Shown here: one piece after another, positions 1 through 45,509 of the stretch
Layout of the letters: the number at the start of each line of letters is the position of its first letter
How positions within the stretch are numbered: position 1 is the stretch's first letter
From: Veterinaerplatzvirus T145P1
Sequence record: OZ035793.1
Length of the DNA stretch: 45,509 nt
Direction: 5' to 3' (one strand)
The notes under the pieces: generated by a model
Database searches by the model: none
Told to the model about the DNA's origin: nothing
Seen by the model: only the letters and a program-made list of their open reading frames with translations
Made by a program: the position numbers and the translations under genes

Positions 1-29
1 ATAATCTGACACCAACAAAGGAGGATTAA

Positions 30-536
30 ATGAGCAAAGCAGCATTAAAGATGGGTGAGGGAAATTTCAAGGCGCTCTACAACAAGAAGTATGGCGATAT
101 TGCTATGGTGGCAATTAACCGCAAGTACACGCCTGAGGAAGTTTTCGATTTCGCCGTTAGGTACTTCTCATGGGCTGAAAGTACTGCAATCAAGGCCGCT
201 GAGACAGCATCATTTCAGGGCATGGTCACTGAACACCTCATACATAAACCTCGAGTATTCACATTAACCGGGCTGGCGCTCTTCATGGGTGTTAATATCA
301 ATAGGTTCGCTCGCTGGCGTACTGAGGCTGGATACTCTGACGTGATGGAATTCATTGATAACGTAATCTACGAGCAGAAATACCAGCTTGGCGTCGCAGG
401 CATCATCAACTCCACCATCGTTGGTAAAGAGCTTGGCATTGATAAGCCGCAGGAGATTACCATTAGCAACAACTCCACAGCTAACGACGTTGACAGCATG
501 AAGGAAGCGCTGGAATCTGTTATTGGTAAACTATAA
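30..536 (+). CDS. terminase small subunit (putative)
   Basis: RBS aaggagg at 18-24; sits immediately upstream of the large terminase ORF; no diagnostic motif recognised, call is by position. Confidence 0.55.
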   Translation: MSKAALKMGEGNFKALYNKKYGDIAMVAINRKYTPEEVFDFAVRYFSWAESTAIKAAETASFQGMVTEHLIHKPRVFTLTGLALFMGVNINRFARWRTEAGYSDVMEFIDNVIYEQKYQLGVAGIINSTIVGKELGIDKPQEITISNNSTANDVDSMKEALESVIGKL

Positions 537-553
537 CAATAAGAGGGTATAAC

Positions 554-2119
554 ATGTCTTTAGTATGGGAAGAAATGACCATTCAGGAAAAGATGGCGGT
601 TAAGGCGATATCAGAACACAGCTTCGAGGGGTTTCTTCGCTGCTGGTTTTCAATAACGCAAGGCGAGCGATATATCCCTAACTGGCATCACAAATATCTA
701 TGCCGAATTATCGACGAGATTATTGCAGGTGAGCGCAAGGACACTATAATTAACATAGCGCCTGGTAGCGGGAAGACAGAGATCGCATCAATCCACTTCC
801 CGGCCTACTCGATGGTTAAGCTGAAGAAGGTGAGGAACCTTAACATCTCATTTGCTGACTCCCTGGTTAAGCGCAACTCTAAGCGCGTACGTGACCTTAT
901 CAAGTCTCAAGAATTTCAATCACTATGGCCTTGCAAGTTTGGCACATGCAAAGACGATGAACTTCAGGTTCTTGATGAGAGTGGCAGGGTTAGATTTGAG
1001 TCAATATCAAAGGCGGCTGGGGGTCAGATTACTGGTGCTCGAGGTGGTTATATAACAGAAACATATAGCGGAGCCGTTCTATTGGATGATTTTGACAAAC
1101 CCGCAGATATGCTTTCTCCGGTTTATCGAGCTAACAACCACGTAATGCTTAAGAACACAATTCGATCACGTCGCGCTAGCTCTGTAAAGGGAAAGGCAAC
1201 ACCAATTATCTCTATACAGCAGCGCCTGCACGTCAATGACTCAACCTGGTTCATGATGGAAGGCGGTATGGGCATCAAATTCGATTTAATTAAGATACCA
1301 GCGCTAGTTACCGATGATTACATCGATTCACTTCCTGACTGGATTAAAGATCAGTTTGCTGAGGACGTACTAAGCAGTGAATATATTGAGCGAGATGGAG
1401 TAAAGTACTACAGCTACTTTCCTAAAAAGGAATCCGTAAACGACCTGGTGGCAATGTGGGATAGTGACCCGTACACTTTCCTTAGCCAATATCAACAATG
1501 CCCAGTGGCTCTTGGCGGTAACCTGATTAACGTGGATTGGTTCCAGCGTCTTAGTGATACATTCAGGCCTCCAGCTAAGTACGATTACAGATTCATCACA
1601 TGCGATACTGCGATGACTACAAAGAGTTATAGTGACTTCTCCGTGCTTCAGTTATGGGGCTATAAGGATGCTAAGATTTACCTGATAGACCAGCGCAGGG
1701 GAAAATGGGAAGCACCAGAGTTGGAGGCTGAACTGCTGGACTTCGAGAAGAAATCAAGGGCAACCAGTCAGTCAGATGGTATCCTCAGAAAGATTATTAT
1801 CGAGAAGAAAGCGTCTGGTATCGGCCTGATTCAATCAGCTGGCAGGGTTATGCGAACACCGATAGAGCCATACGTACCGGATAACGACAAGCTTACTCGC
1901 GTAATGAGCGCATTGCCACAGATTAAGGCTGGTAATGTCGTTCTTCCAGAGTCTGCGCCGTGGCTAAACGGATTGCTTACTGAGGTTGCTGCTTTTACGG
2001 CAGATGATAGCCACAAACACGACGACCAGATTGACTGTCTAACTATGGCAATCAACCTGGTACTTAACATTGCGGACGACCCCAAAGCGCGACTAATGCG
2101 CATAGCGGGAATTAAATAG
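554..2119 (+). CDS. terminase large subunit
   Basis: 521 aa; P-loop-like IAPGSGKTE near N-terminus, acidic C-terminal nuclease-like half; canonical position before portal. Confidence 0.85.
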   Translation: MSLVWEEMTIQEKMAVKAISEHSFEGFLRCWFSITQGERYIPNWHHKYLCRIIDEIIAGERKDTIINIAPGSGKTEIASIHFPAYSMVKLKKVRNLNISFADSLVKRNSKRVRDLIKSQEFQSLWPCKFGTCKDDELQVLDESGRVRFESISKAAGGQITGARGGYITETYSGAVLLDDFDKPADMLSPVYRANNHVMLKNTIRSRRASSVKGKATPIISIQQRLHVNDSTWFMMEGGMGIKFDLIKIPALVTDDYIDSLPDWIKDQFAEDVLSSEYIERDGVKYYSYFPKKESVNDLVAMWDSDPYTFLSQYQQCPVALGGNLINVDWFQRLSDTFRPPAKYDYRFITCDTAMTTKSYSDFSVLQLWGYKDAKIYLIDQRRGKWEAPELEAELLDFEKKSRATSQSDGILRKIIIEKKASGIGLIQSAGRVMRTPIEPYVPDNDKLTRVMSALPQIKAGNVVLPESAPWLNGLLTEVAAFTADDSHKHDDQIDCLTMAINLVLNIADDPKARLMRIAGIK

Positions 2120-2159
2120 CACGAATTGCTAAACGCTAGAGCCACGGATGGCGTATAGT
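2115..2159 (+). promoter_or_regulatory. composite promoter element (palindrome AATAGCACGAATTGCTAAA, 22 bp, TATAGT)
   Basis: Palindrome begins at TerL stop; TTGCTA to TATAGT spacing is 22 bp; drives moron 2191. Confidence 0.55.
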
Positions 2160-2190
2160 TACTTCACACCAACAAGAGGAGAAAAGGCAA

Positions 2191-2565
2191 ATGAAAAACA
2201 AATCAAAGGCTTTATATCTTGGAAACACTTATGACGAGTGTTGTGAATTCACGCCGGGAAGAGAGTACGATTGTTACGATCTTGGTGATGGATTTATTGG
2301 TCTTTGCGATGATAATGATACTGAACGTTGCATTAAAAACGGAACGTTCTACAAGTTTAAACTAATCAATGAGGATCATTTTGTAACTGAAACTGAGTGC
2401 GCATCCATGCAGCCTAGCGCCGATAAAAAACCCGAGTTTAGATATTACATCAATGGCGAAGTGGTTACTAAGGTAAAGTTCGACGATACGCTATTATGCG
2501 TCAAGGACTTTGAATCTAGTGGGGTTGATACATCATCAATCAAGTTCGAAGTAAAATTCGAGTAA
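2191..2565 (+). CDS. hypothetical Cys-rich acidic protein (moron-like unit)
   Basis: Own upstream composite promoter element (2115-2159), RBS aggag, own terminator 2588-2609; inserted between TerL and portal. Confidence 0.6.
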   Translation: MKNKSKALYLGNTYDECCEFTPGREYDCYDLGDGFIGLCDDNDTERCIKNGTFYKFKLINEDHFVTETECASMQPSADKKPEFRYYINGEVVTKVKFDDTLLCVKDFESSGVDTSSIKFEVKFE

Positions 2566-2587
2566 TCAAAAACCGTGTGATAAACTA

Positions 2588-2609
2588 GCCCCCACATGGG
2601 GCTTTTTTT
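2588..2609 (+). terminator. intrinsic terminator
   Basis: GCCCC-cacat-GGGGC followed by T7. Confidence 0.7.
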
Positions 2610-2623
2610 ATTGGAGAAATGCA

Positions 2624-3874
2624 ATGGTAAAGACAGACAGCTACGCCAATATCTTTCTCGGCGGCAGTGATGGTAGTGAGATTTACGGGAGCTTACAGAA
2701 TCAGGAGCCTACAATCCTGGCTTCTCTTTATGCGAATAATGCGCTGGTACGTAGAATTATCGACACAATCCCTGAGACAGCATTAGCGGCAGGATTCCAC
2801 ATTGATGGTATTGATGATGAGCCAGCATTTTGGTCGCGATGGGATGACCTGGAAATGACGCAGAATATTAACGACGCTTGGGCGTGGGCCAGATTGTTCG
2901 GTGGAGCCGCAATTGTCGCTATCGTTAAGGACAATAGAGCACTAACAAGTCCGGTCAGGGAAGGTGCTGAACTTGAAACTGTTAGAGTTTACGACCGCAC
3001 GCAAGTAAAAGTACAAACTCGCGAGGAGAATCCACGTAACGCACGTTTTGGTAAGCCACTAACCTATCGCATCACCACAAATGAGAGCGATATGTTCTAT
3101 GATGTGCACTACAGCCGAATTCACATCATTGACGGAGAGCGAATTCCTAACGTAATGCGTCGGCAAAATGATGGCTGGGGCCGTAGCGTTCTATCCAGTG
3201 ACATTCTTGACTCAATTAAGGATTACACCAACTGTGAACGACTTGCTACGCAGTTACTGAAGCGCAAGCAGCAGGCGGTGTGGAAGGCGAAAGGTCTGGC
3301 TGAGTTATGTGATGATAGCGAAGGATTTGGTGCAGCTCGATTGAGACTTGCACAGGTTGACAACAATAGCGGCGTAGGCCAGGCGATTGGTATCGATGCG
3401 GAATCTGAAGAATACAGCATTCTCAACTCCGATATTGGCGGGATCGATGCGTTCCTGGATAAGAAGTTCGATAGAATCGTTGCCCTGAGCGGTATCCATG
3501 AAATCATCCTGAAAAACAAGAACGTTGGTGGTGTGTCATCAAGCCAGAATACAGCCCTTGAGACATTCCATAAGCTAGTTGACCGCAAACGTAACTCTGA
3601 GTTGCTTCCTATTCTTGGGTTCTTAATCCCGTTCATCGTAAATGTAGAAGAGTGGTCAGTTGAGTTTTATCCTTTAGCTCAGGAATCAAGCAAGGATAAG
3701 GCTGAGATTCTGGAGAAGAACGTAAACAGCATTGCATCACTAATTGCATCTGGCGCTATGAATGCTAACGAGGCACGTGATACACTACGAGCCATCGCAC
3801 CAGAGATTAAGATTGGTGATGGTGATATTGAAGCTCAACAACAAGAAAAATCAGAGGAGGTTGTGATTGCTTAA
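2624..3874 (+). CDS. portal protein (putative)
   Basis: 416 aa ORF directly after terminase and before head genes; RBS ggag; assignment by synteny. Confidence 0.6.
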   Translation: MVKTDSYANIFLGGSDGSEIYGSLQNQEPTILASLYANNALVRRIIDTIPETALAAGFHIDGIDDEPAFWSRWDDLEMTQNINDAWAWARLFGGAAIVAIVKDNRALTSPVREGAELETVRVYDRTQVKVQTREENPRNARFGKPLTYRITTNESDMFYDVHYSRIHIIDGERIPNVMRRQNDGWGRSVLSSDILDSIKDYTNCERLATQLLKRKQQAVWKAKGLAELCDDSEGFGAARLRLAQVDNNSGVGQAIGIDAESEEYSILNSDIGGIDAFLDKKFDRIVALSGIHEIILKNKNVGGVSSSQNTALETFHKLVDRKRNSELLPILGFLIPFIVNVEEWSVEFYPLAQESSKDKAEILEKNVNSIASLIASGAMNANEARDTLRAIAPEIKIGDGDIEAQQQEKSEEVVIA

Positions 3875-3939
3875 ATTAATTGGTTACGGTGGTGGTTAAT
3901 GAATGATGAATTTGATGGCTTTTAGTGAGGAGAATTGGG

Positions 3940-5028
3940 ATGTGTAAAATCCGCTATGACAGCGCAAAGTTTAAGGCAACAATCGACGAGAATGGATTCT
4001 TAGTCGACACGCCAGTGGTGGCGCGTCTAGGCGTGCAAGTCTACTACATGGAGGACGGTCGAACGGTTCGTGAGTTTCGCCCAGCGGAGGAGGTTTTCAA
4101 GGATGAATCTCTAGCCAGCTACCAGGGTAAGCCAATGACTCTTGACCATGTTTTCGTTAACTCAGAGAATGCTAAAGAGGTGGTGGTAGGATCAGTTGCT
4201 GGAAAGGCGGAGCCATTAGGCAGCTCTGTGGTTGCTCCAATTGTTATTTACGATAGTGCCGCCATCAAGGAAGCCATGGCGGGTAACGCAAAGGAGTTAT
4301 CCGTTGGATACTCATCGGTTATTGATTACACCCCCGGCTGGGGCGACCCTGTTACTGGCGAGTACTTCCTTAAGTCTGAAAGTGAGCTATTCGACGTACC
4401 AGAAGGATGGCAGGAGTTCGACGCAATTCAGCGTGACATTAAAGTGAACCATCTGGCAATGGTGTATCGCGGTCGCGCAGGTATTGCCAAATTGAATATG
4501 GACGGTGAGCAGGAAAACCCGTATACTACTGACGTTGATATCAATAAAGAGGATAAACAGGAAATGACAGTTAAAATTAAACTCGACGGCGCGCAGGAAT
4601 TTGAAGTTGCCCCGGAAATCGCTTCTCACATCGAAGCACTGAACGCAAAGGCTGACACTGCAATCGCAGAGCGCGATGCACTGAAAGCTAAAGTTGATGC
4701 AATGCCTGCTGAAATCGAGGCCGCAGTTGCTAAAGCGAAAGCTGATGCTGATGCCCTGGCTGCTCTGGTTGCTGTTGCTGCCGAGGCTGGTGTAAAGGCT
4801 GATGGACTGGATGCTAAAGGCATTAAAGTAGCTTACGTTAAGGAAGTCTCAGGCCTGGATGTTTCCGAGAAGTCCGACGCGTACATCGACGCAGCGTTCG
4901 ACATTGCCAAAGAATCTGATAAAATGGCTGAAGTACGTAAAGCGACTACCGCTTCCGACAAATCTGACAGCGCCGATGAGCCTAAGAAATTAGACCCGCG
5001 TGCTCGTTTAGCTAAAATTAAGAAATAA
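3940..5028 (+). CDS. head morphogenesis protein with scaffold-like coiled-coil (putative protease/scaffold)
   Basis: Start trimmed to ATG 3940 behind RBS gaggag; Ala/Lys/Glu-rich coiled-coil segment typical of scaffolds; position between portal and capsid. Confidence 0.45.
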   Translation: MCKIRYDSAKFKATIDENGFLVDTPVVARLGVQVYYMEDGRTVREFRPAEEVFKDESLASYQGKPMTLDHVFVNSENAKEVVVGSVAGKAEPLGSSVVAPIVIYDSAAIKEAMAGNAKELSVGYSSVIDYTPGWGDPVTGEYFLKSESELFDVPEGWQEFDAIQRDIKVNHLAMVYRGRAGIAKLNMDGEQENPYTTDVDINKEDKQEMTVKIKLDGAQEFEVAPEIASHIEALNAKADTAIAERDALKAKVDAMPAEIEAAVAKAKADADALAALVAVAAEAGVKADGLDAKGIKVAYVKEVSGLDVSEKSDAYIDAAFDIAKESDKMAEVRKATTASDKSDSADEPKKLDPRARLAKIKK

Positions 5029-5040
5029 GGAGTTATAAAC

Positions 5041-5562
5041 ATGGCAATTCGTTCCGTAGCACTGGCTGGTATGGTTTCTGATACTTCTCTGTACAACATC
5101 GACGGCGCTTGTGTAGTTGGCGGCGCAGCAGCCATTCCGGTTGGCACTTTTGTTGGCGTTACATCCGCTCAGCCTGTAGATGGTCACAAAGTTGTTGGGC
5201 TTCCTGCTGTGACTGGCACACCAGTTAAACCTTACGGTGTTGTTGTTAAATCTCATTATGAGACTCCAGATGGCACCGCTCGCGTAAATGAAGCGGTTAA
5301 CGTGATGACACACGGTCGAATCTGGGTTCGTACAACTCTAGCGGCTGCGCCAGTTTTTGGTAGTAAGGTTTACGTAAACGCGAGTGGCGTTGTTGCTGCT
5401 AAGGCTGCTACCACTACCTGGGAAACTGGTTTTACATTTGCTGGTGGCTATGTGTCGGCTTACGCTGGCGGCGCTGACCCAATTAAGCAAGGTGAAAGCG
5501 TTGATGGTGCAATGGTTGAGGTTCAGTTGATTCAATCAGCAGACTCAACTGTCGCCGCTTAA
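5041..5562 (+). CDS. head structural/decoration protein (putative)
   Basis: Gly/Ala/Val-rich 173 aa protein, strong RBS aaggag, followed by strong terminator 5580-5601. Confidence 0.4.
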   Translation: MAIRSVALAGMVSDTSLYNIDGACVVGGAAAIPVGTFVGVTSAQPVDGHKVVGLPAVTGTPVKPYGVVVKSHYETPDGTARVNEAVNVMTHGRIWVRTTLAAAPVFGSKVYVNASGVVAAKAATTTWETGFTFAGGYVSAYAGGADPIKQGESVDGAMVEVQLIQSADSTVAA

Positions 5563-5579
5563 TAATTAAGATATATAAA

Positions 5580-5601
5580 GCCTCCTTCGGGAGGTTTTTT
5601 T
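5580..5601 (+). terminator. intrinsic terminator (cUUCGg tetraloop)
   Basis: CCTCC-ttcg-GGAGG plus T7. Confidence 0.75.
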
Positions 5602-5607
5602 ATACCA

Positions 5608-5635
5608 TTGCGTGGGCTAAAAACTCGTGTATAAT
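5608..5635 (+). promoter_or_regulatory. sigma70-like promoter TTGCGT-16-TATAAT (capsid gene)
   Basis: Near-consensus hexamers between terminator 5580-5601 and capsid gene RBS. Confidence 0.5.
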
Positions 5636-5673
5636 GAACCCGTAGACACCTAACTGAAAAGGAACAATAAAGA

Positions 5674-6618
5674 ATGGCCATTAAATTTGATGCAGAACAA
5701 GCAAAAATCACCGCTCACCTCGAGCAAATGGGCGTAGAGAAAGCAGATGCCGCTGGTATCTGGACTGTTAAGCAACTGACCGCCAATCTGGCACGAGCTT
5801 ACGAAAAAGAATATGCAGACAACTCCGTTGTTAATATCTTCCCTGTGACCAATGAAATCCCTGGTCATGCGAAATATTTCGAATATCCAGAATTTGACGG
5901 CGTTGGCATTGCTCAGATTATCGCCGATTACTCTGACGACTTGCCGCTGGTTGATGCGTTTATGACCGAGAAACAGGGTAAAGTGTTCCGCTTTGGTAAC
6001 GCGTTCCTGATCTCCACTGACGAAATCAAAGCAGGTGCGGCAACTGGTCAGCCACTGTCGGCTCGCAAACAGGCTCTGGCATTCGAAGCGCATGATAACC
6101 TGCTGGATAAACTGGTATGGTCAGGCTCTACACCGCACGGAATTCCTAGCGTGTTCAATCATCCGAACATCAACAACGTTGTTTCTGGTGGTGCGTGGAG
6201 CTCTGCAGCTGCCGCCATGACTGATATTACCGCACTTATTGATGCAATCGAGACTGCGACTAATGGCACTCACACCGCAACTGATATCTTGCTGCCTGCC
6301 TCCGCTCGCCGCCTGATGCAAGAACTGGTGCCGAATACATCTATCAGCTACGCCCAGCTGTTCGCTACCAATAACTCTGGTATCACTCTGCGTTATCTTC
6401 AGTTCCTGGATAACTACGACGGAGCAGGCGGTAAAGCAGCATTGGCGTTTGAAAAGAATCCTCTCAACCTTTCGATTGAGATCCCGGAAGCGACCAATGT
6501 ACTTCCCGGACAGCCTAAGGATTTGCACATCCGCTACCCTGTTACCTCCAAAGCAACAGGATTGATTTTATATCGCCCTCTGACGGTGGCCGTAATGAAA
6601 GGTATCACCTTCGCGTGA
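5674..6618 (+). CDS. major capsid protein (putative)
   Basis: 314 aa; own near-consensus sigma70 promoter (TTGCGT-16-TATAAT at 5608-5635) and terminator 6625-6646; size and position fit a major capsid protein. Confidence 0.55.
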   Translation: MAIKFDAEQAKITAHLEQMGVEKADAAGIWTVKQLTANLARAYEKEYADNSVVNIFPVTNEIPGHAKYFEYPEFDGVGIAQIIADYSDDLPLVDAFMTEKQGKVFRFGNAFLISTDEIKAGAATGQPLSARKQALAFEAHDNLLDKLVWSGSTPHGIPSVFNHPNINNVVSGGAWSSAAAAMTDITALIDAIETATNGTHTATDILLPASARRLMQELVPNTSISYAQLFATNNSGITLRYLQFLDNYDGAGGKAALAFEKNPLNLSIEIPEATNVLPGQPKDLHIRYPVTSKATGLILYRPLTVAVMKGITFA

Positions 6619-6624
6619 TAAATC

Positions 6625-6646
6625 GCCCTCTTCGGAGGGCTTTTTT
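6625..6646 (+). terminator. intrinsic terminator (cUUCGg tetraloop)
   Basis: GCCCTC-ttcg-GAGGGC plus T6. Confidence 0.75.
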
Positions 6647-6709
6647 ACGTCTGTACCAAATGGATTTGTTGGGTTATAATCACTAAATCAGATAACAAAG
6701 GAGACAAAA

Positions 6710-6955
6710 ATGATTCGTTTAGAACACACTGGCGCTTGCCTTATCGTTTACAGGGGTGAGAAATATTTGCCTGGTGACACTTTCGAGGTTGATGCAATTT
6801 GCGACGGACTCAAGCGTTTAATCGCAGAGGGTAAACTCACCATTGAGGGTGACGCCAAAGCAACCAAACAAATCGCGCAAGAAGTTGTTAGCAAGAAAAA
6901 GCGCAGAGAACCGAAAACCATCTCCGAGGCTGAGACTGGTAACGAGTACAAATAA
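6710..6955 (+). CDS. hypothetical protein
   Basis: 81 aa ORF with RBS aaggag, bracketed by terminators at 6625-6646 and 6961-6984. Confidence 0.5.
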   Translation: MIRLEHTGACLIVYRGEKYLPGDTFEVDAICDGLKRLIAEGKLTIEGDAKATKQIAQEVVSKKKRREPKTISEAETGNEYK

Positions 6956-6960
6956 TAAAC

Positions 6961-6984
6961 AGGGCGCTTCGGCGTCCTTTATTG
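6961..6984 (+). terminator. weak intrinsic terminator
   Basis: AGGGCGC-ttcg-GCGTCCT with one G-U pair, interrupted T tract TTTATT. Confidence 0.45.
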
Positions 6985-6996
6985 TATGGAGCTAAT

Positions 6997-7398
6997 ATGA
7001 ATGATGCAATTTTGGCGTTTATGCGCTCGCTTGTACCTGCTCTCAAAGCGGCGGATGACGAATCAATTAATGTATGGATTGATTTGGCACGTCTATACGT
7101 ATGCGAAAGCAAGTTTGGCGCAGACAAAGACAAGGCTGTGGGTCTTTATGCGTTACACCTAATGCTTGCTGATGGCGCATTTAAGGGTGAGAACGAAGGG
7201 CTAGAAACATACAGTCGTAGAATGACAAGCTACGCACTGAGCGGTGAATTCTCTATCACATATGATACCCAATCAGCAGCATCTGGTGATTTATCATCTT
7301 CTCAATTCGGTAGGATGTATAAGGCGCTTCTTCGCAAGAAAGGCGGTGGATTTGGATTGATTACTTCCGCTACTGGCGGTGGGTGCGGTTGCCGATGA
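6997..7398 (+). CDS. head-tail connector/adaptor protein (putative)
   Basis: Start trimmed to ATG 6997 behind ggag; position between capsid and tail genes. Confidence 0.35.
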   Translation: MNDAILAFMRSLVPALKAADDESINVWIDLARLYVCESKFGADKDKAVGLYALHLMLADGAFKGENEGLETYSRRMTSYALSGEFSITYDTQSAASGDLSSSQFGRMYKALLRKKGGGFGLITSATGGGCGCR

Positions 7399-7766
7399 AC
7401 TACAGCGAAATAGAATCAATCACTCGCGCTGGAATTAACTTCTTTAGTGATGCCAATGGCGTTTACGAAATGAGCACTGGTGCTGGATATGTTAAAATCG
7501 TCAATGGCGTTGAAGTAGAAGTGCCAGCGCAAACATTCCAGCTAAAAGGCTTAGTGCGAGAAATCAAGACGCGAGATATTGATGGCGAGTTTATCCAGTT
7601 TGGCGATAAGCGCGGAATCTTCACAGCACAGGTAGAAATCAAACAGGGTTATCAGATTAAAGTTGATGGTGAGACTTTTGTTGTTGTTGACCCTCGACCC
7701 GTAAAACCAACCGGCACAGTTGTTGGGTATAGACCGATTCTTCGTAGGGTGGCTACTTATGGCTAA
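7383..7766 (+). CDS. head-tail joining protein (putative)
   Basis: Overlaps neighbours at both ends; synteny. Confidence 0.35.
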   Translation: MRLPMNYSEIESITRAGINFFSDANGVYEMSTGAGYVKIVNGVEVEVPAQTFQLKGLVREIKTRDIDGEFIQFGDKRGIFTAQVEIKQGYQIKVDGETFVVVDPRPVKPTGTVVGYRPILRRVATYG

Positions 7767-8196
7767 AAATATTGGAAGCGTGGCCACTTTTGAGAAATAT
7801 ATTGCTGACTGGATTGATAGAGCGGACAATGGCTTTGAGATTGTAGTGGCCAACACAGTTACAAAGACAGCTAACGCAATTGTAGACCTTTCCCCTGTCG
7901 ACACGGGTAGGTTCAAGGCTAACTGGCAAATCACCGCAAACTCACCAGCTCAGCAGTCTCTTAATGAGTACGATCAGACTGGTGGTCAGACCAAAACATA
8001 TCTCGCCAGGCAAGCAAGAGCTGTCGCCAACTCAAAAGTAACCAGTGTTATTTATATCACCAACCGACTTGATTACGCATCCAACCTTGAGTATGGTGCT
8101 TCAAATCAGGCTCCAGCCGGTGTTTTAGGCGTGGTTCAAGCAAGGTTGGGTAGGTATTTCCAGGAAGCAGTAGAGGAGGCGCGTCGTGCAATATGA
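7759..8196 (+). CDS. neck/tail completion protein (putative)
   Basis: Start trimmed to ATG 7759, which overlaps the upstream stop (ATGGCTAA). Confidence 0.35.
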   Translation: MAKNIGSVATFEKYIADWIDRADNGFEIVVANTVTKTANAIVDLSPVDTGRFKANWQITANSPAQQSLNEYDQTGGQTKTYLARQARAVANSKVTSVIYITNRLDYASNLEYGASNQAPAGVLGVVQARLGRYFQEAVEEARRAI

Positions 8197-8587
8197 ATTA
8201 TCATTAGCGGCAAGGAAATTCGTCAATGATTTACTGGTAAGTGAATTTCCGGTCAGATATCCAGTTGCGTGGGAGAATGCTGCATTCACCCCTCCTGCGG
8301 ATGGATCAATCTGGCTTAAGTACGACTACACGGAAGTTGATACTGTAACCTACGGATTAAGCAGGAAGTGCAAATACTACGTAGGCATGGTGCAGATTTC
8401 TGTTTTCTTCAGCCCGGGCACTGGAGTTGATAAGCCTAGGCAAATCGCTAATCAATTGGCAGAATCTATCGTTGATGGTACAATGCTTGACAGCGGGACC
8501 ATTTATGAGTCTGGAGTTGTTAACCCAGTTATCAAATCCAGATCTGGGTGGTTTATCCCGGTTCGTTTTTATGTTCGTCTAGACTAA
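8186..8587 (+). CDS. tail completion/terminator protein (putative)
   Basis: Overlapping start with upstream gene; immediately precedes major tail protein. Confidence 0.35.
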   Translation: MQYELSLAARKFVNDLLVSEFPVRYPVAWENAAFTPPADGSIWLKYDYTEVDTVTYGLSRKCKYYVGMVQISVFFSPGTGVDKPRQIANQLAESIVDGTMLDSGTIYESGVVNPVIKSRSGWFIPVRFYVRLD

Positions 8588-8602
8588 CAAAAGGAAAAAT
8601 AC

Positions 8603-9259
8603 ATGGCTCATTTATCAAACGGCACTCAGGTGTTCGTAGAAGGCTCTCGCGGTAATGCGATTGACGTAACTGCAATTTCTAACGCAGTTACCCCCGTTTT
8701 AACTGTATCCGACGCTTCTGGTTTGGCCGTTGGTGATTACCTGCTTTTCACCTCTTCTGCCTCTACGCTTCTGGCTGACAAGCAAGTTCGAGTAACTGCA
8801 ATCACTGGTACGTCAGTAACTGTTGAAGGTATTGATACCTCCAGCACCACCAAGTTCCCGGCCGGTTTAACTGGTGAAGTTGTTAAAATCACCTCCTGGT
8901 TCGAAGTTCCGTGTGTTCAGGACGTATCTACTGACGGCGGCGAACAGCAGTTCGTTAACTTCCAATGTCTTTCTGATGACCGCGAGCAGCAGATTCCGAC
9001 TTATAAATCTGCGGTAACAAACACCTTTACCTTTGCTCATGAGTACACTAACCCGGTCTATCCGGTTCTGCGTAACTACGATGAGTCTGGCCAGGTTGTT
9101 GCAATTCGTCTGTTCGTACCTCGCGCCAGCGAAATGCGCTTGCAGTCCGGCACTATCGCTTTCAACGACACCCCTACAATTGGTGTTAATGAAATCGAAA
9201 CGGTATCCATCGCAGTATCCATTCGTGGGCGCCTATCCTCTGTGGCAGCAGAAGTTTAA
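8603..9259 (+). CDS. major tail protein (putative)
   Basis: 218 aa Thr/Val/Ser-rich protein, RBS aaggaaaa, followed by strong terminator 9266-9288; position before chaperone and tape measure. Confidence 0.55.
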   Translation: MAHLSNGTQVFVEGSRGNAIDVTAISNAVTPVLTVSDASGLAVGDYLLFTSSASTLLADKQVRVTAITGTSVTVEGIDTSSTTKFPAGLTGEVVKITSWFEVPCVQDVSTDGGEQQFVNFQCLSDDREQQIPTYKSAVTNTFTFAHEYTNPVYPVLRNYDESGQVVAIRLFVPRASEMRLQSGTIAFNDTPTIGVNEIETVSIAVSIRGRLSSVAAEV

Positions 9260-9265
9260 AGCGCA

Positions 9266-9288
9266 AACCCTCTTCGGAGGGTTTTTTA
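9266..9288 (+). terminator. intrinsic terminator (cUUCGg tetraloop)
   Basis: AACCCTC-ttcg-GAGGGTT plus T6. Confidence 0.75.
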
Positions 9289-9293
9289 TTGCA

Positions 9294-9336
9294 TAGCACT
9301 TTTTGCTAAAGCGGTTATTCAACTTTGCTGTATAGT
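9294..9336 (+). promoter_or_regulatory. composite promoter element
   Basis: ATAGCACTTTTTGCTAAA, 22 bp, TATAGTTA, then CATCGAAACGA leader. Confidence 0.55.
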
Positions 9337-9369
9337 TACCTCATCGAAACGAAATGAGAGATTAAAGAA

Positions 9370-9618
9370 ATGAATAACGTTAAAAACATCATCAAGCTCG
9401 CTGCGGTTCTGTTTGCTTTTTATGCGGTAGTTCAGATTGTAAACCCAACAGGTGAGGCTGATGCCAATAGCAAGGCAAACAAATATACTGTTGAATTTGC
9501 TAAGGATGAGCGAGCATGTCAGGAGCTTGTAGGTGGCAAAGTTGACCAAATCATGAAATACGGCAAAGAGGTTTGTAAGGACTCGGCTGCTAAGATTGCA
9601 AAAGAAAACACTAAGTAA
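9370..9618 (+). CDS. small secreted/membrane-anchored protein (moron)
   Basis: N-terminal hydrophobic signal-like segment, two Cys; own composite promoter element 9294-9336 with CATCGAAACGA leader; inserted between major tail and chaperone genes. Confidence 0.55.
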   Translation: MNNVKNIIKLAAVLFAFYAVVQIVNPTGEADANSKANKYTVEFAKDERACQELVGGKVDQIMKYGKEVCKDSAAKIAKENTK

Positions 9619-9656
9619 TAGAATACATACTCACAAACAATAAGAGGATTAACAAA

Positions 9657-9971
9657 ATGGCAAAGTTCAAACTTTCACTGGCAGCACTCCCAGACTTTAA
9701 GCTACCAGTAAAATTTAAGCTGGCTAACGACCAGGATGTAGAGGTTATCTTTACAGTCAAGCATAAGAAAACATCTGAGTTGCAGGAGCTGCTTAGCAAG
9801 GAAGACTTGAGCACAAAAGAGCTTATTATGGCAATTGCTTCTGATTGGGATCTGGAAGAAGAATACAACGAAGATAACGTTAATGAGTTCTCAGACCTTT
9901 TCCCGGCCTCAACTGTTGCACTGACAACTGCTTACATGCAAGCGCTTGCTGGTCAGCGAGTAAAAAACTAA
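9657..9971 (+). CDS. tail assembly chaperone (lambda gpG-like)
   Basis: 104 aa acidic protein immediately upstream of tape measure; ends in slippery heptamer A_AAA_AAC. Confidence 0.7.
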   Translation: MAKFKLSLAALPDFKLPVKFKLANDQDVEVIFTVKHKKTSELQELLSKEDLSTKELIMAIASDWDLEEEYNEDNVNEFSDLFPASTVALTTAYMQALAGQRVKN

Positions 9972-10291
9972 AACGAGCGGTGTATCTACAGTACCAGTCA
10001 GAGCCAACTGATGCCGAACTGGAAGCTATTGGGATGCGCCGCTCTGATTACGAAGATGAAGAGCCTGAGGTTTTACACTTCGACGACAACATGATGAAGG
10101 CGTGGGACATTTATTGTTCAATGGCTACGCAGTGGAGAGTAGGAGCCAATGGAGCTACAGGGTTAGATTACAACGTGCTAAATTTCCTCTTTAGAGTGTA
10201 TAATGTTTCTGAAGAAGAATTGGTACTCAGCGATTTACGCATCCTTGAAGCTAAGGCTCTTGAGATGATGGATAACCTGAGAAAAAAATAA
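9657..10291 (+). CDS. tail assembly chaperone frameshift fusion (gpGT-like), -1 frameshift at 9962-9968
   Basis: Heptamer a-aaa-aac (9962-9968) lies in the 0 frame just before the stop; the -1 frame is open from 9968 to 10291 and is the same frame as ORF 9980..10291. Confidence 0.6.
9962..9968 (+). other. -1 programmed ribosomal frameshift slippery site A_AAA_AAC
   Basis: Canonical X_XXY_YYZ heptamer in frame with codons AAA AAC, 1 codon before stop of the G-like ORF. Confidence 0.6.
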
Positions 10292-10312
10292 CCCGCTTCG
10301 GCGGGTTTTCTA
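10291..10312 (+). terminator. intrinsic terminator/attenuator
   Basis: ACCCGC-ttcg-GCGGGT plus TTTT. Confidence 0.6.
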
Positions 10313-10326
10313 TTATGGAGGCTTAG

Positions 10327-13308
10327 ATGGCAACAAATGAATTAGCCGGAATCACACTAGCCGTAGATGTTTCGCAAGTAGACAGGGGAACGCAATCCCT
10401 GCAAAAGTTCAGACAGGCAAACCAGCAAGCCGCTTCCGGTATTAGTGAATTCGTCAACGCTGAGCAGGTTGCTAAAAACCAGGCGAGAGATACGGCTCGT
10501 GCACTTTCTGAGCAGCAAGCGTCACTAGCTAAATTGCAAACAGCTATCGACCCAACTGCTGCAAAGTTCCGCAAGCTGCAAGAGGCAGCGGTGGGTCTTG
10601 ATAAGGCATTCGCTGCTGGCGTAGTTCCTGACGAGGAATTTTTCCGCTTAGGTGAGGCGCTAGAAACTCAAAACGCAAAACTTGCTCGTTCACGTGCGGC
10701 GCTAACTGAAGAGGGTAGGGCGGCAGCGCAGGCTGCAAAGGATAAGGCAAAAGCAAAGGCTGAAGCGGATAGATTCATTGCATCACTTGAGCGTCAGGCT
10801 CAAGCGGCAACATTGACGCGTGAGGAGTACTTAAAGTTACAAGCGGCCCAGCTTGGCGTTAGTTCTCAGGCAGCACCCATCATTGACAGAATCGCCGACG
10901 CATCACAGAAGGCAAACACCCAGTTAATTGCTCAGAGTAAGGCTTTTCAGAAATCAGGATTAAGCGCCGGGCAATACAAGAATGCCATATCTCAACTACC
11001 AGCGCAGATTACTGATATTGGCACGTCGCTTGCTGGTGGCATTCCGATTTGGCTTATTGCAATTCAGCAAGGTGGGCAGATCAAGGATGCATTTGGCGGC
11101 ATTGGTAACACCTTTAGATTCGCACTTGCAGCCTTAAACCCATTCAATGTAGCTGTTGGTGTTTTGGGTGGGGTACTTGTAGCTCTTGGTGTTGGTGCGG
11201 CTCAGGCTGAAAGTGAATTCAGAGCATTAAACTCTGCCATTGCATTTTCCAACAACTCTACAATCGCATCAATCTCGCAGGTTAGAGAGTTGGTTAGCTC
11301 TGTTTCTGATGCAACAGGTGCCACCAGAGGGCTTGTGACTAGCATCGCAACAAGCCTTATTGAGCAAGGGAACCTTACGCTGACGCAGATTGACAAGATT
11401 ACTAAATCGACCGCAAGATGGGCGCAGTTGACAGGCAAGGATGCGAAGGAAATTACTGGTTACTATAACCAGATTGCGAGCGACCCAATACAGGGATTGG
11501 TTGATTTGGATAAGCGCTTTAACTTCCTCACTCAGGGGCAGTTGACGACAATCGAAAACCTGAGAAAGACAAAGGGAGAGGTCGAGGCCGTTACCGCCGC
11601 AATTGACATTTTCAGCAAGTCGCAGGAAGCAAACCTTAACGACATAGCAGCGCAGTTAACTCCACTTGAGTTAGCCTGGAATGACTTTAGAAAGTACATC
11701 TCTGACATTTGGGATGCAATTAGCCGCAGAACGGTTGGGGCGCTAAACCTGTTTGTTGACGTAATTGCCGGAACAATTGAGCAGATCAGGGTCTTCATTA
11801 ACCAGGGTGACGTACTGATTGGTGAATTCGTAATTAGCGCAACGCAAGCGCTGCAAAACATTCCTGGTCTTGATGGTGTTGGTGATGACGTCATAAAGAG
11901 CCAGCAGAAGATTATCGATGCAGCCAAGAAGCAAAACCTTGAGCTAGAAAAGTCTATCAAGGAGCGCGATGCCAGAATAAGAGAAGGAGAACTTGGTTAC
12001 GTTACTCGCAGAGAAAATCAGAATACCAATGAGCAGTCAGGCACGGATGAGGAGTTTGCAAAAAGGAAGAAGGCGCTTCAGGATGAACTTGATGCGATCA
12101 AGAAGAACAGGAAAGAAGAAAATGGCAGGGTTAAAGAGCAAAGAGACCTTACAATTGGTTACGAATCTGGCGTACTGGCACTTCAGGCTCAACTCAAGGT
12201 TCTTCAGGAAAATAGGGATATTGGCGCAGTAATAAGTAATGAGCGCAAGCAGTATCTTCATGATGAAGCCAAATTCAGGATTCTTGAGCAGAGGCAGCTT
12301 GATGGTTCAATCACCAAAGAGCAGTCAAGACTTCTTCTTGAGAAGGATAAAGTCCTCGAATTGGCAAGGCAGAAGGCTGAACTTGGAGATCAGATTGTTT
12401 TGCAGGAGCGAGCCAATAAGTTAGCTGAAGATAACCGCAAGAAGATTCTTCAGATTAACAACGAAGCAAAAAACATTGATTTGGGGGCTGGTCTATCTTC
12501 TCGTGAACAACAGAGAGCCAAAGAGATTCAGGCTCTTCAGTCCAATCAGGTTAATGCTGGTGGCGCAATTGATGACGTGGATTTTCAGCAGCTTCTCGAG
12601 GCAAGACGTAACTTTTATGCTCAGGAAGATGCGTTACGTGAAAACTGGCTTGCTGGTGTGAACCAATCCTTTGCTAATTGGGCTGAGAGCGCGACGGATG
12701 CATTCTCAATTGCTGGAAGTTTAACCACCACAGTATTTGAAGGCATTACTGACCAGATTACTGACCTTGTAACAACTGGTGAAACTAACTTCAGAGAGTT
12801 CACTGTTAACATCCTTAAACAGATTGCTAAGATTGCGGCTCAGCTTCTTATTGTTAAGGCTATCGAGTCTAGTTTAAGTAGCTTTGGTGGTACTGGTGGC
12901 GCGATTGGCTCTATCGCATCTGCGATTGGTGGTGGATTCGCTAACGGTGGTTATACTGGTAATGGAGGGAAATACCAACCAGCAGGAACCGTACACCGTG
13001 GTGAGTTTGTATTCACAAAAGAAGCAACTAGTCGAATCGGTGTTAAGAACCTTTACGCTCTAATGAAAGGTTACGCAAACGGTGGTGTCGTTGGTGGTCC
13101 CTCTGGCTATGCAAATGGTGGCTTGGTTTCTGGAGGCACAGATGTTAATGTTAGTGGAATTACGGTTAACGTTAATAGTGGAATTGGAAGTGACCCAGAG
13201 CAGGCCAAGGCGCTGCAAAATGGCGTTAAGGCAATTGTAGCTGAAGAGATTTCTCAGTCTTTCCAGCAGGGTGGCAGAGCTTATCAGTACCTGCGCGGAT
13301 TTAACTAA
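10327..13308 (+). CDS. tail tape measure protein
   Basis: 993 aa, long Ala/Gln/Glu-rich coiled-coil N-terminal half, Gly-rich C-terminus; position after G/GT. Confidence 0.85.
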   Translation: MATNELAGITLAVDVSQVDRGTQSLQKFRQANQQAASGISEFVNAEQVAKNQARDTARALSEQQASLAKLQTAIDPTAAKFRKLQEAAVGLDKAFAAGVVPDEEFFRLGEALETQNAKLARSRAALTEEGRAAAQAAKDKAKAKAEADRFIASLERQAQAATLTREEYLKLQAAQLGVSSQAAPIIDRIADASQKANTQLIAQSKAFQKSGLSAGQYKNAISQLPAQITDIGTSLAGGIPIWLIAIQQGGQIKDAFGGIGNTFRFALAALNPFNVAVGVLGGVLVALGVGAAQAESEFRALNSAIAFSNNSTIASISQVRELVSSVSDATGATRGLVTSIATSLIEQGNLTLTQIDKITKSTARWAQLTGKDAKEITGYYNQIASDPIQGLVDLDKRFNFLTQGQLTTIENLRKTKGEVEAVTAAIDIFSKSQEANLNDIAAQLTPLELAWNDFRKYISDIWDAISRRTVGALNLFVDVIAGTIEQIRVFINQGDVLIGEFVISATQALQNIPGLDGVGDDVIKSQQKIIDAAKKQNLELEKSIKERDARIREGELGYVTRRENQNTNEQSGTDEEFAKRKKALQDELDAIKKNRKEENGRVKEQRDLTIGYESGVLALQAQLKVLQENRDIGAVISNERKQYLHDEAKFRILEQRQLDGSITKEQSRLLLEKDKVLELARQKAELGDQIVLQERANKLAEDNRKKILQINNEAKNIDLGAGLSSREQQRAKEIQALQSNQVNAGGAIDDVDFQQLLEARRNFYAQEDALRENWLAGVNQSFANWAESATDAFSIAGSLTTTVFEGITDQITDLVTTGETNFREFTVNILKQIAKIAAQLLIVKAIESSLSSFGGTGGAIGSIASAIGGGFANGGYTGNGGKYQPAGTVHRGEFVFTKEATSRIGVKNLYALMKGYANGGVVGGPSGYANGGLVSGGTDVNVSGITVNVNSGIGSDPEQAKALQNGVKAIVAEEISQSFQQGGRAYQYLRGFN

Positions 13309-13338
13309 TTAACGGGGCTTCGGCCCCTAAGGATTTTT

Positions 13339-13689
13339 ATGGCAATAGATAATTTTACATGGTGTACACAAATCCAGAATGGTGGAGCTGCATTTTCCAA
13401 TACAAACAATGTTCGTATTGTTAGCTTTGGCAATGGTTTTGAGCAAAGAGGAACAGGGGGCTACCGCAGTAATAAGCGCAGCTACCAGATGACCTATACA
13501 AACAAGGACTGGCGTGAGGTTATGGATTTCTGCTTCAATCACATCATCACACCATTCTTCTGGAAAACACCGCAAGGTGATACTTCTATGTTTGTTATTC
13601 AGCAGGATAGCATTTCAGTTACACCAATTAGTAGCGAAGTTCAGACTGTAAACATGCAATTCGTAGAAGTTTTTAGCTCAATGCGTTAA
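13339..13689 (+). CDS. minor tail protein (lambda gpM-like)
   Basis: 116 aa, first gene of an M-L-K-I-J-like tail-tip block after the tape measure. Confidence 0.6.
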   Translation: MAIDNFTWCTQIQNGGAAFSNTNNVRIVSFGNGFEQRGTGGYRSNKRSYQMTYTNKDWREVMDFCFNHIITPFFWKTPQGDTSMFVIQQDSISVTPISSEVQTVNMQFVEVFSSMR

Positions 13690-13693
13690 ACTA

Positions 13694-13716
13694 AGCCCCT
13701 ATATGGGGCTTTTTGT
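13694..13716 (+). terminator. intrinsic terminator/attenuator
   Basis: AGCCCC-tatat-GGGGCT plus TTTT. Confidence 0.6.
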
Positions 13717-13727
13717 TGGAGAAATAT

Positions 13728-14483
13728 ATGTTAAGTCCAAAGTTTGAAAATCAGTTGCAAAGCCTTTTCCCTGGTGAGATTGTGACACTAATCCAGGTTG
13801 ACGGCACGTCCTTCGGGGGTCTCGTTTATTCGTTCCACAATGAGAACATCTCATACACTCCAGAAGAAATCATGCTGGCTCAAATGAATGGCGAGCCACT
13901 ACCAGAGAAAACCATCACATTTCGTGGTGAAGAGTACGGGCCTAGACCATTTGGAATCTCTGGCATAAATATGACTTCTGACGGAAAGGCCAATAAGGTT
14001 ACATTAACGGTATCAAACGTTGACCAGCGTATTAGTGCGTTAATCCGAACATACAACGGACTTGTTAAAGCTAAGGTTACAATCTGGATTACTACGCGCG
14101 ATAACATCAATGAGGATGGAAGCATTGCTGACGGGGACTATCGCAGATTCGTTTACTTTATTGAGCGACCGAAGCAGGTTGACTACAAGACCGCATCGTT
14201 TGAGCTAAGCAGCCCGATGGATATGGATGGTATTTATATCCCCGCAAGACTTGTTCAGTCTGTTTGCTATTGGGCTTCTAGGGGTTGGTATCGCAGCGGT
14301 AATGGATGCGACTACGCTGGCAATCGTTATTTTGACAAAGACGACAACCCGGTCAGTGATCCGTCTCTAGATTTCTGCGCCGGAACAGTTAATAGCTGTA
14401 AGATTAGATTTGGAGAGAATAACCAGCTTTCATTTGGTGGATGCGCAGCAGCAAGCCTTCAAGCTAAAGCGAATCAGAGCTAA
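13728..14483 (+). CDS. minor tail protein (lambda gpL-like)
   Basis: Start trimmed to ATG 13728 behind ggag (the upstream TTG lies inside the terminator); C-terminal Cys cluster as in gpL. Confidence 0.7.
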   Translation: MLSPKFENQLQSLFPGEIVTLIQVDGTSFGGLVYSFHNENISYTPEEIMLAQMNGEPLPEKTITFRGEEYGPRPFGISGINMTSDGKANKVTLTVSNVDQRISALIRTYNGLVKAKVTIWITTRDNINEDGSIADGDYRRFVYFIERPKQVDYKTASFELSSPMDMDGIYIPARLVQSVCYWASRGWYRSGNGCDYAGNRYFDKDDNPVSDPSLDFCAGTVNSCKIRFGENNQLSFGGCAAASLQAKANQS

Positions 14484-14492
14484 GGGGGAACA

Positions 14493-15251
14493 ATGTTAAC
14501 ACCAAAAGTTAAACTGGAAATCTTCCAGCACGCAAAGGAAGTTTACCCGCATGAGTGCTGTGGAGTTGTTACGCAGAAGGGTCGCGCTCAGAAGTATCAC
14601 AGAATCACCAATGTCAGCAAGGACCCGGAGAATGAGTTTATCCTTGATTCGAATGAGTATGCAGATGTTCTCTTTGAGTTGGCTCACAATGAATCTATTG
14701 TTTACGTAGTTCACTCTCATACGGGTGATGGCGCAACAACAAGGCCTAGCCCAGCGGATATTTGCAGCTGTAATGAATGCGAGGTTCCTTACGTTATTGT
14801 AAGCATCCCAGAGTTGGACATGAGAATCCTTGAGCCTTCAACTATGCCACTGATTGGTCGCCCGTGGGGTTTGGGTAGCTTCGATTGCTGGGGGCTGGTG
14901 ATGAATTTCCACAAGAAGTACGGCGTCAAACTGAATGACTATCGCGTTAATTACCCATGGTGGGAGAAGAAGTACAGCGAAAATATCTATGACGACAACT
15001 GGATCAAGGAAGGCTTTGAGCTGGTAAAAAATTCGGATATTCCTATTGGCTCAATGATTATGATGCAGGTGCAAAGTGAGGTGACAAACCACGCAGGAAT
15101 CTACATTGGCAACAACAGATTCATTCACCATCTTTATGGTAAAATGAGTTCCATTGATATCTACTCCGATTACTGGCGCGAAAGAACAGTGCGAATTGTT
15201 CGCCATAAGGATTTACCAGAGGATGTAAGTTATGACCCAGAAACTGATTGA
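14493..15251 (+). CDS. tail assembly protein (lambda gpK-like; JAMM/MPN + NlpC/P60)
   Basis: N-terminal PHECCG...HSHTGDG metalloprotease-like motif and C-terminal Cys...His segment (DCWG ... HAGIYIG). Confidence 0.8.
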   Translation: MLTPKVKLEIFQHAKEVYPHECCGVVTQKGRAQKYHRITNVSKDPENEFILDSNEYADVLFELAHNESIVYVVHSHTGDGATTRPSPADICSCNECEVPYVIVSIPELDMRILEPSTMPLIGRPWGLGSFDCWGLVMNFHKKYGVKLNDYRVNYPWWEKKYSENIYDDNWIKEGFELVKNSDIPIGSMIMMQVQSEVTNHAGIYIGNNRFIHHLYGKMSSIDIYSDYWRERTVRIVRHKDLPEDVSYDPETD

Positions 15252-15804
15252 TATTAAGTTAGGCCTGTCTCTAGGTAGGAGGTTTGGCAAGGTTCACCAA
15301 ATGGCAGTGAGTAGCGTGCCAGAAGCAATGCGAGCGCTTTGTTCTCAGATTCCATCCTTCAAAGAGTTCATGAATAGCCATGTAGGGCAAAACACAAGAT
15401 ATGCTATTTTTGTGGATGGTAAAAATGTGAACGAGCATCGAATTGCTGATTTTAGTGCCGTTCAGGAGATACGCATCTTGCCAATTCCACAAGGTCGTAA
15501 GTCTGGAGGGTTATTTCAGACAATACTTGGTGCCGCACTAATCGTTGTTGGTGTTGTATTCCAGCAATACTACCTTGTTGGTGCAGGTATCTCTCTTGCT
15601 GCTGGCGGCGTAGCTCAGTTGCTATCACCTCAAGCTACTGGATTGAAAGACCAGAGCAACCAGACAAGTAACAGGGCGTCATATGCATTTGGCTCGGCTG
15701 TGAACACTGTAGCTGCTGGTTATCCAGTTTGTCTTCCGTATGGATATCGAACGGTTGGCGGTTCTGTGTTTAGTGCGGGTTCATATAGTGAAGACATTGC
15801 TTAA
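15232..15804 (+). CDS. tail assembly protein (lambda gpI-like)
   Basis: Overlaps K-like gene; C-terminal hydrophobic Gly/Ala/Val-rich segment; position before J. Confidence 0.6.
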   Translation: MTQKLIDIKLGLSLGRRFGKVHQMAVSSVPEAMRALCSQIPSFKEFMNSHVGQNTRYAIFVDGKNVNEHRIADFSAVQEIRILPIPQGRKSGGLFQTILGAALIVVGVVFQQYYLVGAGISLAAGGVAQLLSPQATGLKDQSNQTSNRASYAFGSAVNTVAAGYPVCLPYGYRTVGGSVFSAGSYSEDIA

Positions 15805-15812
15805 ATATCATA

Positions 15813-15834
15813 CCCGCCTAGTGCGGGTTTTTTA
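15813..15834 (+). terminator. intrinsic terminator/attenuator between I-like and J-like genes
   Basis: CCCGC-ctagt-GCGGG plus T7. Confidence 0.65.
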
Positions 15835-15845
15835 TTTAGTGTAGA

Positions 15846-18800
15846 ATGGCACAAATGATCAAAACAAACATGAGGCTTTGTGATATGGCTGAAGATATTA
15901 AGATTTATGGTGCTAAGGGTGGTAGCCAGAAGCAGCACCAACCAGTGGAACAAGAAGACAACCTGATTTCATTAAACAAGGTCAAGGTATTACTTGCGGT
16001 TGCTGACGGCGAGGTTGACCCTAACTTCTCAATGAAAGATTTATACCTTGCTGACGTTCCGGTGCAAAACCAGGATGGTAGCTACAACTATGATGGTGTT
16101 CGCGCTGAGTTCCGTGCTGGCACGCAGTATCAGGACTATATCGCCGGGCTTGACGGTGCTAACTCAGAGATTCAGGCATCCAGAGAAATCAAGAACGATA
16201 CCCCGTACATCATTGCGGTTAACAATACTCAGCTTTCAGCAATTCGAGTTAAGCTATTTTGGCCTCGACTGGTTAAGCAAGAAAACAACGGAGACCTGAA
16301 CGGAACAACTTGCGAGTACGCAATTGACCTTTCTGTTAATGGTGGTGCTTACCAGGAATACACTCGCGGAGTTGCTAACGGCAAGACAACTACAGGTTAC
16401 GACCGAAGCATTCGCGTAAACCTTCCGGCAGAGTTTGATAGTGCGCTTGTTCGCATCCGTAAGATTACAGCTGACTCAACGAGCAGCACACTGGTTAACG
16501 GAATGCAGATTACAACCTATCAGGAAGTAATCGACGCCAAATTCCGCTACCCGCTTACGGCTCTGGTCTATGTTGAGTTTGGTTCTGACTTGTTCCCTAA
16601 CGGCATCCCGACAATCTCAATAAAGAAGCGTTGGAAGCTAATTCAGGTACCGACAAACTACGACCCGGAGACAAGGACTTACAGCGGGACATGGAATGGC
16701 TTATTCAAGATGGCATGGTCGAATAACCCGGCATGGGTTCTCTATGACCTGGTGACAAACCGACGCTATGGGCTTGACCAGCGAGAGTTGGGTGTAGAGA
16801 TTGATAAATGGGGCTTGTATGAAGCCGCGCAATTCTGTGACCAGATGGTTCCAGATGGTAAGGGTGGTTTAGAGCCGCGTTACCTTTGCGATATGGTTGT
16901 GCAAAACAAGGTTGAGGCCTACACGCTAATTCGTGATATCTGCTCAATCTTCCGTGGTCTGACTTTCTATGACGGTGAAAAGATTGGTATCGTGGTTGAT
17001 AAGCCTCGCAACCCATCTTACATCTTCACCAATGATAACGTTGTAAACGGATTGTTCAGTCGAACCTTTGCCAGTGATAAAAGCCTTTACACCACGGCAA
17101 ACGTCCAGTTTGATGATGTAGAGAACAACTATCAACAGGATGTTGAGCCGGTATTTGAATTAGAGGCAACTCGTCGTTTTGGATTTAACCCTGTAGATTT
17201 AACTGCGATTGGATGCACTCGCAGAAGTGAAGCAAACAGACGTGGCAGATGGCTCCTGAAAACAAACCTGAGAAGCGAAACTATCAGCTTCACTACTGGG
17301 TTGGAAGGTATGATTCCGATGATTGGCGAGGTAATTGCGGTCAATGACGCTGCATGGTCTAGCAACTATCAGTTAAACCTTTCCGGTCGTATTGAGTCAG
17401 TTCAGGGGTTGCAGGTTTTTACCCCTTTTAAAGTTGACGCAGCGCCTGGTGACAGAATTCTTCTGAACAAGCCAGACGGAAGTCCAGAGGCAAGAACTAT
17501 TGCCAGCGTTTCGGAGGATGGAAGAACAATCAACCTTAACACTGCTTTTAGTTTTGTAGCTCAACCTGACACTGTTTTCGCAATCGATAAGGATAATCTC
17601 GCGCTTCAACAGTATGTTGTGACCGGGATTCAAAAAGCAGATTCTGATGGCTCTGATTCATTCCAGTATACGATTACCGCAGTAGAGTATGACCCGAACA
17701 AGTATGATGAGATTGATTATGGTGTAAACATTGTTGACCGCCCAACATCAATTGTTGAGCCTGATAGATTGTCGCCACCTGAGAACTTAACAGTATCAAG
17801 CTACAGTAAGGTTGTTCAAGGGTTGTCAGTTGAGACGATGGTTATCGGATGGGATAAAGCTCCATACGCTAAAACATACAATGTTCAGTGGAGGAAAGAA
17901 AATGGCAACTGGATTAACGTACCCAGAACGGCAAGTACAGAGGTTGATATCGAAGGTATTTACGCAGGAATCTATGACGTTAGGGTTCGCAGCGTATCAG
18001 ATACTGAAAACGTGTCTGCCTGGTCTGGCATTGTAACCGTATCGCTAACTGGCAAGATTGGTCGCCCATCGGCACCTACTGTTATCACGGCATCAACAGA
18101 TGAGGTATTTGGCATCCGTGTTAAGTGGGGTTTCCCTGAGGGTTCTGGTGACACTGCTTACACTGAACTTCAGCAGGTCCCTGATAATGGTGACGGCACT
18201 TACAATCCTGATAACGCAAGTTTGCTGACGTTACTGCCTTATCCAGCCTATGAATACTGGCACACGCCAATTCAGCCGGGTAAGGTCATCTGGTATCGCG
18301 CAAGATTGATTGACAGAATCGGCAATACCTCTGATTGGTCTTATTTCGCTAGAGGTATGAGTACTGACGACGCCAACATCATCAACGATTATATCAAGGT
18401 TGATATTGAAGGCTCGGAGGGTTTTAAATACCTAGAGCAGAATGCGATTCAAAAGAACCAGGACATTCAGAATCAAGCCGAGGCAATCATCGAGAACGCG
18501 CTGGCTAATGATGGCGATGTTCGTCGCATGACTAAGGAGAACGGCAAGCGTAAGGCTGAATATGTTCAGGCTGTGAATCTCATAGCTGATGAAACTCAGG
18601 CGCGTGTAGAGGCTCTTACGCAGCTTAAAGCGCAGATTGATGATGAGGTTGTTTCATCGATTACAGAAGTTCAGACTGCATTAGCAACAGAGACAGAAGC
18701 AAGAACTACTGCGGATACGGCTCTATCAGCAAGACTTGGTGAAAACGAGGCTGCACTAAACCAGAAGCTGGACGCTTTTTCTAACGCCACATCGACTGGT

Positions 18801-19271
18801 GTACAGTATGGGATTAGTCTTGGCCTGAAATACAACGGACAGACTTATTCATCCGGCATGAGTATGGAGCTTGTTGGCACTGGTGGGAATGTTCGCAGTC
18901 AGTTCATCTTTGACGCAAACAGATTCGCAATCAGTAACGGCATTGGTTCTGGTTCCGGTCAGTGGCAACTCCCATTCGTTGTAGAGAATGGAAACGTAAT
19001 AATCCAAAGCGCAGTAATCGGCGATGGCTCAATTACTAACGCTAAGATTGGTAATATAATTTCATCAAATGATTATGTGGCAGGCTCTCAGGGATGGGCG
19101 ATACTGAAAAGTGGTGCGTCAGAGTTCAATAACACAACTGTAAGGGGCAATCTTTACGCTAACAATGGTAACTTTGCTTTTAACGGAACCAATAACACGG
19201 TTCAGATTAACAATAACGGAATCACTGTAAACTTACCGAACGGAGGAAGAGTGGTAGTTGGAGTGTGGTAA
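15846..19271 (+). CDS. central tail fiber / host specificity protein (lambda gpJ-like)
   Basis: 1141 aa; recalled similarity to lambda J in the region VPTNYDPETRTYSGTWNGLFKMAWSNNPAWVLYDL...CDQMVPDGKGGLEPRY; start may instead be ATG 15885. Confidence 0.85.
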   Translation: MAQMIKTNMRLCDMAEDIKIYGAKGGSQKQHQPVEQEDNLISLNKVKVLLAVADGEVDPNFSMKDLYLADVPVQNQDGSYNYDGVRAEFRAGTQYQDYIAGLDGANSEIQASREIKNDTPYIIAVNNTQLSAIRVKLFWPRLVKQENNGDLNGTTCEYAIDLSVNGGAYQEYTRGVANGKTTTGYDRSIRVNLPAEFDSALVRIRKITADSTSSTLVNGMQITTYQEVIDAKFRYPLTALVYVEFGSDLFPNGIPTISIKKRWKLIQVPTNYDPETRTYSGTWNGLFKMAWSNNPAWVLYDLVTNRRYGLDQRELGVEIDKWGLYEAAQFCDQMVPDGKGGLEPRYLCDMVVQNKVEAYTLIRDICSIFRGLTFYDGEKIGIVVDKPRNPSYIFTNDNVVNGLFSRTFASDKSLYTTANVQFDDVENNYQQDVEPVFELEATRRFGFNPVDLTAIGCTRRSEANRRGRWLLKTNLRSETISFTTGLEGMIPMIGEVIAVNDAAWSSNYQLNLSGRIESVQGLQVFTPFKVDAAPGDRILLNKPDGSPEARTIASVSEDGRTINLNTAFSFVAQPDTVFAIDKDNLALQQYVVTGIQKADSDGSDSFQYTITAVEYDPNKYDEIDYGVNIVDRPTSIVEPDRLSPPENLTVSSYSKVVQGLSVETMVIGWDKAPYAKTYNVQWRKENGNWINVPRTASTEVDIEGIYAGIYDVRVRSVSDTENVSAWSGIVTVSLTGKIGRPSAPTVITASTDEVFGIRVKWGFPEGSGDTAYTELQQVPDNGDGTYNPDNASLLTLLPYPAYEYWHTPIQPGKVIWYRARLIDRIGNTSDWSYFARGMSTDDANIINDYIKVDIEGSEGFKYLEQNAIQKNQDIQNQAEAIIENALANDGDVRRMTKENGKRKAEYVQAVNLIADETQARVEALTQLKAQIDDEVVSSITEVQTALATETEARTTADTALSARLGENEAALNQKLDAFSNATSTGVQYGISLGLKYNGQTYSSGMSMELVGTGGNVRSQFIFDANRFAISNGIGSGSGQWQLPFVVENGNVIIQSAVIGDGSITNAKIGNIISSNDYVAGSQGWAILKSGASEFNNTTVRGNLYANNGNFAFNGTNNTVQINNNGITVNLPNGGRVVVGVW

Positions 19272-19278
19272 TAAATAA

Positions 19279-19304
19279 AGCCCCTTAATTGGGGCTTTTC
19301 TTTT
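19279..19304. terminator. bidirectional intrinsic terminator
   Basis: AGCCCC-ttaatt-GGGGCT flanked by A-rich (5') and T-rich (3') tracts, between convergent genes. Confidence 0.7.
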
Positions 19305-20274
19305 AGTAGAAGTTTGGGATAAATGGAAGTGCCATTGATATGTTCGTGTCGAAAGGAAACTGAGCGCCTGTCTGAGTTGAGTAGTTACCTATTACAGATC
19401 CAGGAACAGCCCTAACGGAGCCTCCAGACATGCAAACACCCTTGTATCGTAAGTTGTTATACCCTCCGGTAACTCTAGTTGTAGCGCCGCACCTAAGCAG
19501 CGGGAAGAAACCACCATTTATTGACTGATATCCATTGCTTATTTGTATAAATCCACCAAGAACGAATGGGCGGCGAACACTTGAAAAAACAATCTGACCA
19601 GAACTATTTGACATTGTGAGTCCAGGCCCGGCCGGTGGTGGTTCATTCCTGAATATCACCAGCTGAACATGGGTACTTGCCGCAACATCATCTGTACCTC
19701 CGTAGGTTATATCCCTACACCATATTGTTGATCCATCTGATTCAAGTGATACGTTTGGATTATCCCACTTGCCGAATGGTATTCCGCTAACTGGTAGCGA
19801 TGCTGCACCGTTAACCTGTATGCCCCCAACCCAGGCCGCAGACATTAGCCGCGAGTTGCTTGATATAGCAAGGAAATCAGTTGAGTTCTCAACAAGTATT
19901 CCAGGACTTGATGAGGATGAAGCCGGTAGTATCTCAAAGCAATTACCAGCAAAGTCAATTATTCGACCATTAGCACCATTGAAGTTGCTGATAGTTATCC
20001 TGCCAGTTCCGTCATTTACCTTTTGAAACCCGTTCATGTAATAAACTTCGGGTATAACATCGTAAGCGTCAACGTGGACTGCCTTCGTTGGTAGGCAGAA
20101 AGCCGTAGAGCCAGGAAACATTGTCAATCCAAAATCCCACGAGATTGCCGGGGTTGAAAGTCCATTGGTATTTATTGATCCAGTCACAGCAGGTGCCCTT
20201 AATCCTGCCGTGATTTCCATCGCTGGTCTTCCGTCATTGAGGTCAATCAATATACCCTGCGGCATTATTTCCAC
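19303..20274 (-). CDS. hypothetical protein, possibly tail-fiber/receptor-associated
   Basis: 323 aa Gly/Ser/Asn-rich; convergent with J, co-oriented and overlapping with upstream lipoprotein gene. Confidence 0.5.
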
Positions 20275-20510
20275 TCCTTACTGCCGTGATCTGCAACAGA
20301 ACCGCCGTAACCGCCGCCAGATTTGCTTTCAATGCCAGCGTAGCGAATATCAACCTCACCAGCCGGAACAACTACACCGCCTTTCCACTTAGCTACGCAC
20401 ACGCCGTTTGCTTGTGTTGCACACCACCCATCAGGTCGAGGACCAGAAGAACAACCTACTGTCATGATTACTGCCGCCGAGATGATTGCTGATTTGATGA
20501 AGTTAGTCAT
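20265..20510 (-). CDS. lipoprotein (candidate Cor/Llp-like superinfection exclusion protein)
   Basis: Start trimmed to ATG 20510 (RBS aaggaa); signal peptide with lipobox VGCSS; small size and position near tail fiber genes. Confidence 0.55.
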
Positions 20511-20690
20511 TTTGTATTCCTTATTAAGTTGTTTCGTTTTGATGTAGTAATAATACAACCGTCAGTGCGGAATGTCTTTAGCTATTCGTGCTATTGCATA
20601 CACGTAACCGATGTAACTCGATGTATACAATCTCATCCGCGGAAAATGATATACGCACTGTTACGCAAATTTACGCATTGGTTACATTAA

Positions 20691-20750
20691 AATATCTATA
20701 TATATCAACCTTTTACTCTTATTATTATTATATATATATTACTGTGTATA
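20691..20750. repeat. AT-rich long direct repeat copy A with (TTA)4 tract
   Basis: AATATCTATATATATCAACCTTTTACTCTTATTATTATTA...ACTGTGTATA, near-identical to 39953-40021. Confidence 0.85.
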
Positions 20751-21055
20751 TCATGTAACTACTTCTATAGAGTGTTCCGGTTATAATTTTAATATCATGT
20801 GGATTTATACAGTATTGCGCTGCAGCTATACCAATGCACCCTCAGCAATGAATGATATACACGATATACACGATGGTTACATTGAGCTATAGCTGGGCCG
20901 AGATGCCAAAAAACGTAACTAGTGCCAATGCCTACACGGAATTACAAGGATTCACGTGTAAACTTAAATCAACGATTGGCAAAACCAATTGGACTGGTTA
21001 CGGTGCCGAATATATAGTTAACTCATCGAAAGCAAACAACCAGAGAGATACAGAA

Positions 21056-21250
21056 ATGACCTACTACATTATCAAAGAGAAAAACAACGCACTGTTCGGT
21101 GATTGCTACTTTGGCGGCCCTGCTGGATATACCACAGATAAGAAAGAGGCTGACAGATTCGAGACTAAAGAAGAAGCCCGAGATGTGCTGACTGGTTACT
21201 TCACTGAAGAAGATTTGAAGTCTGTTAAAGTGGTTAAGGTTAAGGAATAA
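21056..21250 (+). CDS. hypothetical small protein
   Basis: ATG 21056 follows an internal promoter-like TTGGAC-18-TATAGTTA plus CATCGAAAGC leader and RBS gagag; the longer ORF from 20852 starts inside AT-rich repeats. Confidence 0.4.
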   Translation: MTYYIIKEKNNALFGDCYFGGPAGYTTDKKEADRFETKEEARDVLTGYFTEEDLKSVKVVKVKE

Positions 21251-21253
21251 AAT

Positions 21254-21451
21254 ATGAAGGCTTTTATAGACATAAATAAGTCACCATACAACGACGAGAA
21301 AGATCCTGAGGTAAGATTAAGGGTAAAATTTAGCACAGGAAGGGAGATAAATATAACAACTACATGTTCTGATTTAGCGAAAGCACTTATGGGTTGTAGT
21401 GAAGTTCCTGTTACTGTTTCAACGAGAAATGTTGAGGTGAAAATAAAATGA
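21254..21451 (+). CDS. hypothetical protein
   Basis: RBS aagga; stop overlaps the next start (ATGA). Confidence 0.5.
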   Translation: MKAFIDINKSPYNDEKDPEVRLRVKFSTGREINITTTCSDLAKALMGCSEVPVTVSTRNVEVKIK

Positions 21452-22413
21452 CTTTCAGGGTTTACACACGAGAGGAGCTAAGCAACGAGGATTACCACTC
21501 AGAGCAAGATCATATCTCCGGCAGCTCACTTGTCGAGATTATCCAAGGATCACCAGCTAAGTGGAAGTTCAAGCAACGCAATAGAGATAGCAAGGCGCTT
21601 AAGTTTGGTACCTTATCTCACTGCATGATTCTCGAACAAGATGTATTCGACAAGGAGTATTTGCGAGCAGTAGACCTTGACGCGATTGAAGGCTTAATTA
21701 CAAGCCAGGCAGGATTAGCAGCAGCACTTAAAAAAGTCGGTGTGGCTGGAACATCAGGGAAGGGCTATAGCGAGCTTGTAGAGATGATGTATCGTTCTGG
21801 CGAGGACTGGCCCATTAAGTGGCTAATTGATCAGCTGGAAAGCGCTCAAGCGCTTGTGGAGGGTAAGGAGCTAGTTAGCGCAGCAGACTATGACAAAGTT
21901 GTGGCTATGCGTGAGGTTCTTTGCAATATTCCGGCATACAATGCAATCGTGAATAGTGAGACGGCGCAGAAAGAGTTATCAATCTTCGGTGAGATTCTCG
22001 GCGTCGGCGTTAAGATTCGAATTGACCATGTTGATGTTGTTGATGGCGTCGTTCGGATCACGGATTATAAAACGACAGCCGACGCAAGCCCTGAAGGATT
22101 TGGTAAGTCTGCATTTAATCACGGATACCTTGCAAAAATGGCGCTTCAGCGCGATCTGTTTGTGAAAGCATTTAACGAGAAGCGCAAGGTTGTTGTAGGA
22201 TTGCTGGCGCAGGAGAAGGTGGAGCCATACCTACCAATGCTGTACACACTAACCGACGAACAGCTGCGAATTGGTCGCCTTCAGTATCTTGAGGCACTTG
22301 CAACTTACAAGAAGTGCAAGGAGCTTGATATTTGGCCTGGATATTCTAACGGCATTACAGAGCAAGAGCTATTGGTTCCTGATTGGGCCATTAAACAATA
22401 TAGAGAGATATAA
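21448..22413 (+). CDS. PD-(D/E)XK family exonuclease (recombination exonuclease)
   Basis: Motifs GTLSHCMILEQ ... IRIDHVD ... ITDYKT consistent with a PD-(D/E)XK nuclease; adjacent to Erf-like and SSB genes. Confidence 0.6.
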   Translation: MTFRVYTREELSNEDYHSEQDHISGSSLVEIIQGSPAKWKFKQRNRDSKALKFGTLSHCMILEQDVFDKEYLRAVDLDAIEGLITSQAGLAAALKKVGVAGTSGKGYSELVEMMYRSGEDWPIKWLIDQLESAQALVEGKELVSAADYDKVVAMREVLCNIPAYNAIVNSETAQKELSIFGEILGVGVKIRIDHVDVVDGVVRITDYKTTADASPEGFGKSAFNHGYLAKMALQRDLFVKAFNEKRKVVVGLLAQEKVEPYLPMLYTLTDEQLRIGRLQYLEALATYKKCKELDIWPGYSNGITEQELLVPDWAIKQYREI

Positions 22414-22414
22414 A

Positions 22415-22879
22415 ATGAACAAAGATTGCTGGCAGACTCCTTTAGACTTATTCAAACCGATAGATGATAAATACAAATTCAAGGTTGACGTGTGCGCAAG
22501 CCAAGAAAACGCGCTTTGTAAATATTACTGGACTGTAGATGATGACTGCTTGCAACAGGATTGGGGAGATGATGGTGGTTTCGTTTGGTGCAATCCACCA
22601 TATAGCAATCCATTACCATTTGTTGAAAAGTGCCAGCAATACGGCTATGCGGTCATGCTATTGAATCAGGATACGTCAACAAAATGGGCTAAGATAGTCT
22701 TTGAAAAAGCATCAAAGGTTATACTTTTATCAGACAGGGTTAGGTTTATAAATCCAGTAACAATGGAGGTTGGTAAGTCAAATCCTAAATGCCAGATGAT
22801 TGTAGTTTTCGACAGGCGTAGCAATTCTGGAGTTGATATACGTTGGTGTTCAATAAAAGAAATTCATAAGCAAATTTAA
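22415..22879 (+). CDS. DNA N6-adenine methyltransferase (phage Dam-like)
   Basis: Start trimmed to ATG 22415 (MNKDCWQTPLDLF); catalytic NPPY motif (WCNPPYSN). Confidence 0.85.
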   Translation: MNKDCWQTPLDLFKPIDDKYKFKVDVCASQENALCKYYWTVDDDCLQQDWGDDGGFVWCNPPYSNPLPFVEKCQQYGYAVMLLNQDTSTKWAKIVFEKASKVILLSDRVRFINPVTMEVGKSNPKCQMIVVFDRRSNSGVDIRWCSIKEIHKQI

Positions 22880-22924
22880 ATAGCATGAATTGCTAAAGAC
22901 AAAACTAAAGGGTGTGGGTATGAT
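22879..22924 (+). promoter_or_regulatory. composite promoter element (variant)
   Basis: AATAGCATGAATTGCTAAAG at Dam stop; 23 bp to TATGAT. Confidence 0.45.
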
Positions 22925-22953
22925 TACCCAATCAACAACGAACGAGGTTAAAG

Positions 22954-23604
22954 ATGAAAATTTCAGAATCATGCAAGTCAATTTTAAACGCTCTACACAC
23001 CGCCAAATCGCTATTTGCGAAGGCTGAAAAATCAAAACAGAACTCACACCTCAAGAACAGATACAGCACCCTTGATGATGTTCTTGCCGCTGTAGAACCA
23101 GGCCTTGAAGAATGTGGTCTTGTAATGTTTCAGAGCGTAATTGATAGCGAAGCTACTGGACTGCTGAAGGTTGAAACGAAGTTGTTCCATGCAGAGTCAG
23201 GCGAGTGGGTTAGCTTCTTAATGATTGTCCCTATCAGCAAGAATGATGCTCAAGGTTACGGATCTGCGCTTACATATGCTCGACGCTACGGAATTACAGC
23301 AGCTTTAGGTCTTAGTCAGGCAGATGACGATGGTAATCTCGCAGCTAAAGGCGTTAAAGACTTTAAACGTGAGCTTGAGAAGTGTAATAGTCTTGATGAG
23401 CTACGTAACGTATGGAAAGAGGCTAAGCAATCACTAGACGCTGCGGGATGGAAGGTTTTTGAACCTCACATTATCGAGCGCAAGGCAGAGATTGAAGCAA
23501 ATGCAGCAACTGGCTTTAACCCTGCAACACCAAAGAAAGTTGCAGAAAAAAGTAGTACTGAAGAAAAGACTGAAGTAGAATCACAACAAATCGACACATT
23601 CTAA
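22954..23604 (+). CDS. Erf-like single-strand annealing protein (putative)
   Basis: GSALTYARRYG-type segment; located between exonuclease and SSB. Confidence 0.55.
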   Translation: MKISESCKSILNALHTAKSLFAKAEKSKQNSHLKNRYSTLDDVLAAVEPGLEECGLVMFQSVIDSEATGLLKVETKLFHAESGEWVSFLMIVPISKNDAQGYGSALTYARRYGITAALGLSQADDDGNLAAKGVKDFKRELEKCNSLDELRNVWKEAKQSLDAAGWKVFEPHIIERKAEIEANAATGFNPATPKKVAEKSSTEEKTEVESQQIDTF

Positions 23605-23645
23605 ATTTAACGGGGCTGCGGCCCCAACCAATAGAGAGATAAAAC

Positions 23646-24071
23646 ATGCACGTAATTACTGGTCAGATTCGACGCGCTCCATTCACTAAAGAAGGTCATA
23701 ATGCTAATGGTACCTGGAAAATGTTTGCGGTTGATTTGAGTGAGCGATACAAAGATAAAGATGGTCAGACTCAGTATAGTAACTATCGCGCAGTCTTCTT
23801 CGCGAAAGAGTCAATGTTAGATTGGTATAATGAAGCTTTTCAAGAGGGTAAAGTTGTTAGCGTTAGCGCAGAGACTCTTTCTGTTGATGTTAGAGATAAA
23901 GATGGCAAGACTTACGTTACTGTCAACATGAACAATCCTAGACTTGAGTTTAGTCAGCGCGGTGAAGGTGGCGTGCAGCAGCAACCTAGACAACAGCAAC
24001 AAGCACAACAGCAACAACAGAATCAACAGCCAAAACAGCAAAAGCAATTCGAAGATGATATTCCTTTCTAA
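23646..24071 (+). CDS. ssb: single-stranded DNA-binding protein
   Basis: Gln-rich linker and C-terminal acidic tail ending DDIPF, the SSB signature. Confidence 0.85.
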   Translation: MHVITGQIRRAPFTKEGHNANGTWKMFAVDLSERYKDKDGQTQYSNYRAVFFAKESMLDWYNEAFQEGKVVSVSAETLSVDVRDKDGKTYVTVNMNNPRLEFSQRGEGGVQQQPRQQQQAQQQQQNQQPKQQKQFEDDIPF

Positions 24072-24075
24072 AGAT

Positions 24076-24100
24076 AAGGCCCCTTTTGGGGCCTTTTTTA
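24076..24100. terminator. bidirectional intrinsic terminator
   Basis: AAGGCCCC-tttt-GGGGCCTT plus T tract, between convergent SSB and tailspike genes. Confidence 0.7.
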
Positions 24101-26683
24101 TTAACCTATTTTAGTGTAAGTCCATTGGTATGTTGCAGCTCCCTTGGCAGTTATCCCGACAGTTCTTCCACTTACATCCATTGAAGTGAAAGCGCCAGTT
24201 TTTGTAATTGTTATTGATGATGTGGAACCATCAAAAAGTACGTCAGCAATTACACTATAGTTAGGTCCAGCACCAGTAACCCAGGTCGAAACCTTGTATA
24301 AACCAGCGTTGTTTGGCAACTCAAAAAGACCAGTTGAAACATTCGCCTGAACAGCCATCGCGCCCTTTCCGGTGTACACACCGTCAGTTTTAAGACCTAA
24401 TGATGAATATGTTTGCTTATAGCCACCAATGATGGCACCACCCATAGGTTCAGTAAACCAGTTCACATTACCCTGACTAACAACAGATATCGCTGGAGAC
24501 CCCCCTTTAGCTGACTGAAACCTACCGCTTAAAATGTCAATTCTAGATGCTGAGTCCTGGGCGTAGATAGTTACAGGATACCCACCAGAACCAGTGTAAA
24601 CCAAGCCGTTATCATTAATGTCATCTTCAGACGAGTCAATGATTACATGGGAAGTTCCAGACGCCTTGATGAACGAAACAACACCGCTAGAACCAGCACC
24701 TGTTGTTCTAACTTCATTCTTCCATGATGTTAGGCCTGAAATTCTGCCATTTGAGTTATTAAACCTAATCAGGCAACAATCTTGCGATCCGTTGGTGTCA
24801 ATAATGTTACCTTCAACGTCCATCCCTAGTATGTTTACGCTATGGCTGTTGATGAAGTTAATCCCAGCACCACCGTAAGAACCAGATGTTGATGATATAT
24901 TACTGGCATCCATTGCGCAGTTAATCATTGTAACGCTCATTACCGAACCAAATTCATAAGGTGAAATGCAATCTGATGCGTAACAAGTCTCAAGCAATAT
25001 TGTCGTTCCTGTCGCCTTTATGAATCCAGTCCTGCAATTCCTGGCCCAAACATTCTGTAGCTTAGTCTGGTATGTTCCAGTGGTGTCCGTGTAGCAACCC
25101 CATGCTCCATGGACTGTGCAATCTTTGATACATGAATTTTCTAGCCCTGTTGCAGAACCAACATTAGAAACGAAGTTAAATGCTATCTTTTGATCATTCC
25201 CTGATGCTGAGGTAGGTGTAGTGCCTGGGTTATAAAAAATGTAAAGTCCCTCAATAAACACTTGATACATTCTTATGTTTTGCGCATCACCCTGAACCAG
25301 GGCGAATAGGTTTATGTTCCCATCAACTGAGATAAATGTTTGCGCCCTGTTAATTTGGTTTGTTCCCTCGCCAATAATTCTTGTACTGTTGCCAATCCTC
25401 ACCGTCCTGTTAATGAACATAAAACCTTTTGGTATGTATACAGTTTTACCGGTATTAACTGCCGCCTGAAGCGCAACTGCGTCAAGTGACTCGTTAAGGT
25501 TTGATGCAAATGGATAAACAAACCGCGCATCCTCAATTGTCGAGAATTTAGATGAAAGAGGAACTAAAGTACCATTGTTTGTAGCACCAAAATCCATGAC
25601 GTTAACAAAGTCACCAAGTTTACTATCCTTACTCCTTTCTACAAATGAGGCCAATGTAGATTTGTAATTCATCGAACTGAATTGTGATTTAGCCTCTGTC
25701 TTTGAATAAACATCTGATCTTGGGTAAACCTCTGATTTTGAATAAACATCAAGCAAACCCCTAGCTCTTTCAGCAGTAGCGCCGCCAACCGACTTCCCGC
25801 CTTCAACCATAATGTATTCGCGTAAGTAGAAGTTTCTTGATCCTTTAGCGCCCGTCATCCTGAGGTGAGTAGCCCTATATGATGAATCAGAATTCAATGC
25901 CGGATATATATCAATCTCATAAGAGCCTTGAGCTCCACTTGTGCCCCTAACACATATAAAAAGCGTAGCGTTGGCTGTAGTGTATGTCGCAGCTAGTGAT
26001 GCTGGAACGTTTGTCATGCTAGATACTACAACTCGATAATTACCACCACTTTTAAATTCAACTTGCTGCCAATCCAATGATGGCATAGCTATTGTCGATG
26101 TGCTTGCGATACCCTCATTGGCTAGAGTAACCAAAGTTGCAGCATCACCAGCGTTGGCAATGACATTAACTGTGTTGTTGTATGCCTCCTGCGCACTACT
26201 TGCGCTTGATTCAGCCTGAGCCTTGCTTGTAGCGGCAGCTTGCTGGCTGGCAGATGCAGCCGATTCGCTTGAAGCCGCATTTGTTTCGCTTGCCTTCGCC
26301 TCATCAACTAATCGTTGTAACTTATCGAAATCAAAATCACCAGATTCAGCCAACTCAACAAGTGACGCAACCTCAGTTTCACGTGACTGATAGTAACGAA
26401 GAGTTTCCGCAACATCCTGAGCTAGCCCCTGAACGGTAATTCCATCATGCGCAAGGATAGCGTAACCAGTTCCAGCAGGAACAGTTTCGGAGTTAGGGTT
26501 GTAAACATTAATCTGCGTATCGCTGATAATTTCTGAGATGGTGTAAATCTGTACTGGTTCAGTTTTAAATACAATGGTTGCACCTACGCGAATCAGTGTA
26601 AGAGGTGCTTTCCATGTTGTCCCGACGCCAGTCACCTCACCACTTGCTGCTAGAGAAGCTGTTCCTGAGTCATAAATTGCCAT
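24101..26683 (-). CDS. tailspike / tail fiber with beta-helix depolymerase-like domain
   Basis: Start trimmed to ATG 26683 (RBS ggag); N-terminal anchor domain, Ser/Ala-rich linker, long Gly/Asn/Thr/Ser-rich repetitive region typical of right-handed beta-helix. Confidence 0.65.
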   Translation of the reverse strand: MAIYDSGTASLAASGEVTGVGTTWKAPLTLIRVGATIVFKTEPVQIYTISEIISDTQINVYNPNSETVPAGTGYAILAHDGITVQGLAQDVAETLRYYQSRETEVASLVELAESGDFDFDKLQRLVDEAKASETNAASSESAASASQQAAATSKAQAESSASSAQEAYNNTVNVIANAGDAATLVTLANEGIASTSTIAMPSLDWQQVEFKSGGNYRVVVSSMTNVPASLAATYTTANATLFICVRGTSGAQGSYEIDIYPALNSDSSYRATHLRMTGAKGSRNFYLREYIMVEGGKSVGGATAERARGLLDVYSKSEVYPRSDVYSKTEAKSQFSSMNYKSTLASFVERSKDSKLGDFVNVMDFGATNNGTLVPLSSKFSTIEDARFVYPFASNLNESLDAVALQAAVNTGKTVYIPKGFMFINRTVRIGNSTRIIGEGTNQINRAQTFISVDGNINLFALVQGDAQNIRMYQVFIEGLYIFYNPGTTPTSASGNDQKIAFNFVSNVGSATGLENSCIKDCTVHGAWGCYTDTTGTYQTKLQNVWARNCRTGFIKATGTTILLETCYASDCISPYEFGSVMSVTMINCAMDASNISSTSGSYGGAGINFINSHSVNILGMDVEGNIIDTNGSQDCCLIRFNNSNGRISGLTSWKNEVRTTGAGSSGVVSFIKASGTSHVIIDSSEDDINDNGLVYTGSGGYPVTIYAQDSASRIDILSGRFQSAKGGSPAISVVSQGNVNWFTEPMGGAIIGGYKQTYSSLGLKTDGVYTGKGAMAVQANVSTGLFELPNNAGLYKVSTWVTGAGPNYSVIADVLFDGSTSSITITKTGAFTSMDVSGRTVGITAKGAATYQWTYTKIG

Positions 26684-26705
26684 TGTGTAGAGTCTCCATT
26701 TGTAA

Positions 26706-26725
26706 AATAGCACGAATTGCTAAAG
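26706..26725. promoter_or_regulatory. palindrome copy AATAGCACGAATTGCTAAAG without + strand -10
   Basis: Lies between the primase terminator and the tailspike start on the - strand; - strand TACAAT at 26729-26734. Confidence 0.4.
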
Positions 26726-26749
26726 TGGATTGTAGCATCTTTGAGTCAT

Positions 26750-26770
26750 AAAAAAACCTCCCGAAGGAGG
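26750..26770 (-). terminator. intrinsic terminator after primase gene
   Basis: - strand CCTCC-ttcg-GGAGG plus T7. Confidence 0.7.
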
Positions 26771-27697
26771 TTAGTCTAGTAATTCGCTCGCCTTGTATAT
26801 TCGCTTTCTTATTCCTGATTTGAAGTGGTTATCATTATTTGGCATTACAACATCAAGATTGCGATCGTCAGCAACGGCGAGTAAATCAAAATCGCTGCGA
26901 GTACAAGCGATGCGTAACTTGTAGTTTCTAAGCGCGTAAGCAACCATTTCCATGTTGTAACTGGAGTGGCAAACAAGCACACAGCGGTTCCCAGTAGCAA
27001 TGTGAACGCGATAGCCATCAATGAAATTATCGACCAGATAAGCGTACTCATCATCCTTAAAGGAACCAATAACAGAAACAGACTGGCGAGAATAATCTTT
27101 TGCAGCATAACTAACATCTCCCTCCTCATTGATAAACATTACATTGCACATCTCTTCTGATATGCCGTCACTATAAGCCATAAAGCACGGAACTGCGTGG
27201 ATTAATTCACCTGATTTCGTCCTGCCAACATCAAAACCGAACTCGCTATAGATACCCTCGTATGTACTGAGAGGAGTTGATTCTACTCTTTCCGTCCTTT
27301 CCATTATCTCTAAGCATCTTTCGTGATCAATCTGAGCGCCCATTTTGTATGGTGATGTTCTTGAAGCTCTTTTGTTTGCTTTTGATATAACCTCTACTGG
27401 AACGAGATTCAGCCAATCACCAAGCGTATCTATTGTTTCACTATAACTCATTCCAGAACACTTCATTACCCAACCAACACCAGAATCATTTCCACACTGG
27501 TTGCATATTGCTGCGCCATTTCCCTTTTCTTGACCTAACTCATCAGTGAAGCGAAACCTATCCTTGCCAAAGCAGTAAGGGCACGGACCATGTTTCTTGC
27601 TGAGATTCTCCTTTGTCCATCCAAGATGCGATGAGTAGAACTCACTCCACATCCCTTTCATCTTGGCTATCACTTCGTTCTTATCATGGTGACTCAT
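26771..27697 (-). CDS. DNA primase (zinc-binding, putative)
   Basis: Start trimmed to ATG 27697 (RBS ggagg); CPYC...CNQC zinc-ribbon near N-terminus; followed by intrinsic terminator. Confidence 0.6.
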   Translation of the reverse strand: MSHHDKNEVIAKMKGMWSEFYSSHLGWTKENLSKKHGPCPYCFGKDRFRFTDELGQEKGNGAAICNQCGNDSGVGWVMKCSGMSYSETIDTLGDWLNLVPVEVISKANKRASRTSPYKMGAQIDHERCLEIMERTERVESTPLSTYEGIYSEFGFDVGRTKSGELIHAVPCFMAYSDGISEEMCNVMFINEEGDVSYAAKDYSRQSVSVIGSFKDDEYAYLVDNFIDGYRVHIATGNRCVLVCHSSYNMEMVAYALRNYKLRIACTRSDFDLLAVADDRNLDVVMPNNDNHFKSGIRKRIYKASELLD

Positions 27698-27752
27698 AAT
27701 TACCTCCATAAACAATAAAGGCACTATACATAATGCAAAGTGCCATTGTTTA

Positions 27753-28232
27753 TCAAATCGTGCTGTTTTGCTCTTTCTTCTTTTGGTTCTCTAATTTTAT
27801 CTTGCGCCATGAACGACACTCTGGCTTAGTGGCTAATTCAGCCTCAGTGACGACTCGCAGCATATGGCGCTTTTTGCACCGAAGTGTCAGCGGTTTCCCG
27901 TTGCCGTCGAATTGCAGGTCTGGTCGGCAGAATGTAGCGCGAAAACCTTCTCCATTTCGCTTATAGTAGTTGTGAGAAAGTTGAGCCCCACGCGCAGAAA
28001 TCATACCGCGCTTAAACCATTCTTCTACAGCCTGTGGTGTTACCTTTAACTGCTTTGCGATATTCGCCTTTGTGCCGAAGAAATCAAGAACTATCTCTAG
28101 CCGCGCGCGTAGCCCGGCTCTTACTTCATCTTTTAAAACATAGTAGCCTGAAGGTCGTTTACGTTGCTTTTTGTCTTCGGTGCGGATGGTTCCGTTATTG
28201 CCGTTAATTGTTCGCTTGTCGACTGTATTCAT
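27753..28232 (-). CDS. helix-turn-helix DNA-binding protein (candidate transcription regulator)
   Basis: Basic 159 aa protein with HTH-like segment KANIAKQLKVTPQAVEEWFKRG; first gene of the - strand operon, next to divergent promoters. Confidence 0.5.
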   Translation of the reverse strand: MNTVDKRTINGNNGTIRTEDKKQRKRPSGYYVLKDEVRAGLRARLEIVLDFFGTKANIAKQLKVTPQAVEEWFKRGMISARGAQLSHNYYKRNGEGFRATFCRPDLQFDGNGKPLTLRCKKRHMLRVVTEAELATKPECRSWRKIKLENQKKKEQNSTI

Positions 28233-28243
28233 TTCATTACCTC

Positions 28244-28288
28244 AATAGCATTTTTTGTTAAAAGTCATCCTGATTTGATGGTATCATT
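28244..28288 (+). promoter_or_regulatory. composite promoter element (helicase operon)
   Basis: AATAGCATTTTTTGTTAAAA then about 22 bp to ATCATT. Confidence 0.45.
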
Positions 28289-28314
28289 GTACTCAATTAA
28301 ACGCTACAAGACAA
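28286..28314 (-). promoter_or_regulatory. sigma70-like promoter for the HTH-primase-tailspike operon
   Basis: - strand TTGTCT-17-TACAAT, overlapping face-to-face with the + strand helicase promoter. Confidence 0.45.
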
Positions 28315-28333
28315 TTTTTATAGGAATTTAGAT

Positions 28334-30328
28334 ATGTTGCCTATCGAGAAGCTGGTTGCAAATTTCGATAAAGAAAGAATCAAACAGATTCAGAAAGACT
28401 ATCAGTTTGGAGAGATAACCCCTTACGAATTCCAGTGCGTGACATTTGATGCAATCGGAAAGGCTATTGGCAAGTACGAGGCACCATTTATCGCAGACCT
28501 TTCAGTATCTGCGGGTAAGACAATCATTCTTGCCATGATTGGTAAGCGCATGGAGCAGCTTGGGCTTCCCTATATGGTTCTCTCTCGCCAGTCAGAGATT
28601 ATCAGCCAGAACTCAGAAGAGCTTCGTAATTTCGGCATACGTAATAGCGTCTATTGCGCTGGCCTTAACGTCAAATCAGTTTACTACCCAACTATAGTGG
28701 CCAGTGAGGGTACGGCAGCCAACGGCTTGTTTAAGGGGCTTGGTGACTATGTTCCGGCAGTTATCGCTATAGATGAGTGTCACATGGTCGATCACATGGA
28801 TATCGTGGAGGCTGAAGAGAATGAAGAAACATTTGAGCAAATGAGCACAAAGAAAGGCGATATGGTTTTTAAGGATGGCGTAAACACAGGATTGCTTGGT
28901 ACTGGTCGTGCGCAGTACACGCTAATTATCACCGAGATGAAACGTCGTTGTCGTGAGAAGTACGGGCGTGAGCTTCGTATATTCGGTCTTACTGGCAGCC
29001 CGTATCGTAACAACGATCATATCGTCGTTAGCAACCCAAACATCCGTGGATTCTGGCGCAAAACAGTGATTCAGGTGCCAACAAATTATCTGGTTGATTT
29101 GGGCTTCGTTGTTCCTACTGTTTATGGTGAAGTTGGTGACCTGGGTTATGACCTTAGTGAGTTTGCGCCAGACGGAAGCGATGGCGTTAAAGACTTCAGC
29201 AAGAAAGAAATGGATGCAATGGCTGCAAAGATTCACGACAACCAATCAATGACCCAAAAGATAATGGGTTTTGTTGTGAAAATACTCGAGACTCGTAACG
29301 CTGCATTGGTAACATGCGCTGGCAAACTCCATTGTGATGAGGCTGCTGCGGCACTACCAGATGGATACCCTTACGCCATCATCACAGACTCTACGGGAGA
29401 GAGGAAGCGCAGGGAGATTCTGGCTGATTGCCAGACAGGTAAGTACAAAATAATATTCCAGATTGGTTGTCTTACTACGGGCGTAAACCAGCCGCTGTGG
29501 GATACTAGCGTCATACTACGCAAGATTGGCAGCCTAACGCTTATGATTCAGCTTCTTGGTAGGGGGATGCGCAAACTTAAGAGATCTCATATTGATGCTG
29601 GTTTTCATAAAGAAGATCACCTTGTGCTGGATTTTGCTGGCGCACTTGATGATATGGCTGAGCTTTACTTTGACCCAATTATTGAAGAGATTCAGGCTGA
29701 GAAGTTTAAATCCTCAAGAAAAGGTGGCGATGAGGTTCGTCAGTGTCCGCAATGTGGATATGAAAATTCCCCATTCGCTCGTCGCTGTAGCAATAAGATT
29801 GATGGCGTTAGATGCGATCACTTCTTTCAGTTCACAATTTGCGAAGACATTACCGACGCGCAAACTAAATCGGTAATTAAAAAGGGTTGTGGCGCTCGCA
29901 ATGACATAGCAGCAAAGGTTTGCAGGGAATGCGGCGAGATGCTTAAAGACCCAAATGCTAACCTGACTGGCAAAATGTATCGTCGTGGTGATTACCTTCG
30001 TGTTTATGATTTTCAAGTTGGGTTAAGTAAGAATCAGACAGGCATTGTAGTTAAGTACAATATAATGGCTCATAACGGAGAGAGATTTAACGCTTGGGAG
30101 TTCTTTAATCCAGAATCAGACCATCGAGTTTGCAGTGTGCTCTGGAAGAACTTTTGCTTAGCTCATATTGAGAATCGCACGGAAGCGGCACGAATTGGCA
30201 GGCTTAAAAATGCCAGAATGATTATGACTAACGTAGATAAGTTCCGTGCGCCAGTTCAGGTTACGCATCGCCGGAATGCAAAAGGAAAGGACGTGATAGC
30301 GTTTAAGAATTTTGGAGAATTATTATGA
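28334..30328 (+). CDS. SF2 DNA helicase with C-terminal zinc ribbons
   Basis: Walker A SAGKT, DExH-like DECH motif, C-terminal CxxC pairs. Confidence 0.8.
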   Translation: MLPIEKLVANFDKERIKQIQKDYQFGEITPYEFQCVTFDAIGKAIGKYEAPFIADLSVSAGKTIILAMIGKRMEQLGLPYMVLSRQSEIISQNSEELRNFGIRNSVYCAGLNVKSVYYPTIVASEGTAANGLFKGLGDYVPAVIAIDECHMVDHMDIVEAEENEETFEQMSTKKGDMVFKDGVNTGLLGTGRAQYTLIITEMKRRCREKYGRELRIFGLTGSPYRNNDHIVVSNPNIRGFWRKTVIQVPTNYLVDLGFVVPTVYGEVGDLGYDLSEFAPDGSDGVKDFSKKEMDAMAAKIHDNQSMTQKIMGFVVKILETRNAALVTCAGKLHCDEAAAALPDGYPYAIITDSTGERKRREILADCQTGKYKIIFQIGCLTTGVNQPLWDTSVILRKIGSLTLMIQLLGRGMRKLKRSHIDAGFHKEDHLVLDFAGALDDMAELYFDPIIEEIQAEKFKSSRKGGDEVRQCPQCGYENSPFARRCSNKIDGVRCDHFFQFTICEDITDAQTKSVIKKGCGARNDIAAKVCRECGEMLKDPNANLTGKMYRRGDYLRVYDFQVGLSKNQTGIVVKYNIMAHNGERFNAWEFFNPESDHRVCSVLWKNFCLAHIENRTEAARIGRLKNARMIMTNVDKFRAPVQVTHRRNAKGKDVIAFKNFGELL

Positions 30329-30744
30329 AGATTACAGATAAAGAAGATTACATTGAGTTTTACCAGGGTCCGGTTAAGTCATGCCCTAAAGAGGATGACG
30401 AACAAATCTTTTGCTCTGATTGGGTTAAGTATAACTACCCAGATATGGTATTTTTCCATTGCGTGAATGAGGGAAAGAAAACCATTGGTCAAGCAAGAAA
30501 AGACCAGGCTAAGGGGCTTCTAAAAGGCGTATCAGACTGTATGTTTCTTATTCCTGAATCACTTCGAGGTAAGTATCCTTTCGGAGCTATAGAGCTAAAG
30601 AGGGCTGGCAAAACTCAAGCAAGTCCAGTCAGCGAAGAACAGAAAGCATTCCTGAAAAGTGTAATGGAATCAGGCGGTTTCTCGGCAGTCGCCTACGGAC
30701 GTGAGGGTTTTCTTGCAGCATTCAAAGAAATGATTTCAAAATAG
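30325..30744 (+). CDS. VRR-NUC domain nuclease (putative)
   Basis: Small basic protein with D...E.K-like segment (DCMFLIP ... IELKR); start overlaps helicase stop. Confidence 0.5.
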   Translation: MKITDKEDYIEFYQGPVKSCPKEDDEQIFCSDWVKYNYPDMVFFHCVNEGKKTIGQARKDQAKGLLKGVSDCMFLIPESLRGKYPFGAIELKRAGKTQASPVSEEQKAFLKSVMESGGFSAVAYGREGFLAAFKEMISK

Positions 30745-30784
30745 CACGAATTGCTAAAGACGATTTTAAAAGATGGGGTATAGT
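30740..30784 (+). promoter_or_regulatory. composite promoter element
   Basis: AATAGCACGAATTGCTAAAG (includes TAG stop), 22 bp, TATAGTTA, CCATCGAAACGA. Confidence 0.55.
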
Positions 30785-30820
30785 TACTCCATCGAAACGA
30801 AACACAAAGAGAGTAATAAA

Positions 30821-31021
30821 ATGGCTACTATCTACACTGGAAAATTCTACGAATCACGCAAAACTGGTTACGAATATGAGTTGGTCATCACAGAAGATGG
30901 TTACATCCTCATTGATGTAATGGATGGAGATTACTCTTTCGAAGTTAGCCCAACCTACAAGGATGATTTAGAGACTGTTAAAAACGCATTCGGCGAAAAA
31001 TTTGATGAGGTACCAGAATGA
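30821..31021 (+). CDS. hypothetical small protein
   Basis: Start trimmed to ATG 30821 (RBS aagagag); the upstream ATG lies inside the promoter element. Confidence 0.55.
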   Translation: MATIYTGKFYESRKTGYEYELVITEDGYILIDVMDGDYSFEVSPTYKDDLETVKNAFGEKFDEVPE

Positions 31022-31176
31022 GAGTGGTAGTTGTAAACTGGAAAACTGGAGAGGATTCAGAATTCTTCTTCAATACATTCCTGCAATACATTGATAAGTA
31101 TGTTTTCGTTATTGATGGTGAGTGTGAGGTTGTTGTTCCTATTAAGCTAATTGATGGATTGGGAGTATCAGGATAA
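31018..31176 (+). CDS. hypothetical small protein (52 aa)
   Basis: Not in ORF track; ATGA overlap with upstream stop and TAATG overlap with downstream start. Confidence 0.4.
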   Translation: MRVVVVNWKTGEDSEFFFNTFLQYIDKYVFVIDGECEVVVPIKLIDGLGVSG

Positions 31177-31397
31177 TGGCAATTTTTACATTTGAGAATC
31201 AATGGGAAGTGTTTAAGTTAATGGTGTTACAGGAGCTAAATAAAGCAGGATATCAACCAAACCCATATGACCTAGCTGAGTCATTAGACTATAGTTTCGA
31301 GGAAGAATACCTAAACACTGATGTTGAAACATGGCGCGACCGTATGGTCGTTGATATAGAAGAAATGAAAAAAGATTGCCCGGAGGATTTCTTATGA
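31176..31397 (+). CDS. hypothetical protein
   Basis: ORF-track ORF, translationally coupled to neighbours. Confidence 0.5.
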   Translation: MAIFTFENQWEVFKLMVLQELNKAGYQPNPYDLAESLDYSFEEEYLNTDVETWRDRMVVDIEEMKKDCPEDFL

Positions 31398-31594
31398 TTA
31401 ATAATAGACCGTTCGTTGTTACGTTTAAGCCAAGAAACAACACCACACGGATGGATATTGATGAGTACCTTCTAAAGCGCGGGAATAGCTATTTTGTTCT
31501 TGAAATTTCCGCAGACTCAGATAGATACATCGTTAAAAACGATGCGGGTATTGTTGTTAGTGTTTCAAAATTAGATGTGGAGATTGTGAGATGA
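31394..31594 (+). CDS. hypothetical protein
   Basis: Start trimmed to ATG 31394 behind ggagga; ATGA overlap with upstream stop. Confidence 0.5.
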   Translation: MINNRPFVVTFKPRNNTTRMDIDEYLLKRGNSYFVLEISADSDRYIVKNDAGIVVSVSKLDVEIVR

Positions 31595-31785
31595 TTAATG
31601 CAACTTGTGTAAAAGCAAATGGTTTCTTTACTCTACTTGAAGATTACGAAATTATCTTTAATTCAGATGGCGCAATAACAGTATTGAGCGATAATGGATG
31701 CTATTGGTTCGTTAGTTATCAAGGTGACGGGTATTACGGGTGTAGAGATTCGAATGGAAAAGAAGTTAGCTTCTTAGTTGAATAG
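31591..31785 (+). CDS. hypothetical protein
   Basis: ATGA overlap with upstream stop; ends at the TAG that starts a composite promoter element. Confidence 0.5.
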   Translation: MINATCVKANGFFTLLEDYEIIFNSDGAITVLSDNGCYWFVSYQGDGYYGCRDSNGKEVSFLVE

Positions 31786-31825
31786 CACTTTTTGTTAAAA
31801 CTCAAATCCACGTATGGATTATATT
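31781..31825 (+). promoter_or_regulatory. composite promoter element
   Basis: AATAGCACTTTTTGTTAAAA, 22 bp with hairpin ATCCA-cgta-TGGAT, TATATT. Confidence 0.5.
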
Positions 31826-31856
31826 AAGCACATCAACAACACAGGGGGTTAAAAAA

Positions 31857-32057
31857 ATGAAGGCAGTTGTTGTTTACAACAAGAAAGGTCGTAATTACTT
31901 TACTGTTGGGAAAATTTACGATGTTTCACCAGCTTACCCTAAAGATGAAGAACAGTTATTATTTGATGTTACTGACGATGAAGGCGATCGTGTCTCAATA
32001 ATAATTAGCGAATCTGCTGATTGCGCTCATGGTTTCGTTTGGGAGCTTTTAGAATGA
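31857..32057 (+). CDS. hypothetical protein
   Basis: RBS ggggg; own promoter element 31781-31825. Confidence 0.5.
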   Translation: MKAVVVYNKKGRNYFTVGKIYDVSPAYPKDEEQLLFDVTDDEGDRVSIIISESADCAHGFVWELLE

Positions 32058-32179
32058 AAATCGTAGACAAAGAAATGTTTGAAATTGCACAGACTTATGC
32101 AAATGAAGCAGTTAAAACCGGCTCATATTTCTACTGGATGTGCGCTAAAGAATACCTGAAAATGGCTTACGGGTTATGA
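32054..32179 (+). CDS. hypothetical small protein (41 aa)
   Basis: Not in ORF track; ATGA overlaps at both ends. Confidence 0.35.
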   Translation: MKIVDKEMFEIAQTYANEAVKTGSYFYWMCAKEYLKMAYGL

Positions 32180-32424
32180 TAATTGAAACGGGGCGCGCAG
32201 CTGTATGGGCGCATTGTGGGGAGGCTGGATTGCAAGATGGCATTAAGCAGATATCCCGCTTCTTTGAAATAAAAGATATCAGCGTTGTCTTTAATGGTAA
32301 ATTCTCATACATGGATGAGCGACCAAGAAAATACGTAAGAGTTAAGCCAGGTGTCAGGATTGATGTTAATGAATTCCTTAAATCTGAGGGATTCAAGTTT
32401 AAGATAACGAAGCCTAAGGATTAA
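32176..32424 (+). CDS. hypothetical protein
   Basis: ORF-track ORF, ATGA coupling. Confidence 0.5.
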   Translation: MIIETGRAAVWAHCGEAGLQDGIKQISRFFEIKDISVVFNGKFSYMDERPRKYVRVKPGVRIDVNEFLKSEGFKFKITKPKD

Positions 32425-32426
32425 GT

Positions 32427-32678
32427 ATGTTGGGTTTAGATTTTCAGCCAGAGCATTACGATTTAGTATATGGACAAAGTGGCTCTAAGTTTAGAGCGAT
32501 ACCTATTGCTGACTGGTTCCCTCCTGACTATGTTGATGTGAACGCAAAAACTAAAGAAGGTAAGTGGGTGCAGATATACTACTCACCGGCATGTGGAAAC
32601 CTTTGCATGACTGACCTTGACAAAAAATTAGCAATTAGTGCTGATGTGATCGACTACTGGTTGAAAGAAGTTGAATGA
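32427..32678 (+). CDS. hypothetical protein
   Basis: RBS aagga. Confidence 0.5.
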   Translation: MLGLDFQPEHYDLVYGQSGSKFRAIPIADWFPPDYVDVNAKTKEGKWVQIYYSPACGNLCMTDLDKKLAISADVIDYWLKEVE

Positions 32679-32760
32679 CGAGCCTAATGCTAGTAGCATC
32701 GTTACCACTGTTTAGCTTTACTATCTTATACTTTATCGTAATGAATTAAGGAACTTATAA

Positions 32761-33891
32761 ATGGCAACTGCAAAAATTACCAACGAAGAACTACGCGAAG
32801 AACTGGCAAATGGCATGACAAACAAGGCAATAGCAGAGAAATACGGAATGAACATTCGCAACGTTGAATTGCGTCGTAGTAAATTGGCGAAACAAGGTGA
32901 AGGGCATGGTCGCGATGTAAGCAACCTAATCCCTCAAGGCTATGCAGTTAAAGGCGTGTCTAGCCTAATTGGTGCTGATGGCGAGATTAAGCAACAGTGG
33001 GTTAAGTCAGATATAGACAAGGAGAAGCAAGAAGAGATGATGCTTCAGGCAATTCAGGCCCTAACTGATGAGTTGCCTCGTGAGAAACCCAAAGCCTTAA
33101 GGGTTGGTTTGTTTGAGGACACTTTAAGCCTTTACCCCGTATTCGACCTTCACATTGGCGCAATGGCTCACCATGCTGAATGTGGCGAGAACTACAGCAC
33201 TGAAATCGCTGAGCGAATCCTTAATGATTACTTTGATTACGCGGTTGCAAAAGCACCTAACTCAAAGAAGGCCGTATTGCTGATTGGTGGTGACTTCCTT
33301 CACTCTGACGGAATGGAAGCGGTAACACCAACCAGTCGTCATGTTCTTGATCAAGATAGCCGTTATCACAAACTTGTTTACGTAGCAGTGCGAGCGACAC
33401 GTCGAGCAATTAGCCGTATGCTTGATAAGCACGCCGAGGTTGAGGTTCAGATTATTCCAGGTAACCACGATCTCTCAGGTATGATTTGGCTTCGTGCTGC
33501 AATGGCAGCTTTCTATATGGATGAGCCTCGAGTTAATGTTGATGCGTCCCCCGCTGCGCTTCACGTAACGCAATTTGGGAAGACGCTGCTTGGTTACTGC
33601 CATGGGCACGAACTCAAAAAGCCTGATACCCGACTATCAGCACTGGCTCGTGACCATCGCAAAGCATTTGGTGAATCAGAGTATGTTTACACCCATTCAG
33701 GCCACTATCACCATCAAACTATTACGGAAGGAAATCTGGGTATTGATGAATCACACGGCCAGCTTGGAGCGAAAGATGCGTACAGTGCTAACGGAGGTTA
33801 TCGCTCTTACCGACAGGCTTCGGTGATAATTTATAGTCCTGAGTTTGGTGAGATTGGACGATTTACTTGCCGCCCGGAAATGTTTAGTTAA
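32761..33891 (+). CDS. calcineurin-like metallophosphoesterase with N-terminal HTH-like region
   Basis: Motifs FDLH, GGDFLHSD, GNHD, GHE, HSGHYHH; N-terminal TNKAIAEKYGMNIRNVELRR resembles a DNA-binding HTH. Confidence 0.7.
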   Translation: MATAKITNEELREELANGMTNKAIAEKYGMNIRNVELRRSKLAKQGEGHGRDVSNLIPQGYAVKGVSSLIGADGEIKQQWVKSDIDKEKQEEMMLQAIQALTDELPREKPKALRVGLFEDTLSLYPVFDLHIGAMAHHAECGENYSTEIAERILNDYFDYAVAKAPNSKKAVLLIGGDFLHSDGMEAVTPTSRHVLDQDSRYHKLVYVAVRATRRAISRMLDKHAEVEVQIIPGNHDLSGMIWLRAAMAAFYMDEPRVNVDASPAALHVTQFGKTLLGYCHGHELKKPDTRLSALARDHRKAFGESEYVYTHSGHYHHQTITEGNLGIDESHGQLGAKDAYSANGGYRSYRQASVIIYSPEFGEIGRFTCRPEMFS

Positions 33892-33934
33892 TAGCACTTT
33901 TTGCCTAACGCATGCCGTAGAAATGCGGCATAAT
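33890..33934 (+). promoter_or_regulatory. composite promoter element
   Basis: AATAGCACTTTTTGCCTAA, 22 bp with hairpin ATGCCG/CGGCAT, CATAAT, CATCGAAACGA leader. Confidence 0.55.
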
Positions 33935-33975
33935 TACCACATCGAAACGAGATGAACTAAACGAGGAAACACAAA

Positions 33976-34152
33976 ATGACTAAAATGATTTATTGCACCA
34001 AAAACAACTCCAAAACGCTGCCATTTACAGTTAACCAGCCGTACAATGCAGAGTACCAGGGTGATGGATATTACAAGATTTACGGTGACGATATGACGTG
34101 GATTTTAGCGCCGATTGAAGGTTCACTGGTTGAATTTATTATCACTGACTAG
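33976..34152 (+). CDS. hypothetical small protein (58 aa)
   Basis: Not in ORF track; own promoter element 33890-33934 with CATCGAAACGA leader, RBS gagg, strong terminator 34179-34204. Confidence 0.5.
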   Translation: MTKMIYCTKNNSKTLPFTVNQPYNAEYQGDGYYKIYGDDMTWILAPIEGSLVEFIITD

Positions 34153-34178
34153 CACAGAAAAAACATAGCGTTACGCAC

Positions 34179-34204
34179 GGGGGGCCTTTTGGCTCCCCTT
34201 TTTT
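34179..34204 (+). terminator. intrinsic terminator
   Basis: GGGGGGCC-tttt-GGCTCCCC plus T6. Confidence 0.7.
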
Positions 34205-34283
34205 ATGCTTCTTTTCCGAGCATGGCTCCTGTATCATGTTTACACTAACTTAAACATTGACAAATAAATAAATGGAGGATCAC

Positions 34284-34499
34284 ATGAGGGAAGTAATCAA
34301 CGCCGCTACGGCGTCAACTGGAGGGGCAGCGGTAACTGGAGCGGCAACTGGTCAGATGACTATAGCAATAATCAGCCTTATCGCTTTAATCATTTTTGGT
34401 GCGTGGGGTGCTTACTGGAAGTTTAAGGATAGCCAGGCGATTCGGCGCGCTCTTGAATCAGGAGACTTAAAAACAGCAATCAAGATAAGGAGTAAGTAA
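34284..34499 (+). CDS. holin (single-TMD, pinholin-like)
   Basis: Start at second Met of MEDHM dual-start motif behind RBS ggagga; one hydrophobic helix and charged C-terminus; directly upstream of SAR endolysin. Confidence 0.6.
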   Translation: MREVINAATASTGGAAVTGAATGQMTIAIISLIALIIFGAWGAYWKFKDSQAIRRALESGDLKTAIKIRSK

Positions 34500-34985
34500 A
34501 TGAAGCAGAAGCTGCTAATTAGCGCGGCTACGGCTGCGGCAATATACATCGCAGCGCCGCTTATTGAGCTCGTTGAGGGTGTGGAGAACAAGCCTTACAT
34601 GGACATTGCCGGAATCCCTACAGTTTGTTCTGGTATTACTGGTCCTGACGTTGTTTGGGGTAAGACTTACAGCAATAGTGAGTGCCGGAACCTGCTGGAG
34701 AAGCACATCCAGATTCATGGTAAGTATGTTCAGGATGCAGTTACCTACCCAATTGCACCACAGACAAGAGCTGCATTAATCAGCTTTAGCTATAACGTTG
34801 GCGGCAATGCAATGAGGAAGTCTACCGCTGTAAGGCTAATCAACCAGGGTAAAGTTGAGAAGGGTTGCAACGCTCTCGGGATGTGGAACAAAGCAAGAGT
34901 TAACGGAAAGCTGAAGGTAGTTAAAGGCTTGGTGAATCGCAGGAATGAGGAGATTAAGTTATGTTTAAGTGGATTGCAGCGTTAG
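34500..34985 (+). CDS. SAR endolysin (lysozyme-like muramidase)
   Basis: Gly/Ala-rich N-terminal signal-anchor-release segment followed by E-x8-D-x5-T catalytic spacing (ELVEGVENKPYMDIAGIPT). Confidence 0.8.
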   Translation: MKQKLLISAATAAAIYIAAPLIELVEGVENKPYMDIAGIPTVCSGITGPDVVWGKTYSNSECRNLLEKHIQIHGKYVQDAVTYPIAPQTRAALISFSYNVGGNAMRKSTAVRLINQGKVEKGCNALGMWNKARVNGKLKVVKGLVNRRNEEIKLCLSGLQR

Positions 34986-35350
34986 TAGTGTGCGTAGCTT
35001 TATCTGGATGTTCGGCAACTGATGCACTGACTGGATTGATTGGAAGCAAGCCGGAAGTTACAGCTCAGGCCGGGGCTGAGAACAACAAGGTTGGCGTTGG
35101 GTTAACGAATAAGGTCGATTCCAGCAGCTCCAGTGAAGCCACGGTTAAAGATTCTAAAGTTGGGTCACTTGATAGCTCAAGCGGGAAAAAGACTGCTGAC
35201 AACTCGATTAAGGCATCTACAATCACTGCCGAAAAGATTGAGATTACCAACAACGACTCATCCGCGCCTCCATGGATTGTAATGGGAGCTATGGGGTTGC
35301 TGTTTTTTGTTCCACTTACCGCAATCTTAAGACGCAAAAAAGCCTCCTAA
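34961..35350 (+). CDS. unimolecular spanin (u-spanin, T1 gp11-like architecture)
   Basis: N-terminal lipobox LSGC, Ser-rich periplasmic segment and C-terminal TMD followed by RRKK; overlaps endolysin 3' end. Confidence 0.7.
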   Translation: MFKWIAALVVCVALSGCSATDALTGLIGSKPEVTAQAGAENNKVGVGLTNKVDSSSSSEATVKDSKVGSLDSSSGKKTADNSIKASTITAEKIEITNNDSSAPPWIVMGAMGLLFFVPLTAILRRKKAS

Positions 35351-35366
35351 TGGAGGCTATATTTTT
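35336..35366. terminator. bidirectional intrinsic terminator after lysis cassette
   Basis: A5-AGCCTCC-taat-GGAGGCT-ATATTTTT; contains the spanin stop codon. Confidence 0.65.
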
Positions 35367-35700
35367 AGCTAAATAACTCGTCGTCAGTCATTGTTCCTAT
35401 ATTCATCATCTCTTTTATGTACTTGCTTTGATACCCGTTAAGCGCCTCGAAGTTAAACTCAAATGGCCTCTTCAAGCTACCATTGCTAGCAAACTCACCG
35501 CACTTACCATCAATGTATCCCATGCTAAGCATCTTCGCGCAGAACTCCTTTGAAGCCGCGCTGCAAAACTCCCTATGCGATAATCCTGCCGCCTTACTGA
35601 ATCTCTGAGAGTCCTTATGCTGGTAGATGAATCGCGCCAAATGCTGTCGCGTGAAAAAGCTGTAAGATTCGCAGAACCGGTACAAGTCAAGGATGAACAT
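35365..35700 (-). CDS. hypothetical protein
   Basis: Last gene of - strand operon, followed by bidirectional terminator. Confidence 0.5.
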   Translation of the reverse strand: MFILDLYRFCESYSFFTRQHLARFIYQHKDSQRFSKAAGLSHREFCSAASKEFCAKMLSMGYIDGKCGEFASNGSLKRPFEFNFEALNGYQSKYIKEMMNIGTMTDDELFS

Positions 35701-35702
35701 AA

Positions 35703-35789
35703 TTAACTCCTGAGCACTGCCAAAACAAATAGAAGCATCGAAATTGTTACAACAAAACCAAGTATTATCAGTAGTATCGATTCAATCAT
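35703..35789 (-). CDS. tiny hydrophobic peptide (28 aa, MIESILLIILGFVVTISMLLFVLAVLRS)
   Basis: Not in ORF track; RBS gggg, start 3 nt after ATPase stop, stop abuts next start. Confidence 0.35.
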   Translation of the reverse strand: MIESILLIILGFVVTISMLLFVLAVLRS

Positions 35790-35792
35790 AAA

Positions 35793-37376
35793 TCACCCCA
35801 GCAATCTCGGATTAATGTAAACTTTATCACCAATCAGGCACGTATAGTTTTTCTCATCAAGCATTGGCAGTAAGTGATCTTTAATCTTCGTCATCACTCC
35901 AGCCTGAGCCTCGAACGGCTTAACCTTTCGCGCCGCTTCATACAATGAGCGAATGCCAACAACACCCTTACCGTTTTTACCCTGCTTGATCAGGATATCA
36001 ATCAGCTTATTCATCTCGGCATTGTCGCCAGCGTGACCAGCCGCGTTGGCAGATGACAAATAAGTCTTGCTAAGCTCCTGGAACATGATTACAGCTTCTT
36101 GCATGGTATCAAGCTCAATCTCTCTGGATTTCTGTGGACTCCCACCGCTAGGGTTGAACCAGTTGCGCACTGTGTGAAGAACAGCAGCAATCCTGATAGC
36201 CTGCTTATCGAATTTACCCAGCGCGCCGCGCAACATTGTGTGGGAATACTTACCGCCGTCCGCAAGGTGCGGCTCCATTTCCTGACGTGCCCGGTTTAGA
36301 TATTTCATCGCTGAGTTGCTAACCGTCAACTTTACTTCTTGCTCATTCATGATTTCGTGAACCAGGCGGAAGTAGTTAGCCTTAAGCTCACCATCAATTG
36401 GCTCGTAAGTTGAGTTGCCATTCTCATCGACGAATACACGCTCGCCAAGGAATGATTTTTCACGCACAAGTAGAAAACGTTCCGACACACCAATACCACG
36501 AGCACCAGCATTCATGATTGCGTTTATTGTCTCATCTTGCGCAATTACAGAGATGCATCCCATAGCGACGAAGCTCATGTTGTTTTCTGCGTTCGCACGC
36601 GCAATGGACACGTTACCAGCATCCCACGCCTTGAGTACGAGCTCGCTGTTCGTTTTCTTTGAGCCATCACCATAGGTCATACCTAGCAGAGAGTTCACGC
36701 TCGTTGCTTCATCAGAGATAACCGCGAAGTTGCCCTGGCGGTTGTTTATTCGCGCAAGACCTTCAGGCGTCGTATCTGATACTGGAAATACGATATCGCA
36801 CATCTTTTCCAGCTTCTCCTCTAAATCCTCTTTCTCCTCAAAGAGAGACGCCATCTCTGATGGTGACTTTTCCTGCTTCATCTCTTTGGATAATGCAGAC
36901 AGCTTTGCCATAATCTTTTTACGCTCACGCTTTCGCACTTCATTAAGCCGCTCAGTCTCAGCAATCATTGGCGCAATAGAAAGCGAGTTAATTGCTGATT
37001 TACCTGTGGATGGTGGCTGACTGGTTACTACGTATAGAGAGGTCGGTTGCTGGGTTCCGTGATACTCTACTGTAAAACGTCCCAGCATGGCGGCAGAAAT
37101 ACACCCCAGAAAGTGCATATAAGCTGAAGACTCTGGAAATTGAACAGAACGGGCAATATTGGCTGACAGCTTACCAACAACATCAATGTCATTACCGAGT
37201 GAGATTACGGGATACTTGTCATTAGCCGCATCAATCTCAACTGGCGCTTTCCAGAATGATTGAGACTGACGATATCCATTGGCATTAATAGCGACGCGCA
37301 GGGGTGGGAGGTTGTCTGCGGCAGCAATTGCCATAACCTGTTCAACAGATAGCTTATCTTCGTTGAAATCAAACAT
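35793..37376 (-). CDS. P-loop NTPase of unknown role (possibly replication-associated)
   Basis: Walker A QPPSTGKS and Walker B-like FAVISDEA; own promoter element 37407-37450. Confidence 0.5.
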   Translation of the reverse strand: MFDFNEDKLSVEQVMAIAAADNLPPLRVAINANGYRQSQSFWKAPVEIDAANDKYPVISLGNDIDVVGKLSANIARSVQFPESSAYMHFLGCISAAMLGRFTVEYHGTQQPTSLYVVTSQPPSTGKSAINSLSIAPMIAETERLNEVRKRERKKIMAKLSALSKEMKQEKSPSEMASLFEEKEDLEEKLEKMCDIVFPVSDTTPEGLARINNRQGNFAVISDEATSVNSLLGMTYGDGSKKTNSELVLKAWDAGNVSIARANAENNMSFVAMGCISVIAQDETINAIMNAGARGIGVSERFLLVREKSFLGERVFVDENGNSTYEPIDGELKANYFRLVHEIMNEQEVKLTVSNSAMKYLNRARQEMEPHLADGGKYSHTMLRGALGKFDKQAIRIAAVLHTVRNWFNPSGGSPQKSREIELDTMQEAVIMFQELSKTYLSSANAAGHAGDNAEMNKLIDILIKQGKNGKGVVGIRSLYEAARKVKPFEAQAGVMTKIKDHLLPMLDEKNYTCLIGDKVYINPRLLG

Positions 37377-37406
37377 TACTTCTCTCCGTGTTGTTTCTGA
37401 GCGGCC

Positions 37407-37450
37407 ATTATAACAACGACCGCTTATAAAGCATTATCAATTTGTGCTAT
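37407..37450 (-). promoter_or_regulatory. composite promoter element (- strand, ATPase gene)
   Basis: - strand ATAGCACAAATTGATAA, 22 bp, TATAAT with -10 inside hairpin AGCGG...CCGCT. Confidence 0.5.
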
Positions 37451-37566
37451 TAATTGTTCTTAATCCACTTTAGACACATCCACAATCCAGCCCCATAGAA
37501 TGCAATCTTGAGAACTTCAGCTAAGACAAGGATAATAAAGTATCCACCACCAAGTAAATCAATCAT
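37450..37566 (-). CDS. small membrane peptide (38 aa)
   Basis: Not in ORF track; ATGA overlap with upstream stop; hydrophobic core; stop abuts the promoter palindrome. Confidence 0.35.
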   Translation of the reverse strand: MIDLLGGGYFIILVLAEVLKIAFYGAGLWMCLKWIKNN

Positions 37567-37802
37567 TTTTTAATCTCCATTTCCACAATTTCATAACTTA
37601 TGTAATTATTTATCATTCCAATAAGTGATTTTGGGTATGTCTTCATATGCTTCTTGGCGGAATCTTCATCAAGATGTGCTGATATGTTGTGAAAATTGTA
37701 TTCATAATCCATGCCAATTAGTATGTATATCTTATCGTGAGCATTAATGAAGTTATTTGATTTTATTTCCCCAAGCGACCAGCCCTTTCCTTTTCTAATC
37801 AT
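37563..37802 (-). CDS. hypothetical protein
   Basis: ORF-track ORF; overlaps upstream gene. Confidence 0.5.
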   Translation of the reverse strand: MIRKGKGWSLGEIKSNNFINAHDKIYILIGMDYEYNFHNISAHLDEDSAKKHMKTYPKSLIGMINNYISYEIVEMEIKK

Positions 37803-38152
37803 TTGTATTGAGCCTCAAATCTGTAGTCGCCGCAGATTGTAATAAATCCAACCTCATCATCCCTTAAAAGCTGCCAAGCATTACCCTCTTTATCGTAAAT
37901 GCATCCAGCGCGCTGCCCAAGTCCAGCATGGAGATCTACTTGATATCGCTTACCTTCAGTAAAGTATTTTCGAATAGATGAGCGATGATTGACCTTTGTG
38001 CAATAAATTGTCTTTGTCTTAATATACTTTCCGCGCTCTTCCAGGTTAATCCATTTGCCATCTTTCTTGATTTGCTCTACACCATCTTTTACTCGGGCTT
38101 TGTAGAGTACGTTTTCGTTGCTGATCCAGTTTTTAGTAATCGTAGTAGTCAT
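37799..38152 (-). CDS. hypothetical protein
   Basis: Own promoter element 38187-38235 with CATCGAAACGA leader. Confidence 0.55.
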   Translation of the reverse strand: MTTTITKNWISNENVLYKARVKDGVEQIKKDGKWINLEERGKYIKTKTIYCTKVNHRSSIRKYFTEGKRYQVDLHAGLGQRAGCIYDKEGNAWQLLRDDEVGFITICGDYRFEAQYK

Positions 38153-38186
38153 TTTGTTTTCCTTTGTGTCTTTCGTTTCGATGGGA

Positions 38187-38235
38187 TAACTATACAGGAA
38201 AAGCCCCGAATGGCTTTAGCGATTAGTGCTATTTA
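38187..38235 (-). promoter_or_regulatory. composite promoter element (- strand)
   Basis: - strand AAATAGCACTAATCGCTAAAG, 22 bp, TATAGTTA, CCCATCGAAACGA. Confidence 0.55.
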
Positions 38236-38467
38236 TTGCCTTTCGCCCAAGTGGTGTTATCGCTACCTTATACCAAGTTCCAATTTCTGGATTATTTACA
38301 TTATATGCCAGATCTACATAGCCTAGCCGAAATAGTTTTGGTATACACCTGGATGAATTGCCAGAATCTCGAATCCTTCCTCGACTAAAGTCATAACTTA
38401 TTTGATGAATTTCTCCATTTTGAATGCAGTGGAGGGTTTTTATTGCAGTTTCAGAAATTTTAATCAT
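38216..38467 (-). CDS. hypothetical protein
   Basis: ORF-track ORF; stop overlaps promoter palindrome. Confidence 0.5.
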   Translation of the reverse strand: MIKISETAIKTLHCIQNGEIHQISYDFSRGRIRDSGNSSRCIPKLFRLGYVDLAYNVNNPEIGTWYKVAITPLGRKAINSTNR

Positions 38468-38631
38468 TTATGTTCACCATTAATATTCTTTGCTTTTTCT
38501 ATCGCCTTGAGCATAATCTCGTGACTTTCCAGTAAGTCCTCTCGGAACCAATCTCCACAAGGCCAGCCTTTTCCGCTATAGGCACTTATGACCTCGAGAT
38601 CGAAATAATTTATCTCAGATGGTAATAGCAT
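38464..38631 (-). CDS. hypothetical small protein (55 aa)
   Basis: Not in ORF track; RBS gaggtg; overlapping start/stop with neighbours. Confidence 0.4.
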   Translation of the reverse strand: MLLPSEINYFDLEVISAYSGKGWPCGDWFREDLLESHEIMLKAIEKAKNINGEHK

Positions 38632-38873
38632 CACTTCACCTCATCAAAAGTTGCAATCCCAGGAATAAACATCCCAACCTTCCAGCCTGCAATGGCAATC
38701 CATCCAGAATCGTGCTTGTGCGGTCGCTCAGCGCCATTAATCACCCATTCGTTCGGGATTGTCTTGCCGTTAATGATTAGAGGCTCAGCGTCGTATACAG
38801 AGCCTTTAACGAATGGTGTTAAGGCTTTCTTGTCAGTGCTATTGATAACGTTAGTGCAGATTATTTTAGTCAT
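38631..38873 (-). CDS. hypothetical protein
   Basis: ORF-track ORF. Confidence 0.5.
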   Translation of the reverse strand: MTKIICTNVINSTDKKALTPFVKGSVYDAEPLIINGKTIPNEWVINGAERPHKHDSGWIAIAGWKVGMFIPGIATFDEVK

Positions 38874-39057
38874 TTACAACCTCGTACTCACCTTTATAAA
38901 CAGCGACCTCTTTATTCACATTGTTGACAATCACTGCTAAACAAAGAGCACCCAAATATTTTACCACTTCGTACTCGCAGCCAAGCGTCAGACCATAGTC
39001 CTCACATGAACGTCCACTGCAATCTAAATCTTCGAATTTAACTAACTTAATTTTCAT
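38866..39057 (-). CDS. hypothetical protein
   Basis: ORF-track ORF. Confidence 0.45.
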   Translation of the reverse strand: MKIKLVKFEDLDCSGRSCEDYGLTLGCEYEVVKYLGALCLAVIVNNVNKEVAVYKGEYEVVND

Positions 39058-39067
39058 ATCTCAATCC

Positions 39068-39247
39068 TCAAATAAATGGCAAGCATTCGACGCAGCCAAG
39101 CCCATCACAGCACATGAATTCATCTTCTGACTGGAATTGCTTTGCTAAATCAATGTCTAGCCTTCCGCTCACCACAAGGTCGGTGTAATCTTCATTAAGC
39201 CCAATCAGTGCGCACTCGTTACGTAACTCATCTTTATTCTTTTTCAT
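39068..39247 (-). CDS. hypothetical Cys-rich small protein (59 aa)
   Basis: Not in ORF track; ATGA overlap with upstream gene; C-terminal CCDGLGCVEC. Confidence 0.4.
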   Translation of the reverse strand: MKKNKDELRNECALIGLNEDYTDLVVSGRLDIDLAKQFQSEDEFMCCDGLGCVECLPFI

Positions 39248-39411
39248 TTATCCTGGCCTTTTAAATTATAACGCTCTCTCAGAACTTCAACCCATTCTTG
39301 CGCGTCATTCTCTCTCATGAAGAAACTTAAATTTGGGTACTTGTGAAACCCTTTAAGTTCAACTACCCAATGACCACCTTCGTAACTATAACTAACTTTC
39401 TTCTCTGTCAT
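39244..39411 (-). CDS. hypothetical small protein (55 aa)
   Basis: Not in ORF track; first ORF after the long - strand leader. Confidence 0.4.
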   Translation of the reverse strand: MTEKKVSYSYEGGHWVVELKGFHKYPNLSFFMRENDAQEWVEVLRERYNLKGQDK

Positions 39412-39622
39412 TTTGTTACCTTTTGAGTTTTTTTATTATCGACATCTCTTCAACGTACTCGCTACAACTCGGGATTTTACTCCCGGCCCGGCATCCTAAC
39501 AAAAGGACCCGATCGGCGCTTTGGTGGGTGAGGTAACGCTTCCTCACATTGCGCGGTAGTATTTACTCCTTTTGGTCTCTTTCGAGAGTGACTCAGAGTC
39601 TGCTACCGTGTCGATGAGATTA

Positions 39623-39668
39623 AGTATACGCATAGTTAGCCACACTGTCTTTAGCAAAAAGTGCTATT
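39623..39668 (-). promoter_or_regulatory. composite promoter element (- strand, start of long leader)
   Basis: - strand AATAGCACTTTTTGCTAAAG, 23 bp, TATACT, then TCATCGACACGG. Confidence 0.45.
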
Positions 39669-39682
39669 CGTTAGATTTATGT

Positions 39683-39777
39683 ATTGTTGCAGATATTGCA
39701 ATGATTCACTTGATTATTGCACATACAGCAATATTGCTTCCGATGCAATGATGTTTTTGATTGTTGCGAAAAGTGAA
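39683..39777. repeat. nested direct repeats around a central dyad (candidate iteron/operator array)
   Basis: ATTGTTGC at both ends, TGCAATGAT twice inside, central perfect palindrome GCAATATTGC. Confidence 0.6.
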
Positions 39778-39952
39778 ATTAAGTGGTGAGTGAGTGAATG
39801 AAAGATGGATGGACTACCATACAAGTTGATTTTTACCAATCTATGGGAGCCTCACGGATATACGCGTATCCTCCGTATACTCAGTGTCGTCACAAAAGTT
39901 AGTGACCACTAACCTACGTTTTTACGCGATATATACACACGATATACAATAT

Positions 39953-40021
39953 AATATCTATATATATCAACCTTTTACTTTATTATTATTATTATTATTA
40001 TATATATGTATACTGTGTATA
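39953..40021. repeat. AT-rich long direct repeat copy B with (TTA)7 tract
   Basis: Same sequence as 20691-20750 except the microsatellite length and 3 substitutions. Confidence 0.85.
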
Positions 40022-40227
40022 CCGGTAATTGGTGAGATTATTGATATGTTCCGCGCAGATATTCTGACACCTGTCAGAAATGGATGGCATTGTAGGAATA
40101 AAAGGCACATATATAGGGAATGGCTTCAAAAATCTGTACACATCGGATACGGCACATTTACAACCAGCAATGGAGGGGCCTCTGGAGGTAAAAAGCGTAT
40201 CCATGATAAAATAGACGAAAATATACA

Positions 40228-40256
40228 TTGACCGACACGTAAATAGATGGCAATAT
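40228..40256 (+). promoter_or_regulatory. sigma70-like promoter TTGACC-17-CAATAT
   Basis: Canonical spacing; leader CACTGAAACGAAG; upstream of gene 40297. Confidence 0.5.
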
Positions 40257-40296
40257 AGCAGTCACTGAAACGAAGTAAAACAAACGAGGTATCAAC

Positions 40297-40845
40297 ATGC
40301 AGAAAGTAACACTAGGTGAAGTTATCCGTGAGATGGTGCGCAACGCGATGGTGTCCGAGAGTGGTGAGTTTAAAGTTCCGGTTAGCCAGATATTCAAACT
40401 GGTTCGAGGCAAGGAATACCCTGAAATGGTGTATGACGAAGAGACTAGTGAGATCCTCAACCTGGCAGATAGGGCGATGCCGGAACTAAAGAACTCATAC
40501 ATCTATAACACAGTGTCGAGAATGACAGAGCTTCGCGATGCTAATAAGCGAGCGAGATATAAGTTCATCTGGATTGATGATGACGGAGAGCAAACAAGGC
40601 CCGGTAGCTTCGACGGTGATGGCGCTGATAAATACCTGGTCATATACATTGAGAACGGCGCGCACTGGACTGGGAGTCGCGAAAAGAAAAAGCAGGAAGC
40701 GGAGAAAGAGGCGGCTATCATTGAAAAGTTCAAGTCTAGACTGCTCAAGCTGTCACCAAGTGTTGCTGGCTTGGAAGGTGAAGAACTTAAGGGCGCTGTT
40801 ACAATGATTAATGCTTATCAGGAAATGATTAAGGAGACTAAGTAG
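40297..40845 (+). CDS. hypothetical protein
   Basis: 182 aa; RBS gagg; upstream sigma70-like promoter TTGACC-17-CAATAT at 40228-40256. Confidence 0.55.
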   Translation: MQKVTLGEVIREMVRNAMVSESGEFKVPVSQIFKLVRGKEYPEMVYDEETSEILNLADRAMPELKNSYIYNTVSRMTELRDANKRARYKFIWIDDDGEQTRPGSFDGDGADKYLVIYIENGAHWTGSREKKKQEAEKEAAIIEKFKSRLLKLSPSVAGLEGEELKGAVTMINAYQEMIKETK

Positions 40846-40934
40846 TAGACTACCATACCACTTGTGGTACAGCGAGGAAGAGGTTGAGGTGGCCATTGAG
40901 TTCTATAGGAAAGCTAAATCACTACTGAATGGTA

Positions 40935-40979
40935 AATAGCACTTTTTGCCTAACGCGGTAATGCCATGGATGGCATAAT
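40935..40979 (+). promoter_or_regulatory. composite promoter element
   Basis: AATAGCACTTTTTGCCTAA, 22 bp with hairpin ATGCCA-tgga-TGGCAT, CATAAT, CATCGAAACGA. Confidence 0.55.
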
Positions 40980-41017
40980 AGCCTCATCGAAACGAGATAC
41001 GTAAATGAGGATTTAAA

Positions 41018-41236
41018 ATGAGCAAGGCAATCACACTGCAATGCCTTAAGACAAATAACCCAGAGTTCTTAAAAGGTCACAAATATGTGGCAACCCTGGT
41101 GGATGGGAAAACATGGGCGGTTAAGGGTGGATTCCAGGATTACAAATTCCCACTTGAGCACATACCTGGCGGAAACCTTGGTTTTGTTAGTGACTGCCGC
41201 TCAGTTAAGTTTGTTTTTGAGGTTGTAATGAAATAG
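41018..41236 (+). CDS. hypothetical protein
   Basis: Promoter element 40935-40979 plus CATCGAAACGA leader. Confidence 0.55.
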   Translation: MSKAITLQCLKTNNPEFLKGHKYVATLVDGKTWAVKGGFQDYKFPLEHIPGGNLGFVSDCRSVKFVFEVVMK

Positions 41237-41282
41237 CAATAATTGCTAAATCTTCCGCAAGGCCATTTGATATAGTGGCCTT
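41231..41282 (+). promoter_or_regulatory. composite promoter element with -10 inside hairpin
   Basis: AAATAGCAATAATTGCTAAA, 22 bp, TATAGT; inverted repeat AAGGCCA...TGGCCTT (41259-41282) encloses the -10. Confidence 0.5.
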
Positions 41283-41317
41283 GTTGAAGCAAAACAACCA
41301 ATCACGAGGTATAAATT

Positions 41318-41545
41318 ATGGTTATCAATAGTGTTCGAATCTCTGACGACTACAACGAGCAGGCTGAGGTTCTTGTTTACAAAGTCTTCAATGTCGATCG
41401 GGATACAATGAAGGTTAAGCTCGACCTCAATCCTGATGACGAATCATATCCGTCAACATACATGCTGTACACGCCAGACCAGGCTCGCCAGTTAGCAGCG
41501 TATCTGATGGAAGCGGCCCACCGAGCTGATAAGGGGGTTTTATGA
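41318..41545 (+). CDS. hypothetical protein, paralog family member A
   Basis: Shares RI.D...QAEV ... NPDD ... Y.PD.AR.LAA with ORF 41790..41999. Confidence 0.55.
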   Translation: MVINSVRISDDYNEQAEVLVYKVFNVDRDTMKVKLDLNPDDESYPSTYMLYTPDQARQLAAYLMEAAHRADKGVL

Positions 41546-41757
41546 TTACCGATCGCAAGCTATTTAAAGACATGGAAGGCGACGACTGCTGGATTGACAC
41601 GATGACAAATTTCGGAGAGGTCACTGTTGAGATTGTAATTGACGATGACTCTGGAACCTTTCCCGTGCAAGATGCGGATACCGTACGCGCAATGGGTGAG
41701 CACTTAATCAAGATGGCTGACTACATGGAGAGCCAGGGGAAATTAGCTGTAAATTAA
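41542..41757 (+). CDS. hypothetical acidic protein
   Basis: ATGA coupling to upstream gene. Confidence 0.5.
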   Translation: MITDRKLFKDMEGDDCWIDTMTNFGEVTVEIVIDDDSGTFPVQDADTVRAMGEHLIKMADYMESQGKLAVN

Positions 41758-41789
41758 TCAAGATTCGCATTATCAATAACAACGAGGAA

Positions 41790-41999
41790 ATGAAGATGGA
41801 AAATATTCGTATTGAAGATGTTCACTTTGACCAAGCTGAGGTCGGAATCACAAAAAGCGTTCAAGGATACGTTGTTTATCTAGACTTCAATCCGGATGAC
41901 TACGGGGACGGCCAGATGCTGATGCACTACAGTCCTGATAAGGCGCGCAAATTGGCGGCAGCATTAATCCTGGCGGCGGAGGAGGTGGAGAAGCAATGA
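41790..41999 (+). CDS. hypothetical protein, paralog family member B
   Basis: Paralog of 41318..41545 by visible sequence similarity. Confidence 0.55.
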   Translation: MKMENIRIEDVHFDQAEVGITKSVQGYVVYLDFNPDDYGDGQMLMHYSPDKARKLAAALILAAEEVEKQ

Positions 42000-42256
42000 A
42001 ACGTTTAATGAAATGCATGACTATTATTGCGGCAATGATTGCTCTTACTGGTTGCGAGAAGGCACCTGAGGTTCAGATTCAGTCAGGTGAATTCAATGTG
42101 GAGCGCCTATTCACAGTGGATGGATGTACCGCCTACCGATTCCGAGATAGCGATAGAGCCATCTACTACACAAATTGCAATGGCAGTACGCAGAGTGAGT
42201 ACAGGCACGGCAGGGCCATGAGACAAGAAACAGTTCAGACAGATCGCACTAATTGA
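41996..42256 (+). CDS. lipoprotein (second candidate exclusion/envelope protein)
   Basis: Signal peptide with lipobox LTGC, four Cys in mature part. Confidence 0.55.
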   Translation: MKRLMKCMTIIAAMIALTGCEKAPEVQIQSGEFNVERLFTVDGCTAYRFRDSDRAIYYTNCNGSTQSEYRHGRAMRQETVQTDRTN

Positions 42257-42290
42257 TAAAAGGGGATCCATCCTGACTGGTATAATCCCC
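42244..42290 (+). promoter_or_regulatory. degenerate composite element with extended -10 in hairpin loop
   Basis: CGCACTAATTGATAAA, 22 bp, TGgTATAAT; stem GGGGAT...ATCCCC flanks the -10. Confidence 0.45.
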
Positions 42291-42439
42291 AGCATCAACC
42301 ACATGAATGGAAGTTAAGTGACGATATACGAACATAAATTCAGTAGCAGGGGTATTGATATGCTCCTGCGCTATGTAGACGAAAAATACGCAAATCTCAT
42401 GCTTAAGACGCATGGCGGCACAATAACGAGGATTGAGAT

Positions 42440-42769
42440 ATGAGTAAATACGATCGCAAGATTATTGGCATTGATGGCACAGTAACAACAGTAGATGTTT
42501 ATCGTGTTCTTGATGCGTTTGGCGTATCTGACCCAGCCACTCAGCATGCGGTAAAGAAGATGCTTTGCACTGGCCTGCGTGGACACAAGGATTACTTAAC
42601 TGACCTTAATGACTCCATTGAGTCACTACAGAAGGCTAAAGAGATTTACTGGCAGAAGATGATTCATGAATCCGATAAAATCACTGATTCAATTTTAAAT
42701 CCACCAAAAGAAGCGAGATTTAGTACTGCTAATGGTTCAGAATTCACTTTCGGAAAGGTTAGAGTCTAA
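42440..42769 (+). CDS. hypothetical protein
   Basis: RBS gagg; preceded by ~145-nt leader from a hairpin-embedded TGnTATAAT promoter. Confidence 0.5.
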   Translation: MSKYDRKIIGIDGTVTTVDVYRVLDAFGVSDPATQHAVKKMLCTGLRGHKDYLTDLNDSIESLQKAKEIYWQKMIHESDKITDSILNPPKEARFSTANGSEFTFGKVRV

Positions 42770-42813
42770 ATAGCACGAATTGCTAAACCCGCTCCTGCGG
42801 GTTTTGTTATAGT
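42768..42813 (+). promoter_or_regulatory. composite promoter element with terminator-like hairpin in spacer
   Basis: AAATAGCACGAATTGCTAAA, spacer contains CCCGC-tcct-GCGGG-TTTT, then TATAGTTA. Confidence 0.55.
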
Positions 42814-42841
42814 TAGTTCACACCAATCGAGAGGTAAGAAA

Positions 42842-42934
42842 ATGAAGCAATACACATCAAGCAATCACCATAACGGTCACATCATGCAGTTCTATCGCCA
42901 CAATCTGAAGACTAAGGGAGTGTTTGGAAAATGA
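42842..42934 (+). CDS. hypothetical small protein (30 aa)
   Basis: Not in ORF track; RBS gagagg; ATGA overlap with next gene. Confidence 0.3.
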
Positions 42935-43149
42935 TTACAATTAACCTGTCAGAAAAGCAAGCAGCAGAACTCAAGTGCATGCTGTCAATCTTTGAGAAGA
43001 CAAATGACCGAGCAATTGCAAAAGAGGTCACGACTCAAATCAACAACCAGCAGTTCGACGTCAGTGACTTCGAGTCGTCACGGCAGTACGAAGCATTAAG
43101 CGTCAACGCTGCATACCTGGCTAACTGGGATAAGGCAACGAAGAAATGA
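42931..43149 (+). CDS. hypothetical protein
   Basis: ORF-track ORF. Confidence 0.5.
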
Positions 43150-43283
43150 TTTACATCCACACGTACTACACTGGTAAGTCTAATAGCGTCAAACATGTCC
43201 GTGTTCACGATAACTACGAGAGCGCAAAAGCTCAATGGTTGGTTCTTGGTGGTGACATTAATTCATACAGAGTTGCTGAGTAG
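43146..43283 (+). CDS. hypothetical small protein (45 aa)
   Basis: Not in ORF track; ATGA overlap; its TAG stop begins a promoter palindrome. Confidence 0.35.
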   Translation: MIYIHTYYTGKSNSVKHVRVHDNYESAKAQWLVLGGDINSYRVAE

Positions 43284-43329
43284 CACTAATTGCTAAAACA
43301 GTATTGGGGTAATTTGTTATAGTTACCCC
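43281..43329 (+). promoter_or_regulatory. composite promoter element
   Basis: TAGCACTAATTGCTAAAA, 22 bp, TATAGTTA; stem GGGGTAA...TTACCCC spans the -10; CATCGAAACGA leader. Confidence 0.55.
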
Positions 43330-43353
43330 ATCGAAACGAGAGAGGAATAAGAA

Positions 43354-43533
43354 ATGACATTTCAACAAAGTGAGCCAAAGCTCCAGGCTAATCACTTCGA
43401 TGGTTATTCGACCTTTATCATTGCCCAGGCCTGCGGGATGCGTGACGAACCACAGGTTCACACAATTCACTTAACCGAAGAGCAGGCTCGAGAGATTGCT
43501 TACGAAATTCTTGAGCAATTGAACCGAATTTAA
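43354..43533 (+). CDS. hypothetical small protein (59 aa)
   Basis: Not in ORF track; promoter element 43281-43323 plus CATCGAAACGA leader, RBS gagagg. Confidence 0.45.
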   Translation: MTFQQSEPKLQANHFDGYSTFIIAQACGMRDEPQVHTIHLTEEQAREIAYEILEQLNRI

Positions 43534-43582
43534 CGCGACTAAAGCGCATTCTAACGAACGATAATTTAAGTAAGGTGATTCT

Positions 43583-43744
43583 ATGATTAAGATTGTTTAT
43601 GTTGGCGAGAGTGATTATGTGGCGCTCATTCAGCGTGGTGATGTGTTCTTCGCTGAGCTAAGTGAGGATGGAAAATATTACATTGTAAAGAATAAGAATG
43701 GCGAGGATATTTACCTATCAAAAGATGAGGTCATAGTTCACTGA
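43583..43744 (+). CDS. hypothetical small protein (53 aa)
   Basis: Not in ORF track; RBS aaggtg. Confidence 0.4.
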   Translation: MIKIVYVGESDYVALIQRGDVFFAELSEDGKYYIVKNKNGEDIYLSKDEVIVH

Positions 43745-43875
43745 TGGATAACTACGAATCACCAAGCCAGTGGGCCAAACGAATGCAGGACGAAGCCAAG
43801 ACTGGTGAAGAGGCGATGGCTTACTACGAGCTAGCGCAAATTTGGATGAAGCGGGAGGGCAAGAGCAATGATTAA
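43744..43875 (+). CDS. hypothetical small protein (43 aa)
   Basis: Not in ORF track; TGATG overlap coupling. Confidence 0.3.
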   Translation: MDNYESPSQWAKRMQDEAKTGEEAMAYYELAQIWMKREGKSND

Positions 43876-44020
43876 CACTTGCATTTATTTTTATGGCCAT
43901 GAATTTATTGATGACTTAATGTACTTTCACGAAAAGTATGGCGACACATTCGAATGCGATGGTGACAATCTTGAGGTTCTAGCGACATTCAATAGGGGTG
44001 GCAAAAATGAGTTTCACTGA
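43868..44020 (+). CDS. hypothetical small protein (50 aa)
   Basis: Not in ORF track; overlapping start. Confidence 0.3.
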   Translation: MINTCIYFYGHEFIDDLMYFHEKYGDTFECDGDNLEVLATFNRGGKNEFH

Positions 44021-44150
44021 ATATGTTATCGCATGTGAACGACTGGTCTTTGATATGAAGACTTTTCACTGGTTCATAATTAAGGATTTAGTTAAGCCTT
44101 ATAAGAAAGGTGTTATGCCAGAGCAGTTTGTTAAGTCGTTCTACAAATAG
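44007..44150 (+). CDS. hypothetical small protein (47 aa)
   Basis: Not in ORF track; ends at the TAG that starts a promoter palindrome. Confidence 0.3.
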   Translation: MSFTEYVIACERLVFDMKTFHWFIIKDLVKPYKKGVMPEQFVKSFYK

Positions 44151-44190
44151 CACGAATTGATAAACCAGATCGCCACGGATGGCATATAAT
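44145..44190 (+). promoter_or_regulatory. composite promoter element
   Basis: AAATAGCACGAATTGATAAA, 22 bp with hairpin GCCA-cgga-TGGC, TATAAT. Confidence 0.55.
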
Positions 44191-44223
44191 CACCATATCA
44201 ATACAACGAGAGAGATAAAGCAA

Positions 44224-44421
44224 ATGAACAACAAATCAAATGAAGTGACAAAGGTTAAATCACATATCGCAGAAAATAATTATGATGAGTCTTTGGATTT
44301 AGGTTTCAATTCAAGAAAAGTAGTTGTTAACGGAATCATGGGTTTTCATTCTCGCTGCGTTATGGCTAAACCAGTTATTGGCTTTGAGTCTCGATGCGTC
44401 TTTGTTGGTGGAGTCTTATAA
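44224..44421 (+). CDS. hypothetical protein with internal GF.SRCV duplication
   Basis: Start trimmed to ATG 44224 (RBS gagagag); upstream ATG lies in the promoter -10. Confidence 0.5.
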   Translation: MNNKSNEVTKVKSHIAENNYDESLDLGFNSRKVVVNGIMGFHSRCVMAKPVIGFESRCVFVGGVL

Positions 44422-44660
44422 TGTTCGGATTATCAGAAGCACACTTCAACGCAGTTAAACGTCAGGCCGCAAAGTTGAACGAAGAGTACAGCAAGCTATC
44501 GCCAAAGCAGCGTAAGGACGATAGGCATGTTGCGACGTTGATTTCTAAGATGTGGGAGCCAGTTTTTACAATCATTAGTCGAGATCGCTTTGTTTGGACC
44601 AGTGGTTATCTTAAGGGTCGCGTCGGTCATGATGAGAATGGGAACAGCCTTTATGAGTGA
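44421..44660 (+). CDS. hypothetical protein
   Basis: Start trimmed to ATG 44421, TAATG overlap. Confidence 0.45.
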   Translation: MFGLSEAHFNAVKRQAAKLNEEYSKLSPKQRKDDRHVATLISKMWEPVFTIISRDRFVWTSGYLKGRVGHDENGNSLYE

Positions 44661-44693
44661 GTTAACAATCTGGTTTATCGCGGGACTGATTAC

Positions 44694-44942
44694 TTGGGCT
44701 TACTTTATGGTGGCGGCATGAGAACATTGAGGCAGATTTTATTCGGTTGCAAGAAGCATCACTACGTTTACTATCGTGATATTAAATGGTTCGAGGAGGC
44801 TCATTGCAAGGGTGGTTACAAGACGAAGTTGATATGTAAGAAATGCAGGCACGTGACCAACAGCAAGGTTGATATGATGATTTGCCGTAGCACTCTTGAT
44901 TATATGCGTTACGGGCTCATAAAACCGCCAGTTAAGCCTTAA
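44694..44942 (+). CDS. hypothetical Cys-rich (zinc-ribbon-like) protein
   Basis: C-x-x-H ... C-x-x-C spacing; start uncertain (alternative Met 9 codons in). Confidence 0.45.
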   Translation: MGLLYGGGMRTLRQILFGCKKHHYVYYRDIKWFEEAHCKGGYKTKLICKKCRHVTNSKVDMMICRSTLDYMRYGLIKPPVKP

Positions 44943-44956
44943 TTGTTAAAAATAGC

Positions 44957-44985
44957 TTGCATCACTGACCGGAATTATCTAATAT
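44957..44985 (+). promoter_or_regulatory. sigma70-like promoter TTGCAT-17-TAATAT upstream of tRNA
   Basis: Canonical hexamers and spacing; predicted start about 160 nt upstream of the tRNA. Confidence 0.5.
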
Positions 44986-45150
44986 TAACCACGTAGACAA
45001 ACGAGCCATCCAAGATGGAACGGCGCACGGAGCGCAACTACTAAGTCCGTTGCTCATTAAGTAGCGTATGCGGCATTAAGACCTAGCGCAAATAGGCAGA
45101 TTAATCGGCTGTATCAGGCAGCCCCGGAGCCGTAACCGGGACTCATTCAA

Positions 45151-45227
45151 GGCTCGAGTGGCGAAAGTGGATATCGCAAGAGACTTCTAATCTCTAGATT
45201 GCTGGTTCGAATCCAGCCTCGAGCGCC
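45151..45227 (+). tRNA. tRNA-Arg (anticodon UCU) with encoded CCA
   Basis: Hand-folded cloverleaf: 7-bp acceptor GCTCGAG/CTCGAGC, U8, 4-bp D stem GCGA/TCGC, D loop with GG, 5-bp anticodon stem AGAGA/TCTCT, loop CTTCTAA, 5-nt variable loop, T arm GCTGG-TTCGAAT-CCAGC, discriminator G, CCA. Confidence 0.85.
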
Positions 45228-45243
45228 AATCAAGGAGTTCATT

Positions 45244-45426
45244 ATGTGGGATGTGAAGTTGTCCATTCGCTTAATGGGCCGCTCGTGCAATAGCTGCACC
45301 CAAGATTATGTCGCGTCAGTTGCCGCAATCAGCGCTGAGGATGCGGTAGCGAAAGTAAAGGAGATGTCAGGCGCTGACCCTGACACTCACAAATTCCTGG
45401 TAGCTTACGTTCGTGAGCGAAAGTAA
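45244..45426 (+). CDS. hypothetical protein
   Basis: Start trimmed to ATG 45244 behind RBS aaggag; the longer ORF would overlap the tRNA; terminator 45470-45494 follows. Confidence 0.5.
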   Translation: MWDVKLSIRLMGRSCNSCTQDYVASVAAISAEDAVAKVKEMSGADPDTHKFLVAYVRERK

Positions 45427-45469
45427 AAAGTGTTATACCCTCGTTAAGTTTCGTTTCTCTCGTTGTTTT

Positions 45470-45494
45470 TAGCCCTCGCTTGAGGGCTTTTTTT
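45470..45494 (+). terminator. intrinsic terminator
   Basis: AGCCCTC-gctt-GAGGGCT plus T7. Confidence 0.75.
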
Positions 45495-45509
45495 CGTCTG
45501 CAATATGGT

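Follow-up and report, generated by a model that had tools for sequence, protein, structure and literature searches.

The window analysed here is the whole 45,509-nt stretch of DNA of the phage T145P1 (OZ035793.1), a Veterinaerplatzvirus of the Drexlerviridae. Its minus strand carries a long ORF flanked by the SSB and primase genes, with a hairpin terminator and one copy of a repeated palindrome upstream of it. The region is 99.9% identical in DNA to OZ035786.1, a T145P1-type record. The features referred to below are as follows.

15846..19271, plus strand: J-like gene (Pfam FNIII-A_GpJ and Phage_Tail_Tip matches)
24076..24095, both strands: bidirectional-looking hairpin terminator where the tailspike and SSB genes converge (folding energy)
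24101..26683, minus strand: tailspike / lateral tail fiber coding sequence, 860 aa and stop (ORF, position in relatives)
24104..24448, minus strand: C-terminal beta-sandwich domain, aa 746-860 (AF2 pLDDT 83-92, all-beta)
24449..25615, minus strand: right-handed parallel beta-helix, aa 357-745, putative glycan-binding and glycan-cleaving domain
25616..25804, minus strand: neck, aa 294-356, recombination junction (two DVYSK repeats at aa 312 and 324, low pLDDT)
25805..26098, minus strand: variable connection domain, beta, aa 196-293
26099..26383, minus strand: Ser/Ala-rich helical bundle, aa 101-195 (AF2 helices at 84-190, composition)
26384..26683, minus strand: N-terminal anchor domain, aa 1-100 (beta-rich, aa 1-78 folded; tblastn, Depo32 alignment)
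26694..26697, minus strand: Shine-Dalgarno sequence GGAG, 10 nt 5' of the ATG (read directly; a ribosome-binding site is annotated at the equivalent spot in SU57)
26708..26722, minus strand: palindrome TAGCA-N5-TGCTA, a T1-like 21-nt repeat in inverted orientation with respect to the tailspike gene
26729..26737, minus strand: inferred extended -10 promoter TGcTACAAT (read from sequence, conserved in relatives)
26750..26772, minus strand: intrinsic terminator of the regulator-primase transcript (-12.3 kcal/mol, z = -3.0 against shuffles)
26771..27697, minus strand: DNA primase, directly upstream (Pfam Zn_Ribbon_Prim, E 6.6e-12; synteny with relatives)
27751-27765, minus strand: the primase's own repeat-type promoter
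27753..28232, minus strand: Cro/P22-like HTH regulator, Rtp52 / T1 gp23 homologue (Pfam P22_Cro 26.9 bits, below the cut-off of 30.2)

The product read from the ATG at 26683 has 860 residues and a mass of 90.9 kDa. The longest version of the ORF (24101..26713, minus strand, 870 aa) begins at a GTG upstream of this ATG, but that start was dropped because the relatives, including Depo32, align from residue 1 at the ATG methionine and because the Shine-Dalgarno sequence precedes that ATG. Profile searches matched the product to PHROG 24092 (E 3e-127) and PHROG 8649. The gene sits at the 3' end of a leftward primase/recombination gene string, outside the tail morphogenesis block, and the J-like gene is ~5 kb away on the opposite strand; the coordinates therefore agree with the first-pass annotation, which had described an 860-aa minus-strand protein downstream of the primase and away from the J-like gene. 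Its further claim that the gene lies inside the replication operon did not hold, since the gene comes after the terminator of that operon. Positional equivalents are SU57_00050, bas02_0034, rtp50 and T1 orf26, and the order SSB-tailspike-primase-regulator-helicase is identical in SU57, JeanPiccard, Rtp and T1. Among the IMG/VR relatives with enough upstream sequence, the upstream neighbour on the same strand was the primase in 54 of 75 and the SSB gene in the other 21. The position among replication genes is thus the standard published layout of the Drexlerviridae and no peculiarity of T145P1: the BASEL (2021, PMC8594841, S1C Fig) and SU57 (2020, PMC7718038) papers already describe where the gene lies, its preceding terminator and the conservation of its 5' end, and the BASEL "lateral tail fiber" genes, T1 gp26, Rtp50 and SU57_00050 occupy the equivalent slot (PMC8594841, PMC7718038).

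The regulator-primase transcript would end at the hairpin at 26772-26750, where the stem-loop AACCTCCTTCGGGAGGTT (26772..26755, minus strand) is followed by seven T (26756-26750) and overlaps the primase stop codon. It is conserved in relatives with compensatory changes in the stem, is annotated in SU57, T1 and ETEP102, and has a T-run of at least 6 in 67 of the 71 IMG/VR upstream regions. The earlier placement of the terminator at 26750-26770 was essentially right. At the other end of the gene, the hairpin at 24076-24095 folds with -16 kcal/mol and a weak T tract on the minus strand and with -17 kcal/mol and a strong T tract on the plus strand; an equivalent is annotated in SU57 and T1.

Between the primase terminator and the gene, 62 of the 71 distinct upstream regions from IMG/VR contain TGnTAnnnT, a count that overstates independence because these sequences are mutually related. 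The element is kept in 10/10 aligned relatives, with changes only at non-critical positions, and in the Webervirus HZJ32, and TTGCAT-17-CATAAT replaces it in some relatives. The form TGNTAYAAT occurs 7 times in the whole window, counting both strands. No recognisable -35 element accompanies the tailspike promoter, and a consensus promoter scan missed it. Because the terminator is followed by a conserved promoter, the sequence makes it likely that the tailspike gene is a separate transcription unit, as the first-pass annotation had suggested, and its transcript would start from a sigma-70 extended -10 promoter that belongs to this gene alone (26737-26729). In the literature on transcription timing in T1-like phages no transcriptome was found.

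The window contains 9 exact copies of TAGCA-N5-TGCTA, where 0.08 would be expected by chance; the palindrome TAGCACGAATTGCTA at 26708-26722, which an earlier reading had put at 26706-26725, is one of them. All 18 of the other oriented repeat copies have a -10 hexamer 21-23 nt downstream, and the tailspike copy is the only perfect copy without one on either strand. A repeat-type promoter for the tailspike was rejected on this ground; the copy has the inverted orientation with respect to the gene and does not constitute a promoter of the normal repeat type. A role as an RNA hairpin in the tailspike leader was likewise unsupported (-3.8 kcal/mol, z -0.36). The palindrome is nearly invariant in T1, Rtp, SU57 and TH21, is present in 36 of 71 relatives, and overlaps the inferred tailspike transcription start; we infer that it is an operator at about +1 to +15 of the transcript. 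The Cro/P22-like regulator, whose homologues are annotated as transcriptional regulators in SU57, Rtp and T1, is a candidate binder, and the 21-nt repeat over the start may serve as its operator and set the timing of expression. At the 18 promoters the centre of the palindrome lies ~42 nt upstream of the inferred start and the -35 element is absent, whereas at the promoters of the tailspike and of the regulator itself it lies over or just after the start. A tentative and rather doubtful extension of this is that the repeat core aaATAGCACnnnTTGCTAAA is the operator of the regulator throughout: the regulator would behave as a class II activator at the 18 promoters and as a brake at the tailspike promoter and its own. 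If true, the tailspike would have a timing distinct from that of the surrounding replication genes and from that of other structural genes. Webervirus carries this repeat at its helicase and primase promoters, but the palindrome is absent upstream of its tailspike; since it shares the repeat at those two promoters, it was ruled out as an out-group for covariation of regulator and repeat.

At the protein level, the N-terminal anchor domain described from the sequence was borne out: by tblastn it is present in 904 phage records, nearly all of them genomes of 43-53 kb and including T1 and Klebsiella Webervirus, and it is 80-100% identical in relatives whose other sequence diverges. Residues 1-100 align with residues 1-101 of the Klebsiella depolymerase Depo32, and the homology extends through the helical bundle (phmmer E 8.4e-42, aa 1-198). 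Of the Ser/Ala-rich linker proposed earlier, the composition stands (Ser+Ala = 43.7% in aa 120-190), whereas a loose linker does not, as the segment is predicted to be helical and is homologous to the helical bundle of Depo32. The bundle (aa 101-195) is a probable trimeric coiled coil; in the AF2 monomer its helices at 84-190 have low pLDDT, which is compatible with an obligate oligomer.

Beyond the bundle the gene is mosaic. Identity in 40-aa blocks shows a conserved 5' end and a variable distal part, and the DNA matches of most relatives are confined to the first ~400 nt. Pfam gave nothing for aa 196-343 or aa 742-860. The beta-helix and C-terminal domain together (the C-module) are 96.5% identical to JeanPiccard, whereas the middle module is 25-47% identical, and near-identity to JeanPiccard (93% in DNA) starts at nt 25714, which is aa 324; DVYSKxE in the neck is nearly invariant in alignment A3. 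The C-terminal beta-sandwich travels with the beta-helix as a single module in JeanPiccard, SU57 and 2725-N35. These comparisons show clearly that the C-module has been exchanged as a block among relatives, which fits the earlier proposal of a modular, exchangeable receptor-binding protein.

The Gly/Asn/Thr-rich region had been read as a right-handed beta-helix, and composition (Gly+Asn+Thr = 28.5% in aa 357-745, 33% in aa 746-860) and predicted fold agree on this, a right-handed parallel beta-helix being found in the predicted model. The best Foldseek matches were tailspikes, namely those of LKA1 (gp49), phi297 (gp61), Sf6 and CBA120, and aa 355-448 are similar in sequence to the LKA1 gp49 and phi297 tailspikes (E 1e-12). 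LKA1 gp49 is an O-antigen lyase. Pfam PF12708 (Pect-lyase_RHGA_epim) stayed below its gathering cut-off in the tailspike (17.3 vs 27 bits, E 0.0042) and is carried by more distant homologues in the same search; PF13229 (Beta_helix) had no match in the tailspike, and the AlgE-type DPH motif was absent from its sequence when read directly. Only G366, D401 and G438 are invariant in alignment A1, from which catalytic residues are not assignable, and D401 is part of the capping motif. PF13884 (Peptidase_S74 chaperone) was not found in the tailspike by Pfam, the C-terminus being a beta-sandwich behind the beta-helix, although some relatives that share the anchor do carry it. The position of this beta-sandwich may be analogous to that of the carbohydrate-binding module (CBM) of Depo32 (PMC10581125). 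In the literature on phages with the same C-module (611R6, 2725-N35, RobRod40 and the T145 phages) no target glycan was found.

The reading that we consider highly probable as a whole is that this gene encodes the lateral tailspike of a T1-like siphovirus, with the fold, adsorption role and private promoter set out here. The protein would be trimeric and attach to the tail tip by its anchor, and the beta-helix would bind and probably cleave a strain-specific surface polysaccharide (O-antigen or capsule), thereby providing a reversible first adsorption step and passage through the layer of glycan. Engagement of an outer-membrane protein would follow, by a separate receptor-binding protein whose gene lies downstream of the J-like gene; hosts that lack O-antigen, such as K-12, would not require the tailspike step. 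The BASEL paper describes the lateral tail fiber as a primary binder of glycan receptors (PMC8594841). Virion association in the family is supported indirectly by the KP36-like depolymerases with a conserved anchor (PMC10581125) and by a structural protein of 78 kDa that matches TLS Gp55 (PMC11447400). Against it stands cryo-EM of laboratory T1, a fibreless stock, which showed no lateral fibres (PMC11945409).

Whether the beta-helix is an enzyme is the part of this reading with the most serious competitor, namely that it is a non-catalytic adhesin, a receptor-binding spike that binds a glycan or another structure without cleaving it. The sub-threshold pectate-lyase-type Pfam model speaks for such an adhesin, as does the lack of any invariant acidic residue within the helix in alignment A1, where D401 belongs to the capping motif. 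However, active glycanases or lyases and phage depolymerases make up most of the structural neighbours with high scores, the beginning of the helix shows sequence homology to the LKA1 gp49 tailspike, and SU57, with a C-module 93.8% identical, forms haloed plaques, a phenotype that is suggestive but non-specific (PMC7718038). We consider a purely adhesive helix improbable; the tailspike beta-helix would bind and probably cleave a surface glycan, and the C-module is a candidate E. coli glycan depolymerase.

The gene could also be silent, or expressed only weakly by read-through, given the efficient terminator that stands before it. The strength and conservation of that terminator immediately upstream favour this, and promoter searches failed twice: the SU57 authors found none with BPROM and doubted that the tail spike gene is transcribed (PMC7718038), and the consensus scan of the window was also negative. 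Yet phages of different subfamilies retain TGnTAnnnT or TTGCAT-17-CATAAT in the stretch from the terminator to the start codon, and Webervirus, which has the SSB gene upstream of the tailspike in place of the primase, still keeps the promoter-like element with the tailspike gene. Moreover, the ORF is intact and clearly conserved in hundreds of genomes, and related proteins of this family work as depolymerases or are structural, so that a silent gene is very unlikely; judged from sequence, the conserved private promoter would speak to the doubt of the SU57 authors. Still less credible, to the point of being negligible, is the idea that a foreign tailspike cassette entered the replication region recently and in this phage alone, which would be a novel architecture. 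It could appeal to the C-terminal module, for which only nine phage records have a full-length match and a podovirus has a relative of 40% identity, and these two observations do show horizontal transfer of that module. The exchange is nevertheless restricted to the distal modules of a fixed gene, whose slot, anchor, terminator and promoter are common to T1, Rtp, SU57, JeanPiccard, AugustePiccard, ETEP102, P817, grams and 75 IMG/VR contigs, and the synteny data already refute the insertion.

For the Drexlerviridae the tailspike gene, its location and the swapping of its modules are textbook knowledge, and near-identical sequences have already been deposited and annotated. What is added here is small: the conserved extended -10 promoter behind the primase terminator, and the repeat spacing with the inverted tailspike copy. 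[quoted passage not shown] The module boundaries (anchor and bundle to ~aa 195; DVYSK junction at aa 312-328) are natural splice points for host-range swaps in T1-like phages.

Among known systems, the L-shaped tail fibre pb1 of T5 and Stf of lambda are functional analogues, being dispensable lateral appendages of siphoviruses; such an appendage makes the first, reversible contact, after which the tip protein encounters its outer-membrane receptor (BASEL, PMC8594841). They differ in being fibrous and not beta-helical and in having genes in or beside the tail module, and pb1 has a C-terminal intramolecular chaperone (Peptidase_S74) that is absent from the tailspike described here. The podovirus O-antigen tailspikes LKA1 gp49 and phi297 gp61 (PDB 4RU4, 4RU5) and the tailspikes of Sf6 and CBA120 share the beta-helix fold, and the similarity in sequence to LKA1 gp49 and phi297 gp61 covers the first rungs and the cap; all four have other N-terminal adaptors, belong to other virus families and show 12-20% identity over the helix. 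The capsule depolymerases Depo32 / DpK2 of the Klebsiella Webervirus phages GH-K3 and RAD2 (PDB 7VYV, 7VZ3, 7LZJ) have no detectable homology of sequence in the beta-helix, and Depo32 differs in its proven K2 capsule specificity, and the Webervirus gene follows the SSB gene and not the primase and has no palindrome upstream.

Within the Drexlerviridae, T1 orf26 (CPTT1_053) and Rtp50 share the slot past the primase terminator, the anchor (54% identical in T1, ~96% in Rtp), and the inverted 21-nt repeat and TGnTAnnnT upstream. Their distal parts are unrelated in sequence and T1 has an extra small leader ORF annotated; Rtp50 is annotated as 'putative tail fiber with beta-helix fold'. SU57_00050 of vB_EcoD_SU57 has the same slot, preceding terminator and anchor and the 93.8% identical C-module, but is 777 aa long and has another module between anchor and beta-helix; its close 777-aa homologues (P0023; RobRod40 P0024) carry Pfam PF18668. 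The SU57 paper already remarks on the unusual tail spike position and the mosaic gene (PMC7718038). JeanPiccard (Bas02; bas02_0034, QXV80800.1) was isolated on K-12, a host without O-antigen, and this was counted against the reading proposed here. It also differs in the middle of the protein (aa ~100-320), in total length (842 aa vs 860 aa) and in the receptor-binding protein downstream of J, which is only 40% identical. It too is a Veterinaerplatzvirus with the gene in the SSB-primase slot, its anchor is ~90% identical, and the near-identity of beta-helix and C-terminal module extends over 516 aa.

The tailspike is encoded on the minus strand by an open reading frame that starts at 26713 (GTG) or 26683 (ATG) and ends with a stop codon at 24101-24103. 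The ATG start, preceded by GGAG at a distance of 10 nt, gives a product of 860 aa (90.9 kDa), and all homologues, the solved Klebsiella capsule depolymerase Depo32 included, align from this residue. The first-pass annotation had placed the gene at 24101-26770 on the minus strand, downstream of the primase and away from the J-like gene. Because the reading frame, its flanking genes and the J-like gene were located in those places, both the coordinates and the description are correct; the analysis bears out the observation and supports its interpretation.

15846-19271, strand opposite to the tailspike, J-like tip protein gene (Pfam FNIII-A_GpJ and Phage_Tail_Tip)
19303-20274, minus strand, receptor-binding protein gene, downstream of the J-like gene
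23646-24071, plus strand, SSB gene, convergent with the tailspike
26771-27697, minus strand, primase gene (Zn_Ribbon_Prim), upstream of the tailspike
27753-28232, minus strand, Cro-like regulator gene, upstream of the primase
28334-30328, divergent, helicase gene, beyond the regulator

An AlphaFold2 model built with 37 homologues as input (mean pLDDT 74) divides the protein as follows.

aa 1-78, beta-rich N-terminal domain
aa 84-190, long helices, low confidence as monomer
aa 198-292, compact beta domain, pLDDT ~80 (88-94 in a separate model)
aa 294-356, neck, poorly predicted, with two DVYSK repeats
aa 357-745, beta-solenoid, pLDDT ~90
aa 750-860, beta-sandwich

The proposed N-terminal anchor domain is borne out by the homology of aa 1-198 to Depo32/DpK2 (E 8e-42), in whose structure the equivalent part forms an anchor and a helical bundle (PMC10581125). 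A tblastn search with the anchor alone gave matches in 904 phage records (genome sizes 43-53 kb), from hosts that include Escherichia, Klebsiella, Shigella, Salmonella and Citrobacter. The Ser/Ala-rich stretch was also found (43.7% Ser+Ala over aa 120-190) and is modelled as long helices, and the middle domain bears only a loose resemblance to RBP connection or shoulder domains. The suggested right-handed beta-helix was recovered by structure prediction, with the phi297, LKA1, Sf6 and CBA120 tailspikes ranked at the top by Foldseek and sequence similarity of aa 355-448 to LKA1 gp49 and phi297 gp61 (E 1e-12). Pfam gave no above-threshold beta-helix match on the tailspike, PF12708 being sub-threshold only. 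The modelled protein thus has the beta-helix fold, but no catalytic residues could be assigned, so its enzymatic activity is putative.

Identity to relatives was compared per successive 40-aa block. The anchor was 80-100% identical in all relatives, aa ~100-320 were 25-47% identical in JeanPiccard and replaced by a different module in SU57, and aa ~345-860 were 95-100% identical in both. By tblastn, identity over the C-module (beta-helix plus beta-sandwich) was 96.5% for JeanPiccard and 93.8% for SU57. In most other relatives the match was limited to the first ~400 nt, comprising the intergenic region and ~105 codons. Beyond the genus, related C-modules occur in the tailspike of podovirus vB_EcoP-611R6 (40% identity) and in a Pectobacterium phage (34%). 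These alignments show receptor-binding modules shuffled on a fixed adaptor in the classical manner, and the claim of a modular, exchangeable protein holds. The second DVYSK repeat (nt 25714) is where near-identity to JeanPiccard DNA sets in. In the neck, tandem DVYSK(S/T)E motifs (25700-25750, minus strand; aa 312-328) coincide with this breakpoint and are nearly invariant across homologues whose modules otherwise differ. The motif is a probable hot spot of recombination at which modules are exchanged. A distant beta-helix homologue (27% identity, 62% of the C-module covered, E 1e-15 to 2e-16) is encoded by Vectrevirus T145P2 (OZ035747.1 / OZ035802.1, ~4.1-5.4 kb), whose name alone suggests that it shares host strain T145.

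The terminator claimed between primase and tailspike (26750-26770) corresponds to a hairpin at 26772-26755 followed by seven T (-12.3 kcal/mol, z -3.0), a good intrinsic terminator whose stem changes in a compensatory manner among relatives (CCTCC/GGAGG, CCCGC/GCGGG, CCGCC/GGCGG). An extended -10 element, TGcTACAAT (26737-26729), lies between it and the tailspike start codon. Ten aligned relatives, drawn from four subfamilies or genera, all keep TG and, within the hexamer, T, A and the last T; the remaining positions vary (TACAAT, TATAAT, TATACT, TATTAT, TAAAAT). Webervirus HZJ32 has TGcTATTAT at the equivalent place despite having SSB as the upstream gene. TGnTAnnnT occupied the site in 62 of 71 distinct IMG/VR upstream regions, most of the others having TTGCAT-17-CATAAT, and TGNTAYAAT occurs 7 times on both strands of the whole window. 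This conservation points to a private sigma-70 promoter for the tailspike, and together with the terminator it favors the separate transcriptional control that had been proposed.

The palindrome TAGCA-N5-TGCTA occurs in 9 exact copies in the window against 0.08 expected. A longer oriented repeat built around this core, aaATAGCACnnnTTGCTAAA, is the 21-nt direct repeat known from phage TLS, where 21 copies are oriented along transcription; the repeat is also present in T1, Rtp and Rogue1, and its function was explicitly called an open question (PMC11447400). Eighteen copies in the window point the same way as the genes downstream of them; the positions below are those of the first base of each 15-nt palindrome.

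Plus strand: 2117, 9294, 22881, 28246, 30742, 31783, 33892, 40937, 41234, 42244, 42771, 43281, 44148
Minus strand: 20579, 27751, 37435, 38217, 39652

In all 18 the palindrome is followed at 21-23 nt by a -10 hexamer (at least 5/6 matches; background frequency 1.2%), and none has a -35 hexamer at the normal distance. These promoter-like units consist of the repeat, a hexamer of TATAGT/TATAAT type, often TACC.CATCGAAACGA, and then an RBS and start codon. The spacing places the palindrome centre near -42, a geometry that would be typical of class II activator sites, and this fixed distance suggests that the units are activator-dependent promoters. The copy reported between primase and tailspike is indeed present and perfect, but in inverted orientation to the gene, and on neither strand is it followed by a -10 hexamer at 21-23 nt. 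It is instead placed over the inferred start site, 6 nt downstream of the extended -10 element, an arrangement that T1, Rtp, SU57, TH21 and others retain but that is absent from grams and Webervirus. Folding makes an RNA hairpin role unlikely. A near-perfect copy at 32629-32643 (1 mismatch) likewise has no -10 hexamer at the standard spacing, whichever strand is read.

The region 28233-28333 is a divergent control region between regulator and helicase. The regulator has its own canonical-looking, sigma-70-like promoter (TTGTCT-17-TACAAT, 28314-28286, minus strand), and the palindrome at 28246-28260 lies downstream of its inferred start while also serving the plus-strand helicase promoter, so the layout is possibly autoregulatory. 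It is a tentative and rather doubtful idea that the repeat is bound by the Cro-like regulator, which would activate the 18 promoters and brake those of the tailspike and of the regulator itself. Elsewhere, two 75-nt AT-rich direct repeats (20683-20757 and 39945-40019, 72% identical; TACATTAAAATATCTATATATATCAACC...) each occupy a long intergenic gap where transcription switches direction, and Webervirus HZJ32 (L011, ~2650-2800) has a similar AT-rich, TA-repeat stretch. These repeats may mark an origin or early promoters.

These comparisons show the homology, fold, modularity and synteny of the tailspike; its role in adsorption is proposed from the family literature (PMC8594841, PMC10581125). 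Trimers would be fixed by the anchor at the tail tip, and the beta-helix would bind and probably cleave a strain-specific surface polysaccharide, giving reversible primary adsorption before the separate receptor-binding protein meets the outer-membrane receptor. The tailspike should be dispensable on K-12, which is the isolation host of JeanPiccard and is infected by T145 phages too. SU57 forms haloed plaques (PMC7718038), which fits a depolymerase. The receptor-binding protein is only 40% identical to JeanPiccard allele bas02_0024, linked to LptD (PMC8594841), but the tailspike C-module is 96.5% identical, and so terminal receptor and primary-receptor module appear to reassort independently.

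T145 phages are sewage isolates on E. coli strain T145 (bioRxiv 10.1101/2024.11.07.622273), and Veterinaerplatzvirus belongs to Drexlerviridae, subfamily Braunvirinae. The tailspike region is 99.9% identical to T145P1-type records OZ035786.1 and OZ035765.1. A homologous gene occupies the identical slot, behind the terminator of the primase and in convergent orientation to SSB, in SU57 (SU57_00050, 'tail spike protein'), JeanPiccard (bas02_0034, 'lateral tail fiber protein'), Rtp (rtp50, 'putative tail fiber with beta-helix fold') and T1 (orf26). Among IMG/VR relatives with enough upstream sequence, the immediate same-strand upstream gene was primase in 54/75 and SSB in 21/75, and in Klebsiella Webervirus (HZJ32) it is SSB rather than primase. 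The primase (26771-27697, minus strand) is only ~56% identical to Rtp-like relatives and 44% to T1, whereas the intergenic region and anchor share 88-97% identity with Rtp-like phages; it is at the terminator, not within the primase, that the conserved block begins. The BASEL paper described a lateral tail fiber locus flanked by conserved recombination and primase/helicase genes (PMC8594841, S1C Fig), the gene being conserved at its far 5' end only (PMC8594841). The SU57 paper noted that its tail spike gene comes 'after the recombination block', is mosaic and has a terminator before it (PMC7718038). The position is thus the norm for the phage family. Only two points are mildly new, the conserved putative promoter private to the tailspike and the unusual position of the family repeat in front of it, and the tailspike is an ordinary, previously described member of a known family with near-identical sequences in GenBank.

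Follow-up and report, generated by a model that had tools for sequence, protein, structure and literature searches.

A predicted bidirectional promoter with a putative host-activator box between the HTH and helicase genes of a T1-like phage

The intergenic region between the HTH and helicase genes

The stretch of DNA analysed here (the window, 45,509 nt) comes from Veterinaerplatzvirus T145P1 (OZ035793.1), to which the region 27700-30400 is 100% identical; the same region is 99.7% identical to that of the annotated Escherichia phage 2725-N35. Both are Rtp/T1-like phages of the Drexlerviridae (Braunvirinae). An HTH gene on the - strand and a helicase gene on the + strand are separated here by a gap of 100 bp. 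The order of the primase gene, the HTH gene (annotated as a "transcriptional regulator") and the divergent helicase gene is kept in all Drexlerviridae genera examined. The features of the locus are as follows.

27723..27766, - strand: second composite element, consisting of the box ACAGCACGATTTGATAAACA (27766-27747), an 18-bp spacer and the hexamer TATAGT (27728-27723)
27753..28232, - strand: HTH gene, 159 aa (ORF; the ATG is the complement of 28230-28232)
28240..28243, - strand: Shine-Dalgarno sequence GAGG of the HTH gene, 1 nt off the left edge of the box; the layout recurs in 12 relatives
28245..28264, + strand: 20-bp marbox-like box ATAGCATTTTTTGTTAAAAG, oriented forward toward the helicase gene
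28248-28262, + strand: 15-nt core of this box, a perfect match to GCAHWWWWTGYYAAA and to gcannwwntgnnaaa
28265..28281, + strand: 17-bp spacer of the helicase promoter, separating box and -10 (read from the sequence)
28279..28287, + strand: extended -10 TGG-TATCAT of the helicase promoter, with the hexamer at 28282-28287
28286..28291, - strand: -10 hexamer TACAAT of the HTH promoter (complement; the promoter scan agrees)
28309..28314, - strand: -35 hexamer TTGTCT of the HTH promoter, separated from TACAAT by 17 nt
28322..28325, + strand: Shine-Dalgarno sequence AGGA of the helicase gene (read from the sequence)
28334..30328, + strand: helicase gene, 664 aa, heading the rightward replication operon (ORF; annotated as DNA helicase in MN840485)

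The leftward promoter TTGTCT-17-TACAAT reported in the initial annotation is present at 28314-28286, both in the sequence itself and in the promoter scan, and the rightward composite element that was said to overlap it was found at 28245-28287. The -10 hexamers of the helicase and HTH promoters share 2 bp (28286-28287). Assuming the usual distance of 7 nt from the -10 to the start, transcription is predicted to begin at ~28294 on the + strand and at ~28279 on the - strand, and therefore the transcripts would diverge without overlap. The promoters had been described as lying face to face; with diverging predicted transcripts, the gap at 28233-28333 has instead all the sequence features of a bidirectional promoter with overlapping -10 hexamers. 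The observation that the repeated box falls into early transcribed DNA of the HTH gene agrees with the predicted leftward start, counted from which the box spans ~+16 to +35.

Taken alone, the HTH promoter does not rise above chance: its score in a simple promoter scan is 9/12, and the surrounding 1.5-kb region contains four promoter-like sites compared to 2.8 in shuffled sequences. It gains support because a promoter at the same place is kept in relatives. In particular, a - strand promoter was found at the equivalent place in 12 of 13 related intergenic regions, with scores of 9-11 of 12; examples are TTGTCA-16-TATAAT in Klebsiella phage KP1801, TTGACT-17-TATCAT in Salmonella phage phSE-2, and TTGAAT-17-TATAAT in T1. 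Independently, the GenBank record of AHP24 annotates a promoter at this place. In ten of the 13 relatives, 5 nt are common to the two -10 hexamers (TATTATA or TATGATA), and 18 bp separate the predicted starts; bacterial bidirectional promoters have been described as having this architecture (PMC12825309). In Rtp, as in the window, the overlap of the hexamers is 2 nt.

The second composite element is directed at the primase gene from within the 3' end of the HTH gene. T1 and phSE-2 carry its equivalent.

The repeated box and its match to the host marbox

The box upstream of the helicase gene belongs to a family of ~19 copies that precede genes on both strands of the window; the copy number in six Drexlerviridae genomes varies from 8 to 17. 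For most copies in the window, a co-oriented start codon follows 74-89 nt downstream of the box start. To describe the family, we used 70 sites from four genera, represented by the window, T1, KP1801, and phSE-2. The consensus of these sites, which were partly selected on the box pattern (GCA), is A1 T2 A3 G4 C5 A6 C7 K8 W9 W10 T11 T12 G13 Y14 T15 A16 A17 A18 a19 c20, or, as a short form for the 20-bp box, ATAGCAC-nnn-TTGYTAAA; repeat families gathered without such a selection have the same features. The spacer between the box and the -10 is 18 bp long in 59 of the 70 sites, 17 bp in six, and 19 bp in five. The most frequent -10 partner is TATAGT, and every copy with a -10 partner is oriented toward it.

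The same repeat has been reported in the 2024 paper on the genome of phage TLS, where a 21-nt sequence, aaATAGCACnnnTTGnTAAAA, is present in 21 copies, ~76 nt upstream of genes, and only three sigma-70-like promoters were listed (PMC11447400). It was also found in T1, Rtp, and Rogue1 (PMC11447400); according to the same paper, similar repeats or possible "enhancers" had been noted in T1 earlier. The TLS repeat is the window box: it is oriented with transcription, stands upstream of genes, and falls into the same spacer classes, GAA, TTT, and AAA. Its function was left open, a stoperator, an enhancer or enhancer-binding site, and a UP element being suggested (PMC11447400). The link to the marbox, the fixed -10 partner, and the occurrence in phages outside the T1 group, all described below or above, are absent from that paper (PMC11447400).

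The initial annotation treated the box as a palindrome. This did not hold, as conservation of the box is asymmetric and only positions 2-6 are complementary to positions 12-16. Even within these arms, complementarity of the pair 4/14 is limited to 43 of the 70 sites, because position 14 is either C or T; outside them, the pair 7/11 is complementary in one site and the pair 1/17 in two. At the flanks, A1, C7, and A17-A18 hardly vary and show no symmetry. With arms of only 5 bp, the box differs from a two-fold symmetric operator and is an asymmetric element with a short internal inverted repeat.

The window is scarce in canonical promoters: eight sites score at least 10/12, compared to 14.3 in shuffled sequences. 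Clusters of small, presumably early genes also follow box promoters. Because strong canonical promoters are lacking and putative early genes lie behind boxes, the box promoters probably have to fire before any phage proteins exist. Two other readings of the promoter elements were rejected. TTGCTA within the box was not accepted as a -35, as its distance of 22 bp to the -10 is too long for sigma-70. The start region CCCCATCGA was considered as a sigma-32 -10 and dropped, as a matching -35 is absent.

We then compared the box with the marbox, the site of the host factors MarA, SoxS, and Rob. A ChIP-derived form of the marbox is GCAHWWWWTGYYAAA (PMC6900184); a second form is gcannwwntgnnaaa, i.e. 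GCANNWWNTGNNAAA (PMC12052159). At one mismatch or fewer, the former has 17 matches in the window vs 1.57 expected, and the latter has 16 perfect matches vs 1.19 expected. In about one third of the boxes, those of the GAA class, the G at position 8 violates the W of the ChIP-derived motif. Marboxes of class II are forward-oriented and centred between -36 and -55 (PMC12052159). If transcription starts 7 nt past the -10, as predicted, the centre of the box core is at ~-40, that is, in the class II position.

The closest counterpart in Escherichia coli is the micF promoter, in which 18 bp lie between the box ACAGCACTGAATGTCAAAAC and the -10 TAGAAT. This spacing is also the commonest one in the phages, although the helicase promoter itself has 17 bp. 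The cryo-EM paper on the Rob-micF complex describes an A site GCAC, a B site CAAA that overlaps the -35, and contacts at -47G and -45A; with the -10 set at -12 to -7, the two contacts fall on box positions 4 and 6. The marbox of the mar promoter, read as ATGCCACGTTTTGCTAAATC, is identical to the T-class phage box at 16 of 20 positions. It follows that the GCA...TGC inverted repeat noticed in the initial annotation is part of the marbox consensus itself.

Thus, as judged from sequence, the box promoters agree with class II marbox promoters in every feature of sequence, orientation, and spacing. Like promoters of the micF type, they have an asymmetric 20-bp box with GCAC and YAAA placed over the -35 position, and no usable -35. 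Unlike their E. coli counterparts, they belong to a lytic phage and are present as ~19 near-consensus copies serving nearly all transcription units, whereas marbox sites of E. coli are degenerate and located at scattered stress genes. In addition, the phage boxes have conserved positions beyond the E. coli marbox, namely A0, A3, T11, and T12, as well as a conserved start-site region.

A phage-encoded activator of the same family was not observed. Neither the window nor the phage Skarpretter considered below, each translated in six frames, yielded a MarA-like gene (the best phmmer E-value was 2.1), and no AraC-type family was among the best 25 of the 51 Pfam families matched by the 68 window proteins. 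An incomplete literature search yielded no link between the marbox, Rob, MarA, or SoxS and T1-like phages, and no report of rob, marA, or soxS mutants resistant to such phages, the three factors being redundant. Transcription start sites or transcriptomes of Drexlerviridae were likewise absent from the literature searched; one retrieved paper (PMC12557735) proved unrelated, as "rtp" there denotes random-sequence genes. Both the host promoter type and the type of bidirectional switch are known; what appears to be new, by the sequence comparisons and the literature searched, is their proposed use as the general promoter module of a lytic phage.

The HTH protein and the distribution of the boxes

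The HTH protein shows matches to the Pfam families P22_Cro (E-value 4e-6) and YdaS, both below the gathering score, and to PHROG 2856, "transcriptional regulator" (E-value 7e-83). Its AlphaFold model has a pLDDT of 86.8, and the best PDB folds found with Foldseek were Xfaso1, N15, and P22 Cro; their target TM-scores were 0.64-0.73, but their E-values were weak (0.05 or worse). The model suggests a Cro/YdaS-like all-alpha HTH domain at residues ~35-100, followed by a variable C-terminus. The N-terminal tail is basic and nearly invariant (DKRTxNGNNGxxRxxD...); it has low confidence in the model and is probably disordered. Homologues were found in 824 phage records, and the gene is a core gene of Drexlerviridae.

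The initial annotation proposed this protein as the factor for all copies of the box. Several observations are in line with that. The fold is Cro-like, and Cro proteins bind operators of such a kind; the half-sites of the inverted repeat TAGCA-N5-TGCTA are centred 10 bp from each other, which would suit a dimer; the HTH protein and the boxes occur together in every Drexlerviridae genome examined; and the box abuts the ribosome-binding site of the HTH gene in all 12 relatives examined. Moreover, the invariant N-terminal tail could read DNA. Still, of three testable features of a Cro/CI-type operator for the adjacent protein, only the Cro-like neighbour was found, the other two having failed.

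Within Drexlerviridae, the protein and the site differ in conservation. In eight phages with identical boxes, only two of the ten positions of the predicted recognition helix (residues 66-75) are invariant, compared to 12 of 26 positions in the N-terminal tail, and no other part of the protein varies as much as this helix. Covariation of the HTH protein and the box across genera could not be used, because the box is invariant; what can be compared is only the variable helix and the invariant box.

Further evidence comes from Escherichia phage Skarpretter (genus Skarprettervirus), a podovirus outside Drexlerviridae with P22-like structural genes and a GC content of 56%, isolated on E. coli K-12. 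It has eight perfect marbox cores, seven of them at 17-19 bp from a -10, e.g. AATAGCACGAATTGCTAAA-18-TATAGT. No homologue of the HTH protein was found in Skarpretter with a profile of eight homologues (best E-value 0.38 vs 1e-81 in the window), and the primase and helicase genes of this phage are divergent immediate neighbours, the intervening HTH gene being absent. Only five of the 68 window proteins have tblastn matches in Skarpretter, namely the RecE-like exonuclease, Erf, primase, helicase, and VRR-NUC proteins, all of which act in replication or recombination, and the majority of the Skarpretter boxes lie outside the region shared with the window. The presence of boxes in a phage lacking the HTH gene argues against the HTH protein as the box factor. 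Judging from these genomes, what Drexlerviridae and Skarpretter have in common is the host, not the regulator. Skarpretter could, on the other hand, encode an unrelated factor of the same specificity.

The dissociation of the boxes from the HTH gene was seen in one lineage, that of Skarpretter.

Salmonella phage seszw, Vibrio phage pYD38-A, Klebsiella phage IME279, and Serratia phage ChibiTotoro share the helicase/primase module, and in these four neither the boxes nor the HTH gene were found; therefore, the boxes are not a by-product of this module. Boxes and HTH gene also occur together in two phages labelled as infecting Vibrio (Vc1) and Pseudomonas (Motto). If their host labels were right, these two phages would favour a phage-encoded factor over an enterobacterial host factor; the labels are doubtful because of the GC content of 45% and the close Citrobacter and Salmonella relatives.

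Altogether, the asymmetric match to the marbox, the variable recognition helix, the probable need of box promoters to fire ahead of phage protein synthesis, and the absence of a homologue from Skarpretter speak against the proposal that the HTH protein serves all copies of the box, and the Cro-like HTH protein is probably not the box reader. It could instead repress the shared core promoter, bind a host protein via its invariant tail, or act at a replication origin, the latter being conceivable because the gene lies between those of primase and helicase. As to the operator such a protein would use, we found no second inverted repeat in the window gap (perfect arms of at least 6 bp, or arms of 8-10 bp with one mismatch), and no candidate HTH operator is conserved across genera. 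Only T1 and pSf-2 have a strong inverted repeat, of 9-10 bp, AACGTTTAC...GTAAACGTT, around the shared -10.

Candidate regulation of the bidirectional promoter

We lean, mildly, towards the reading that the gap is a bidirectional promoter at which a host activator of the MarA/SoxS/Rob type drives transcription toward the helicase gene. The helicase promoter would be one of ~19 modular promoters without a -35, in which a spacer of 18 bp (+/-1) joins a box to a good -10. The box at 28245-28264 would most likely be occupied by a monomeric AraC-type activator of the host MarA/SoxS/Rob family, which would stand in for the -35 contact and recruit sigma-70 RNA polymerase to TGG-TATCAT in the helicase direction. 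The HTH promoter, having its own -35 on the far side, would not need the activator. Because the leftward -10 overlaps the rightward one, only one orientation of the polymerase is expected at a time; polymerase bound rightward would cover the HTH promoter, so that stronger activation is expected to yield less HTH transcript. The sequences, with their counts, geometry, and conservation, and the separation of the boxes from the HTH gene are observed; we infer the start sites, the binding protein, and the polymerase competition.

Of the earlier idea that the gap works as a switch, one part can be retained: there are two overlapping opposed promoters and a box upstream of the helicase promoter, and this geometry can serve as a switch because RNA polymerase cannot hold both orientations at once. 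The other part, the HTH protein as the box factor, is not supported.

A similar arrangement exists at the E. coli promoter acrA/acrR, where SoxS activates acrA and represses acrR, the divergent gene of an HTH repressor, by polymerase competition, and where DNA-bound SoxS does not block elongation (PMC12825309). By analogy with acrA/acrR, the box in the 5' region of the HTH gene is unlikely to act as a roadblock. The two loci look alike in having shared or overlapping -10 hexamers, divergent predicted starts, a marbox activator (in the phage, a putative one) in one direction, and an HTH regulator in the other. They differ in that AcrR belongs to the TetR family of repressors and has a known operator there, while the phage protein is Cro-like and no candidate operator for it was found in the window gap. 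Moreover, acrAB is usually said to have a class I marbox, and the phage box is in the class II position.

Rob is produced constitutively, MarA and SoxS are made under stress, and RamA is the family member of Klebsiella and Salmonella. In unstressed cells, Rob is largely inactive, and MarA and SoxS are scarce. Rob has been reported to need inducers such as dipyridyl (PMC12052159). For a strictly lytic phage, reliance on stress activators would be surprising unless their basal activity suffices. Good or extended -10 elements may provide box promoters with enough basal activity.

Beyond this locus, it is about an even call whether T1-like phages and, independently, Skarpretter run nearly all of their transcription from class II marbox promoters by means of MarA, SoxS, Rob, or RamA. 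If they do, phage gene expression would be tied to the mar/sox/rob state of the host, which involves bile salts, salicylate, oxidants, and antibiotics, and the HTH-helicase gap would be the phage version of the acrA/acrR bidirectional switch. Elevated MarA, SoxS, Rob, or RamA, brought about by inducers or mutations, might then boost phage expression, and the loss of all of them might blunt it. The classic mar/sox/rob/ram antibiotic-resistance regulon would thereby bear on how susceptible E. coli, Klebsiella, and Salmonella are to a very common family of phages considered for therapy, and ~20 natural, graded, near-consensus marbox promoters would become available for studies of the activators. 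Reading the box as a marbox offers a function for the repeat of the T1 group and a testable route of transcription with neither canonical promoters nor a polymerase or sigma factor of the phage's own. At the locus itself, the model of a phage repressor on a palindrome would be replaced by that of a conserved bidirectional promoter under host-side control.

A variant of this reading, which we regard as unlikely, retains the host activator at the boxes and lets the HTH protein modulate as well, either by repressing the core promoter or by competing for the boxes late in infection. It would complete the logic of acrA/acrR, in which a marbox activator is combined with a divergently encoded HTH repressor of both directions (PMC12825309); conservation of the protein as a core gene, with its 824 records, agrees with such a role, as does the inverted repeat flanking the shared -10 in T1 and pSf-2. 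However, that repeat has no equivalent in the window gap or across genera, and nothing links the HTH protein to any specific DNA sequence.

A similarly small chance is left for a box read without MarA, SoxS, or Rob, be it by an upstream contact of RNA polymerase resembling that with a UP element or by another host protein. UP elements and enhancer-binding sites, along with stoperators, are among the proposals of the TLS authors (PMC11447400), the box, at -50 to -31, has some A/T-rich parts (TTTTT, TAAAA), and the Skarpretter result requires a host-side reader but no particular one. Still, a UP element is an A/T-rich alpha-CTD site at -40 to -60 that lacks conserved G/C blocks, and the 70 sites show little or no variation at G4, C5, A6, and G13; the invariant GCAC and TTG blocks are foreign to such elements. 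At every specified position, the box agrees with two independently defined marboxes, and it has the spacing of micF. A role as stoperator would leave unexplained both the fixed 18-bp register to the -10 and the distance of ~75 nt to the start codons.

The least probable reading, and a very doubtful one, is the model of the initial annotation in its full form, in which a dimer of the Cro-like HTH protein sits on the box at ~-41, activates all box promoters, and represses its own, likened to lambda cI at PRM and resulting in an autoregulated master switch: the HTH gene is indeed alone in the region in having a promoter with a -35, but infection would have to start from this one weak 9-of-12 promoter with putative early genes being box-driven, the Skarpretter promoters do without the protein, and the perfect fit of the box to the site and geometry of a host factor would be a coincidence.

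The resemblance to lambdoid Cro/CI switches (PR/PRM) consists in a Cro-fold HTH gene read from one of two close divergent promoters. Unlike those switches, the phage locus has no set of symmetric operators; its site is asymmetric, occurs genome-wide, and is present in a phage that lacks the protein.

Box promoters in other phages and canonical promoters in the window

The module formed by the box (a 20-bp asymmetric marbox-like repeat, the candidate site of host MarA/SoxS/Rob), an 18-bp spacer and the -10 hexamer TATAGT is also found in Skarpretter, an Escherichia podovirus of another genus with a GC content of 56%. The genes downstream of these modules have no homologues in the window. No such module was found in the genome of Klebsiella phage IME279, a relative of Skarpretter.

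Positions of box-18-TATAGT modules in Skarpretter
3979
24188
26482
35078
35714
36887

Vibrio phage Vc1 and Pseudomonas phage Motto are typical Drexlerviridae of 45% GC, and both carry box promoters and the HTH gene. As the phages most closely related to them infect Citrobacter and Salmonella, the recorded hosts of Vc1 and Motto look doubtful. Several boxes and -10 elements are degraded in Vc1 compared with Motto.

Canonical sigma-70 promoters scoring at least 10/12 number eight in the whole window, against a mean of 14.3 in shuffled sequence. This deficit suggests that activator-independent promoters are avoided.

Variation in box-promoter architecture

In many copies of the box promoter, the 5' leader and the predicted start-site region show the conserved sequence CATCGAAACGA(A/G)A. 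Another variant, CACACCAAC, is present at 2165 and 42818 in the window and also in Skarpretter. The helicase promoter in the gap between the HTH and helicase genes lacks this conserved sequence.

Copies of the CATCGAAACGA(A/G)A start-site and leader sequence in the window
9337-9354
30785-30802
33935-33952
40980-40997
43324-43341
near 38180, - strand

The 18-bp spacer frequently holds a G+C-rich hairpin (42790-42815, 43300-43325 and 41255-41285 in the window, as well as sites in Klebsiella phage KP1801 and Salmonella phage phSE-2). Some of these hairpins are full intrinsic terminators whose T-run continues into the -10 element, e.g., CCCGCTCCTGCGGGTTTTGTTATAGT, and in other box-promoter copies the -10 element is enclosed by an inverted repeat, e.g., GGGGTAA...TATAGTTACCCC. 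At the hairpin-bearing copies, the compact module is a predicted terminator fused with the next promoter. The primase box promoter (27719-27766, - strand) sits within the HTH gene, at its 3' end. Its -10 hexamer TATAGT lies inside a hairpin, GGCACT...AGTGCC, that precedes a T-rich run, so the terminator of the HTH gene and the primase promoter seem to overlap there. The same arrangement is seen in T1 and phSE-2.

One box, ATAGCACGAATTGCTAAAGT (26707-26726, + strand), has no -10 partner and faces a bidirectional terminator (~26750-26775). Directly next to it, upstream of the tail-fibre gene, the - strand reads TACAAT (complement of 26729-26734). Judging from this layout, a marbox protein on the orphan box would overlap the start of a leftward promoter, a repressing rather than an activating position.

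HTH protein tail and A/T-rich repeats

The N-terminal tail of the Cro-like HTH protein, DKRTINGNNGT.R..D...R (residues 5-44; 28101-28220, - strand), is modelled with low confidence and is probably disordered. Still, no other part of the protein is as conserved across genera, and this points to a conserved partner, be it a host protein or a contact with the DNA backbone or groove, rather than to a simple linker.

An extremely A/T-rich 75-nt repeat containing TATATATA and ATTATTATT runs is present in two copies (20683-20757 and 39945-40019; 72% identity). Both lie within large divergent intergenic regions with outward-facing box promoters on the flanks, and the two copies may serve as origins of replication or as early control regions.

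Follow-up and report, generated by a model that had tools for sequence, protein, structure and literature searches.

Two very short ORFs lie on the minus strand of the 45,509-nt stretch of Veterinaerplatzvirus T145P1 DNA (OZ035793.1) analyzed here, which we call the window, one on either side of a gene encoding a DUF3987 ATPase (Table 1). An earlier note on this DNA had picked out both ORFs, and both are indeed present on that strand. The genome that hosts them is that of an Rtp-like coliphage of the Drexlerviridae; in nucleotide comparison, Rtp, OzMSK and SU57 match the window at 87-90%. The DUF3987 protein passes the gathering score of PF13148 (E 5.6e-42; 144.7 bits versus a cut-off of 27), matches phrog_2373 (‘DNA helicase’) and contains a Walker-A-like PPSTGKS, with the T1 gp09-like annotation ‘helicase/ATPase’. 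It is encoded by a conserved core gene that has one variable slot on either side. The 28-aa ORF, in the downstream slot, is about 350 nt from a lysis cassette of T1-type holin, endolysin and spanin genes, for which a PF27028 match was seen in the relative L113. The 79-aa ORF next to the upstream slot is without a family match.

Table 1. Features around the DUF3987 gene (positions in the window)
Feature	Position	Strand	Description
T1-type holin, endolysin and spanin genes	34272-35350	+	lysis cassette
Bidirectional intrinsic terminator	35341..35358	.	separates leftward operon from lysis cassette
gp10-like gene	35365..35700	-	111 aa; phrog_2794; final gene of leftward operon
28-aa mini-ORF	35703..35789	-	product MIESILLIILGFVVTISMLLFVLAVLRS; coding part of 89-nt optional cassette
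gp10-like SD AGGAG	35707..35711	-	inside last codons (R-S) of 28-aa ORF
Junction GGGG-TGA-TTT	35790..35799	-	ATPase stop and SD serving 28-aa ORF
DUF3987 gene	35793..37376	-	527 aa; T1 gp09-like; PF13148, phrog_2373
Spacer, promoter cassette copy	37377..37449	-	73 nt; contains TAGCACAAATTGATAA, hairpin, extended -10, then SD GGAG
Hairpin in spacer	37400-37424		11 bp; encloses extended -10 TGTTATAAT
-10 element	37407-37412
38-aa gene	37450..37566	-	product MIDLLGGGYFIILVLAEVLKIAFYGAGLWMCLKWIKNN; one long hydrophobic/amphipathic helix (predicted)
79-aa ORF	37563..37802	-	rtp68-like; stop overlaps 38-aa start (ATGA)

Open frames as short as these are not unusual by length itself. Over all six frames, the window holds 26 TM-like small ORFs, and four of them, including the 28-aa and 38-aa ORFs, fall outside ORFs of at least 70 aa. 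The significance of the two mini-ORFs comes from comparative data rather than from the length of the frame. Elsewhere in these genomes, a family-wide 23-24-aa ORF is found between gp17 and gp16. The region that holds it is conserved across 90 records of related phages, and the ORF lacks annotation even in the reference records of T1 and Rtp.

The 28-codon cassette at the ATPase/gp10-like junction

The ATG of the 28-aa ORF is found 3 nt past the TGA of the DUF3987 gene with GGGGTGA ahead of it (CTGGGGTGA-TTT-ATG), as the earlier note had read it, and its TAA is 2 nt ahead of the gp10-like ATG. The cassette spans 86-89 nt, with exact boundaries, at the ATPase/gp10-like junction. In cassette-free relatives, the junction reads ctggggtgaNNN(ATG/GTG)TTC and its SD serves the gp10-like gene directly; in cassette carriers, it reads ctggggtgaNNNATG(A/C)TTGA. 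This comparison indicates that the 28-aa ORF takes over the start position and the SD from which gp10-like is translated in cassette-free relatives, and that it is placed for coupled translation within the leftward operon. A GGAG is located 6-7 nt 5' of the gp10-like ATG in all four 28-aa alleles, and this embedded SD accounts for the conserved C-terminal W/R-S of the peptide. The product, MIESILLIILGFVVTISMLLFVLAVLRS, is nearly all hydrophobic, as had been claimed for it: 21 of its 28 residues are L, I, V, F or M, and its Kyte-Doolittle mean is 3.1 over 19-21 residues.

Homologous ORFs of 27-28 codons are found in JulesPiccard, 2725-N35, IME253/ZL19, vB_Ec-G8 and OzMSK/Msk. We counted about 7 carriers among 104 related GenBank records and one, the IME253 genome, among 39 IMG/VR loci, but found none among 26 metagenome loci. 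Using the ATPase as query to scan metagenomes gave no additional carrier, and all 37 matches in a scan of IMG/VR for the junction DNA pattern were due to chance, except IME253. None of the five annotated carrier records inspected has a CDS annotation for the ORF. We found no homologues beyond the ATPase/gp10-like slot, and blastn of both mini-ORFs against 5,426 E. coli genomes gave no match, so that neither has a visible host origin. A derivation of the 89-nt insert by duplication of neighboring sequence was rejected (z<2.3 against the gp10-like 5' end and the ATPase 3' end, a boundary repeat in phiEB49 excepted).

The four 28-aa alleles share 71-75% nucleotide identity, compared to 87-93% in their flanks. 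Synonymous divergence (dS) in the family is saturated, with dN/dS values of 0.7-0.8 for some pairs and above 1 for two (1.12 and 2.95). Frame 0 is the sole frame open across all four alleles, and the single indel among them is in frame. Differences between alleles spare codon position 2, with one pair, for example, differing at 12, 2 and 15 sites in codon positions 1, 2 and 3; over all alleles, the variable columns number 18, 7 and 21 (p=0.03). The order of residues is kept beyond what composition gives (p<0.01), and in a neutral simulation with the region's own T-rich composition, a frame that was both open and equally hydrophobic was kept with P of 0.002-0.02 per pair. These selection statistics rest on few alleles that are phylogenetically non-independent. 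The alleles point to a family that diverges fast, yet whose frame is held open and extremely hydrophobic, and we consider that the 28-aa ORF is probably a real gene.

A doubtful, though possible, alternative is that the 28-aa ORF is translated without a function of its own, as a young filler or scar, or as a de novo ORF from a T-rich insert, and that it is tolerated because ribosomes continue through it to the gp10-like gene. If so, the openness and hydrophobicity of the frame would be a chance outcome of the Leu, Ile, Phe and Val codons in T-rich sequence. Indeed, the DNA of the ORF is 42-49% T, and codon position 2 is T in 19-21 of the 27-28 codons. T-rich DNA outside genes is known to give rise to TM-like ORFs, as with the de novo TM-encoding ORFs from thymine-rich DNA in yeast (Vakirlis et al. 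2020; PMC7005711). The 28-aa ORF resembles those ORFs in its T content and its use of T at codon position 2, and in being an orphan restricted to a lineage; it differs in being a phage insert of 89 nt, and no source sequence was found in our searches. The rare and patchy distribution of the ORF, its divergence in excess of that of the flanks, dN/dS of at least 0.7 in some pairs, and the lack of homologues both outside the slot and in the E. coli genomes are likewise consistent with a filler. However, the neutral simulation seldom keeps an open, equally hydrophobic frame, substitutions avoid codon position 2, and the sole indel is in frame. Moreover, the gp10-like gene has its own SD, and thus coupling alone would need no open frame. 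A final argument against a filler is that other lineages have an unrelated mini-TM family in this slot, with two such ORFs stacked in phiEB49.

The 38-codon gene and the promoter spacer

The start codon of the 38-aa ORF has GGAG 8 nt 5' of it and shares an ATGA with the stop codon of the 79-aa ORF upstream, so that the 38-aa ORF, too, is placed for coupled translation within the leftward operon. Homologues of the 38-aa ORF are invariably 38 codons long, the other five frames are closed in every allele, and an exhaustive representative search with the 38-aa query returned three clusters only, all of 38 aa. The CDS is annotated as a hypothetical protein in SU57 (SU57_00073), BEK6 (QGH76902) and OzMSK (XLM52782). 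Among close alleles, dN/dS is 0.06-0.3, and pairs differ, for example, at 2, 0 and 9 or at 0, 0 and 5 sites in codon positions 1, 2 and 3; the variable columns number 4, 1 and 11 (p=0.007). These patterns mark the 38-aa ORF as a real gene whose protein is under clear purifying selection.

Eight positions of the protein are invariant (M1, E17, Y24, G27, W29, W34, I35 and N38). The Rtp and A110b alleles have 44-49% nucleotide identity over codons 2-27 and keep E17, K/R20, A22, Y24, A26 and G27. The protein belongs to what we call the ‘WMCLKWI’ family, defined by 38 codons, by the pattern E17..K/R20..Y24..G27.W29..W34-I35 and by a position next to the DUF3987 promoter spacer, on its upstream side. 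In the AlphaFold prediction, residues 3-37 form a helix (pLDDT 85). The Rtp and A110b versions are moderately hydrophobic, with best 19-residue windows of 1.3-1.6, and membrane insertion of the entire 38-aa family is thus not certain. Clustering of the conserved residues on one face of the helix is marginal (P=0.058), and for that reason we do not use it as firm evidence.

The 79-aa and 38-aa genes are often, but not always, inherited together. An obligate two-gene cassette was ruled out, since L112 is without the 79-aa gene and L113 has a 79-aa gene truncated at its N-terminus, and both have an intact 38-aa gene.

The earlier note had placed the 38-aa ORF before the ATPase promoter. Indeed, the ORF ends 73 nt 5' of the ATPase ATG, the spacer between them holds an extended -10 element, and the SU57 record has a promoter annotated at the homologous place. 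The extended -10 TGTTATAAT was read directly off the sequence; the consensus promoter scan did not flag it, because there is no -35 at 16-18 nt. The spacer is one of 13 copies of a phage-wide promoter-plus-hairpin cassette listed in the window. The 38-aa gene, upstream of the ATPase's own promoter cassette, lies at the end of the preceding transcription unit.

Variation of the two slots and the role of the peptides

Close relatives show all four combinations of the mini-ORFs: both, the 38-aa ORF only, the 28-aa ORF only, and neither. ATPases that are 97-99% identical in protein sequence occur without one or both of them, and in JulesPiccard the 28-aa ORF is 96% identical to ours while the adjoining ATPase gene is 88% identical. 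By these comparisons, neither ORF is inherited in step with the other or with the ATPase. The same slots are occupied by HNH endonuclease genes in T1 and SU57, and the 28-aa slot holds unrelated TM ORFs of 29-35 aa in Sd1 and phiEB49; in phiEB49, two mini-ORFs are stacked, and 23 nt of the ATPase 3' end are duplicated between them (z=10). Homology of the 28-aa family to the Sd1/phiEB49 family was considered and rejected, since the similarity does not rise significantly above that of composition-matched shuffles (p 0.03-0.9). Most likely, the mini-ORFs occupy two insertion hot spots that flank the DUF3987 gene.

We favor, with moderate confidence, the explanation that these are two separate, unrelated and dispensable mini-genes for one-helix hydrophobic micro-proteins, in two hot spots flanking the DUF3987 gene. 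Each peptide, once made, would become a single helix inserted in the inner membrane. The N-terminus of the 38-aa protein would probably face outward, which would put the invariant aromatic and basic C-terminal WMCLKWIKNN at the cytoplasmic interface. The peptides might act by making helix-helix contacts with a membrane protein, of either the host or the phage, or by perturbing the membrane mildly, and any benefit would be accessory and dependent on the host, such as exclusion of competitors, evasion of membrane-linked defense or tuning of lysis. The slots may have diversified by recombination at the short conserved sequences of gene boundaries and promoter cassettes.

It is unlikely that the peptides instead damage the membrane in the manner of toxins or holins, comparably to the type I toxins Ibs, ShoB and TisB, depolarizing the inner membrane and leading to host shut-off, a block of DNA entry in superinfection, or timing of lysis. 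The 28-aa peptide does resemble type I toxins (Ibs, ShoB, TisB, Ldr, Hok), which are small hydrophobic peptides of less than 60 aa, in its length and, by the Kyte-Doolittle values that we computed, in its extreme hydrophobicity. The proximity of the 28-aa ORF to the lysis cassette and the dispensability of the ORFs would fit roles in timing or exclusion. However, neither peptide matches a toxin or holin family, and a T1-type holin, endolysin and spanin are already encoded on the other strand, in another operon. The 28-aa ORF is also unlike type I toxin genes in that it is embedded in an operon by coupling, lacks both a promoter and a 5' UTR of its own, and has no antisense RNA gene: the promoter scan did not rise above background and showed no promoter on the plus strand over the ORF, and no Rfam sRNA was found. 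Both ORFs are co-transcribed with replication-type genes, and the specific invariant residues of the 38-aa protein suit the binding of a partner better than bulk damage to the membrane.

Two further readings are very improbable. In one, the adjacent DUF3987 ATPase would have the peptides as its cofactors or as its tethers to the membrane, a link that the earlier note had raised and of which we see no sign. It would explain the adjacency of the peptides and coupled translation with the ATPase gene, and nothing else; against it are the near-identical ATPases with both, one or neither peptide, peptide alleles that do not track ATPase similarity, the HNH endonucleases in the slots of T1 and SU57, and the position of the 38-aa gene in another transcription unit. 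Neither ORF shows the co-occurrence and co-variation with the DUF3987 gene expected of an obligate ATPase subunit. In the other, one or both stretches are non-coding, as regulatory RNA or plain spacer; both ORFs are shorter than gene-caller length cut-offs, and the 28-aa ORF is unannotated in the carrier records inspected, but substitutions are codon-periodic, a single frame is open in all alleles, and starts and stops are placed exactly relative to neighboring genes and SDs. We found no RNA family in Rfam for either region and no excess of RNA structure (z=0.09 for the 28-aa region, 35695-35800, and -1.3 for the 38-aa region). The alternative structures of a leader peptide or attenuator were likewise not apparent at the 28-aa ORF, and gp10-like carries an SD of its own. 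The earlier note had allowed that both peptides might be non-coding and had set conservation of the frames in relatives as the test; the frames are kept in every relative that carries the sequence, and coding is very likely.

In a more speculative reading, which is doubtful though possible, the gene junctions of Drexlerviridae would be places where membrane micro-proteins of one helix arise and are exchanged. Short T-rich cassettes, placed exactly between a stop and the next start, would hijack the ribosome site and be swapped or stacked by recombination at conserved gene boundaries or promoter cassettes, and some would be kept for binding host inner-membrane proteins, for instance to exclude rival phages or blunt membrane-linked defenses. 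If this were true, the 28-aa, Sd1/phiEB49 and 38-aa families and the 23-24-aa gp17/gp16 ORF would be examples.

The mini-ORFs leave our understanding of the ATPase unchanged, but matter in other respects. Phage annotation misses such genes: the 38-aa gene is annotated in some relatives only, the 28-aa ORF in none of the carrier records inspected, and the gp17/gp16 ORF not even for T1 and Rtp. Those who engineer Rtp/T1-like therapeutic phages should expect these junctions to be occupied and translationally coupled. The slots also provide a natural series, in which a slot may be empty, hold one mini-ORF or a stack of two, or contain an HNH gene; the function, origin and movement of one-helix peptides can be studied in it.

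Comparison with known small genes and mobile cassettes

The two mini-genes are new examples of an already known kind, the small phage genes for membrane peptides. A literature search found no study of either one, and neither peptide has a match in Pfam or PHROGs (E≤0.1) or in NCBIfam or PDB (E≤10).

Mobile regulatory cassettes (PeSL), reportedly described by Arbiol et al. in 2010, are said to flank variable ORFs in T4-type phages. The mini-ORFs resemble morons and PeSL-associated ORFs in being present or absent between collinear genomes, in adjoining a repeated promoter-plus-hairpin cassette and in the boundary duplicate of phiEB49. The repeated cassette here differs in sequence from PeSLs, and its part in recombination is presumed. 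We found no promoter or terminator inside either mini-ORF cassette, neighboring signals being used instead, and the mini-ORFs are thus not classical morons.

One-helix peptides of 20-50 aa that bind a larger membrane protein include KdpF, AcrZ, MgrB, MgtS and CydX, as well as eukaryotic sarcolipin and phospholamban. The 38-aa family is like such small regulators in having invariant residues along one predicted helix (E17, Y24, G27, W29, W34). Both mini-ORF peptides differ from the KdpF, AcrZ and MgrB kind in having no sequence similarity to them and in being phage-encoded and dispensable.

Small phage genes were reportedly cataloged in a large smORF survey by Fremin, Bhatt and Kyrpides (2022, Cell Rep). 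The GMSC catalog is another large smORF survey (PMC11364881). The mini-ORFs are like unannotated phage TM genes of up to 50 aa in their tiny size, their single predicted TM helix, their being missed by gene callers and their conservation in a narrow group of phages. They differ from the surveyed phage smORFs in that they are cassettes placed exactly at gene junctions, where they inherit the ribosome site of a neighbor and where HNH genes or mini-TM ORFs of no relation may be found in their place.

Gene neighbourhood of the two small ORFs

Both small ORFs were found exactly where the earlier note had placed them, within a single leftward operon (see table), and both are positioned for coupled translation. 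In GenBank the 35300-37900 stretch matches Veterinaerplatzvirus T145P1 at 100% identity; Rtp, OzMSK/Msk, SU57, 2725-N35 and other Rtp-like Drexlerviridae match it at 87-93%. The best GenBank match at ∼32.7 kb (32600..32790), however, is only 96% (AugustePiccard), and going by these two matches the window is apparently a mosaic relative and not, over its whole length, one of the deposited T145P1 genomes. The 79-aa ORF gave no match in Pfam, PHROG or NCBIfam; some relatives that retain the 38-aa gene have lost it or carry a truncated copy.

Coordinates of the features discussed (window positions except for the endonuclease genes)
Feature	Position	Strand	Remarks
gp07-like gene, 117 aa	37799-38152	-	
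79-aa ORF	37563-37802	-	rtp68-like
38-aa ORF	37450-37566	-	
Spacer, 73 nt	37377..37449	-	
Spacer hairpin	37400..37424	-	AGCGGTCG...GGCCGCT around the -10
DUF3987 protein (ATPase), 527 aa	35793-37376	-	T1 gp09-like; PF13148; phrog 'DNA helicase'
28-aa ORF	35703-35789	-	
gp10-like gene, 111 aa	35365-35700	-	
Bidirectional terminator	35341-35358		common to leftward operon and convergent holin-endolysin-spanin cassette
Third hydrophobic ORF, 24 aa	32675..32749	+	MTSLMLVASLPLFSFTILYFIVMN
Promoter-cassette copies	37377..37449, 38233, 39668	-	
Promoter-cassette copies	2117, 22881, 26708, 30742, 40934, 41231, 42241, 42768, 43278, 44145	+	
HNH homing endonuclease genes in the two slots	L003 (SU57) 1881-2396; L119 (T1) 5586-6125; upstream regions of relatives L029, L040		

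The earlier remark that the 38-aa ORF precedes the ATPase promoter was fair: the spacer holds an 11-bp hairpin that encloses an extended -10 (TGTTATAAT), the motif is recurrent, and the homologous place in SU57 was annotated as a promoter by that phage's authors. A generic promoter scan missed this -10. The promoter-like motif, AAATAGCACnAATTGCTAAA followed after about 22 nt by TGnTATAGT/TATAAT, has 13 listed occurrences in the window, and the ∼22 nt often fold into a hairpin around the -10. Since the distance of about 22 nt from the TTGCTA-like hexamer to the -10 exceeds standard sigma-70 -35/-10 spacing, the upstream box may bind something else. The hairpin of the ATPase promoter carries a compensatory double change (GAGG...CCTC) in 2725-N35 and OzMSK, and may be a regulatory stem. 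We count this repeated cassette among the most useful by-products of the analysis, together with the third hydrophobic (mini-TM) ORF, which T1-like phages from three subfamilies carry. The third ORF overlaps the gp17-like stop by ATGA and ends 11 nt ahead of the gp16-like exonuclease gene. Rtp, Msk, Rao1, Phagiculus (Rogunavirinae) and T1 itself (MKLYFAVVLTPLISFSVMYFIIM) share this ORF at 23-24 codons, and no annotated record inspected lists it. Its region is conserved across 90 phage records, and its conservation extends further than that of either the 28-aa or the 38-aa ORF.

Purifying selection on the 38-aa protein

Sequence comparison strongly supports the reading of the 38-aa ORF as a gene. 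Its start shares ATGA with the stop of the 79-aa ORF, GGAG lies 8 nt upstream, and homologues with 92-95% amino acid identity occur in BEK6, SU57, OzMSK/Msk and two metagenome contigs, with remoter ones in Rtp (47%) and A110b (45%). Searched exhaustively, 1.84 billion representative proteins yielded three matching clusters, each of exactly 38 aa, with identity down to 53%. Existing records of SU57, BEK6 and OzMSK list the homologue as a hypothetical protein (at 52 aa in the last, from a stop-codon change); that of Rtp does not annotate it.

Conservation of the frame bears out purifying selection on the protein. In every allele all five alternative frames contain stops, and third-position substitutions dominate among close alleles (by codon position, e.g. 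[2,0,9], [2,0,7], [0,0,5]), with dN/dS of 0.06-0.3; variable columns are distributed [4,1,11] (p=0.007). The Rtp and A110b alleles have a DNA identity of only 44-49% over codons 2-27 and retain E17, K/R20, A22, Y24, A26 and G27, while M1, E17, Y24, G27, W29, W34, I35 and N38 are invariant across eight distinct sequences. Differences between Rtp and A110b in the last 11 codons are chiefly third-position ([1,1,5]), so that the C-terminus is conserved at the protein level and not merely as a recombination tract. The gene is independent of the 79-aa ORF: in contig L112 it directly follows the gp07-like gene, again with an ATGA overlap and no 79-aa ORF, and in contig L113 the 79-aa ORF has lost its N-terminus and the 38-aa gene is intact.

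For the product, AlphaFold gives a single predicted helix (residues 3-37, pLDDT 85). A TM-like window is seen in the T145P1-type alleles (KD of about 2.0-2.3 across 17-19 residues); the Rtp type is less hydrophobic (KD 1.1-1.6), and thus membrane insertion across the whole family is likely, not certain.

The 28-aa ORF at the ATPase/gp10-like junction

The 28-aa ORF is certainly a discrete cassette and probably a gene. In most relatives the junction reads ...CTGGGGTGA-NNN-ATG/GTG-TTC..., with the gp10-like start 2-4 nt after the ATPase stop. Precisely at this point, seven phages (T145P1, JulesPiccard, 2725-N35, IME253, ZL19, vB_Ec-G8 and OzMSK/Msk) carry an insert of 86-89 nt, that is, a 27-28-codon ORF plus two bases. 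The ATG lies behind GGGGTGA and, as the earlier note had it, 3 nt past the ATPase TGA. Because it occupies the position and Shine-Dalgarno sequence that demonstrably serve gp10-like elsewhere, the ORF is very likely translated. It stops 2 nt ahead of the gp10-like ATG, whose AGGAG is embedded in its last codons, which accounts for the C-terminal W/R-S and limits its value as evidence. The ORF is missing from the annotation of all five annotated carrier records inspected.

The only serious rival is that the ORF is translated but functionless filler. The four alleles are diverged (71-75% DNA identity, versus 87-93% in the flanks). The evidence is limited by saturated dS and by alleles that are few and non-independent; most pairs have dN/dS of 0.2-0.8, and two pairs exceed 1 (1.12, JulesPiccard versus 2725-N35; 2.95, IME253 versus OzMSK). 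The only frame open in all four is the ORF's own, and the single indel is one codon. Codon position 2 is spared in pairwise differences (e.g. [12,2,15]) and across variable columns ([18,7,21], p=0.03); T occupies it in 19-21 of 27-28 codons (binomial p 6e-4 to 1e-2), and residue order is kept beyond the effect of composition (p<0.01). When one allele was neutrally mutated to the observed divergence with the T-rich base composition of the region, a frame both open and no less hydrophobic than the observed one resulted in only 0.2-2.4% of the trials for each pair. These comparisons show that the family keeps a hydrophobic frame, and moderately support a coding reading. A non-coding element, which the earlier note had allowed for both peptides, is not a serious rival: in related phages each ORF's frame is the only one open in all alleles.

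Variable slots and likeness to known systems

Comparison with relatives shows that the ATPase gene is flanked by insertion hot spots on both sides, and that both ORFs are gained, lost and exchanged like cassettes and are dispensable. The downstream slot holds an HNH endonuclease in SU57, an unrelated 30-aa TM ORF in Sd1, and in phiEB49 a stack of two ORFs (35 and 29 aa) with a 23-nt duplicate of the ATPase 3' end between them (z=10), the signature of recombination at the junction. These TM ORFs of 29-35 aa (MRKIESFVMYSLIPIHLISILFCILSLIYG and MKNLKNFIVHSLIPFLFFTFVLVMTLIYG), right after the DUF3987 stop, form a second, unrelated family, single-copy in Sd1 and the Opt-79/Phleasolo group and tandem in phiEB49, with no CDS listed under their matches. 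The upstream slot holds HNH endonuclease gp08 in T1 and unrelated small genes in other relatives; in many it is empty, with the gp07-like gene ending at that same -74 position. We conjecture that an occupied junction might protect against homing.

Among ATPases 97-99% identical in protein, all four combinations are seen (both peptides, 38-aa only, 28-aa only, neither), and allele similarity does not track ATPase similarity; thus the peptides are neither a pair nor ATPase subunits. This independent assortment leaves the ATPase-related reading unsupported, and a tether is not a serious rival. Each product would be a one-helix inner-membrane micro-protein that acts on the membrane directly or by touching a membrane protein, with an accessory, host-dependent benefit.

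Database searches matched neither peptide to a protein family, a solved structure or an RNA family, and a literature search returned no paper on these ORFs. They belong to no named family but fall within a broad class already known, the small, unannotated TM genes of phages. Lacking a promoter or terminator of their own, they are not classical morons; nor are they type I toxins, since they have neither antisense RNA nor their own expression signals; a depolarising toxin or holin-like factor is likewise not a serious reading. In their working, the phage peptides would most closely resemble the bacterial one-helix regulators KdpF, AcrZ and MgrB.

Follow-up and report, generated by a model that had tools for sequence, protein, structure and literature searches.

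On its minus strand, at positions 35793–37376, the genome of Veterinaerplatzvirus T145P1 (sequence record OZ035793.1) encodes a protein of 527 amino acids with the motifs of a P-loop NTPase. The question is what such a motor should be doing in a phage which, as had been recognized from the letters of the window (the whole analysed stretch of 45,509 nucleotides), also encodes a separate primase and an SF2 helicase. The original prediction had left the function unassigned, with a link to replication and an accessory ATPase among its suggestions. The protein is read here, with rather good confidence, as the replicative ring helicase of the phage, coupled to the phage primase and to host Pol III and driven by an MCM-like (superfamily-6-like) AAA+ motor. 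This reading is based on family membership, the Walker motifs, an MCM-like fold with a winged helix, the fusion or adjacency to primases in relatives, and a genome in which no polymerase, initiator or loader was seen.

The helicase gene and its family

The features of the locus itself are the following:

35793–37376, minus strand: gene of the 527-aa DUF3987-family AAA+ helicase, an ATG-initiated reading frame; orthologue of T1 ST9/gp09 and Rtp rtp67
37377–37451, minus strand: conserved upstream block with an extended -10 TGTTATAAT (37407–37415), an imperfect hairpin around the -10 and the Shine-Dalgarno sequence GGAGAG (37382–37387), from alignment with Rtp, JulesPiccard and EC3a
35365–35700, minus strand: gene of a 111-aa winged-helix protein with an invariant C-terminal DDELF tail, homologue of T1 ST10; co-oriented with and directly 3' of the helicase gene
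35341–35358, both strands: GC-rich bidirectional hairpin terminator from a terminator scan, which ends the leftward helicase operon and the rightward lysis genes

The predicted reading frame is real: its ATG is preceded by GGAGAG, and its N-terminus is in register with that of every homologue in an alignment of 25 sequences. Veterinaerplatzvirus is a genus of the Drexlerviridae (T1-like phages), and a 2.5-kb query centred on the helicase gene was 87–93% identical to Rtp, SU57, MSK and other Braunvirinae. Gene order near the helicase is the same as in Rtp and T1. Exonuclease, holin, endolysin and spanin genes on the plus strand converge on a leftward array, which ends with the 527-aa gene and then a gene of about 110 amino acids; the helicase gene is the penultimate long gene of this operon. 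The terminator lies between the converging spanin gene (plus strand) and the helicase operon (minus strand), and EC3a and T1 have annotated equivalents. On the minus strand, the helicase gene stands between two tiny hydrophobic ORFs with plausible Shine-Dalgarno sequences, one of 38 amino acids (MIDLLGGGYFIILVLAEVLKIAFYGAGLWMCLKWIKNN, 37450–37566) and one of 28 (MIESILLIILGFVVTISMLLFVLAVLRS, 35703–35789); the C-terminus of the former (WMCLKWIKNN) is kept in the equivalent, unannotated stretch of Rtp.

Residues 81–430 matched Pfam DUF3987 (PF13148) with E = 5.6e-42 and 144.7 bits, at a cutoff of 27, over profile positions 3–349 of 364; the whole protein matched PHROG 2373 (phrog_2373, "DNA helicase") with E = 5e-259. 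Identities were 57% to T1 ST9 and about 98% to Rtp rtp67. Homologues were found by tblastn in 924 phage records, which cover essentially the entire family Drexlerviridae as well as a few siphoviruses at a greater distance, under the labels "DNA helicase", "putative helicase", "DUF3987" or "hypothetical". When 1.84 billion cluster representatives were searched exhaustively with HMMER, 2704 relatives were obtained at E ≤ 1e-3, and 161 at E ≤ 1e-30. A search of NCBIfam with the helicase gave no family, and the sole match among the PADLOC defence models was JetC (E = 0.0096, 11.6 bits), driven by the coiled coil and with no stretch passing the threshold alone. The gene is a core gene of the Drexlerviridae, carried by all T1-like coliphages and already annotated, and its family is known. 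The proposal of a P-loop NTPase with a link to replication was right; the label "unassigned function" is outdated for a canonical DUF3987 member, which RefSeq and PHROG label "DNA helicase" and whose relatives are annotated likewise. The matches do not point to a characterised non-replicative family, clear homology to which had been named as possible counter-evidence.

In some relatives the gene would appear to be split or disrupted, possibly by insertion of a mobile endonuclease. This is suggested by PHROG 7327 ("unknown function"), which matches the C-terminal winged-helix region alone (residues 438–526, 35793–36065, E = 1.6e-54), by Shigella phage 2019SD1, where the helicase gene matches in five pieces, and by Klebsiella phage KL, where the match is limited to residues 431–526; in T1, an HNH gene abuts ST9.

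The "composite promoter" ascribed to the gene stood only in part. The proposed -35/-10 pair was rejected, since the spacing of 22 nt between TTGATA and TATAAT is too large, and the extended -10, about 30 nt 5' of the ATG, was kept alone. It lies in the block of about 75 nt (37377–37451), which is almost invariant across four Braunvirinae (Rtp, JulesPiccard and EC3a included), two of which differ in their upstream genes. No acceptable -35 is present at 16–18 nt from the extended -10, which was not reported by a sigma-70 scan; the motif TGNTATAAT occurs 4 times in the window where 2.2 occurrences are expected, which is no enrichment, and the hairpin around the -10 lacks a U-tract and is not significant (RNA fold z = -1.77). 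5' of the T1 orthologue ST9 the block is not present, because an HNH endonuclease gene overlaps the ST9 start. Judged from its sequence, the extended -10 may provide the helicase gene with a promoter of its own; the position of the gene inside a continuous leftward array makes read-through transcription equally possible.

Protein architecture and comparison with MCM motors

Conservation was assessed in the 25-sequence alignment, which reaches down to 35% identity, and secondary structure was taken from an AF2 model. The following parts were distinguished, all encoded on the minus strand:

37197–37376, minus strand: residues 1–60, lineage-specific N-terminal helical domain of three short helices with invariant W42 (AF2)
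36087–37136, minus strand: residues 81–430, DUF3987/AAA+ motor domain (Pfam)
36996–37019, minus strand: residues 120–127, Walker A (P-loop) QPPSTGKS (conservation)
36804–36995, minus strand: residues 128–191, antiparallel helical hairpin (coiled coil) of about 65 residues, which continues the P-loop helix (AF2)
36705–36728, minus strand: residues 217–224, Walker B FAVISDEA; strand 217–221 (strand 3), then D222 and E223
36567–36614, minus strand: residues 255–270, beta-hairpin before strand 4 with invariant R260 (AF2 strands 255–258 and 267–270)
36474–36485, minus strand: residues 298–301, SERF motif with invariant E299 and R300, the latter a putative arginine finger
36204–36239, minus strand: residues 380–391, lid-domain motif TMLRGALGKFDK with R383 as putative sensor 2 (conservation and AF2)
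35814–36026, minus strand: residues 451–521, C-terminal domain, a canonical winged helix after a helical linker

Both Walker motifs were found where they had been predicted, and both are conserved. A hairpin at residues 101–111 is followed by strand 1 and the P-loop (residues 115–127), in which Q120, P121, P122, S123, G125 and K126 are invariant among the 25 sequences. A short, uninterrupted helix (204–214) precedes the Walker B strand; E223 is invariant, and D222 is replaced by Ala in 4 of the 25 sequences. These four (P0096, P0099, P0116 and P0119) read ISAEA and keep the catalytic Glu, a constellation not usually seen in AAA+ ATPases that are active.

Conservation is highest in the motor and lowest in the N-terminus, the coiled coil and the winged helix. 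The N-terminal domain, with 41% mean identity among the least conserved regions, may be a partner-binding module; long homologues have primase-related domains in its place. The coiled-coil hairpin, which lies inside the Pfam match, is made of a basic helix (126–168) and an acidic one (172–191) and has a mean identity of 48%. Further downstream, the hairpin 255–270 is located between helix 245–251 and strand 4 (273–279), after which Q280-D281-E282 follow; by topology and the order of secondary structure elements it would occupy the position of the pre-sensor-1 (PS1) hairpin of MCM. Immediately before strand 5 (301–305) stands S298-E299-R300-F301, which, as judged by position and not by residue alignment, could correspond to the "SRF" arginine-finger motif of MCM. 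In the lid, L382, R383, G384, G387, K388, D390 and K391 are invariant, giving the motif L-R-G-x-x-G-K-x-D-K (residues 382–391) within helices 380–387 and 389–405; it is a candidate for sensor 2.

Fold comparison gave an AAA+ motor with an MCM-type fold, and only this type of comparison, not sequence searches, revealed the relationship. Pfam MCM (PF00493) was not matched at E ≤ 1, and no MCM chain was returned from the PDB sequences by phmmer or hmmsearch; searches of PDB chains with the single protein (phmmer) and with the 25-sequence profile (hmmsearch) gave nothing meaningful, the best match being 6zsv (E = 0.098/0.95 over about 35 residues), besides coiled-coil design proteins. The MCM group used for comparison comprised archaeal MCM, eukaryotic Mcm2-7 and MCM8/9, i.e., SF6. 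By fold, the ATPase groups with the MCM motors and apart from the DnaA/Orc/Cdc6 initiator clade, so that it is likely to be the main fork helicase, and the accessory ATPase of the original prediction is not supported. A non-helicase AAA+ ATPase, such as a loader or remodeller recruiting host DnaB, or a host-takeover factor, is highly improbable.

Other assignments were discarded on the fold ranking as well. A DnaB-like SF4 protein was rejected, since the RecA-type core was not the best structural relative; SF3 was rejected on the same ranking, and so was the DnaA/Orc/Cdc6/DnaC initiator-loader clade, which was not the best match of the ATPase domain.

The helicase is MCM-like, but it is not an MCM, because it lacks a Pfam MCM match, the OB/zinc N-domain and the helix-2 insert, and has an additional coiled coil. 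Where MCM has an N-terminal OB fold and a zinc motif, the model shows nothing but helices in residues 1–97 of the phage protein, which also lack a Cys/His cluster; where MCM has a helix-2 insert beta-hairpin, the model has none, and the coiled-coil hairpin of about 65 residues follows the P-loop helix instead. Polarity is also opposite, the DUF3987 family being reported as 5'-3' and MCM as 3'-5'. Within DUF3987, T1 ST9/gp09, Rtp rtp67, AgaPH (a PriCT-DUF3987 protein from Seonamhaeicola) and the helicase part of N4 dns share the Walker A variant, an hhhhDE Walker B and the C-terminal winged helix. AgaPH and N4 dns carry a fused primase/PriCT, whereas the T1-like helicase is without one and has its helical N-terminus of about 60 residues.

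The primase link and the proposed role at the fork

Two further replication genes have to be considered:

26771–27724, minus strand: stand-alone DNA primase of the T7 gp4/P4-alpha type, presumed partner of the helicase (Zn_Ribbon_Prim, E = 7e-12; PHROG 510, E = 1e-96)
28334–30328, plus strand: SF2 helicase, with a VRR-NUC gene after it

Only the N-terminal half of PHROG 510 "DNA primase" was matched (positions 6–318 of 667); in other phages, primases of this type should therefore belong to a longer fusion protein, probably a primase-helicase. In the window the primase gene is about 8 kb from the helicase gene and not adjacent to it. In Klebsiella phage KpV2811 (38% identity), the helicase is followed by a small ORF, a primase (32% identical to that of the window, E = 8e-45), a DEAD helicase, an ORF of VRR-NUC size, exonuclease VIII and Erf, and in Aeromonas phage Avpd1 (35%) the first gene of substantial size after the helicase encodes the primase. 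A helicase-primase pair which is contiguous elsewhere is thus separated in T1-like genomes. Seven of 26 long homologues (666–974 aa) had recognizable N-terminal domains, and all seven were related to priming: Prim-Pol (2), PriCT_2 (2), BT4734-like AEP (1), DnaG zinc ribbon (1) and DnaB N-terminal primase-binding domain (1). Homology between the 111-aa gene and gp03, the small KpV2811 gene that follows the helicase, was rejected, since the match was limited to an 11-residue D(D/N)ELFS stretch (E = 0.022).

These associations agree with published work. Kazlauskas et al. (2016) assigned phage DUF3987 to SF6, with an HHsearch probability of 98% to MCM for a mycobacteriophage member (PMC4889955; see also PMC5862659), noted the C-terminal wHTH, the association with primases and the essential role of the N4 dns member in replication, and predicted that the phage DUF3987 proteins are replicative helicases (PMC4889955). 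AgaPH was described in 2025 as an oligomeric protein that binds its primase-polymerase and, given ATP or dATP, unwinds DNA that is forked or has a 5' tail, an activity lost on mutation of Walker A or B; it is a 5'-3' helicase (PMC11724360). Literature searches on T1 genetics, host dna-gene dependence, phage escape mutants and immune sensing gave nothing on the T1-like DUF3987 helicase.

The same data bear on the possibility that host DnaB replicates the genome and that the phage protein is a motor for recombination, repair or fork restart (similar to MCM8/9, RuvB or ComM), acting in branch migration or in the formation of recombination-dependent concatemers. This is quite improbable: in the sample scanned, the fusion partners of homologues were repeatedly primase domains or the primase-binding N-domain of DnaB, with no recombination domain among them, the helicase gene stands beside the primase gene in distant phages, AgaPH binds a primase-polymerase and the N4 member is essential for replication (PMC11724360, PMC4889955). 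In addition, the pair of SF2 helicase and VRR-NUC is the more usual module for fork processing.

All ORFs of the window with more than 300 amino acids could be assigned, namely to terminase, portal, protease, capsid, tape measure, tail J, tail fibre, a membrane protein, an exonuclease VIII-like nuclease, primase, SF2 helicase, an Mre11-like exonuclease and the DUF3987 helicase. No DNA polymerase, DnaA- or lambda-O-type initiator or helicase loader was among them, and the re-annotation of TLS and T1 makes the same point on the missing polymerase (PMC11447400). Without a polymerase of its own, the phage must borrow host Pol III. A phage ring helicase and a primase would be the minimal set for making fork progression independent of host DnaB and DnaG.

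For the replicative helicase the following mode of action may be envisaged. The protein would form a ring, probably a hexamer, in which ATP would sit at the subunit interfaces, held by K126/S127 and D222/E223 from one side and by R300 (SERF), possibly also R383, from the other. Single-stranded DNA would be drawn through the channel by the hairpin 255–270, which carries R260 and would form the channel lining. The ring would open the phage duplex in front of host DNA polymerase III, and priming of the lagging strand would fall to the separate phage primase (26771–27724). AgaPH is the one DUF3987 protein with an assayed activity, and by analogy with it a 5'-3' polarity is probable here. Loading and contacts with partners could make use of adaptor surfaces on the N-terminal helical domain, on the coiled-coil insertion and on the winged helix; the primase, the 111-aa winged-helix/DDELF protein and DNA are candidate partners. 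The 111-aa protein belongs to a family limited to the Drexlerviridae and might assist the helicase as an adaptor or by binding DNA. In its proposed role the helicase would match T7 gp4 and DnaB (SF4), as a ring helicase, possibly 5'-3', coupled to a zinc-ribbon primase of the T7/P4 type.

Possible origin recognition and intergenic elements

SF3 helicases, SaPI Rep and SCCmec Cch recognise an origin, melt it and load themselves. An extension of the preferred reading, which does not exclude it, would be that the phage helicase does likewise, recognising an origin through its C-terminal winged helix, for example in the AT-rich, repeat-rich intergenic regions between divergent genes at about 20560–20851 and about 39669–40296. 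This corresponds to the initiator for the iteron regions in the original prediction. Such a domain exists, and no other initiator was seen in the window, yet self-loading by this protein appears unlikely. MCMs also carry a C-terminal winged helix, and there it is not an origin reader; the domain in the phage protein is only modestly positive (13 K+R versus 9 D+E), and the 111-aa winged-helix protein is at least as good a candidate for reading DNA. Origin binding is documented for SCCmec Cch (PDB 5dgk) and SaPI5 Rep (PDB 7ola), the self-loading MCM-like staphylococcal helicases; these belong to a different Pfam family (DUF927) and are more distant from the phage helicase than the MCMs themselves. 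Furthermore, T1-like phages possess Erf, an exonuclease VIII-like nuclease and SSB, which makes recombination-dependent loading a plausible alternative; in the window, SSB is encoded at 23646–24071.

Three to four imperfect palindromes TTGCA-N5/6-TGCAA (39683–39779), spaced by 30–47 nt, are located 5' of the leftward early genes. In form they resemble operators at which a dimeric HTH protein binds, e.g., the Cro-like regulator at 27753–28232 (PHROG 2856), and would suit such a regulator better than a ring helicase. The intergenic repeat regions also lack nucleotide similarity to the T1 segments 1–20000 and 33000–48836 (blastn, E ≤ 1e-3), which again speaks against a self-loading initiator.

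As a separate observation, an AT-rich element of about 80 nt is duplicated in two divergent intergenic regions (20688–20760 and 39945–40030), with the layout AATATCTATATATATCAACCTTTTACT, (TTA)n, TATATATAT and TACTGTGTATA. A bidirectional promoter, a DNA-unwinding element and an origin are conceivable roles for this element, which, too, was without blastn similarity to the two T1 segments. The idea that the intergenic repeats of the window are conserved in T1, or represent the genome ends of T1, was rejected for this reason and because homology between T1 ST77 and the DUF7174 gene at 40297 is lacking.

A bolder proposal combines the helicase with the 111-aa winged-helix/DDELF protein into a self-loading, origin-specific engine. 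The pair would recognise the element of about 80 nt, build an MCM-like ring and couple it, by the acidic-hydrophobic DDELF tail, to host Pol III. The probability of this scheme is low; if it were true, a motor of archaeal/eukaryotic type would be running a bacterial replisome with 5'-3' polarity.

As a find from a genome scan, the helicase adds nothing new, since its family is known and annotated and the phage is in public databases. T1-like phages are classical, abundant coliphages without a polymerase of their own, and the motor of their presumed fork helicase would be an MCM-like AAA+ motor, not a DnaB-like one.

Follow-up and report, generated by a model that had tools for sequence, protein, structure and literature searches.

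The short inverted repeats that accompany the promoters of Veterinaerplatzvirus T145P1 are real and, taken together, exceed chance. They are probably RNA stem-loops of sense-strand read-through transcripts, where they would form the 3'-end structure of the upstream cistron while being overprinted on the promoter of the next. We infer that transcripts do read through from the upstream gene, and that the stem-loops would act in termination, stabilisation or processing.

The window, by which we mean the whole 45,509-nucleotide stretch analysed (OZ035793.1), comes from a T1-like siphophage (Drexlerviridae) and holds 18 genome-wide copies of a promoter module: TAGCACnnnTTGnTAAA, about 20 variable nucleotides, TATAGT and then ccCATCGAAACGA. 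The predicted start of transcription is a conserved A lying 7 nt downstream of the -10. The original prediction had set repeats within 37400-43329 around a 22-bp spacer. Repeats do lie there, but they are not confined to that interval, since modules span 2117 to 44190; TTGCTA and the -10 are 22 nt apart in 15 of the 18 window copies, and among 415 unique copies from relatives 82% keep this distance. The conserved palindrome of the module, unlike the variable stems, is TAGCA-N5-TGCTA in the upstream motif. This motif usually contains, or lies next to, the stop codon of the gene upstream. In class II activator-dependent promoters, CRP or FNR sites are centred at -41.5. The module resembles these in its dyad centre (about -42, counted from the predicted start), in having no usable -35 at 17 bp and in the TG extended -10 of many copies; this likeness concerns the module rather than the hairpins, and activator binding is putative.

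The motif is the 21-nt direct repeat aaATAGCACnnnTTGnTAAAA of phage TLS, seen too in T1, Rtp and Rogue1 (PMC11447400, 2024); the 18 copies in the window share its orientation to transcription and its position about 75 nt before start codons. The function of the repeat was left open there, as a stoperator, enhancer site or UP element (PMC11447400). In the parts of that account available, a fixed 22-nt distance to the -10, the conserved CATCGAAACGA start region and spacer hairpins go unmentioned (PMC11447400).

Of the 18 window copies, 9 have a perfect stem of 6 bp or longer, against 0.7-1.0 expected; no such count arose in 1000 spacer shuffles or random genome samples. The mean DNA dG in the window is -4.4 vs -1.65 (sd 0.29), and 10/18 copies individually reach p<=0.05 when compared with shuffled spacers. 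Among 410 unique copies from relatives, the sense RNA has a dG of -9.2, compared with -4.6 when the spacer is shuffled and -6.4 when spacers are swapped between promoters.

The hairpins take two layouts. In class a both arms lie in the spacer, the loop is usually 4 nt and the stem ends at about -12. In class b the spacer supplies one arm only (about -25 to -18), and the discriminator together with the start site forms the second (about -7 to +4); these arms flank the fixed -10 hexamer, which therefore falls in the loop. The modules at the six repeats first noted are as follows.

37400-37449, minus strand: module; motif 37449-37433, -10 TATAAT 37412-37407
40937-40982, plus strand: module; motif variant TAGCACTTTTTGCCTAA 40937-40953, -10 CATAAT 40974-40979
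41234-41289, plus strand: module; motif 41234-41250, -10 TATAGT 41271-41276
42244-42290, plus strand: module; motif 42244-42260, -10 TATAAT 42281-42286
42771-42813, plus strand: module with a canonical intrinsic terminator in its spacer; -10 TATAGT 42808-42813
43281-43330, plus strand: module; motif 43281-43297, -10 43318-43323

All six repeats are present in the sequence and several are longer than had been written. The AAGGCCA/TGGCCTT repeat at 41259-41282 extends to CAAGGCCA/TGGCCTTG, outside which CTTC/GAAG forms a further helix; the resulting class b hairpin (41252-41289) holds the -10 in its loop, with an RNA dG of -21.9 and a z of about -6 (-6.3), and covariation is seen among its related copies. 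GGGGTAA/TTACCCC had been placed at 43304-43329 with two extra T counted; it starts at 43306, extends to TGGGGTAA/TTACCCCA and belongs to a class b hairpin (43305-43330, z -3.6 to -3.8) whose 3' arm is the discriminator up to +1. On the minus strand, the class b RNA hairpin AGCGGUC/GGCCGCU at 37424-37400 has at least 7 bp with one U.G (z -3.0 to -3.6); its DNA repeat is AGCGG/CCGCT, for which JeanPiccard has the compensatory AGAGG/CCTCT. GGGGAT/ATCCCC (42262-42290, class b, 17-nt loop) is weak by itself (z -1.6 to -2.4), is present in T1 at its 2831 copy and is partly lost in JeanPiccard. The class a hairpin ATGCCA-tgga-TGGCAT (40961-40976) abuts and overlaps the -10 and is individually not significant (z -0.8 to -1.5). 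Finally, CCCGC-tcct-GCGGG-TTTT (42788-42806) extends to AAACCCGC-tcct-GCGGGTTT (42785-42804) with the tail TGTTATAGTT. With 8 pairs and a z of -2.7 to -4.1, 42785-42812 is terminator-like in our scan, and it is the only one of the six repeats, and of the hairpins in the window, to pass; its relatives keep the pairing with changed stems (ACCGC/GCGGT, CCCTC/GAGGG).

The remaining modules of the window are listed below.

2117-2159, plus strand: module after the large terminase gene; short hairpin GCCA-cgga-TGGC, individually not significant
9262-9336, plus strand: module with a canonical terminator, AAACCCTC-ttcg-GAGGGTTTTTT, upstream of its motif (9294-9310)
20550-20593, minus strand: module without an upstream same-strand gene; z 0.0
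22881-22933, plus strand: module; hairpin 22911-22933, UGGGUA-ugau-UACCCA, overlaps the -10 TATGAT; z -2.0
27709-27765, minus strand: module at the 3' end of a Cro-like regulator gene; hairpin 27752-27709
28246-28287, plus strand: module without an upstream same-strand gene; z +0.4
30742-30793, plus strand: module; hairpin 30772-30793 of 9 bp, one of them G.U (GAUGGGGUA-uagu-UACUCCAUC), covers the -10 to +3
31783-31825, plus strand: module; class a AAUCCA-cgua-UGGAUU (31805-31820) abuts the -10; z -2.2
33892-33934, plus strand: module; class a hairpin 33912-33931, AUGCCG/CGGCAU, ends in the -10 CATAAT; z -3.9
38189-38231, minus strand: module; terminator-like AAAGCC-auucg-GGCUUU followed by U's (38217-38200)
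39623-39666, minus strand: first leftward module, in the divergent region, without an upstream same-strand gene; z -0.7
44148-44190, plus strand: module; short hairpin GCCA-cgga-TGGC (44172-44183), individually not significant

The hairpin at 27752-27709 has the core GGCACU/AGUGCC with the -10 in its loop (dG -16.5, z -5.2), and that at 30772-30793 has a dG of -13.0 (z -3.4). In relatives of the latter, the 5' arm that pairs with this 3' region is placed differently, and compensatory versions occur (GAGGTGG/CACCTC, GAGTTGG/CAACTC, GAAGTGG/CACTTC). At the 33892 position T1 has ACCCGC-gaaa-GCGGG and L007 the compensatory AGCCGC-gaaa-GCGGC, while in relatives of 31783 the loop alone changes and the stem is kept. 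The TAG of the 2117 motif is the stop codon of the large terminase gene, and the stem at 38217-38200 uses the TAAA of its motif.

How strong a hairpin is depends on the position of the upstream stop, and the hairpin would belong to the upstream gene. The dG is -11.9 where the upstream stop lies in or adjoins the motif (n=544) and -6.95 where it lies at least 20 nt upstream (n=58), against a shuffled null of about -5; modules without an upstream ORF have -7.4 (n=61), a comparison confounded with promoter class, since promoters that open an operon may be regulated unlike internal ones. At the level of families, the values are -11.7 with an adjacent stop and -6.7 otherwise (p=2e-4). Where the spacer hairpin is missing, 9% of cases have a canonical terminator just ahead of the motif, vs 4% otherwise (p=0.017). 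Within the window, the three promoters without an upstream same-strand gene (39623-39666, 28246-28287 and 20550-20593) have no hairpin above chance when their spacers are folded against shuffles (z -0.7 to +0.4), and the 9294 module has no spacer hairpin (z +0.3) and the upstream terminator instead.

Genes of T1-like phages are packed very tightly, and the variable sequence before the next start codon would be limited to the promoter's spacer of about 20 nt and its 6-nt discriminator. A stem-loop would be written into the spacer and discriminator because only those positions are free. Hairpin 3' ends are bimodal: they cluster near -12 and again between -1 and +4, and only 6/226 lie inside the hexamer, as overprinting around a fixed -10 predicts. 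Register and position vary widely, loop size runs from 3 to 17 nt, and about a third of the modules in relatives (103/329) have no hairpin. The stem-loops would then punctuate polycistronic RNA immediately ahead of the point where transcription restarts from the next promoter.

Compact junctions at which a terminator precedes or overlaps a promoter are known in phage and bacterial operons, and the hairpins might all be intrinsic (Rho-independent) terminators, the module being a full stop and restart with the A/U-rich -10 (UAUAGUUA) as an imperfect U-tract. The spacer hairpins 42785-42812 and 38217-38200 are indeed a hairpin and T-tract inside the next promoter, and JeanPiccard has a terminator-like counterpart of the second (AAAGCCC-ttag-GGGCTTTT). 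Class a stems end at the -10 and run into UAUAGUUA; the 8 nt after them hold 3.6 T on average, and at least five T occur in the 8-nt tail of 27/105 of these in-spacer hairpins in relatives. T1 has also been viewed as terminator-flanked units containing promoters (PMC11447400). However, class b stems, about half of the hairpins, run into AUCGAAACGA with a mean of 1.6 T (9/121 with at least five), a single window hairpin passes the terminator scan, and annotated terminators in the T1 record overlap 2/24 motif hits, some of which are not real promoters. Where this phage has canonical terminators (9262-9290, 34179 and 45471), it uses long U-tracts. Compared with the compact junctions above, the hairpins sit inside the promoter, between upstream motif and -10, rather than before it. 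Most hairpins lack a U-tract, and therefore termination cannot be their general role; as an account of all of them it is unlikely. The coupled terminator-promoter units of the original prediction hold for a minority, which would be true intrinsic terminators, such as 42785-42812.

For the U-tract-less hairpins, the most likely roles are those of 3'-to-5' exonuclease barriers, processing boundaries, leaky terminators or pause sites; a stabiliser role is proposed by analogy. Tuerk et al. reportedly described stable RNA hairpins of the C(UUCG)G type between phage T4 cistrons in 1988, and Newbury et al. are said to have described REP-type 3' stabiliser hairpins in E. coli operons in 1987. Like these, the present hairpins are short, rich in G+C and placed between cistrons; many lack a U-tract, UNCG/GNRA loops are enriched on the sense strand, and it is structure rather than sequence that is maintained. 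Unlike them, they are overprinted on a promoter, with arms made of spacer and discriminator and the -10 often in the loop, and a stabilising role here is putative.

Pairing is maintained by compensatory change, as had been proposed from stems that differ between copies. Across all alignable groups of relatives (663 unique modules), 50 double changes keep a pair and 21 break one, compared with 6-17 kept and 22-32 broken in slid-partner controls. In the 41234 group both sides have changed in 7/12 pairs, and 90.6% of cells are paired vs 25-49% with the partner slid, a level reached in 0/500 shuffles; RNAalifold recovers the same core helix. The 43281 group (30 sequences) is 79.7% paired vs 32-51% when slid, mostly through conservation plus one-sided G.U changes rather than covariation. 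Column-wise covariation across flank-defined families is modest (0.44 vs 0.33-0.36), since hairpins undergo turnover and change register. Part of the pairing signal may come from modules spread by duplication. Similar spacers are common to many modules, one alignable group holds 78 unique copies, a 30-sequence sample of which shows covariation not above shuffles, and GCCAYGGATGGC is common to 2117, 44148 and 40937. It is nonetheless quite improbable that the palindromes are functionless products of promoter-cassette duplication or of template-switch (quasipalindrome) mutation in unconstrained spacers: the compensatory excess holds overall and in other groups, variation is lower in paired than in unpaired spacer columns (0.197 vs 0.284), the upstream stop governs hairpin strength, and the G.U and tetraloop biases described next follow the strand.

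The hairpin signals are RNA-specific and follow the sense strand, that is, the direction of transcription. Among the 410 copies from relatives, the sense strand folds better than the antisense in 282 and worse in 120 (Wilcoxon 1e-19; p-values are rough because copies from related phages are non-independent), and the shuffled null leans the opposite way. Internal mismatches are G.T rather than A.C by 43:15 (one copy per family, p=3e-4; shuffled 15:18), with 17:6 in leftward and 19:7 in rightward genes. A strand-symmetric set of 64 perfect stems (5 bp or longer, loop of 4 nt) shows 13 UNCG and 10 GNRA loops when read in the sense direction, and 2 UNCG and 0 GNRA in the antisense (about 3.6 expected). 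UUCG-type loops have special stability in RNA alone.

These biases bear on the hairpin-dependent promoters of the original prediction, whose interpretation is partly supported overall but not supported in this part. Spacer and discriminator would extrude from supercoiled DNA as a stem-loop or cruciform with the -10 single-stranded, for which N4 early promoters and single-strand promoters such as Frpo are models. Class b copies do put the -10 in a loop, 22 nt from TTGCTA to the -10 is overlong for a normal sigma70 -35/-10 pair, so that some unusual recognition is needed, selection acts on pairing, and G.T is also the least harmful mismatch in non-template-strand DNA hairpins. N4 early promoters likewise have a short stem with promoter elements at the hairpin, the resemblance that had been drawn, but theirs is a DNA hairpin with a fixed 3-nt loop recognised by the virion RNA polymerase, whereas here loop size and register vary and template-strand mismatches are tolerated. 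A cruciform requires pairing on both strands, yet A.C on the partner strand is tolerated 3:1. Together with the sense-strand enrichment of UUCG-type loops, the variable position of the hairpins and the promoters that work hairpin-free where no gene ends upstream, this makes the DNA hairpin very improbable. The family would carry no phage RNA polymerase, going by the published statement for the relative TLS, and neither such a polymerase nor a sigma factor is reported for the phage group (PMC11447400).

It is extremely improbable that the stems are variable protein-binding palindromes: although their place in an over-long spacer is like that of MerR-type operators and the window encodes a Cro-like regulator, stems wholly different between copies (GGGGTAA, AAGGCCA, AGCGG, GGCACT, ATGCCA) could not all be read by a single protein, G.U wobble is tolerated, and the palindrome that is conserved lies outside them. 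The regulator gene is a candidate source of a protein that would bind TAGCA-N5-TGCTA.

27753-28232, minus strand: Cro/C2-like helix-turn-helix regulator gene; Pfam P22_Cro at 26.9 bits, below the 30.2 cut-off

T1 and JeanPiccard, matched by position, carry genes annotated as transcriptional regulators at the corresponding place on their maps.

The window is an essentially complete genome of a T1-like siphophage, because it is identical in sequence to such phages to a high degree and resembles them in gene content. Its last 5.9 kb matched 289 phage records in all; over this stretch three Veterinaerplatzvirus T145P1 genomes are 99.4–99.7% identical, and many T1-like coliphages are 86–91% identical to part of it. 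Gene content is like that of T1 and JeanPiccard (both Drexlerviridae), with the order much alike in JeanPiccard. JeanPiccard ORFs at positions matching the three largest in the window (1141, 993 and 870 aa) are annotated as tail tip, tape measure and lateral tail fibre. One tRNA-Arg is present. T1-like phages are very common among the phages of E. coli and Klebsiella, and serve both in phage therapy and as models. The control of their transcription is little characterized.

The original prediction placed a set of hairpin-associated −10 boxes between 37400 and 43329. Inverted repeats are indeed found there, but this range is too narrow for the promoter units that contain them, of which 18 well-formed copies are distributed over both strands from 2117 to 44190. 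Searching the window with TAGCACGAATTGCTAAA, with up to three mismatches allowed, gave 18 matches against 0.67 expected. The unit, which we call the module, is of the T1/TLS type: many copies of the motif aaATAGCACnnnTTGnTAAAA, each oriented with transcription and located about 75 nt 5′ of a start codon. Aligned copies share the following layout, 5′ to 3′:

upstream motif: aaa-TAGCACnnnTTGnTAAA
spacer: about 20 variable nt
−10 region: TATAGT(TA)
start region: cc-CATCGAAACGA
gene start: ribosome-binding site and ATG

Of the 18 window copies, 15 have a gap of 22 nt between TTGNTA of the motif and the −10, as do 82% of 415 unique copies found in relatives. This length exceeds what a sigma70 −35/−10 pair allows, and the module has no usable −35 at 17 bp. 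Within the motif lies the dyad TAGCA-N5-TGCTA, whose center would be at about −42 with a transcription start at the A that is conserved 7 nt past the −10 (A in 84% of copies). Class II activator sites are dyads centered near −41.5 that substitute for the −35, and the dyad of the module would lie near this position, given the presumed start. One candidate reader of the dyad is a Cro-like HTH protein encoded at 27753–28232. The start region c-CATCGAAACGA, 7–17 nt past each −10 (e.g. 43330–43340 and 30793–30803), is conserved among copies and phages and could be an initial-transcribed or 5′-leader element.

The 21-nt upstream repeat has already been described in phage TLS, in a paper that also notes it for T1, Rtp and Rogue1, and the window motif is as published for it (PMC11447400). 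In its accessible part, this 2024 paper leaves the function of the repeat open, as a stoperator, enhancer site or UP element, and makes no mention of hairpins (PMC11447400). Beyond this re-annotation, a search of the accessible literature returned no promoter or start-site mapping for T1-like phages. The full module, with its fixed 22-nt gap, dyad at about −42 and conserved start region, was not found described in the accessible literature; the present analysis supplies it, from dyad motif and gap to −10 and start region. No copies occur in 894 kb of unrelated phage loci, namely the 72 non-T1-like loci (L050–L121) of a large-terminase-anchored set of 80, of which 8 are T1-like. The module is specific to the T1-like group. 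In about half of the copies (140/302 and 308/602 in two counts) the upstream gene has its stop codon in the motif, at the TAG.

All six inverted repeats of the original prediction are present at the positions given for them, and several are longer than first stated. Three of these hairpins are:

41252–41289: hairpin with an 8-bp core and a 4-bp outer helix
43305–43330: hairpin TGGGGTAA/TTACCCCA
42785–42804: hairpin AAACCCGC/GCGGGTTT, followed by a T-rich tail

When folded as RNA and compared with dinucleotide shuffles, four of the six reached z scores of −2.7 to −6.3; the other two (42262–42290 and 40961–40976) are individually unremarkable, with z of about −1.5 each. Taken over the region from the motif to +10, perfect stems of at least 6 bp occur in 9 of the 18 window copies against 0.7–1.0 expected from spacer shuffles or random genome segments, none of 1000 of which reached the observed count. 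The mean DNA dG of the window copies is −4.4 vs −1.65 (sd 0.29), and 10 of 18 are individually significant at p≤0.05. Among 410 unique copies from 41 related loci, T1 and JeanPiccard, mean sense-RNA dG is −9.2, compared with −4.6 when the spacer is shuffled and −6.4 when spacers are swapped between promoters. Pairing is therefore partly within the spacer and partly between the spacer and its own −10 and discriminator. T1 itself has the same stems (GGGGTA/TACCCC, GGGGTT/AACCCC, GGGGAT/ATCCCC, AAGGCCA/TGGCCTT, AGGGGAA/TTCCCCT and AAGGGCA/TGCCCTT). Rfam at the gathering threshold matched only the tRNA-Arg, so the hairpins belong to no RNA family known to it.

The 3′ ends of these structures are bimodal, with peaks at about −12 and at −1 to +4 and almost none inside the −10 hexamer. 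In the first class (class a) the whole stem lies in the spacer, typically with a 4-nt loop. The second (class b) has its 5′ arm at about −25 to −18 and its 3′ arm in the discriminator and start site, so that the −10 falls in the loop. Of 329 strict modules, 105 are class a, 115 class b, 6 have structures ending inside the hexamer and 103 are stemless. Loops range from 3 to 17 nt. The first four nucleotides of the start region (ATCG) often pair with a spacer CGAT in class b hairpins. A semi-conserved GGAT(G)G is found at about −20 to −15 in most modules (−20 to −13; e.g. 2146–2153 and 44177–44184), with column frequencies of 47% for A−18, 65% for T−17 and 76% for G−14. It provides NGGA loops for many in-spacer hairpins and may also serve as an extended −10 or TRTG-like promoter contact.

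The proposal that stem sequences differ between copies while pairing is kept was borne out. In 74 groups defined by alignable 44-mers, which replaced families defined by flanks, 50 distinct double substitutions preserve a pair and 21 break it; the corresponding counts in six slid controls, with the partner position shifted, were 6–17 and 22–32. In 16 related copies of the module at 41234 both sides have changed in 7 of 12 pairs, with variants such as AAGGCCA/TGGCCTT, AAGCCCA/TGGGCTT, AAGGGCA/TGCCCTT and AACGTCA/TGGCGTT. In this group 90.6% of cells are paired vs 25–49% with the partner slid, none of 500 shuffles reached the observed value on four of five measures, and RNAalifold independently recovers the core helix. 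Further compensatory change is seen between AGCGG/CCGCT of the 37449 module and AGAGG/CCTCT in JeanPiccard, and the 30742 family contains GAGGTGG/CACCTC, GAGTTGG/CAACTC and GAAGTGG/CACTTC. Compensatory substitution of the kind that marks an intercistronic RNA stem-loop is thus present, and weak in the 43281 group, where covariation did not exceed shuffles and pairing is conserved with one-sided G·U changes; this group was left out of the covariation evidence. Column-wise covariation in the flank-defined families shows a modest excess (0.44 vs 0.33–0.36), diluted because hairpins often turn over or shift register among related copies.

The transcribed sense strand is singled out by three independent signals. 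First, folding is better on the sense strand than on its complement in 282 copies and poorer in 120 (Wilcoxon 1e-19), while shuffled spacers lean slightly the opposite way. Second, a strand-symmetric stem finder applied to one copy per family counted 43 internal G·T (G·U in sense RNA) vs 15 A·C mismatches (p=3e-4; 15:18 when shuffled). The bias is the same whether genes run leftward (17:6) or rightward (19:7), and so goes with transcription and not with one particular DNA strand; a replication-strand origin was rejected on these grounds. Third, 64 perfect stems have 5 bp or more and a 4-nt loop; in the sense direction 13 of these loops read UNCG and 10 GNRA, compared with 2 and 0 in antisense and about 3.6 expected from base composition. 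UUCG loops have special stability in RNA, which they are not known to have in DNA. These signals argue against a DNA-level role, because a cruciform needs pairing on both strands. Shortening of the 22-nt gap by a cruciform was separately rejected by arithmetic, as the 12–16 nt extruded would leave 6–10 nt.

Hairpin strength depends on the upstream gene and not on the promoter. The dG is −11.9 where a same-strand ORF stops within or beside the motif (n=544), −6.95 where it stops at least 20 nt before the motif (n=58) and −7.4 where there is no upstream ORF (n=61), with a shuffled null of about −5; at the family level the difference by upstream stop is −11.7 vs −6.7 (p=2e-4). The stem-loops that form in sense RNA thus lie downstream of a same-strand stop. 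Window modules without an upstream same-strand gene fold at z of −0.7 (39666, − strand), +0.4 (28246, + strand) and 0.0 (20593, − strand). Modules that lack the spacer hairpin have canonical terminators just 5′ of the motif twice as often; the module at 9294, for example, has a UUCG-looped terminator in this position and no spacer hairpin. A reading of TGCTAAA as an extended −10, with the hairpin as a 5′ cap, was rejected because the hexamer would lack T at −7 and because promoters without an upstream gene lack hairpins.

The explanation that best fits these results is that the inverted repeats are 3′-end structures in the RNA of the preceding gene, overprinted on the free positions of the promoter. 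The stem-loops would form in read-through transcripts, where the upstream cistron ends at its 3′ side. With the stop codon inside the motif of the next promoter and the next start codon only about 75 nt on, the hairpin would be overprinted on the spacer and discriminator because there are no other free positions, and the fixed −10 would be either avoided or left in the loop.

Intrinsic terminators, whose transcripts end 7–9 nt past the stem, would account for a minority of the stem-loops, and the proposed coupling of terminator and promoter would hold to that extent. Within the window 42785–42812 is by its sequence a real terminator with a U-tract after the stem, and 38217–38200 is roughly so. 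As an account of all the hairpins, termination fits only a minority, since most lack a U-tract: among relatives, a T-rich tail (at least 5 T in 8 nt) follows 27 of the 105 hairpins in class a and 9 of the 121 in class b. The remaining hairpins have no U-tract and are followed by AUCGAAACGA. By analogy with the T4 intercistronic UUCG hairpins and REP-type stabilizers, they are most likely 3′-exonuclease barriers, processing boundaries, leaky terminators or pause sites.

Inheritance through cassette duplication, with no function for the pairing, explains some of the likeness between copies, but it fails on the compensatory excess, the strand biases and the dependence on the upstream stop. The hairpin-dependent promoters first proposed, taken as DNA hairpins of the N4 type, are not supported. 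In such promoters the hairpin is read by a phage-encoded (virion) RNA polymerase and has a uniform 5–7 bp stem, a 3-nt loop and a fixed distance to the start site, unlike the window modules, whose geometry is variable, with loops of many sizes in two position classes. Further points against this reading are the 103 of 329 strict modules without a stem, which show that some promoters of the class lack the hairpin, the absence of hairpins where no gene ends upstream, the near-shuffled folding of modules without an adjacent upstream stop, and a pairing bias that follows the strand. For the relative TLS the re-annotation reports neither an RNA polymerase nor a sigma gene (PMC11447400). Variable protein operators are ruled out, as the stem sequences are unrelated among copies.

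A bolder version of the 3′-end reading, which we consider unlikely, is that hairpin and promoter form one functional punctuation unit through promoter-assisted termination. The occupied promoter would stop or pause the upstream polymerase at the U-tract-less hairpins embedded in it, and what blocks it could be an activator or polymerase bound there, or sigma70 that engages the non-template strand of the −10 anew. If so, T1-like phages would have one gene, one transcript control, and placement of the −10 in the loop with a 3′ arm reaching exactly to +1 to +4 would be functional and not an accident of packing.

The published upstream repeat, intercistronic hairpins and terminator-promoter junctions are already known; in the accessible literature no description was found of RNA hairpins under selection that are systematically overprinted on the module's spacer and discriminator. 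Overprinted 3′-end structures would mean that about 45 nt carry two overlapping codes, one for the promoter and one for RNA structure, with direct predictions for transcript 3′ ends and starts. Such stems should not be taken for promoter hairpins, and editing or moving these promoters in phage engineering would also alter the end of the upstream message.

Several minor observations concern other loci. Four contigs of 144–180 kb (L134, L136, L139 and L154) each carry a single complete T1-type module before small genes of 83–90 aa, and the L136 module contains a GGGGTAG/TTACCCC hairpin. The position of these single modules before small genes in very large phage contigs suggests that small gene cassettes travel between phage groups with their own promoter.

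Within the window, a G+C-rich leader roughly 200 nt long (39414–39617, − strand) lies between the first leftward promoter (39666, − strand) and the first gene; it has no obvious ORF and no Rfam match, and it folds somewhat better than shuffles (dG −59, z −2.6). The first rightward gene has its ATG at 40297, and just ahead of it the non-coding stretch at 40225–40262 has by eye a −35-like TTGACC with CAATAT/TATAGC 17–19 nt on and no TAGCAC motif; a consensus promoter scan called no + strand site there. This classical −35 without TAGCAC is a hint that promoters with the motif form a class of their own, which may depend on a factor. Between the divergent early operons, in a non-coding region of about 880 nt, three copies of the 20-nt ATTGTTGCAGATATTGCAAT (39683–39779) are spaced 30 and 47 nt apart; each contains the palindrome TTGCA-N5-TGCAA, and they could be operators or origin repeats. 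The same region has an AT-rich, low-complexity stretch at 39930–40015, with (TAT/ATT)n and TATATA runs, that may be a DNA-unwinding element.

Follow-up and report, generated by a model that had tools for sequence, protein, structure and literature searches.

The window analysed here, a 45,509-nt stretch of DNA from Veterinaerplatzvirus T145P1 (OZ035793.1), is the essentially complete genome of a T1-like siphovirus whose relatives belong to the Drexlerviridae, subfamily Braunvirinae. The leader under study lies in a divergent intergenic region of 885 bp (39412-40296). To the left, a minus-strand operon of small genes starts at 39411, includes a gene for a 527-aa DUF3987-type protein and ends at a bidirectional terminator at 35341-35358; to the right, plus-strand genes begin at 40297, the first encoding a DUF7174 protein. 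The middle of the intergenic region is an AT-rich low-complexity tract with (AAT)n and (TA)n runs (39940-40030). The sole Rfam or ARAGORN match in the genome is a plus-strand tRNA-Arg with anticodon TCT (45152-45228), which is also the one gathering-level match of the whole window to Rfam 15 (tRNA, 45152-45225).

A consensus promoter scan of the minus strand agreed with the promoter originally proposed at 39623-39668: a sigma-70-like -35 hexamer, AAGACA (39651-39646), is followed after a 17-nt spacer by the -10 hexamer TATACT (39628-39623). The -35 hexamer is part of a conserved upstream promoter box, AATAGCACTTTTTGCTAAAGACA (39646-39668, minus strand), which has one exact copy in the whole window where none is expected by chance. 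The promoter block is conserved as well, with the 35 nt at 39646-39680 being 97-100% identical across about 40 Braunvirinae phage records (blastn), and the same -35/17 nt/-10 geometry is present in relatives that lack the RNA described below. From this geometry, transcription is predicted to start near 39616 (+/-2). Rtp-like reference genomes (Rtp, ACG-M12 and Rogue1) have their record ends just upstream of the promoter box, and for this reason the intergenic region may also hold a packaging start or an origin.

The roughly 210 nt between the promoter and the first ATG at 39411 are laid out as the original prediction described, and that ATG is the start of a conserved gene. As had also been claimed, neither strand has an open reading frame of 60 aa or more that overlaps 39412-39622; the longest are 59 aa on the plus strand and 43 and 37 aa on the minus strand. 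The structured span itself is shorter than 39412-39622. It corresponds to a domain at 39438-39615, and the remaining 39412-39437 is an A-rich, poorly conserved and mostly unpaired linker that carries the Shine-Dalgarno sequence AAAAGG (39424-39419).

Behind the linker lies a minus-strand gene for a 55-aa protein (39244-39411), conserved and always next to the RNA, with products of 49-58 aa across loci. The protein belongs to no Pfam or PHROG family, and its own family amounts to a handful of clusters among 5.8 billion proteins and likewise among 1.84 billion representatives. Because a hydrophobic pattern is conserved and 17 positions are invariant in eight sequences, the sequence record indicates that this reading frame is a real gene. 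The predicted fold is beta-beta-beta-alpha (pLDDT 81), with no significant structural relatives and no recognisable RNA-binding fold; the protein is roughly charge-neutral rather than basic and has no arginine-rich motif. Its stop codon overlaps the start of the next gene (ATGA, 39244-39250), which is rtp74-like and encodes 59 aa (phrog_9053), and this overlap suggests that the inserted module is translationally coupled to the resident early operon. We found no minus-strand terminator between the RNA and the gene; from 39411 to 35358, the sole terminator-like site on that strand is a weak 5-bp match inside a large reading frame. With no terminator intervening, RNA and gene would form one transcript for which antitermination is unneeded.

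Structure, strand and novelty of the RNA domain

Our homologue set comprises 18 loci with 12 distinct RNA sequences. By blastn, the leader is found in just nine phage records: T145P1 (three records), ACG-M12 (two records), vB_Ec-G8, SCS31, ECH1 and IMM-001. Further loci (L038-L042, L044 and L045) are contigs that carry a member of the small-protein family, with the RNA directly upstream in each, and one extra locus (L043) came from pattern scans of metagenomes. We derived a consensus from the first five sequences using RNAalifold and built on it a covariance model, R1, which scores 145-233 bits at every homologous locus.

In the consensus, nine minus-strand helices (P1-P9) form a multi-helix junction, and a 7-bp stem, P1 (AUCGACA/UGUCGAU; 39615-39609/39444-39438), closes the domain. 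Compensatory changes are seen in P1, P2 (39607-39601/39561-39555), P4 (39587-39584/39579-39576), P6 (39547-39542/39533-39528), P7 (39511-39504/39497-39489) and P8 (39488-39481/39474-39466). P3 (39599-39595/39569-39565), in which GACUC pairs with GGAGU, varies through G.U only. P5 (39554-39551/39519-39516) and P9 (39464-39460/39455-39451) are predicted helices, the former invariant and the latter varying by no more than a single C-G to U-G change and a single mismatch. The tetraloop of P4 (39583-39580) is always of the GNRA type, GAAA in most homologues and GCGA in L045. P7 and P8 (39481-39511) are twin hairpins with zero spacer; each has 3 bp, then a purine bulged out on the 3' side, then 5 bp and a loop of 6 nt. 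The two loops, U-rich in P7 (UUUUG) and A-rich in P8 (UAAAA), could kiss, and another possible pseudoknot would join CUUUUG in the P7 loop to CAAAAG in the internal loop of P3/P4.

The original prediction had listed five consecutive stems, three of which are borne out by conservation or covariation: UCUC-GAAA-GAGA is P4, GUGAGG-aagcguua-CCUCAC is P6, and CGGGA-guaaaa-UCCCG is the apical part of P8. The other two are not conserved. The proposed GACUC-u-GAGUC hairpin would have a 1-nt loop and is broken in three homologues, its GACUC pairing with GGAGU instead (P3), and CCGAUCGG is a palindrome in T145P1 only, reading CCGAGCGG, CCUUGCGG, CCUCGCGG and CCUAGCGG elsewhere, at a position that belongs to the junction. 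Six helices (P1, P2, P3, P5, P7 and P9) lie beyond that earlier list.

Folded as a single sequence, the leader has a minimum free energy of -60.3 kcal/mol and a z score of -2.55, with 4 of 200 shuffles folding equally well or better. Since this z score is modest, the decisive test had to be comparative. In the 12-sequence alignment, which was fitted to the R1 model yet is nearly gap-free, standard pairs make up 97.3% of 636 pair cells, as against 36-42% in slid-partner controls. Both sides have changed in 17 of 53 pairs, as against 0-3 in the same controls, with the variation coming from few lineages (IMM-001/L042, L041, L043, L044 and L045) and shared ancestry inflating covariation counts of this kind. 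None of 500 shuffles reached the observed pair values. A naive scan returned many lineage-driven pseudo-covariations among column pairs outside the structure, and the slid controls still gave 0-3; because naive covariation is lineage-driven, the argument for structure rests on the contrast with the slid controls. A naive search for pseudoknot covariation was swamped by the same lineage effects. The stems are thus conserved in relatives, with compensatory changes across 12 distinct homologues; a lack of such conservation, which the original prediction had named as a refuting result, was looked for and did not occur. The segment of about 178 nt at 39438-39615 is almost certainly a genuine structured RNA domain on the minus strand.

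Changes on one side of a P1-P9 pair all go to G.U when read on the minus strand, which would be A.C on the plus strand or in DNA. G.U cells number 66 and A.C cells 10 on the minus strand, and the helices are 97.5% paired when read as minus strand versus 87.0% as plus strand. The functional strand is the minus strand, in agreement with the orientation of the promoter and the gene. Counted by codon position in each frame, the variable sites are spread without periodicity (15/13/11, 13/11/15, 11/15/13), indels of +1, +1, +4 and -2 in L045 break the reading frame, and the annotated start codon of ACG-M12_0077 (51 aa) is missing in most homologues. Coding sequences have been annotated across the RNA at L001 147-302 (ACG-M12_0077), at L002 1736-1936 (EcG8_035) and at L003 100-246 and 191-355 (IMM-001), and the G8 gene annotation begins inside the RNA, not at the conserved ATG. 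Because periodicity is absent, indels break the frame and the start codon is not conserved, these annotations in ACG-M12, G8 and IMM-001 are probably spurious.

That the element is no RNA at all, being instead a small coding gene, a DNA-level site or a chance structure, is extremely improbable. Such a reading could point to the ACG-M12_0077 and IMM-001 annotations, to a 43-aa GTG reading frame within the window sequence and to the plus strand, which folds about equally well in silico. Set against these are the unconserved start codon and frame, the frame-breaking indels, the absence of third-position bias, the one-sided changes that are all G.U on the minus strand, and the 17 compensatory pairs against 0-3 in controls. 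A plus-strand RNA, a DNA element and a coding gene were rejected on wobble asymmetry, indels and compensatory pairs, and coding, DNA-site and chance explanations are effectively excluded. Covariation, wobble asymmetry and the conserved promoter bear out the central proposal of the original prediction, an ORF-free structured leader on the minus strand as a candidate cis-regulatory RNA or sRNA.

Several known identities did not fit the domain. A CsrA sponge was rejected because in L041 the GGA in P7 has become GAA and the opposite strand has changed to compensate. P7 and P8 as mimics of tRNA anticodon loops were rejected as well, the covarying pairs leaving no 7-nt loop. No direct repeat families were found in 39380-39700, and a type III toxin-antitoxin antitoxin RNA or a CRISPR-like repeat RNA was rejected for want of tandem direct repeats there.

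Searching Rfam 15 over 39400-39640 with E values up to 10 gave a sole match, to c4-a1b1, at 15.7 bits versus a threshold of 46.7. Pattern scans of IMG/VR returned no homologue, only chance matches to a GC-rich 16-mer (blastn check), and scans of GTDB genomes found nothing related to the RNA. A blastn search of E. coli genomes and plasmids revealed no similarity to the RNA, and thus no obvious host mimicry. R1 detected no diverged copy in the promoter-sharing relatives Rtp, JeanPiccard, BEK6, EC3a and 2725-N35 or in Escherichia phage ECO104 4-5-2. Orphan structured RNA motifs have been collected from phages and metagenomes by comparative genomics, including mining of IMG/VR (PMC10690425). Like such motifs and the Rfam "motif" families, the T145P1 RNA is conserved, covarying, ORF-free and directly upstream of a gene; unlike them, it is absent from Rfam 15 and, by pattern scans, from IMG/VR, the resource mined in that study. 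The RNA family is new in that it is in neither Rfam 15 nor IMG/VR, structured phage 5' leaders and non-coding RNA motifs being already known as a kind.

Constraint, linkage and mobility

Variable columns make up 21% of the RNA, as compared with 61% of the 55-aa coding sequence, 88% of the linker and 79% of the 100 nt upstream. The contrast is sharpest at locus L044, where the promoter is unrelated, the protein shares 43% identity with that of the window, and the RNA is 94.5% identical to that of T145P1 (comparator record 99.7% identical to the window). Megablast homology of L044 to T145P1, G8 and ACG-M12 is confined to 1791-1971/1972, that is, from P1 through the end of the 184-nt model. These patterns indicate that the RNA sequence, loops and junctions included, is under strong constraint.

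Linkage of the RNA to the small gene is strict. A tblastn search with two divergent members of the protein family returned exactly the same nine phage records as the RNA, all eight metagenomic or SRA loci found via the protein or the RNA carry both (8/8), and there are no exceptions among the 18 loci. JeanPiccard, BEK6 and EC3a share the promoter and the initial transcribed sequence (CTCATCAA...; TAnCTCATCAA...), have neither the RNA nor the small gene, and reach the next early gene after a leader of about 15-60 nt. The T145P1 leader is therefore unusual, as first suggested, in that close relatives with the same promoter have a short leader and no element. At L044, the sequence downstream is about 87% identical to ECO104 4-5-2, a 43-kb phage that has a gene for an RNA polymerase of the single-subunit T7 type (PF00940, E = 2e-90) and is itself without the module. 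Sequence comparison thus shows the RNA and the small gene to be an accessory two-part module that is mobile between phages. With its presence both at L044 and in Braunvirinae, the module lies downstream of strong host-type early promoters in two phage backbones that are unrelated to each other.

Two other phages have leaders of comparable layout. In Rtp (NC_007603, L033), the conserved promoter box occurs twice, at 58-80 and 299-320, and 150-200 nt free of annotated genes lie downstream of each copy, ahead of rtp75. These Rtp leaders are unrelated to the T145P1 RNA, and their folds do not surpass those of shuffled sequences (z = +1.19 and -0.20). In ECO104 4-5-2 (OR844702.1, L046/L048), an early promoter, aaatagttgTTGACTtccctgatttaagtagtTATAnn, is repeated (L046, about 1826-1862 and about 2143-2179), and the second copy precedes an ORF-free leader of about 200 nt (2183-2384) and a 33-aa hydrophobic reading frame. 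This leader starts ACATAGCACGG, resembling the start of the L044 RNA, ACATCGGCACGG. UGCAUGU at 2351-2357 is able to pair with its 5' end, which makes the leader a candidate for a further 5'-closed RNA domain. Parts of it are found three times in its own genome and in the Autographiviridae phage PAS7 (blastn), its MFE z score is -1.45, and R1 gave no match.

Candidate roles of the leader RNA

The position of P1 relative to the promoter is nearly fixed. The gap from the end of the -10 hexamer to the first base of P1 is 6-7 nt in three promoter contexts: the window type (TATACT-TAATCTC-AUCGACA), L045 (AAGACA-17-TATTAT; TATTAT-TTAACAC-AUGGAAA) and L044 (TTGACT-17-TACATT; TACATT-ACATAC-AUCGGCA). 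This spacing, shared by all three, would place P1 at the 5' end of the transcript, beginning at +1 to +3 by promoter geometry.

We favour, tentatively and with confidence somewhat short of even, a reading in which this new RNA and its gene form a module that works through a cis-acting, 5'-terminal leader. Host RNA polymerase would make a leftward early transcript from the promoter at 39623-39668, with the RNA at its extreme 5' end; insertion would have placed the module between an early promoter and the early genes already resident there, both in some Braunvirinae phages and in at least one contig that has a T7-type phage as a relative. The RNA would then serve the mRNA of the small gene in cis, as its dedicated leader. 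By pairing the triphosphate end, P1 may shield the message from 5'-end-dependent decay, and a specific partner, which could be a factor of the host or the protein of the module itself, may bind the invariant junctions and loops. The bound partner would set the amount and timing of the small protein and of the translationally coupled genes behind it. We rank this reading first. It accounts for why RNA and gene are strictly adjacent, co-transcribed and mobile together, and for the flush position of the 5' end. Counting against it, the Shine-Dalgarno sequence sits in an open linker in most folds, the linker is unconserved and no expression platform is conserved; a plain stabilising 5' hairpin needs neither 178 nt nor about 80% invariant positions; and autoregulation by the module's own product fits poorly with a charge-neutral protein without an RNA-binding fold. 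The strict linkage and independent folding would fit a stable RNA working with the protein equally well.

Such a stable, trans-acting non-coding RNA, possibly acting with the 55-aa protein, is the main rival to the cis leader, and we consider it unlikely though worth serious attention. Cleavage of the transcript within the A/U-rich linker, for instance by RNase E, would release an RNA of about 180 nt with P1-protected ends that acts on a host target very early, in take-over or counter-defence; we regard this course of events as doubtful to the same degree. An unconserved, A/U-rich, single-stranded linker sets the independently folding domain apart from the gene, conservation of the domain far exceeds that of the protein next to it and breaks off abruptly at helix boundaries, and the domain is transcribed first behind strong early promoters in two unrelated phage backbones. 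Its accessory, patchy distribution is that of counter-defence genes, and it always occurs together with one small protein family. A trans-acting RNA explains the extreme conservation and the independent fold at least as well as a cis leader does. Arguing the other way, a terminator or defined 3' end is absent, no similarity to E. coli chromosomes, plasmids or Rfam suggests mimicry, and the protein is neither basic nor matched to an RNA-binding fold. The best complementarity to other phage transcripts is 12 nt, with about one such match expected by chance. This match is a perfect complement of the P7 loop region (UCCUUUUGUUAG) in plus-strand RNA at 8584-8595, and because about one is expected by chance it is probably meaningless. 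A bolder form of the idea, which we think improbable, is a new class of phage RNA effector: a compact RNA of about 180 nt, produced earlier than translation of any phage protein could begin, would bind a conserved component of the host and neutralise or redirect it. It would do so by itself or together with the 55-aa protein, the two forming a cassette exchanged between Drexlerviridae and T7-like phages. Its target could be a defence sensor, a nuclease, or a part of the translation or transcription machinery.

The linker is A/U-rich, 23-33 nt long in the homologues and present before the protein gene at all 18 loci, and in the MFE folds of 10 of 11 homologues it is unpaired with the RNA domain; in the exception, L043, a GAGAGG box pairs with CCUC in the P5/P7 junction. 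The Shine-Dalgarno region has a mean P(unpaired) of 0.53-0.62 in 10 of 11 homologues and otherwise pairs locally with the first codons. No conserved expression platform that sequesters the Shine-Dalgarno sequence was found in the folds of 11 homologues. A riboswitch, that is, a small-molecule aptamer controlling the small gene, would account for the aptamer-like covarying fold, in which P1 closes a junction with invariant nucleotides directly upstream of a start codon, and CCUUUUG in P7 can, as read from the sequence, pair with the purine-rich Shine-Dalgarno sequence (CAAAAGG in T145P1). We nevertheless judge a riboswitch quite improbable: there is no intrinsic terminator, the Shine-Dalgarno sequence is mostly open without a conserved alternative pairing, the linker varies in sequence and length, the downstream gene encodes a 49-58-aa protein and not a metabolic or transport function, known classes are unmatched, and the family is limited to a handful of coliphages.

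The early-operon setting also recalls RNAs that act on RNA polymerase. In phage lambda, a structured ORF-free leader of about 200 nt that includes nutL separates the early promoter PL from the small regulator gene N, and the put RNAs of HK022 are cis-acting antitermination and anti-pausing RNAs with two abutting stem-loops that modify RNA polymerase. The T145P1 leader shares with the lambda system an early promoter for host polymerase, an ORF-free leader of about 200 nt, a small protein gene heading the early operon and a short hairpin with a GNRA-type loop. It differs in having no boxA/boxB match, no arginine-rich motif and an unrelated protein; here there are also no downstream terminators to overcome, and a nine-helix junction sits flush with the 5' end. 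Like put, the element is a promoter-proximal, protein-independent RNA in an early operon with abutting stem-loops (P7/P8); it differs in being much larger, in having no terminator requirement, in its link to one small gene and in showing neither sequence nor structural likeness to the HK022 immunity region. That it is a put-like or nut-type cis element acting on RNA polymerase seems to us very improbable. Its promoter-proximal position in an early operon would suit such an element, and the twin hairpins P7/P8 are reminiscent of the put stem-loops, a comparison that serves only as a lead. Minus-strand terminators are absent up to the operon end at 35341-35358, bar the weak 5-bp match in a reading frame, and relatives run the same operon without the RNA. 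With filters off, R1 reached at best 8.4 bits in the HK022 immunity region (27600-30100), a single-hairpin fragment. The small protein has no arginine-rich motif, and linkage to one gene would be left unexplained.

The element also has something in common with the c4 and CI immunity RNAs of phages P1/P7 and P4, structured RNAs derived from the 5' part of a transcript shared with the genes behind. It differs from them in that its Rfam c4-a1b1 score (15.7 bits vs 46.7) is at chance level and the phages carrying the T145P1-type RNA are virulent. A search for complementarity of the RNA to downstream ribosome-binding sites, as in c4/CI, gave no conserved match.

In E. coli, 5'-terminal stem-loops such as that of the ompA leader stabilise mRNAs. 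If the start predicted from promoter geometry is right, the T145P1 leader would resemble these elements in having a base-paired 5' end a few nucleotides from that start; it differs in that they are single hairpins that need no sequence conservation, as opposed to 178 nt with about 80% invariant positions here. A non-specific 5' stabiliser, for which any stable 5'-terminal structure would suffice, would match the known effect of such stem-loops in E. coli as well as the position of P1, which begins no more than about 3 nt from the predicted 5' end whichever of the three promoter contexts is considered. We hold it to be decidedly improbable: the invariant positions include loops and junctions, and an RNA that stays about 94% identical while its flanks are unrelated exceeds the needs of a generic hairpin. 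The classical riboswitch, the put/nut-like modifier and the generic stabiliser are thus each weakened by specific tests.

To our knowledge, phage-encoded structured RNAs with known roles are very few, and almost none have been described for T1-like phages. The complexity and conservation of the T145P1 RNA, with nine helices and about 80% invariant positions, are of ribozyme or riboswitch grade. It is better conserved than its partner protein, obligately paired with that tiny protein and shared across phage families, and its predicted position is exactly at the 5' end of the first early transcript, a pattern that marks strong sequence-specific selection on an element that would act in the first minutes of infection. 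The finding also corrects database annotation, given that the ACG-M12, G8 and IMM-001 coding sequences overlapping the element are probably spurious. The module is about 370 bp long and missing from close relatives, which makes it genetically tractable, and it could reveal either a new form of control of early phage gene expression or an RNA-based device for host manipulation or counter-defence.
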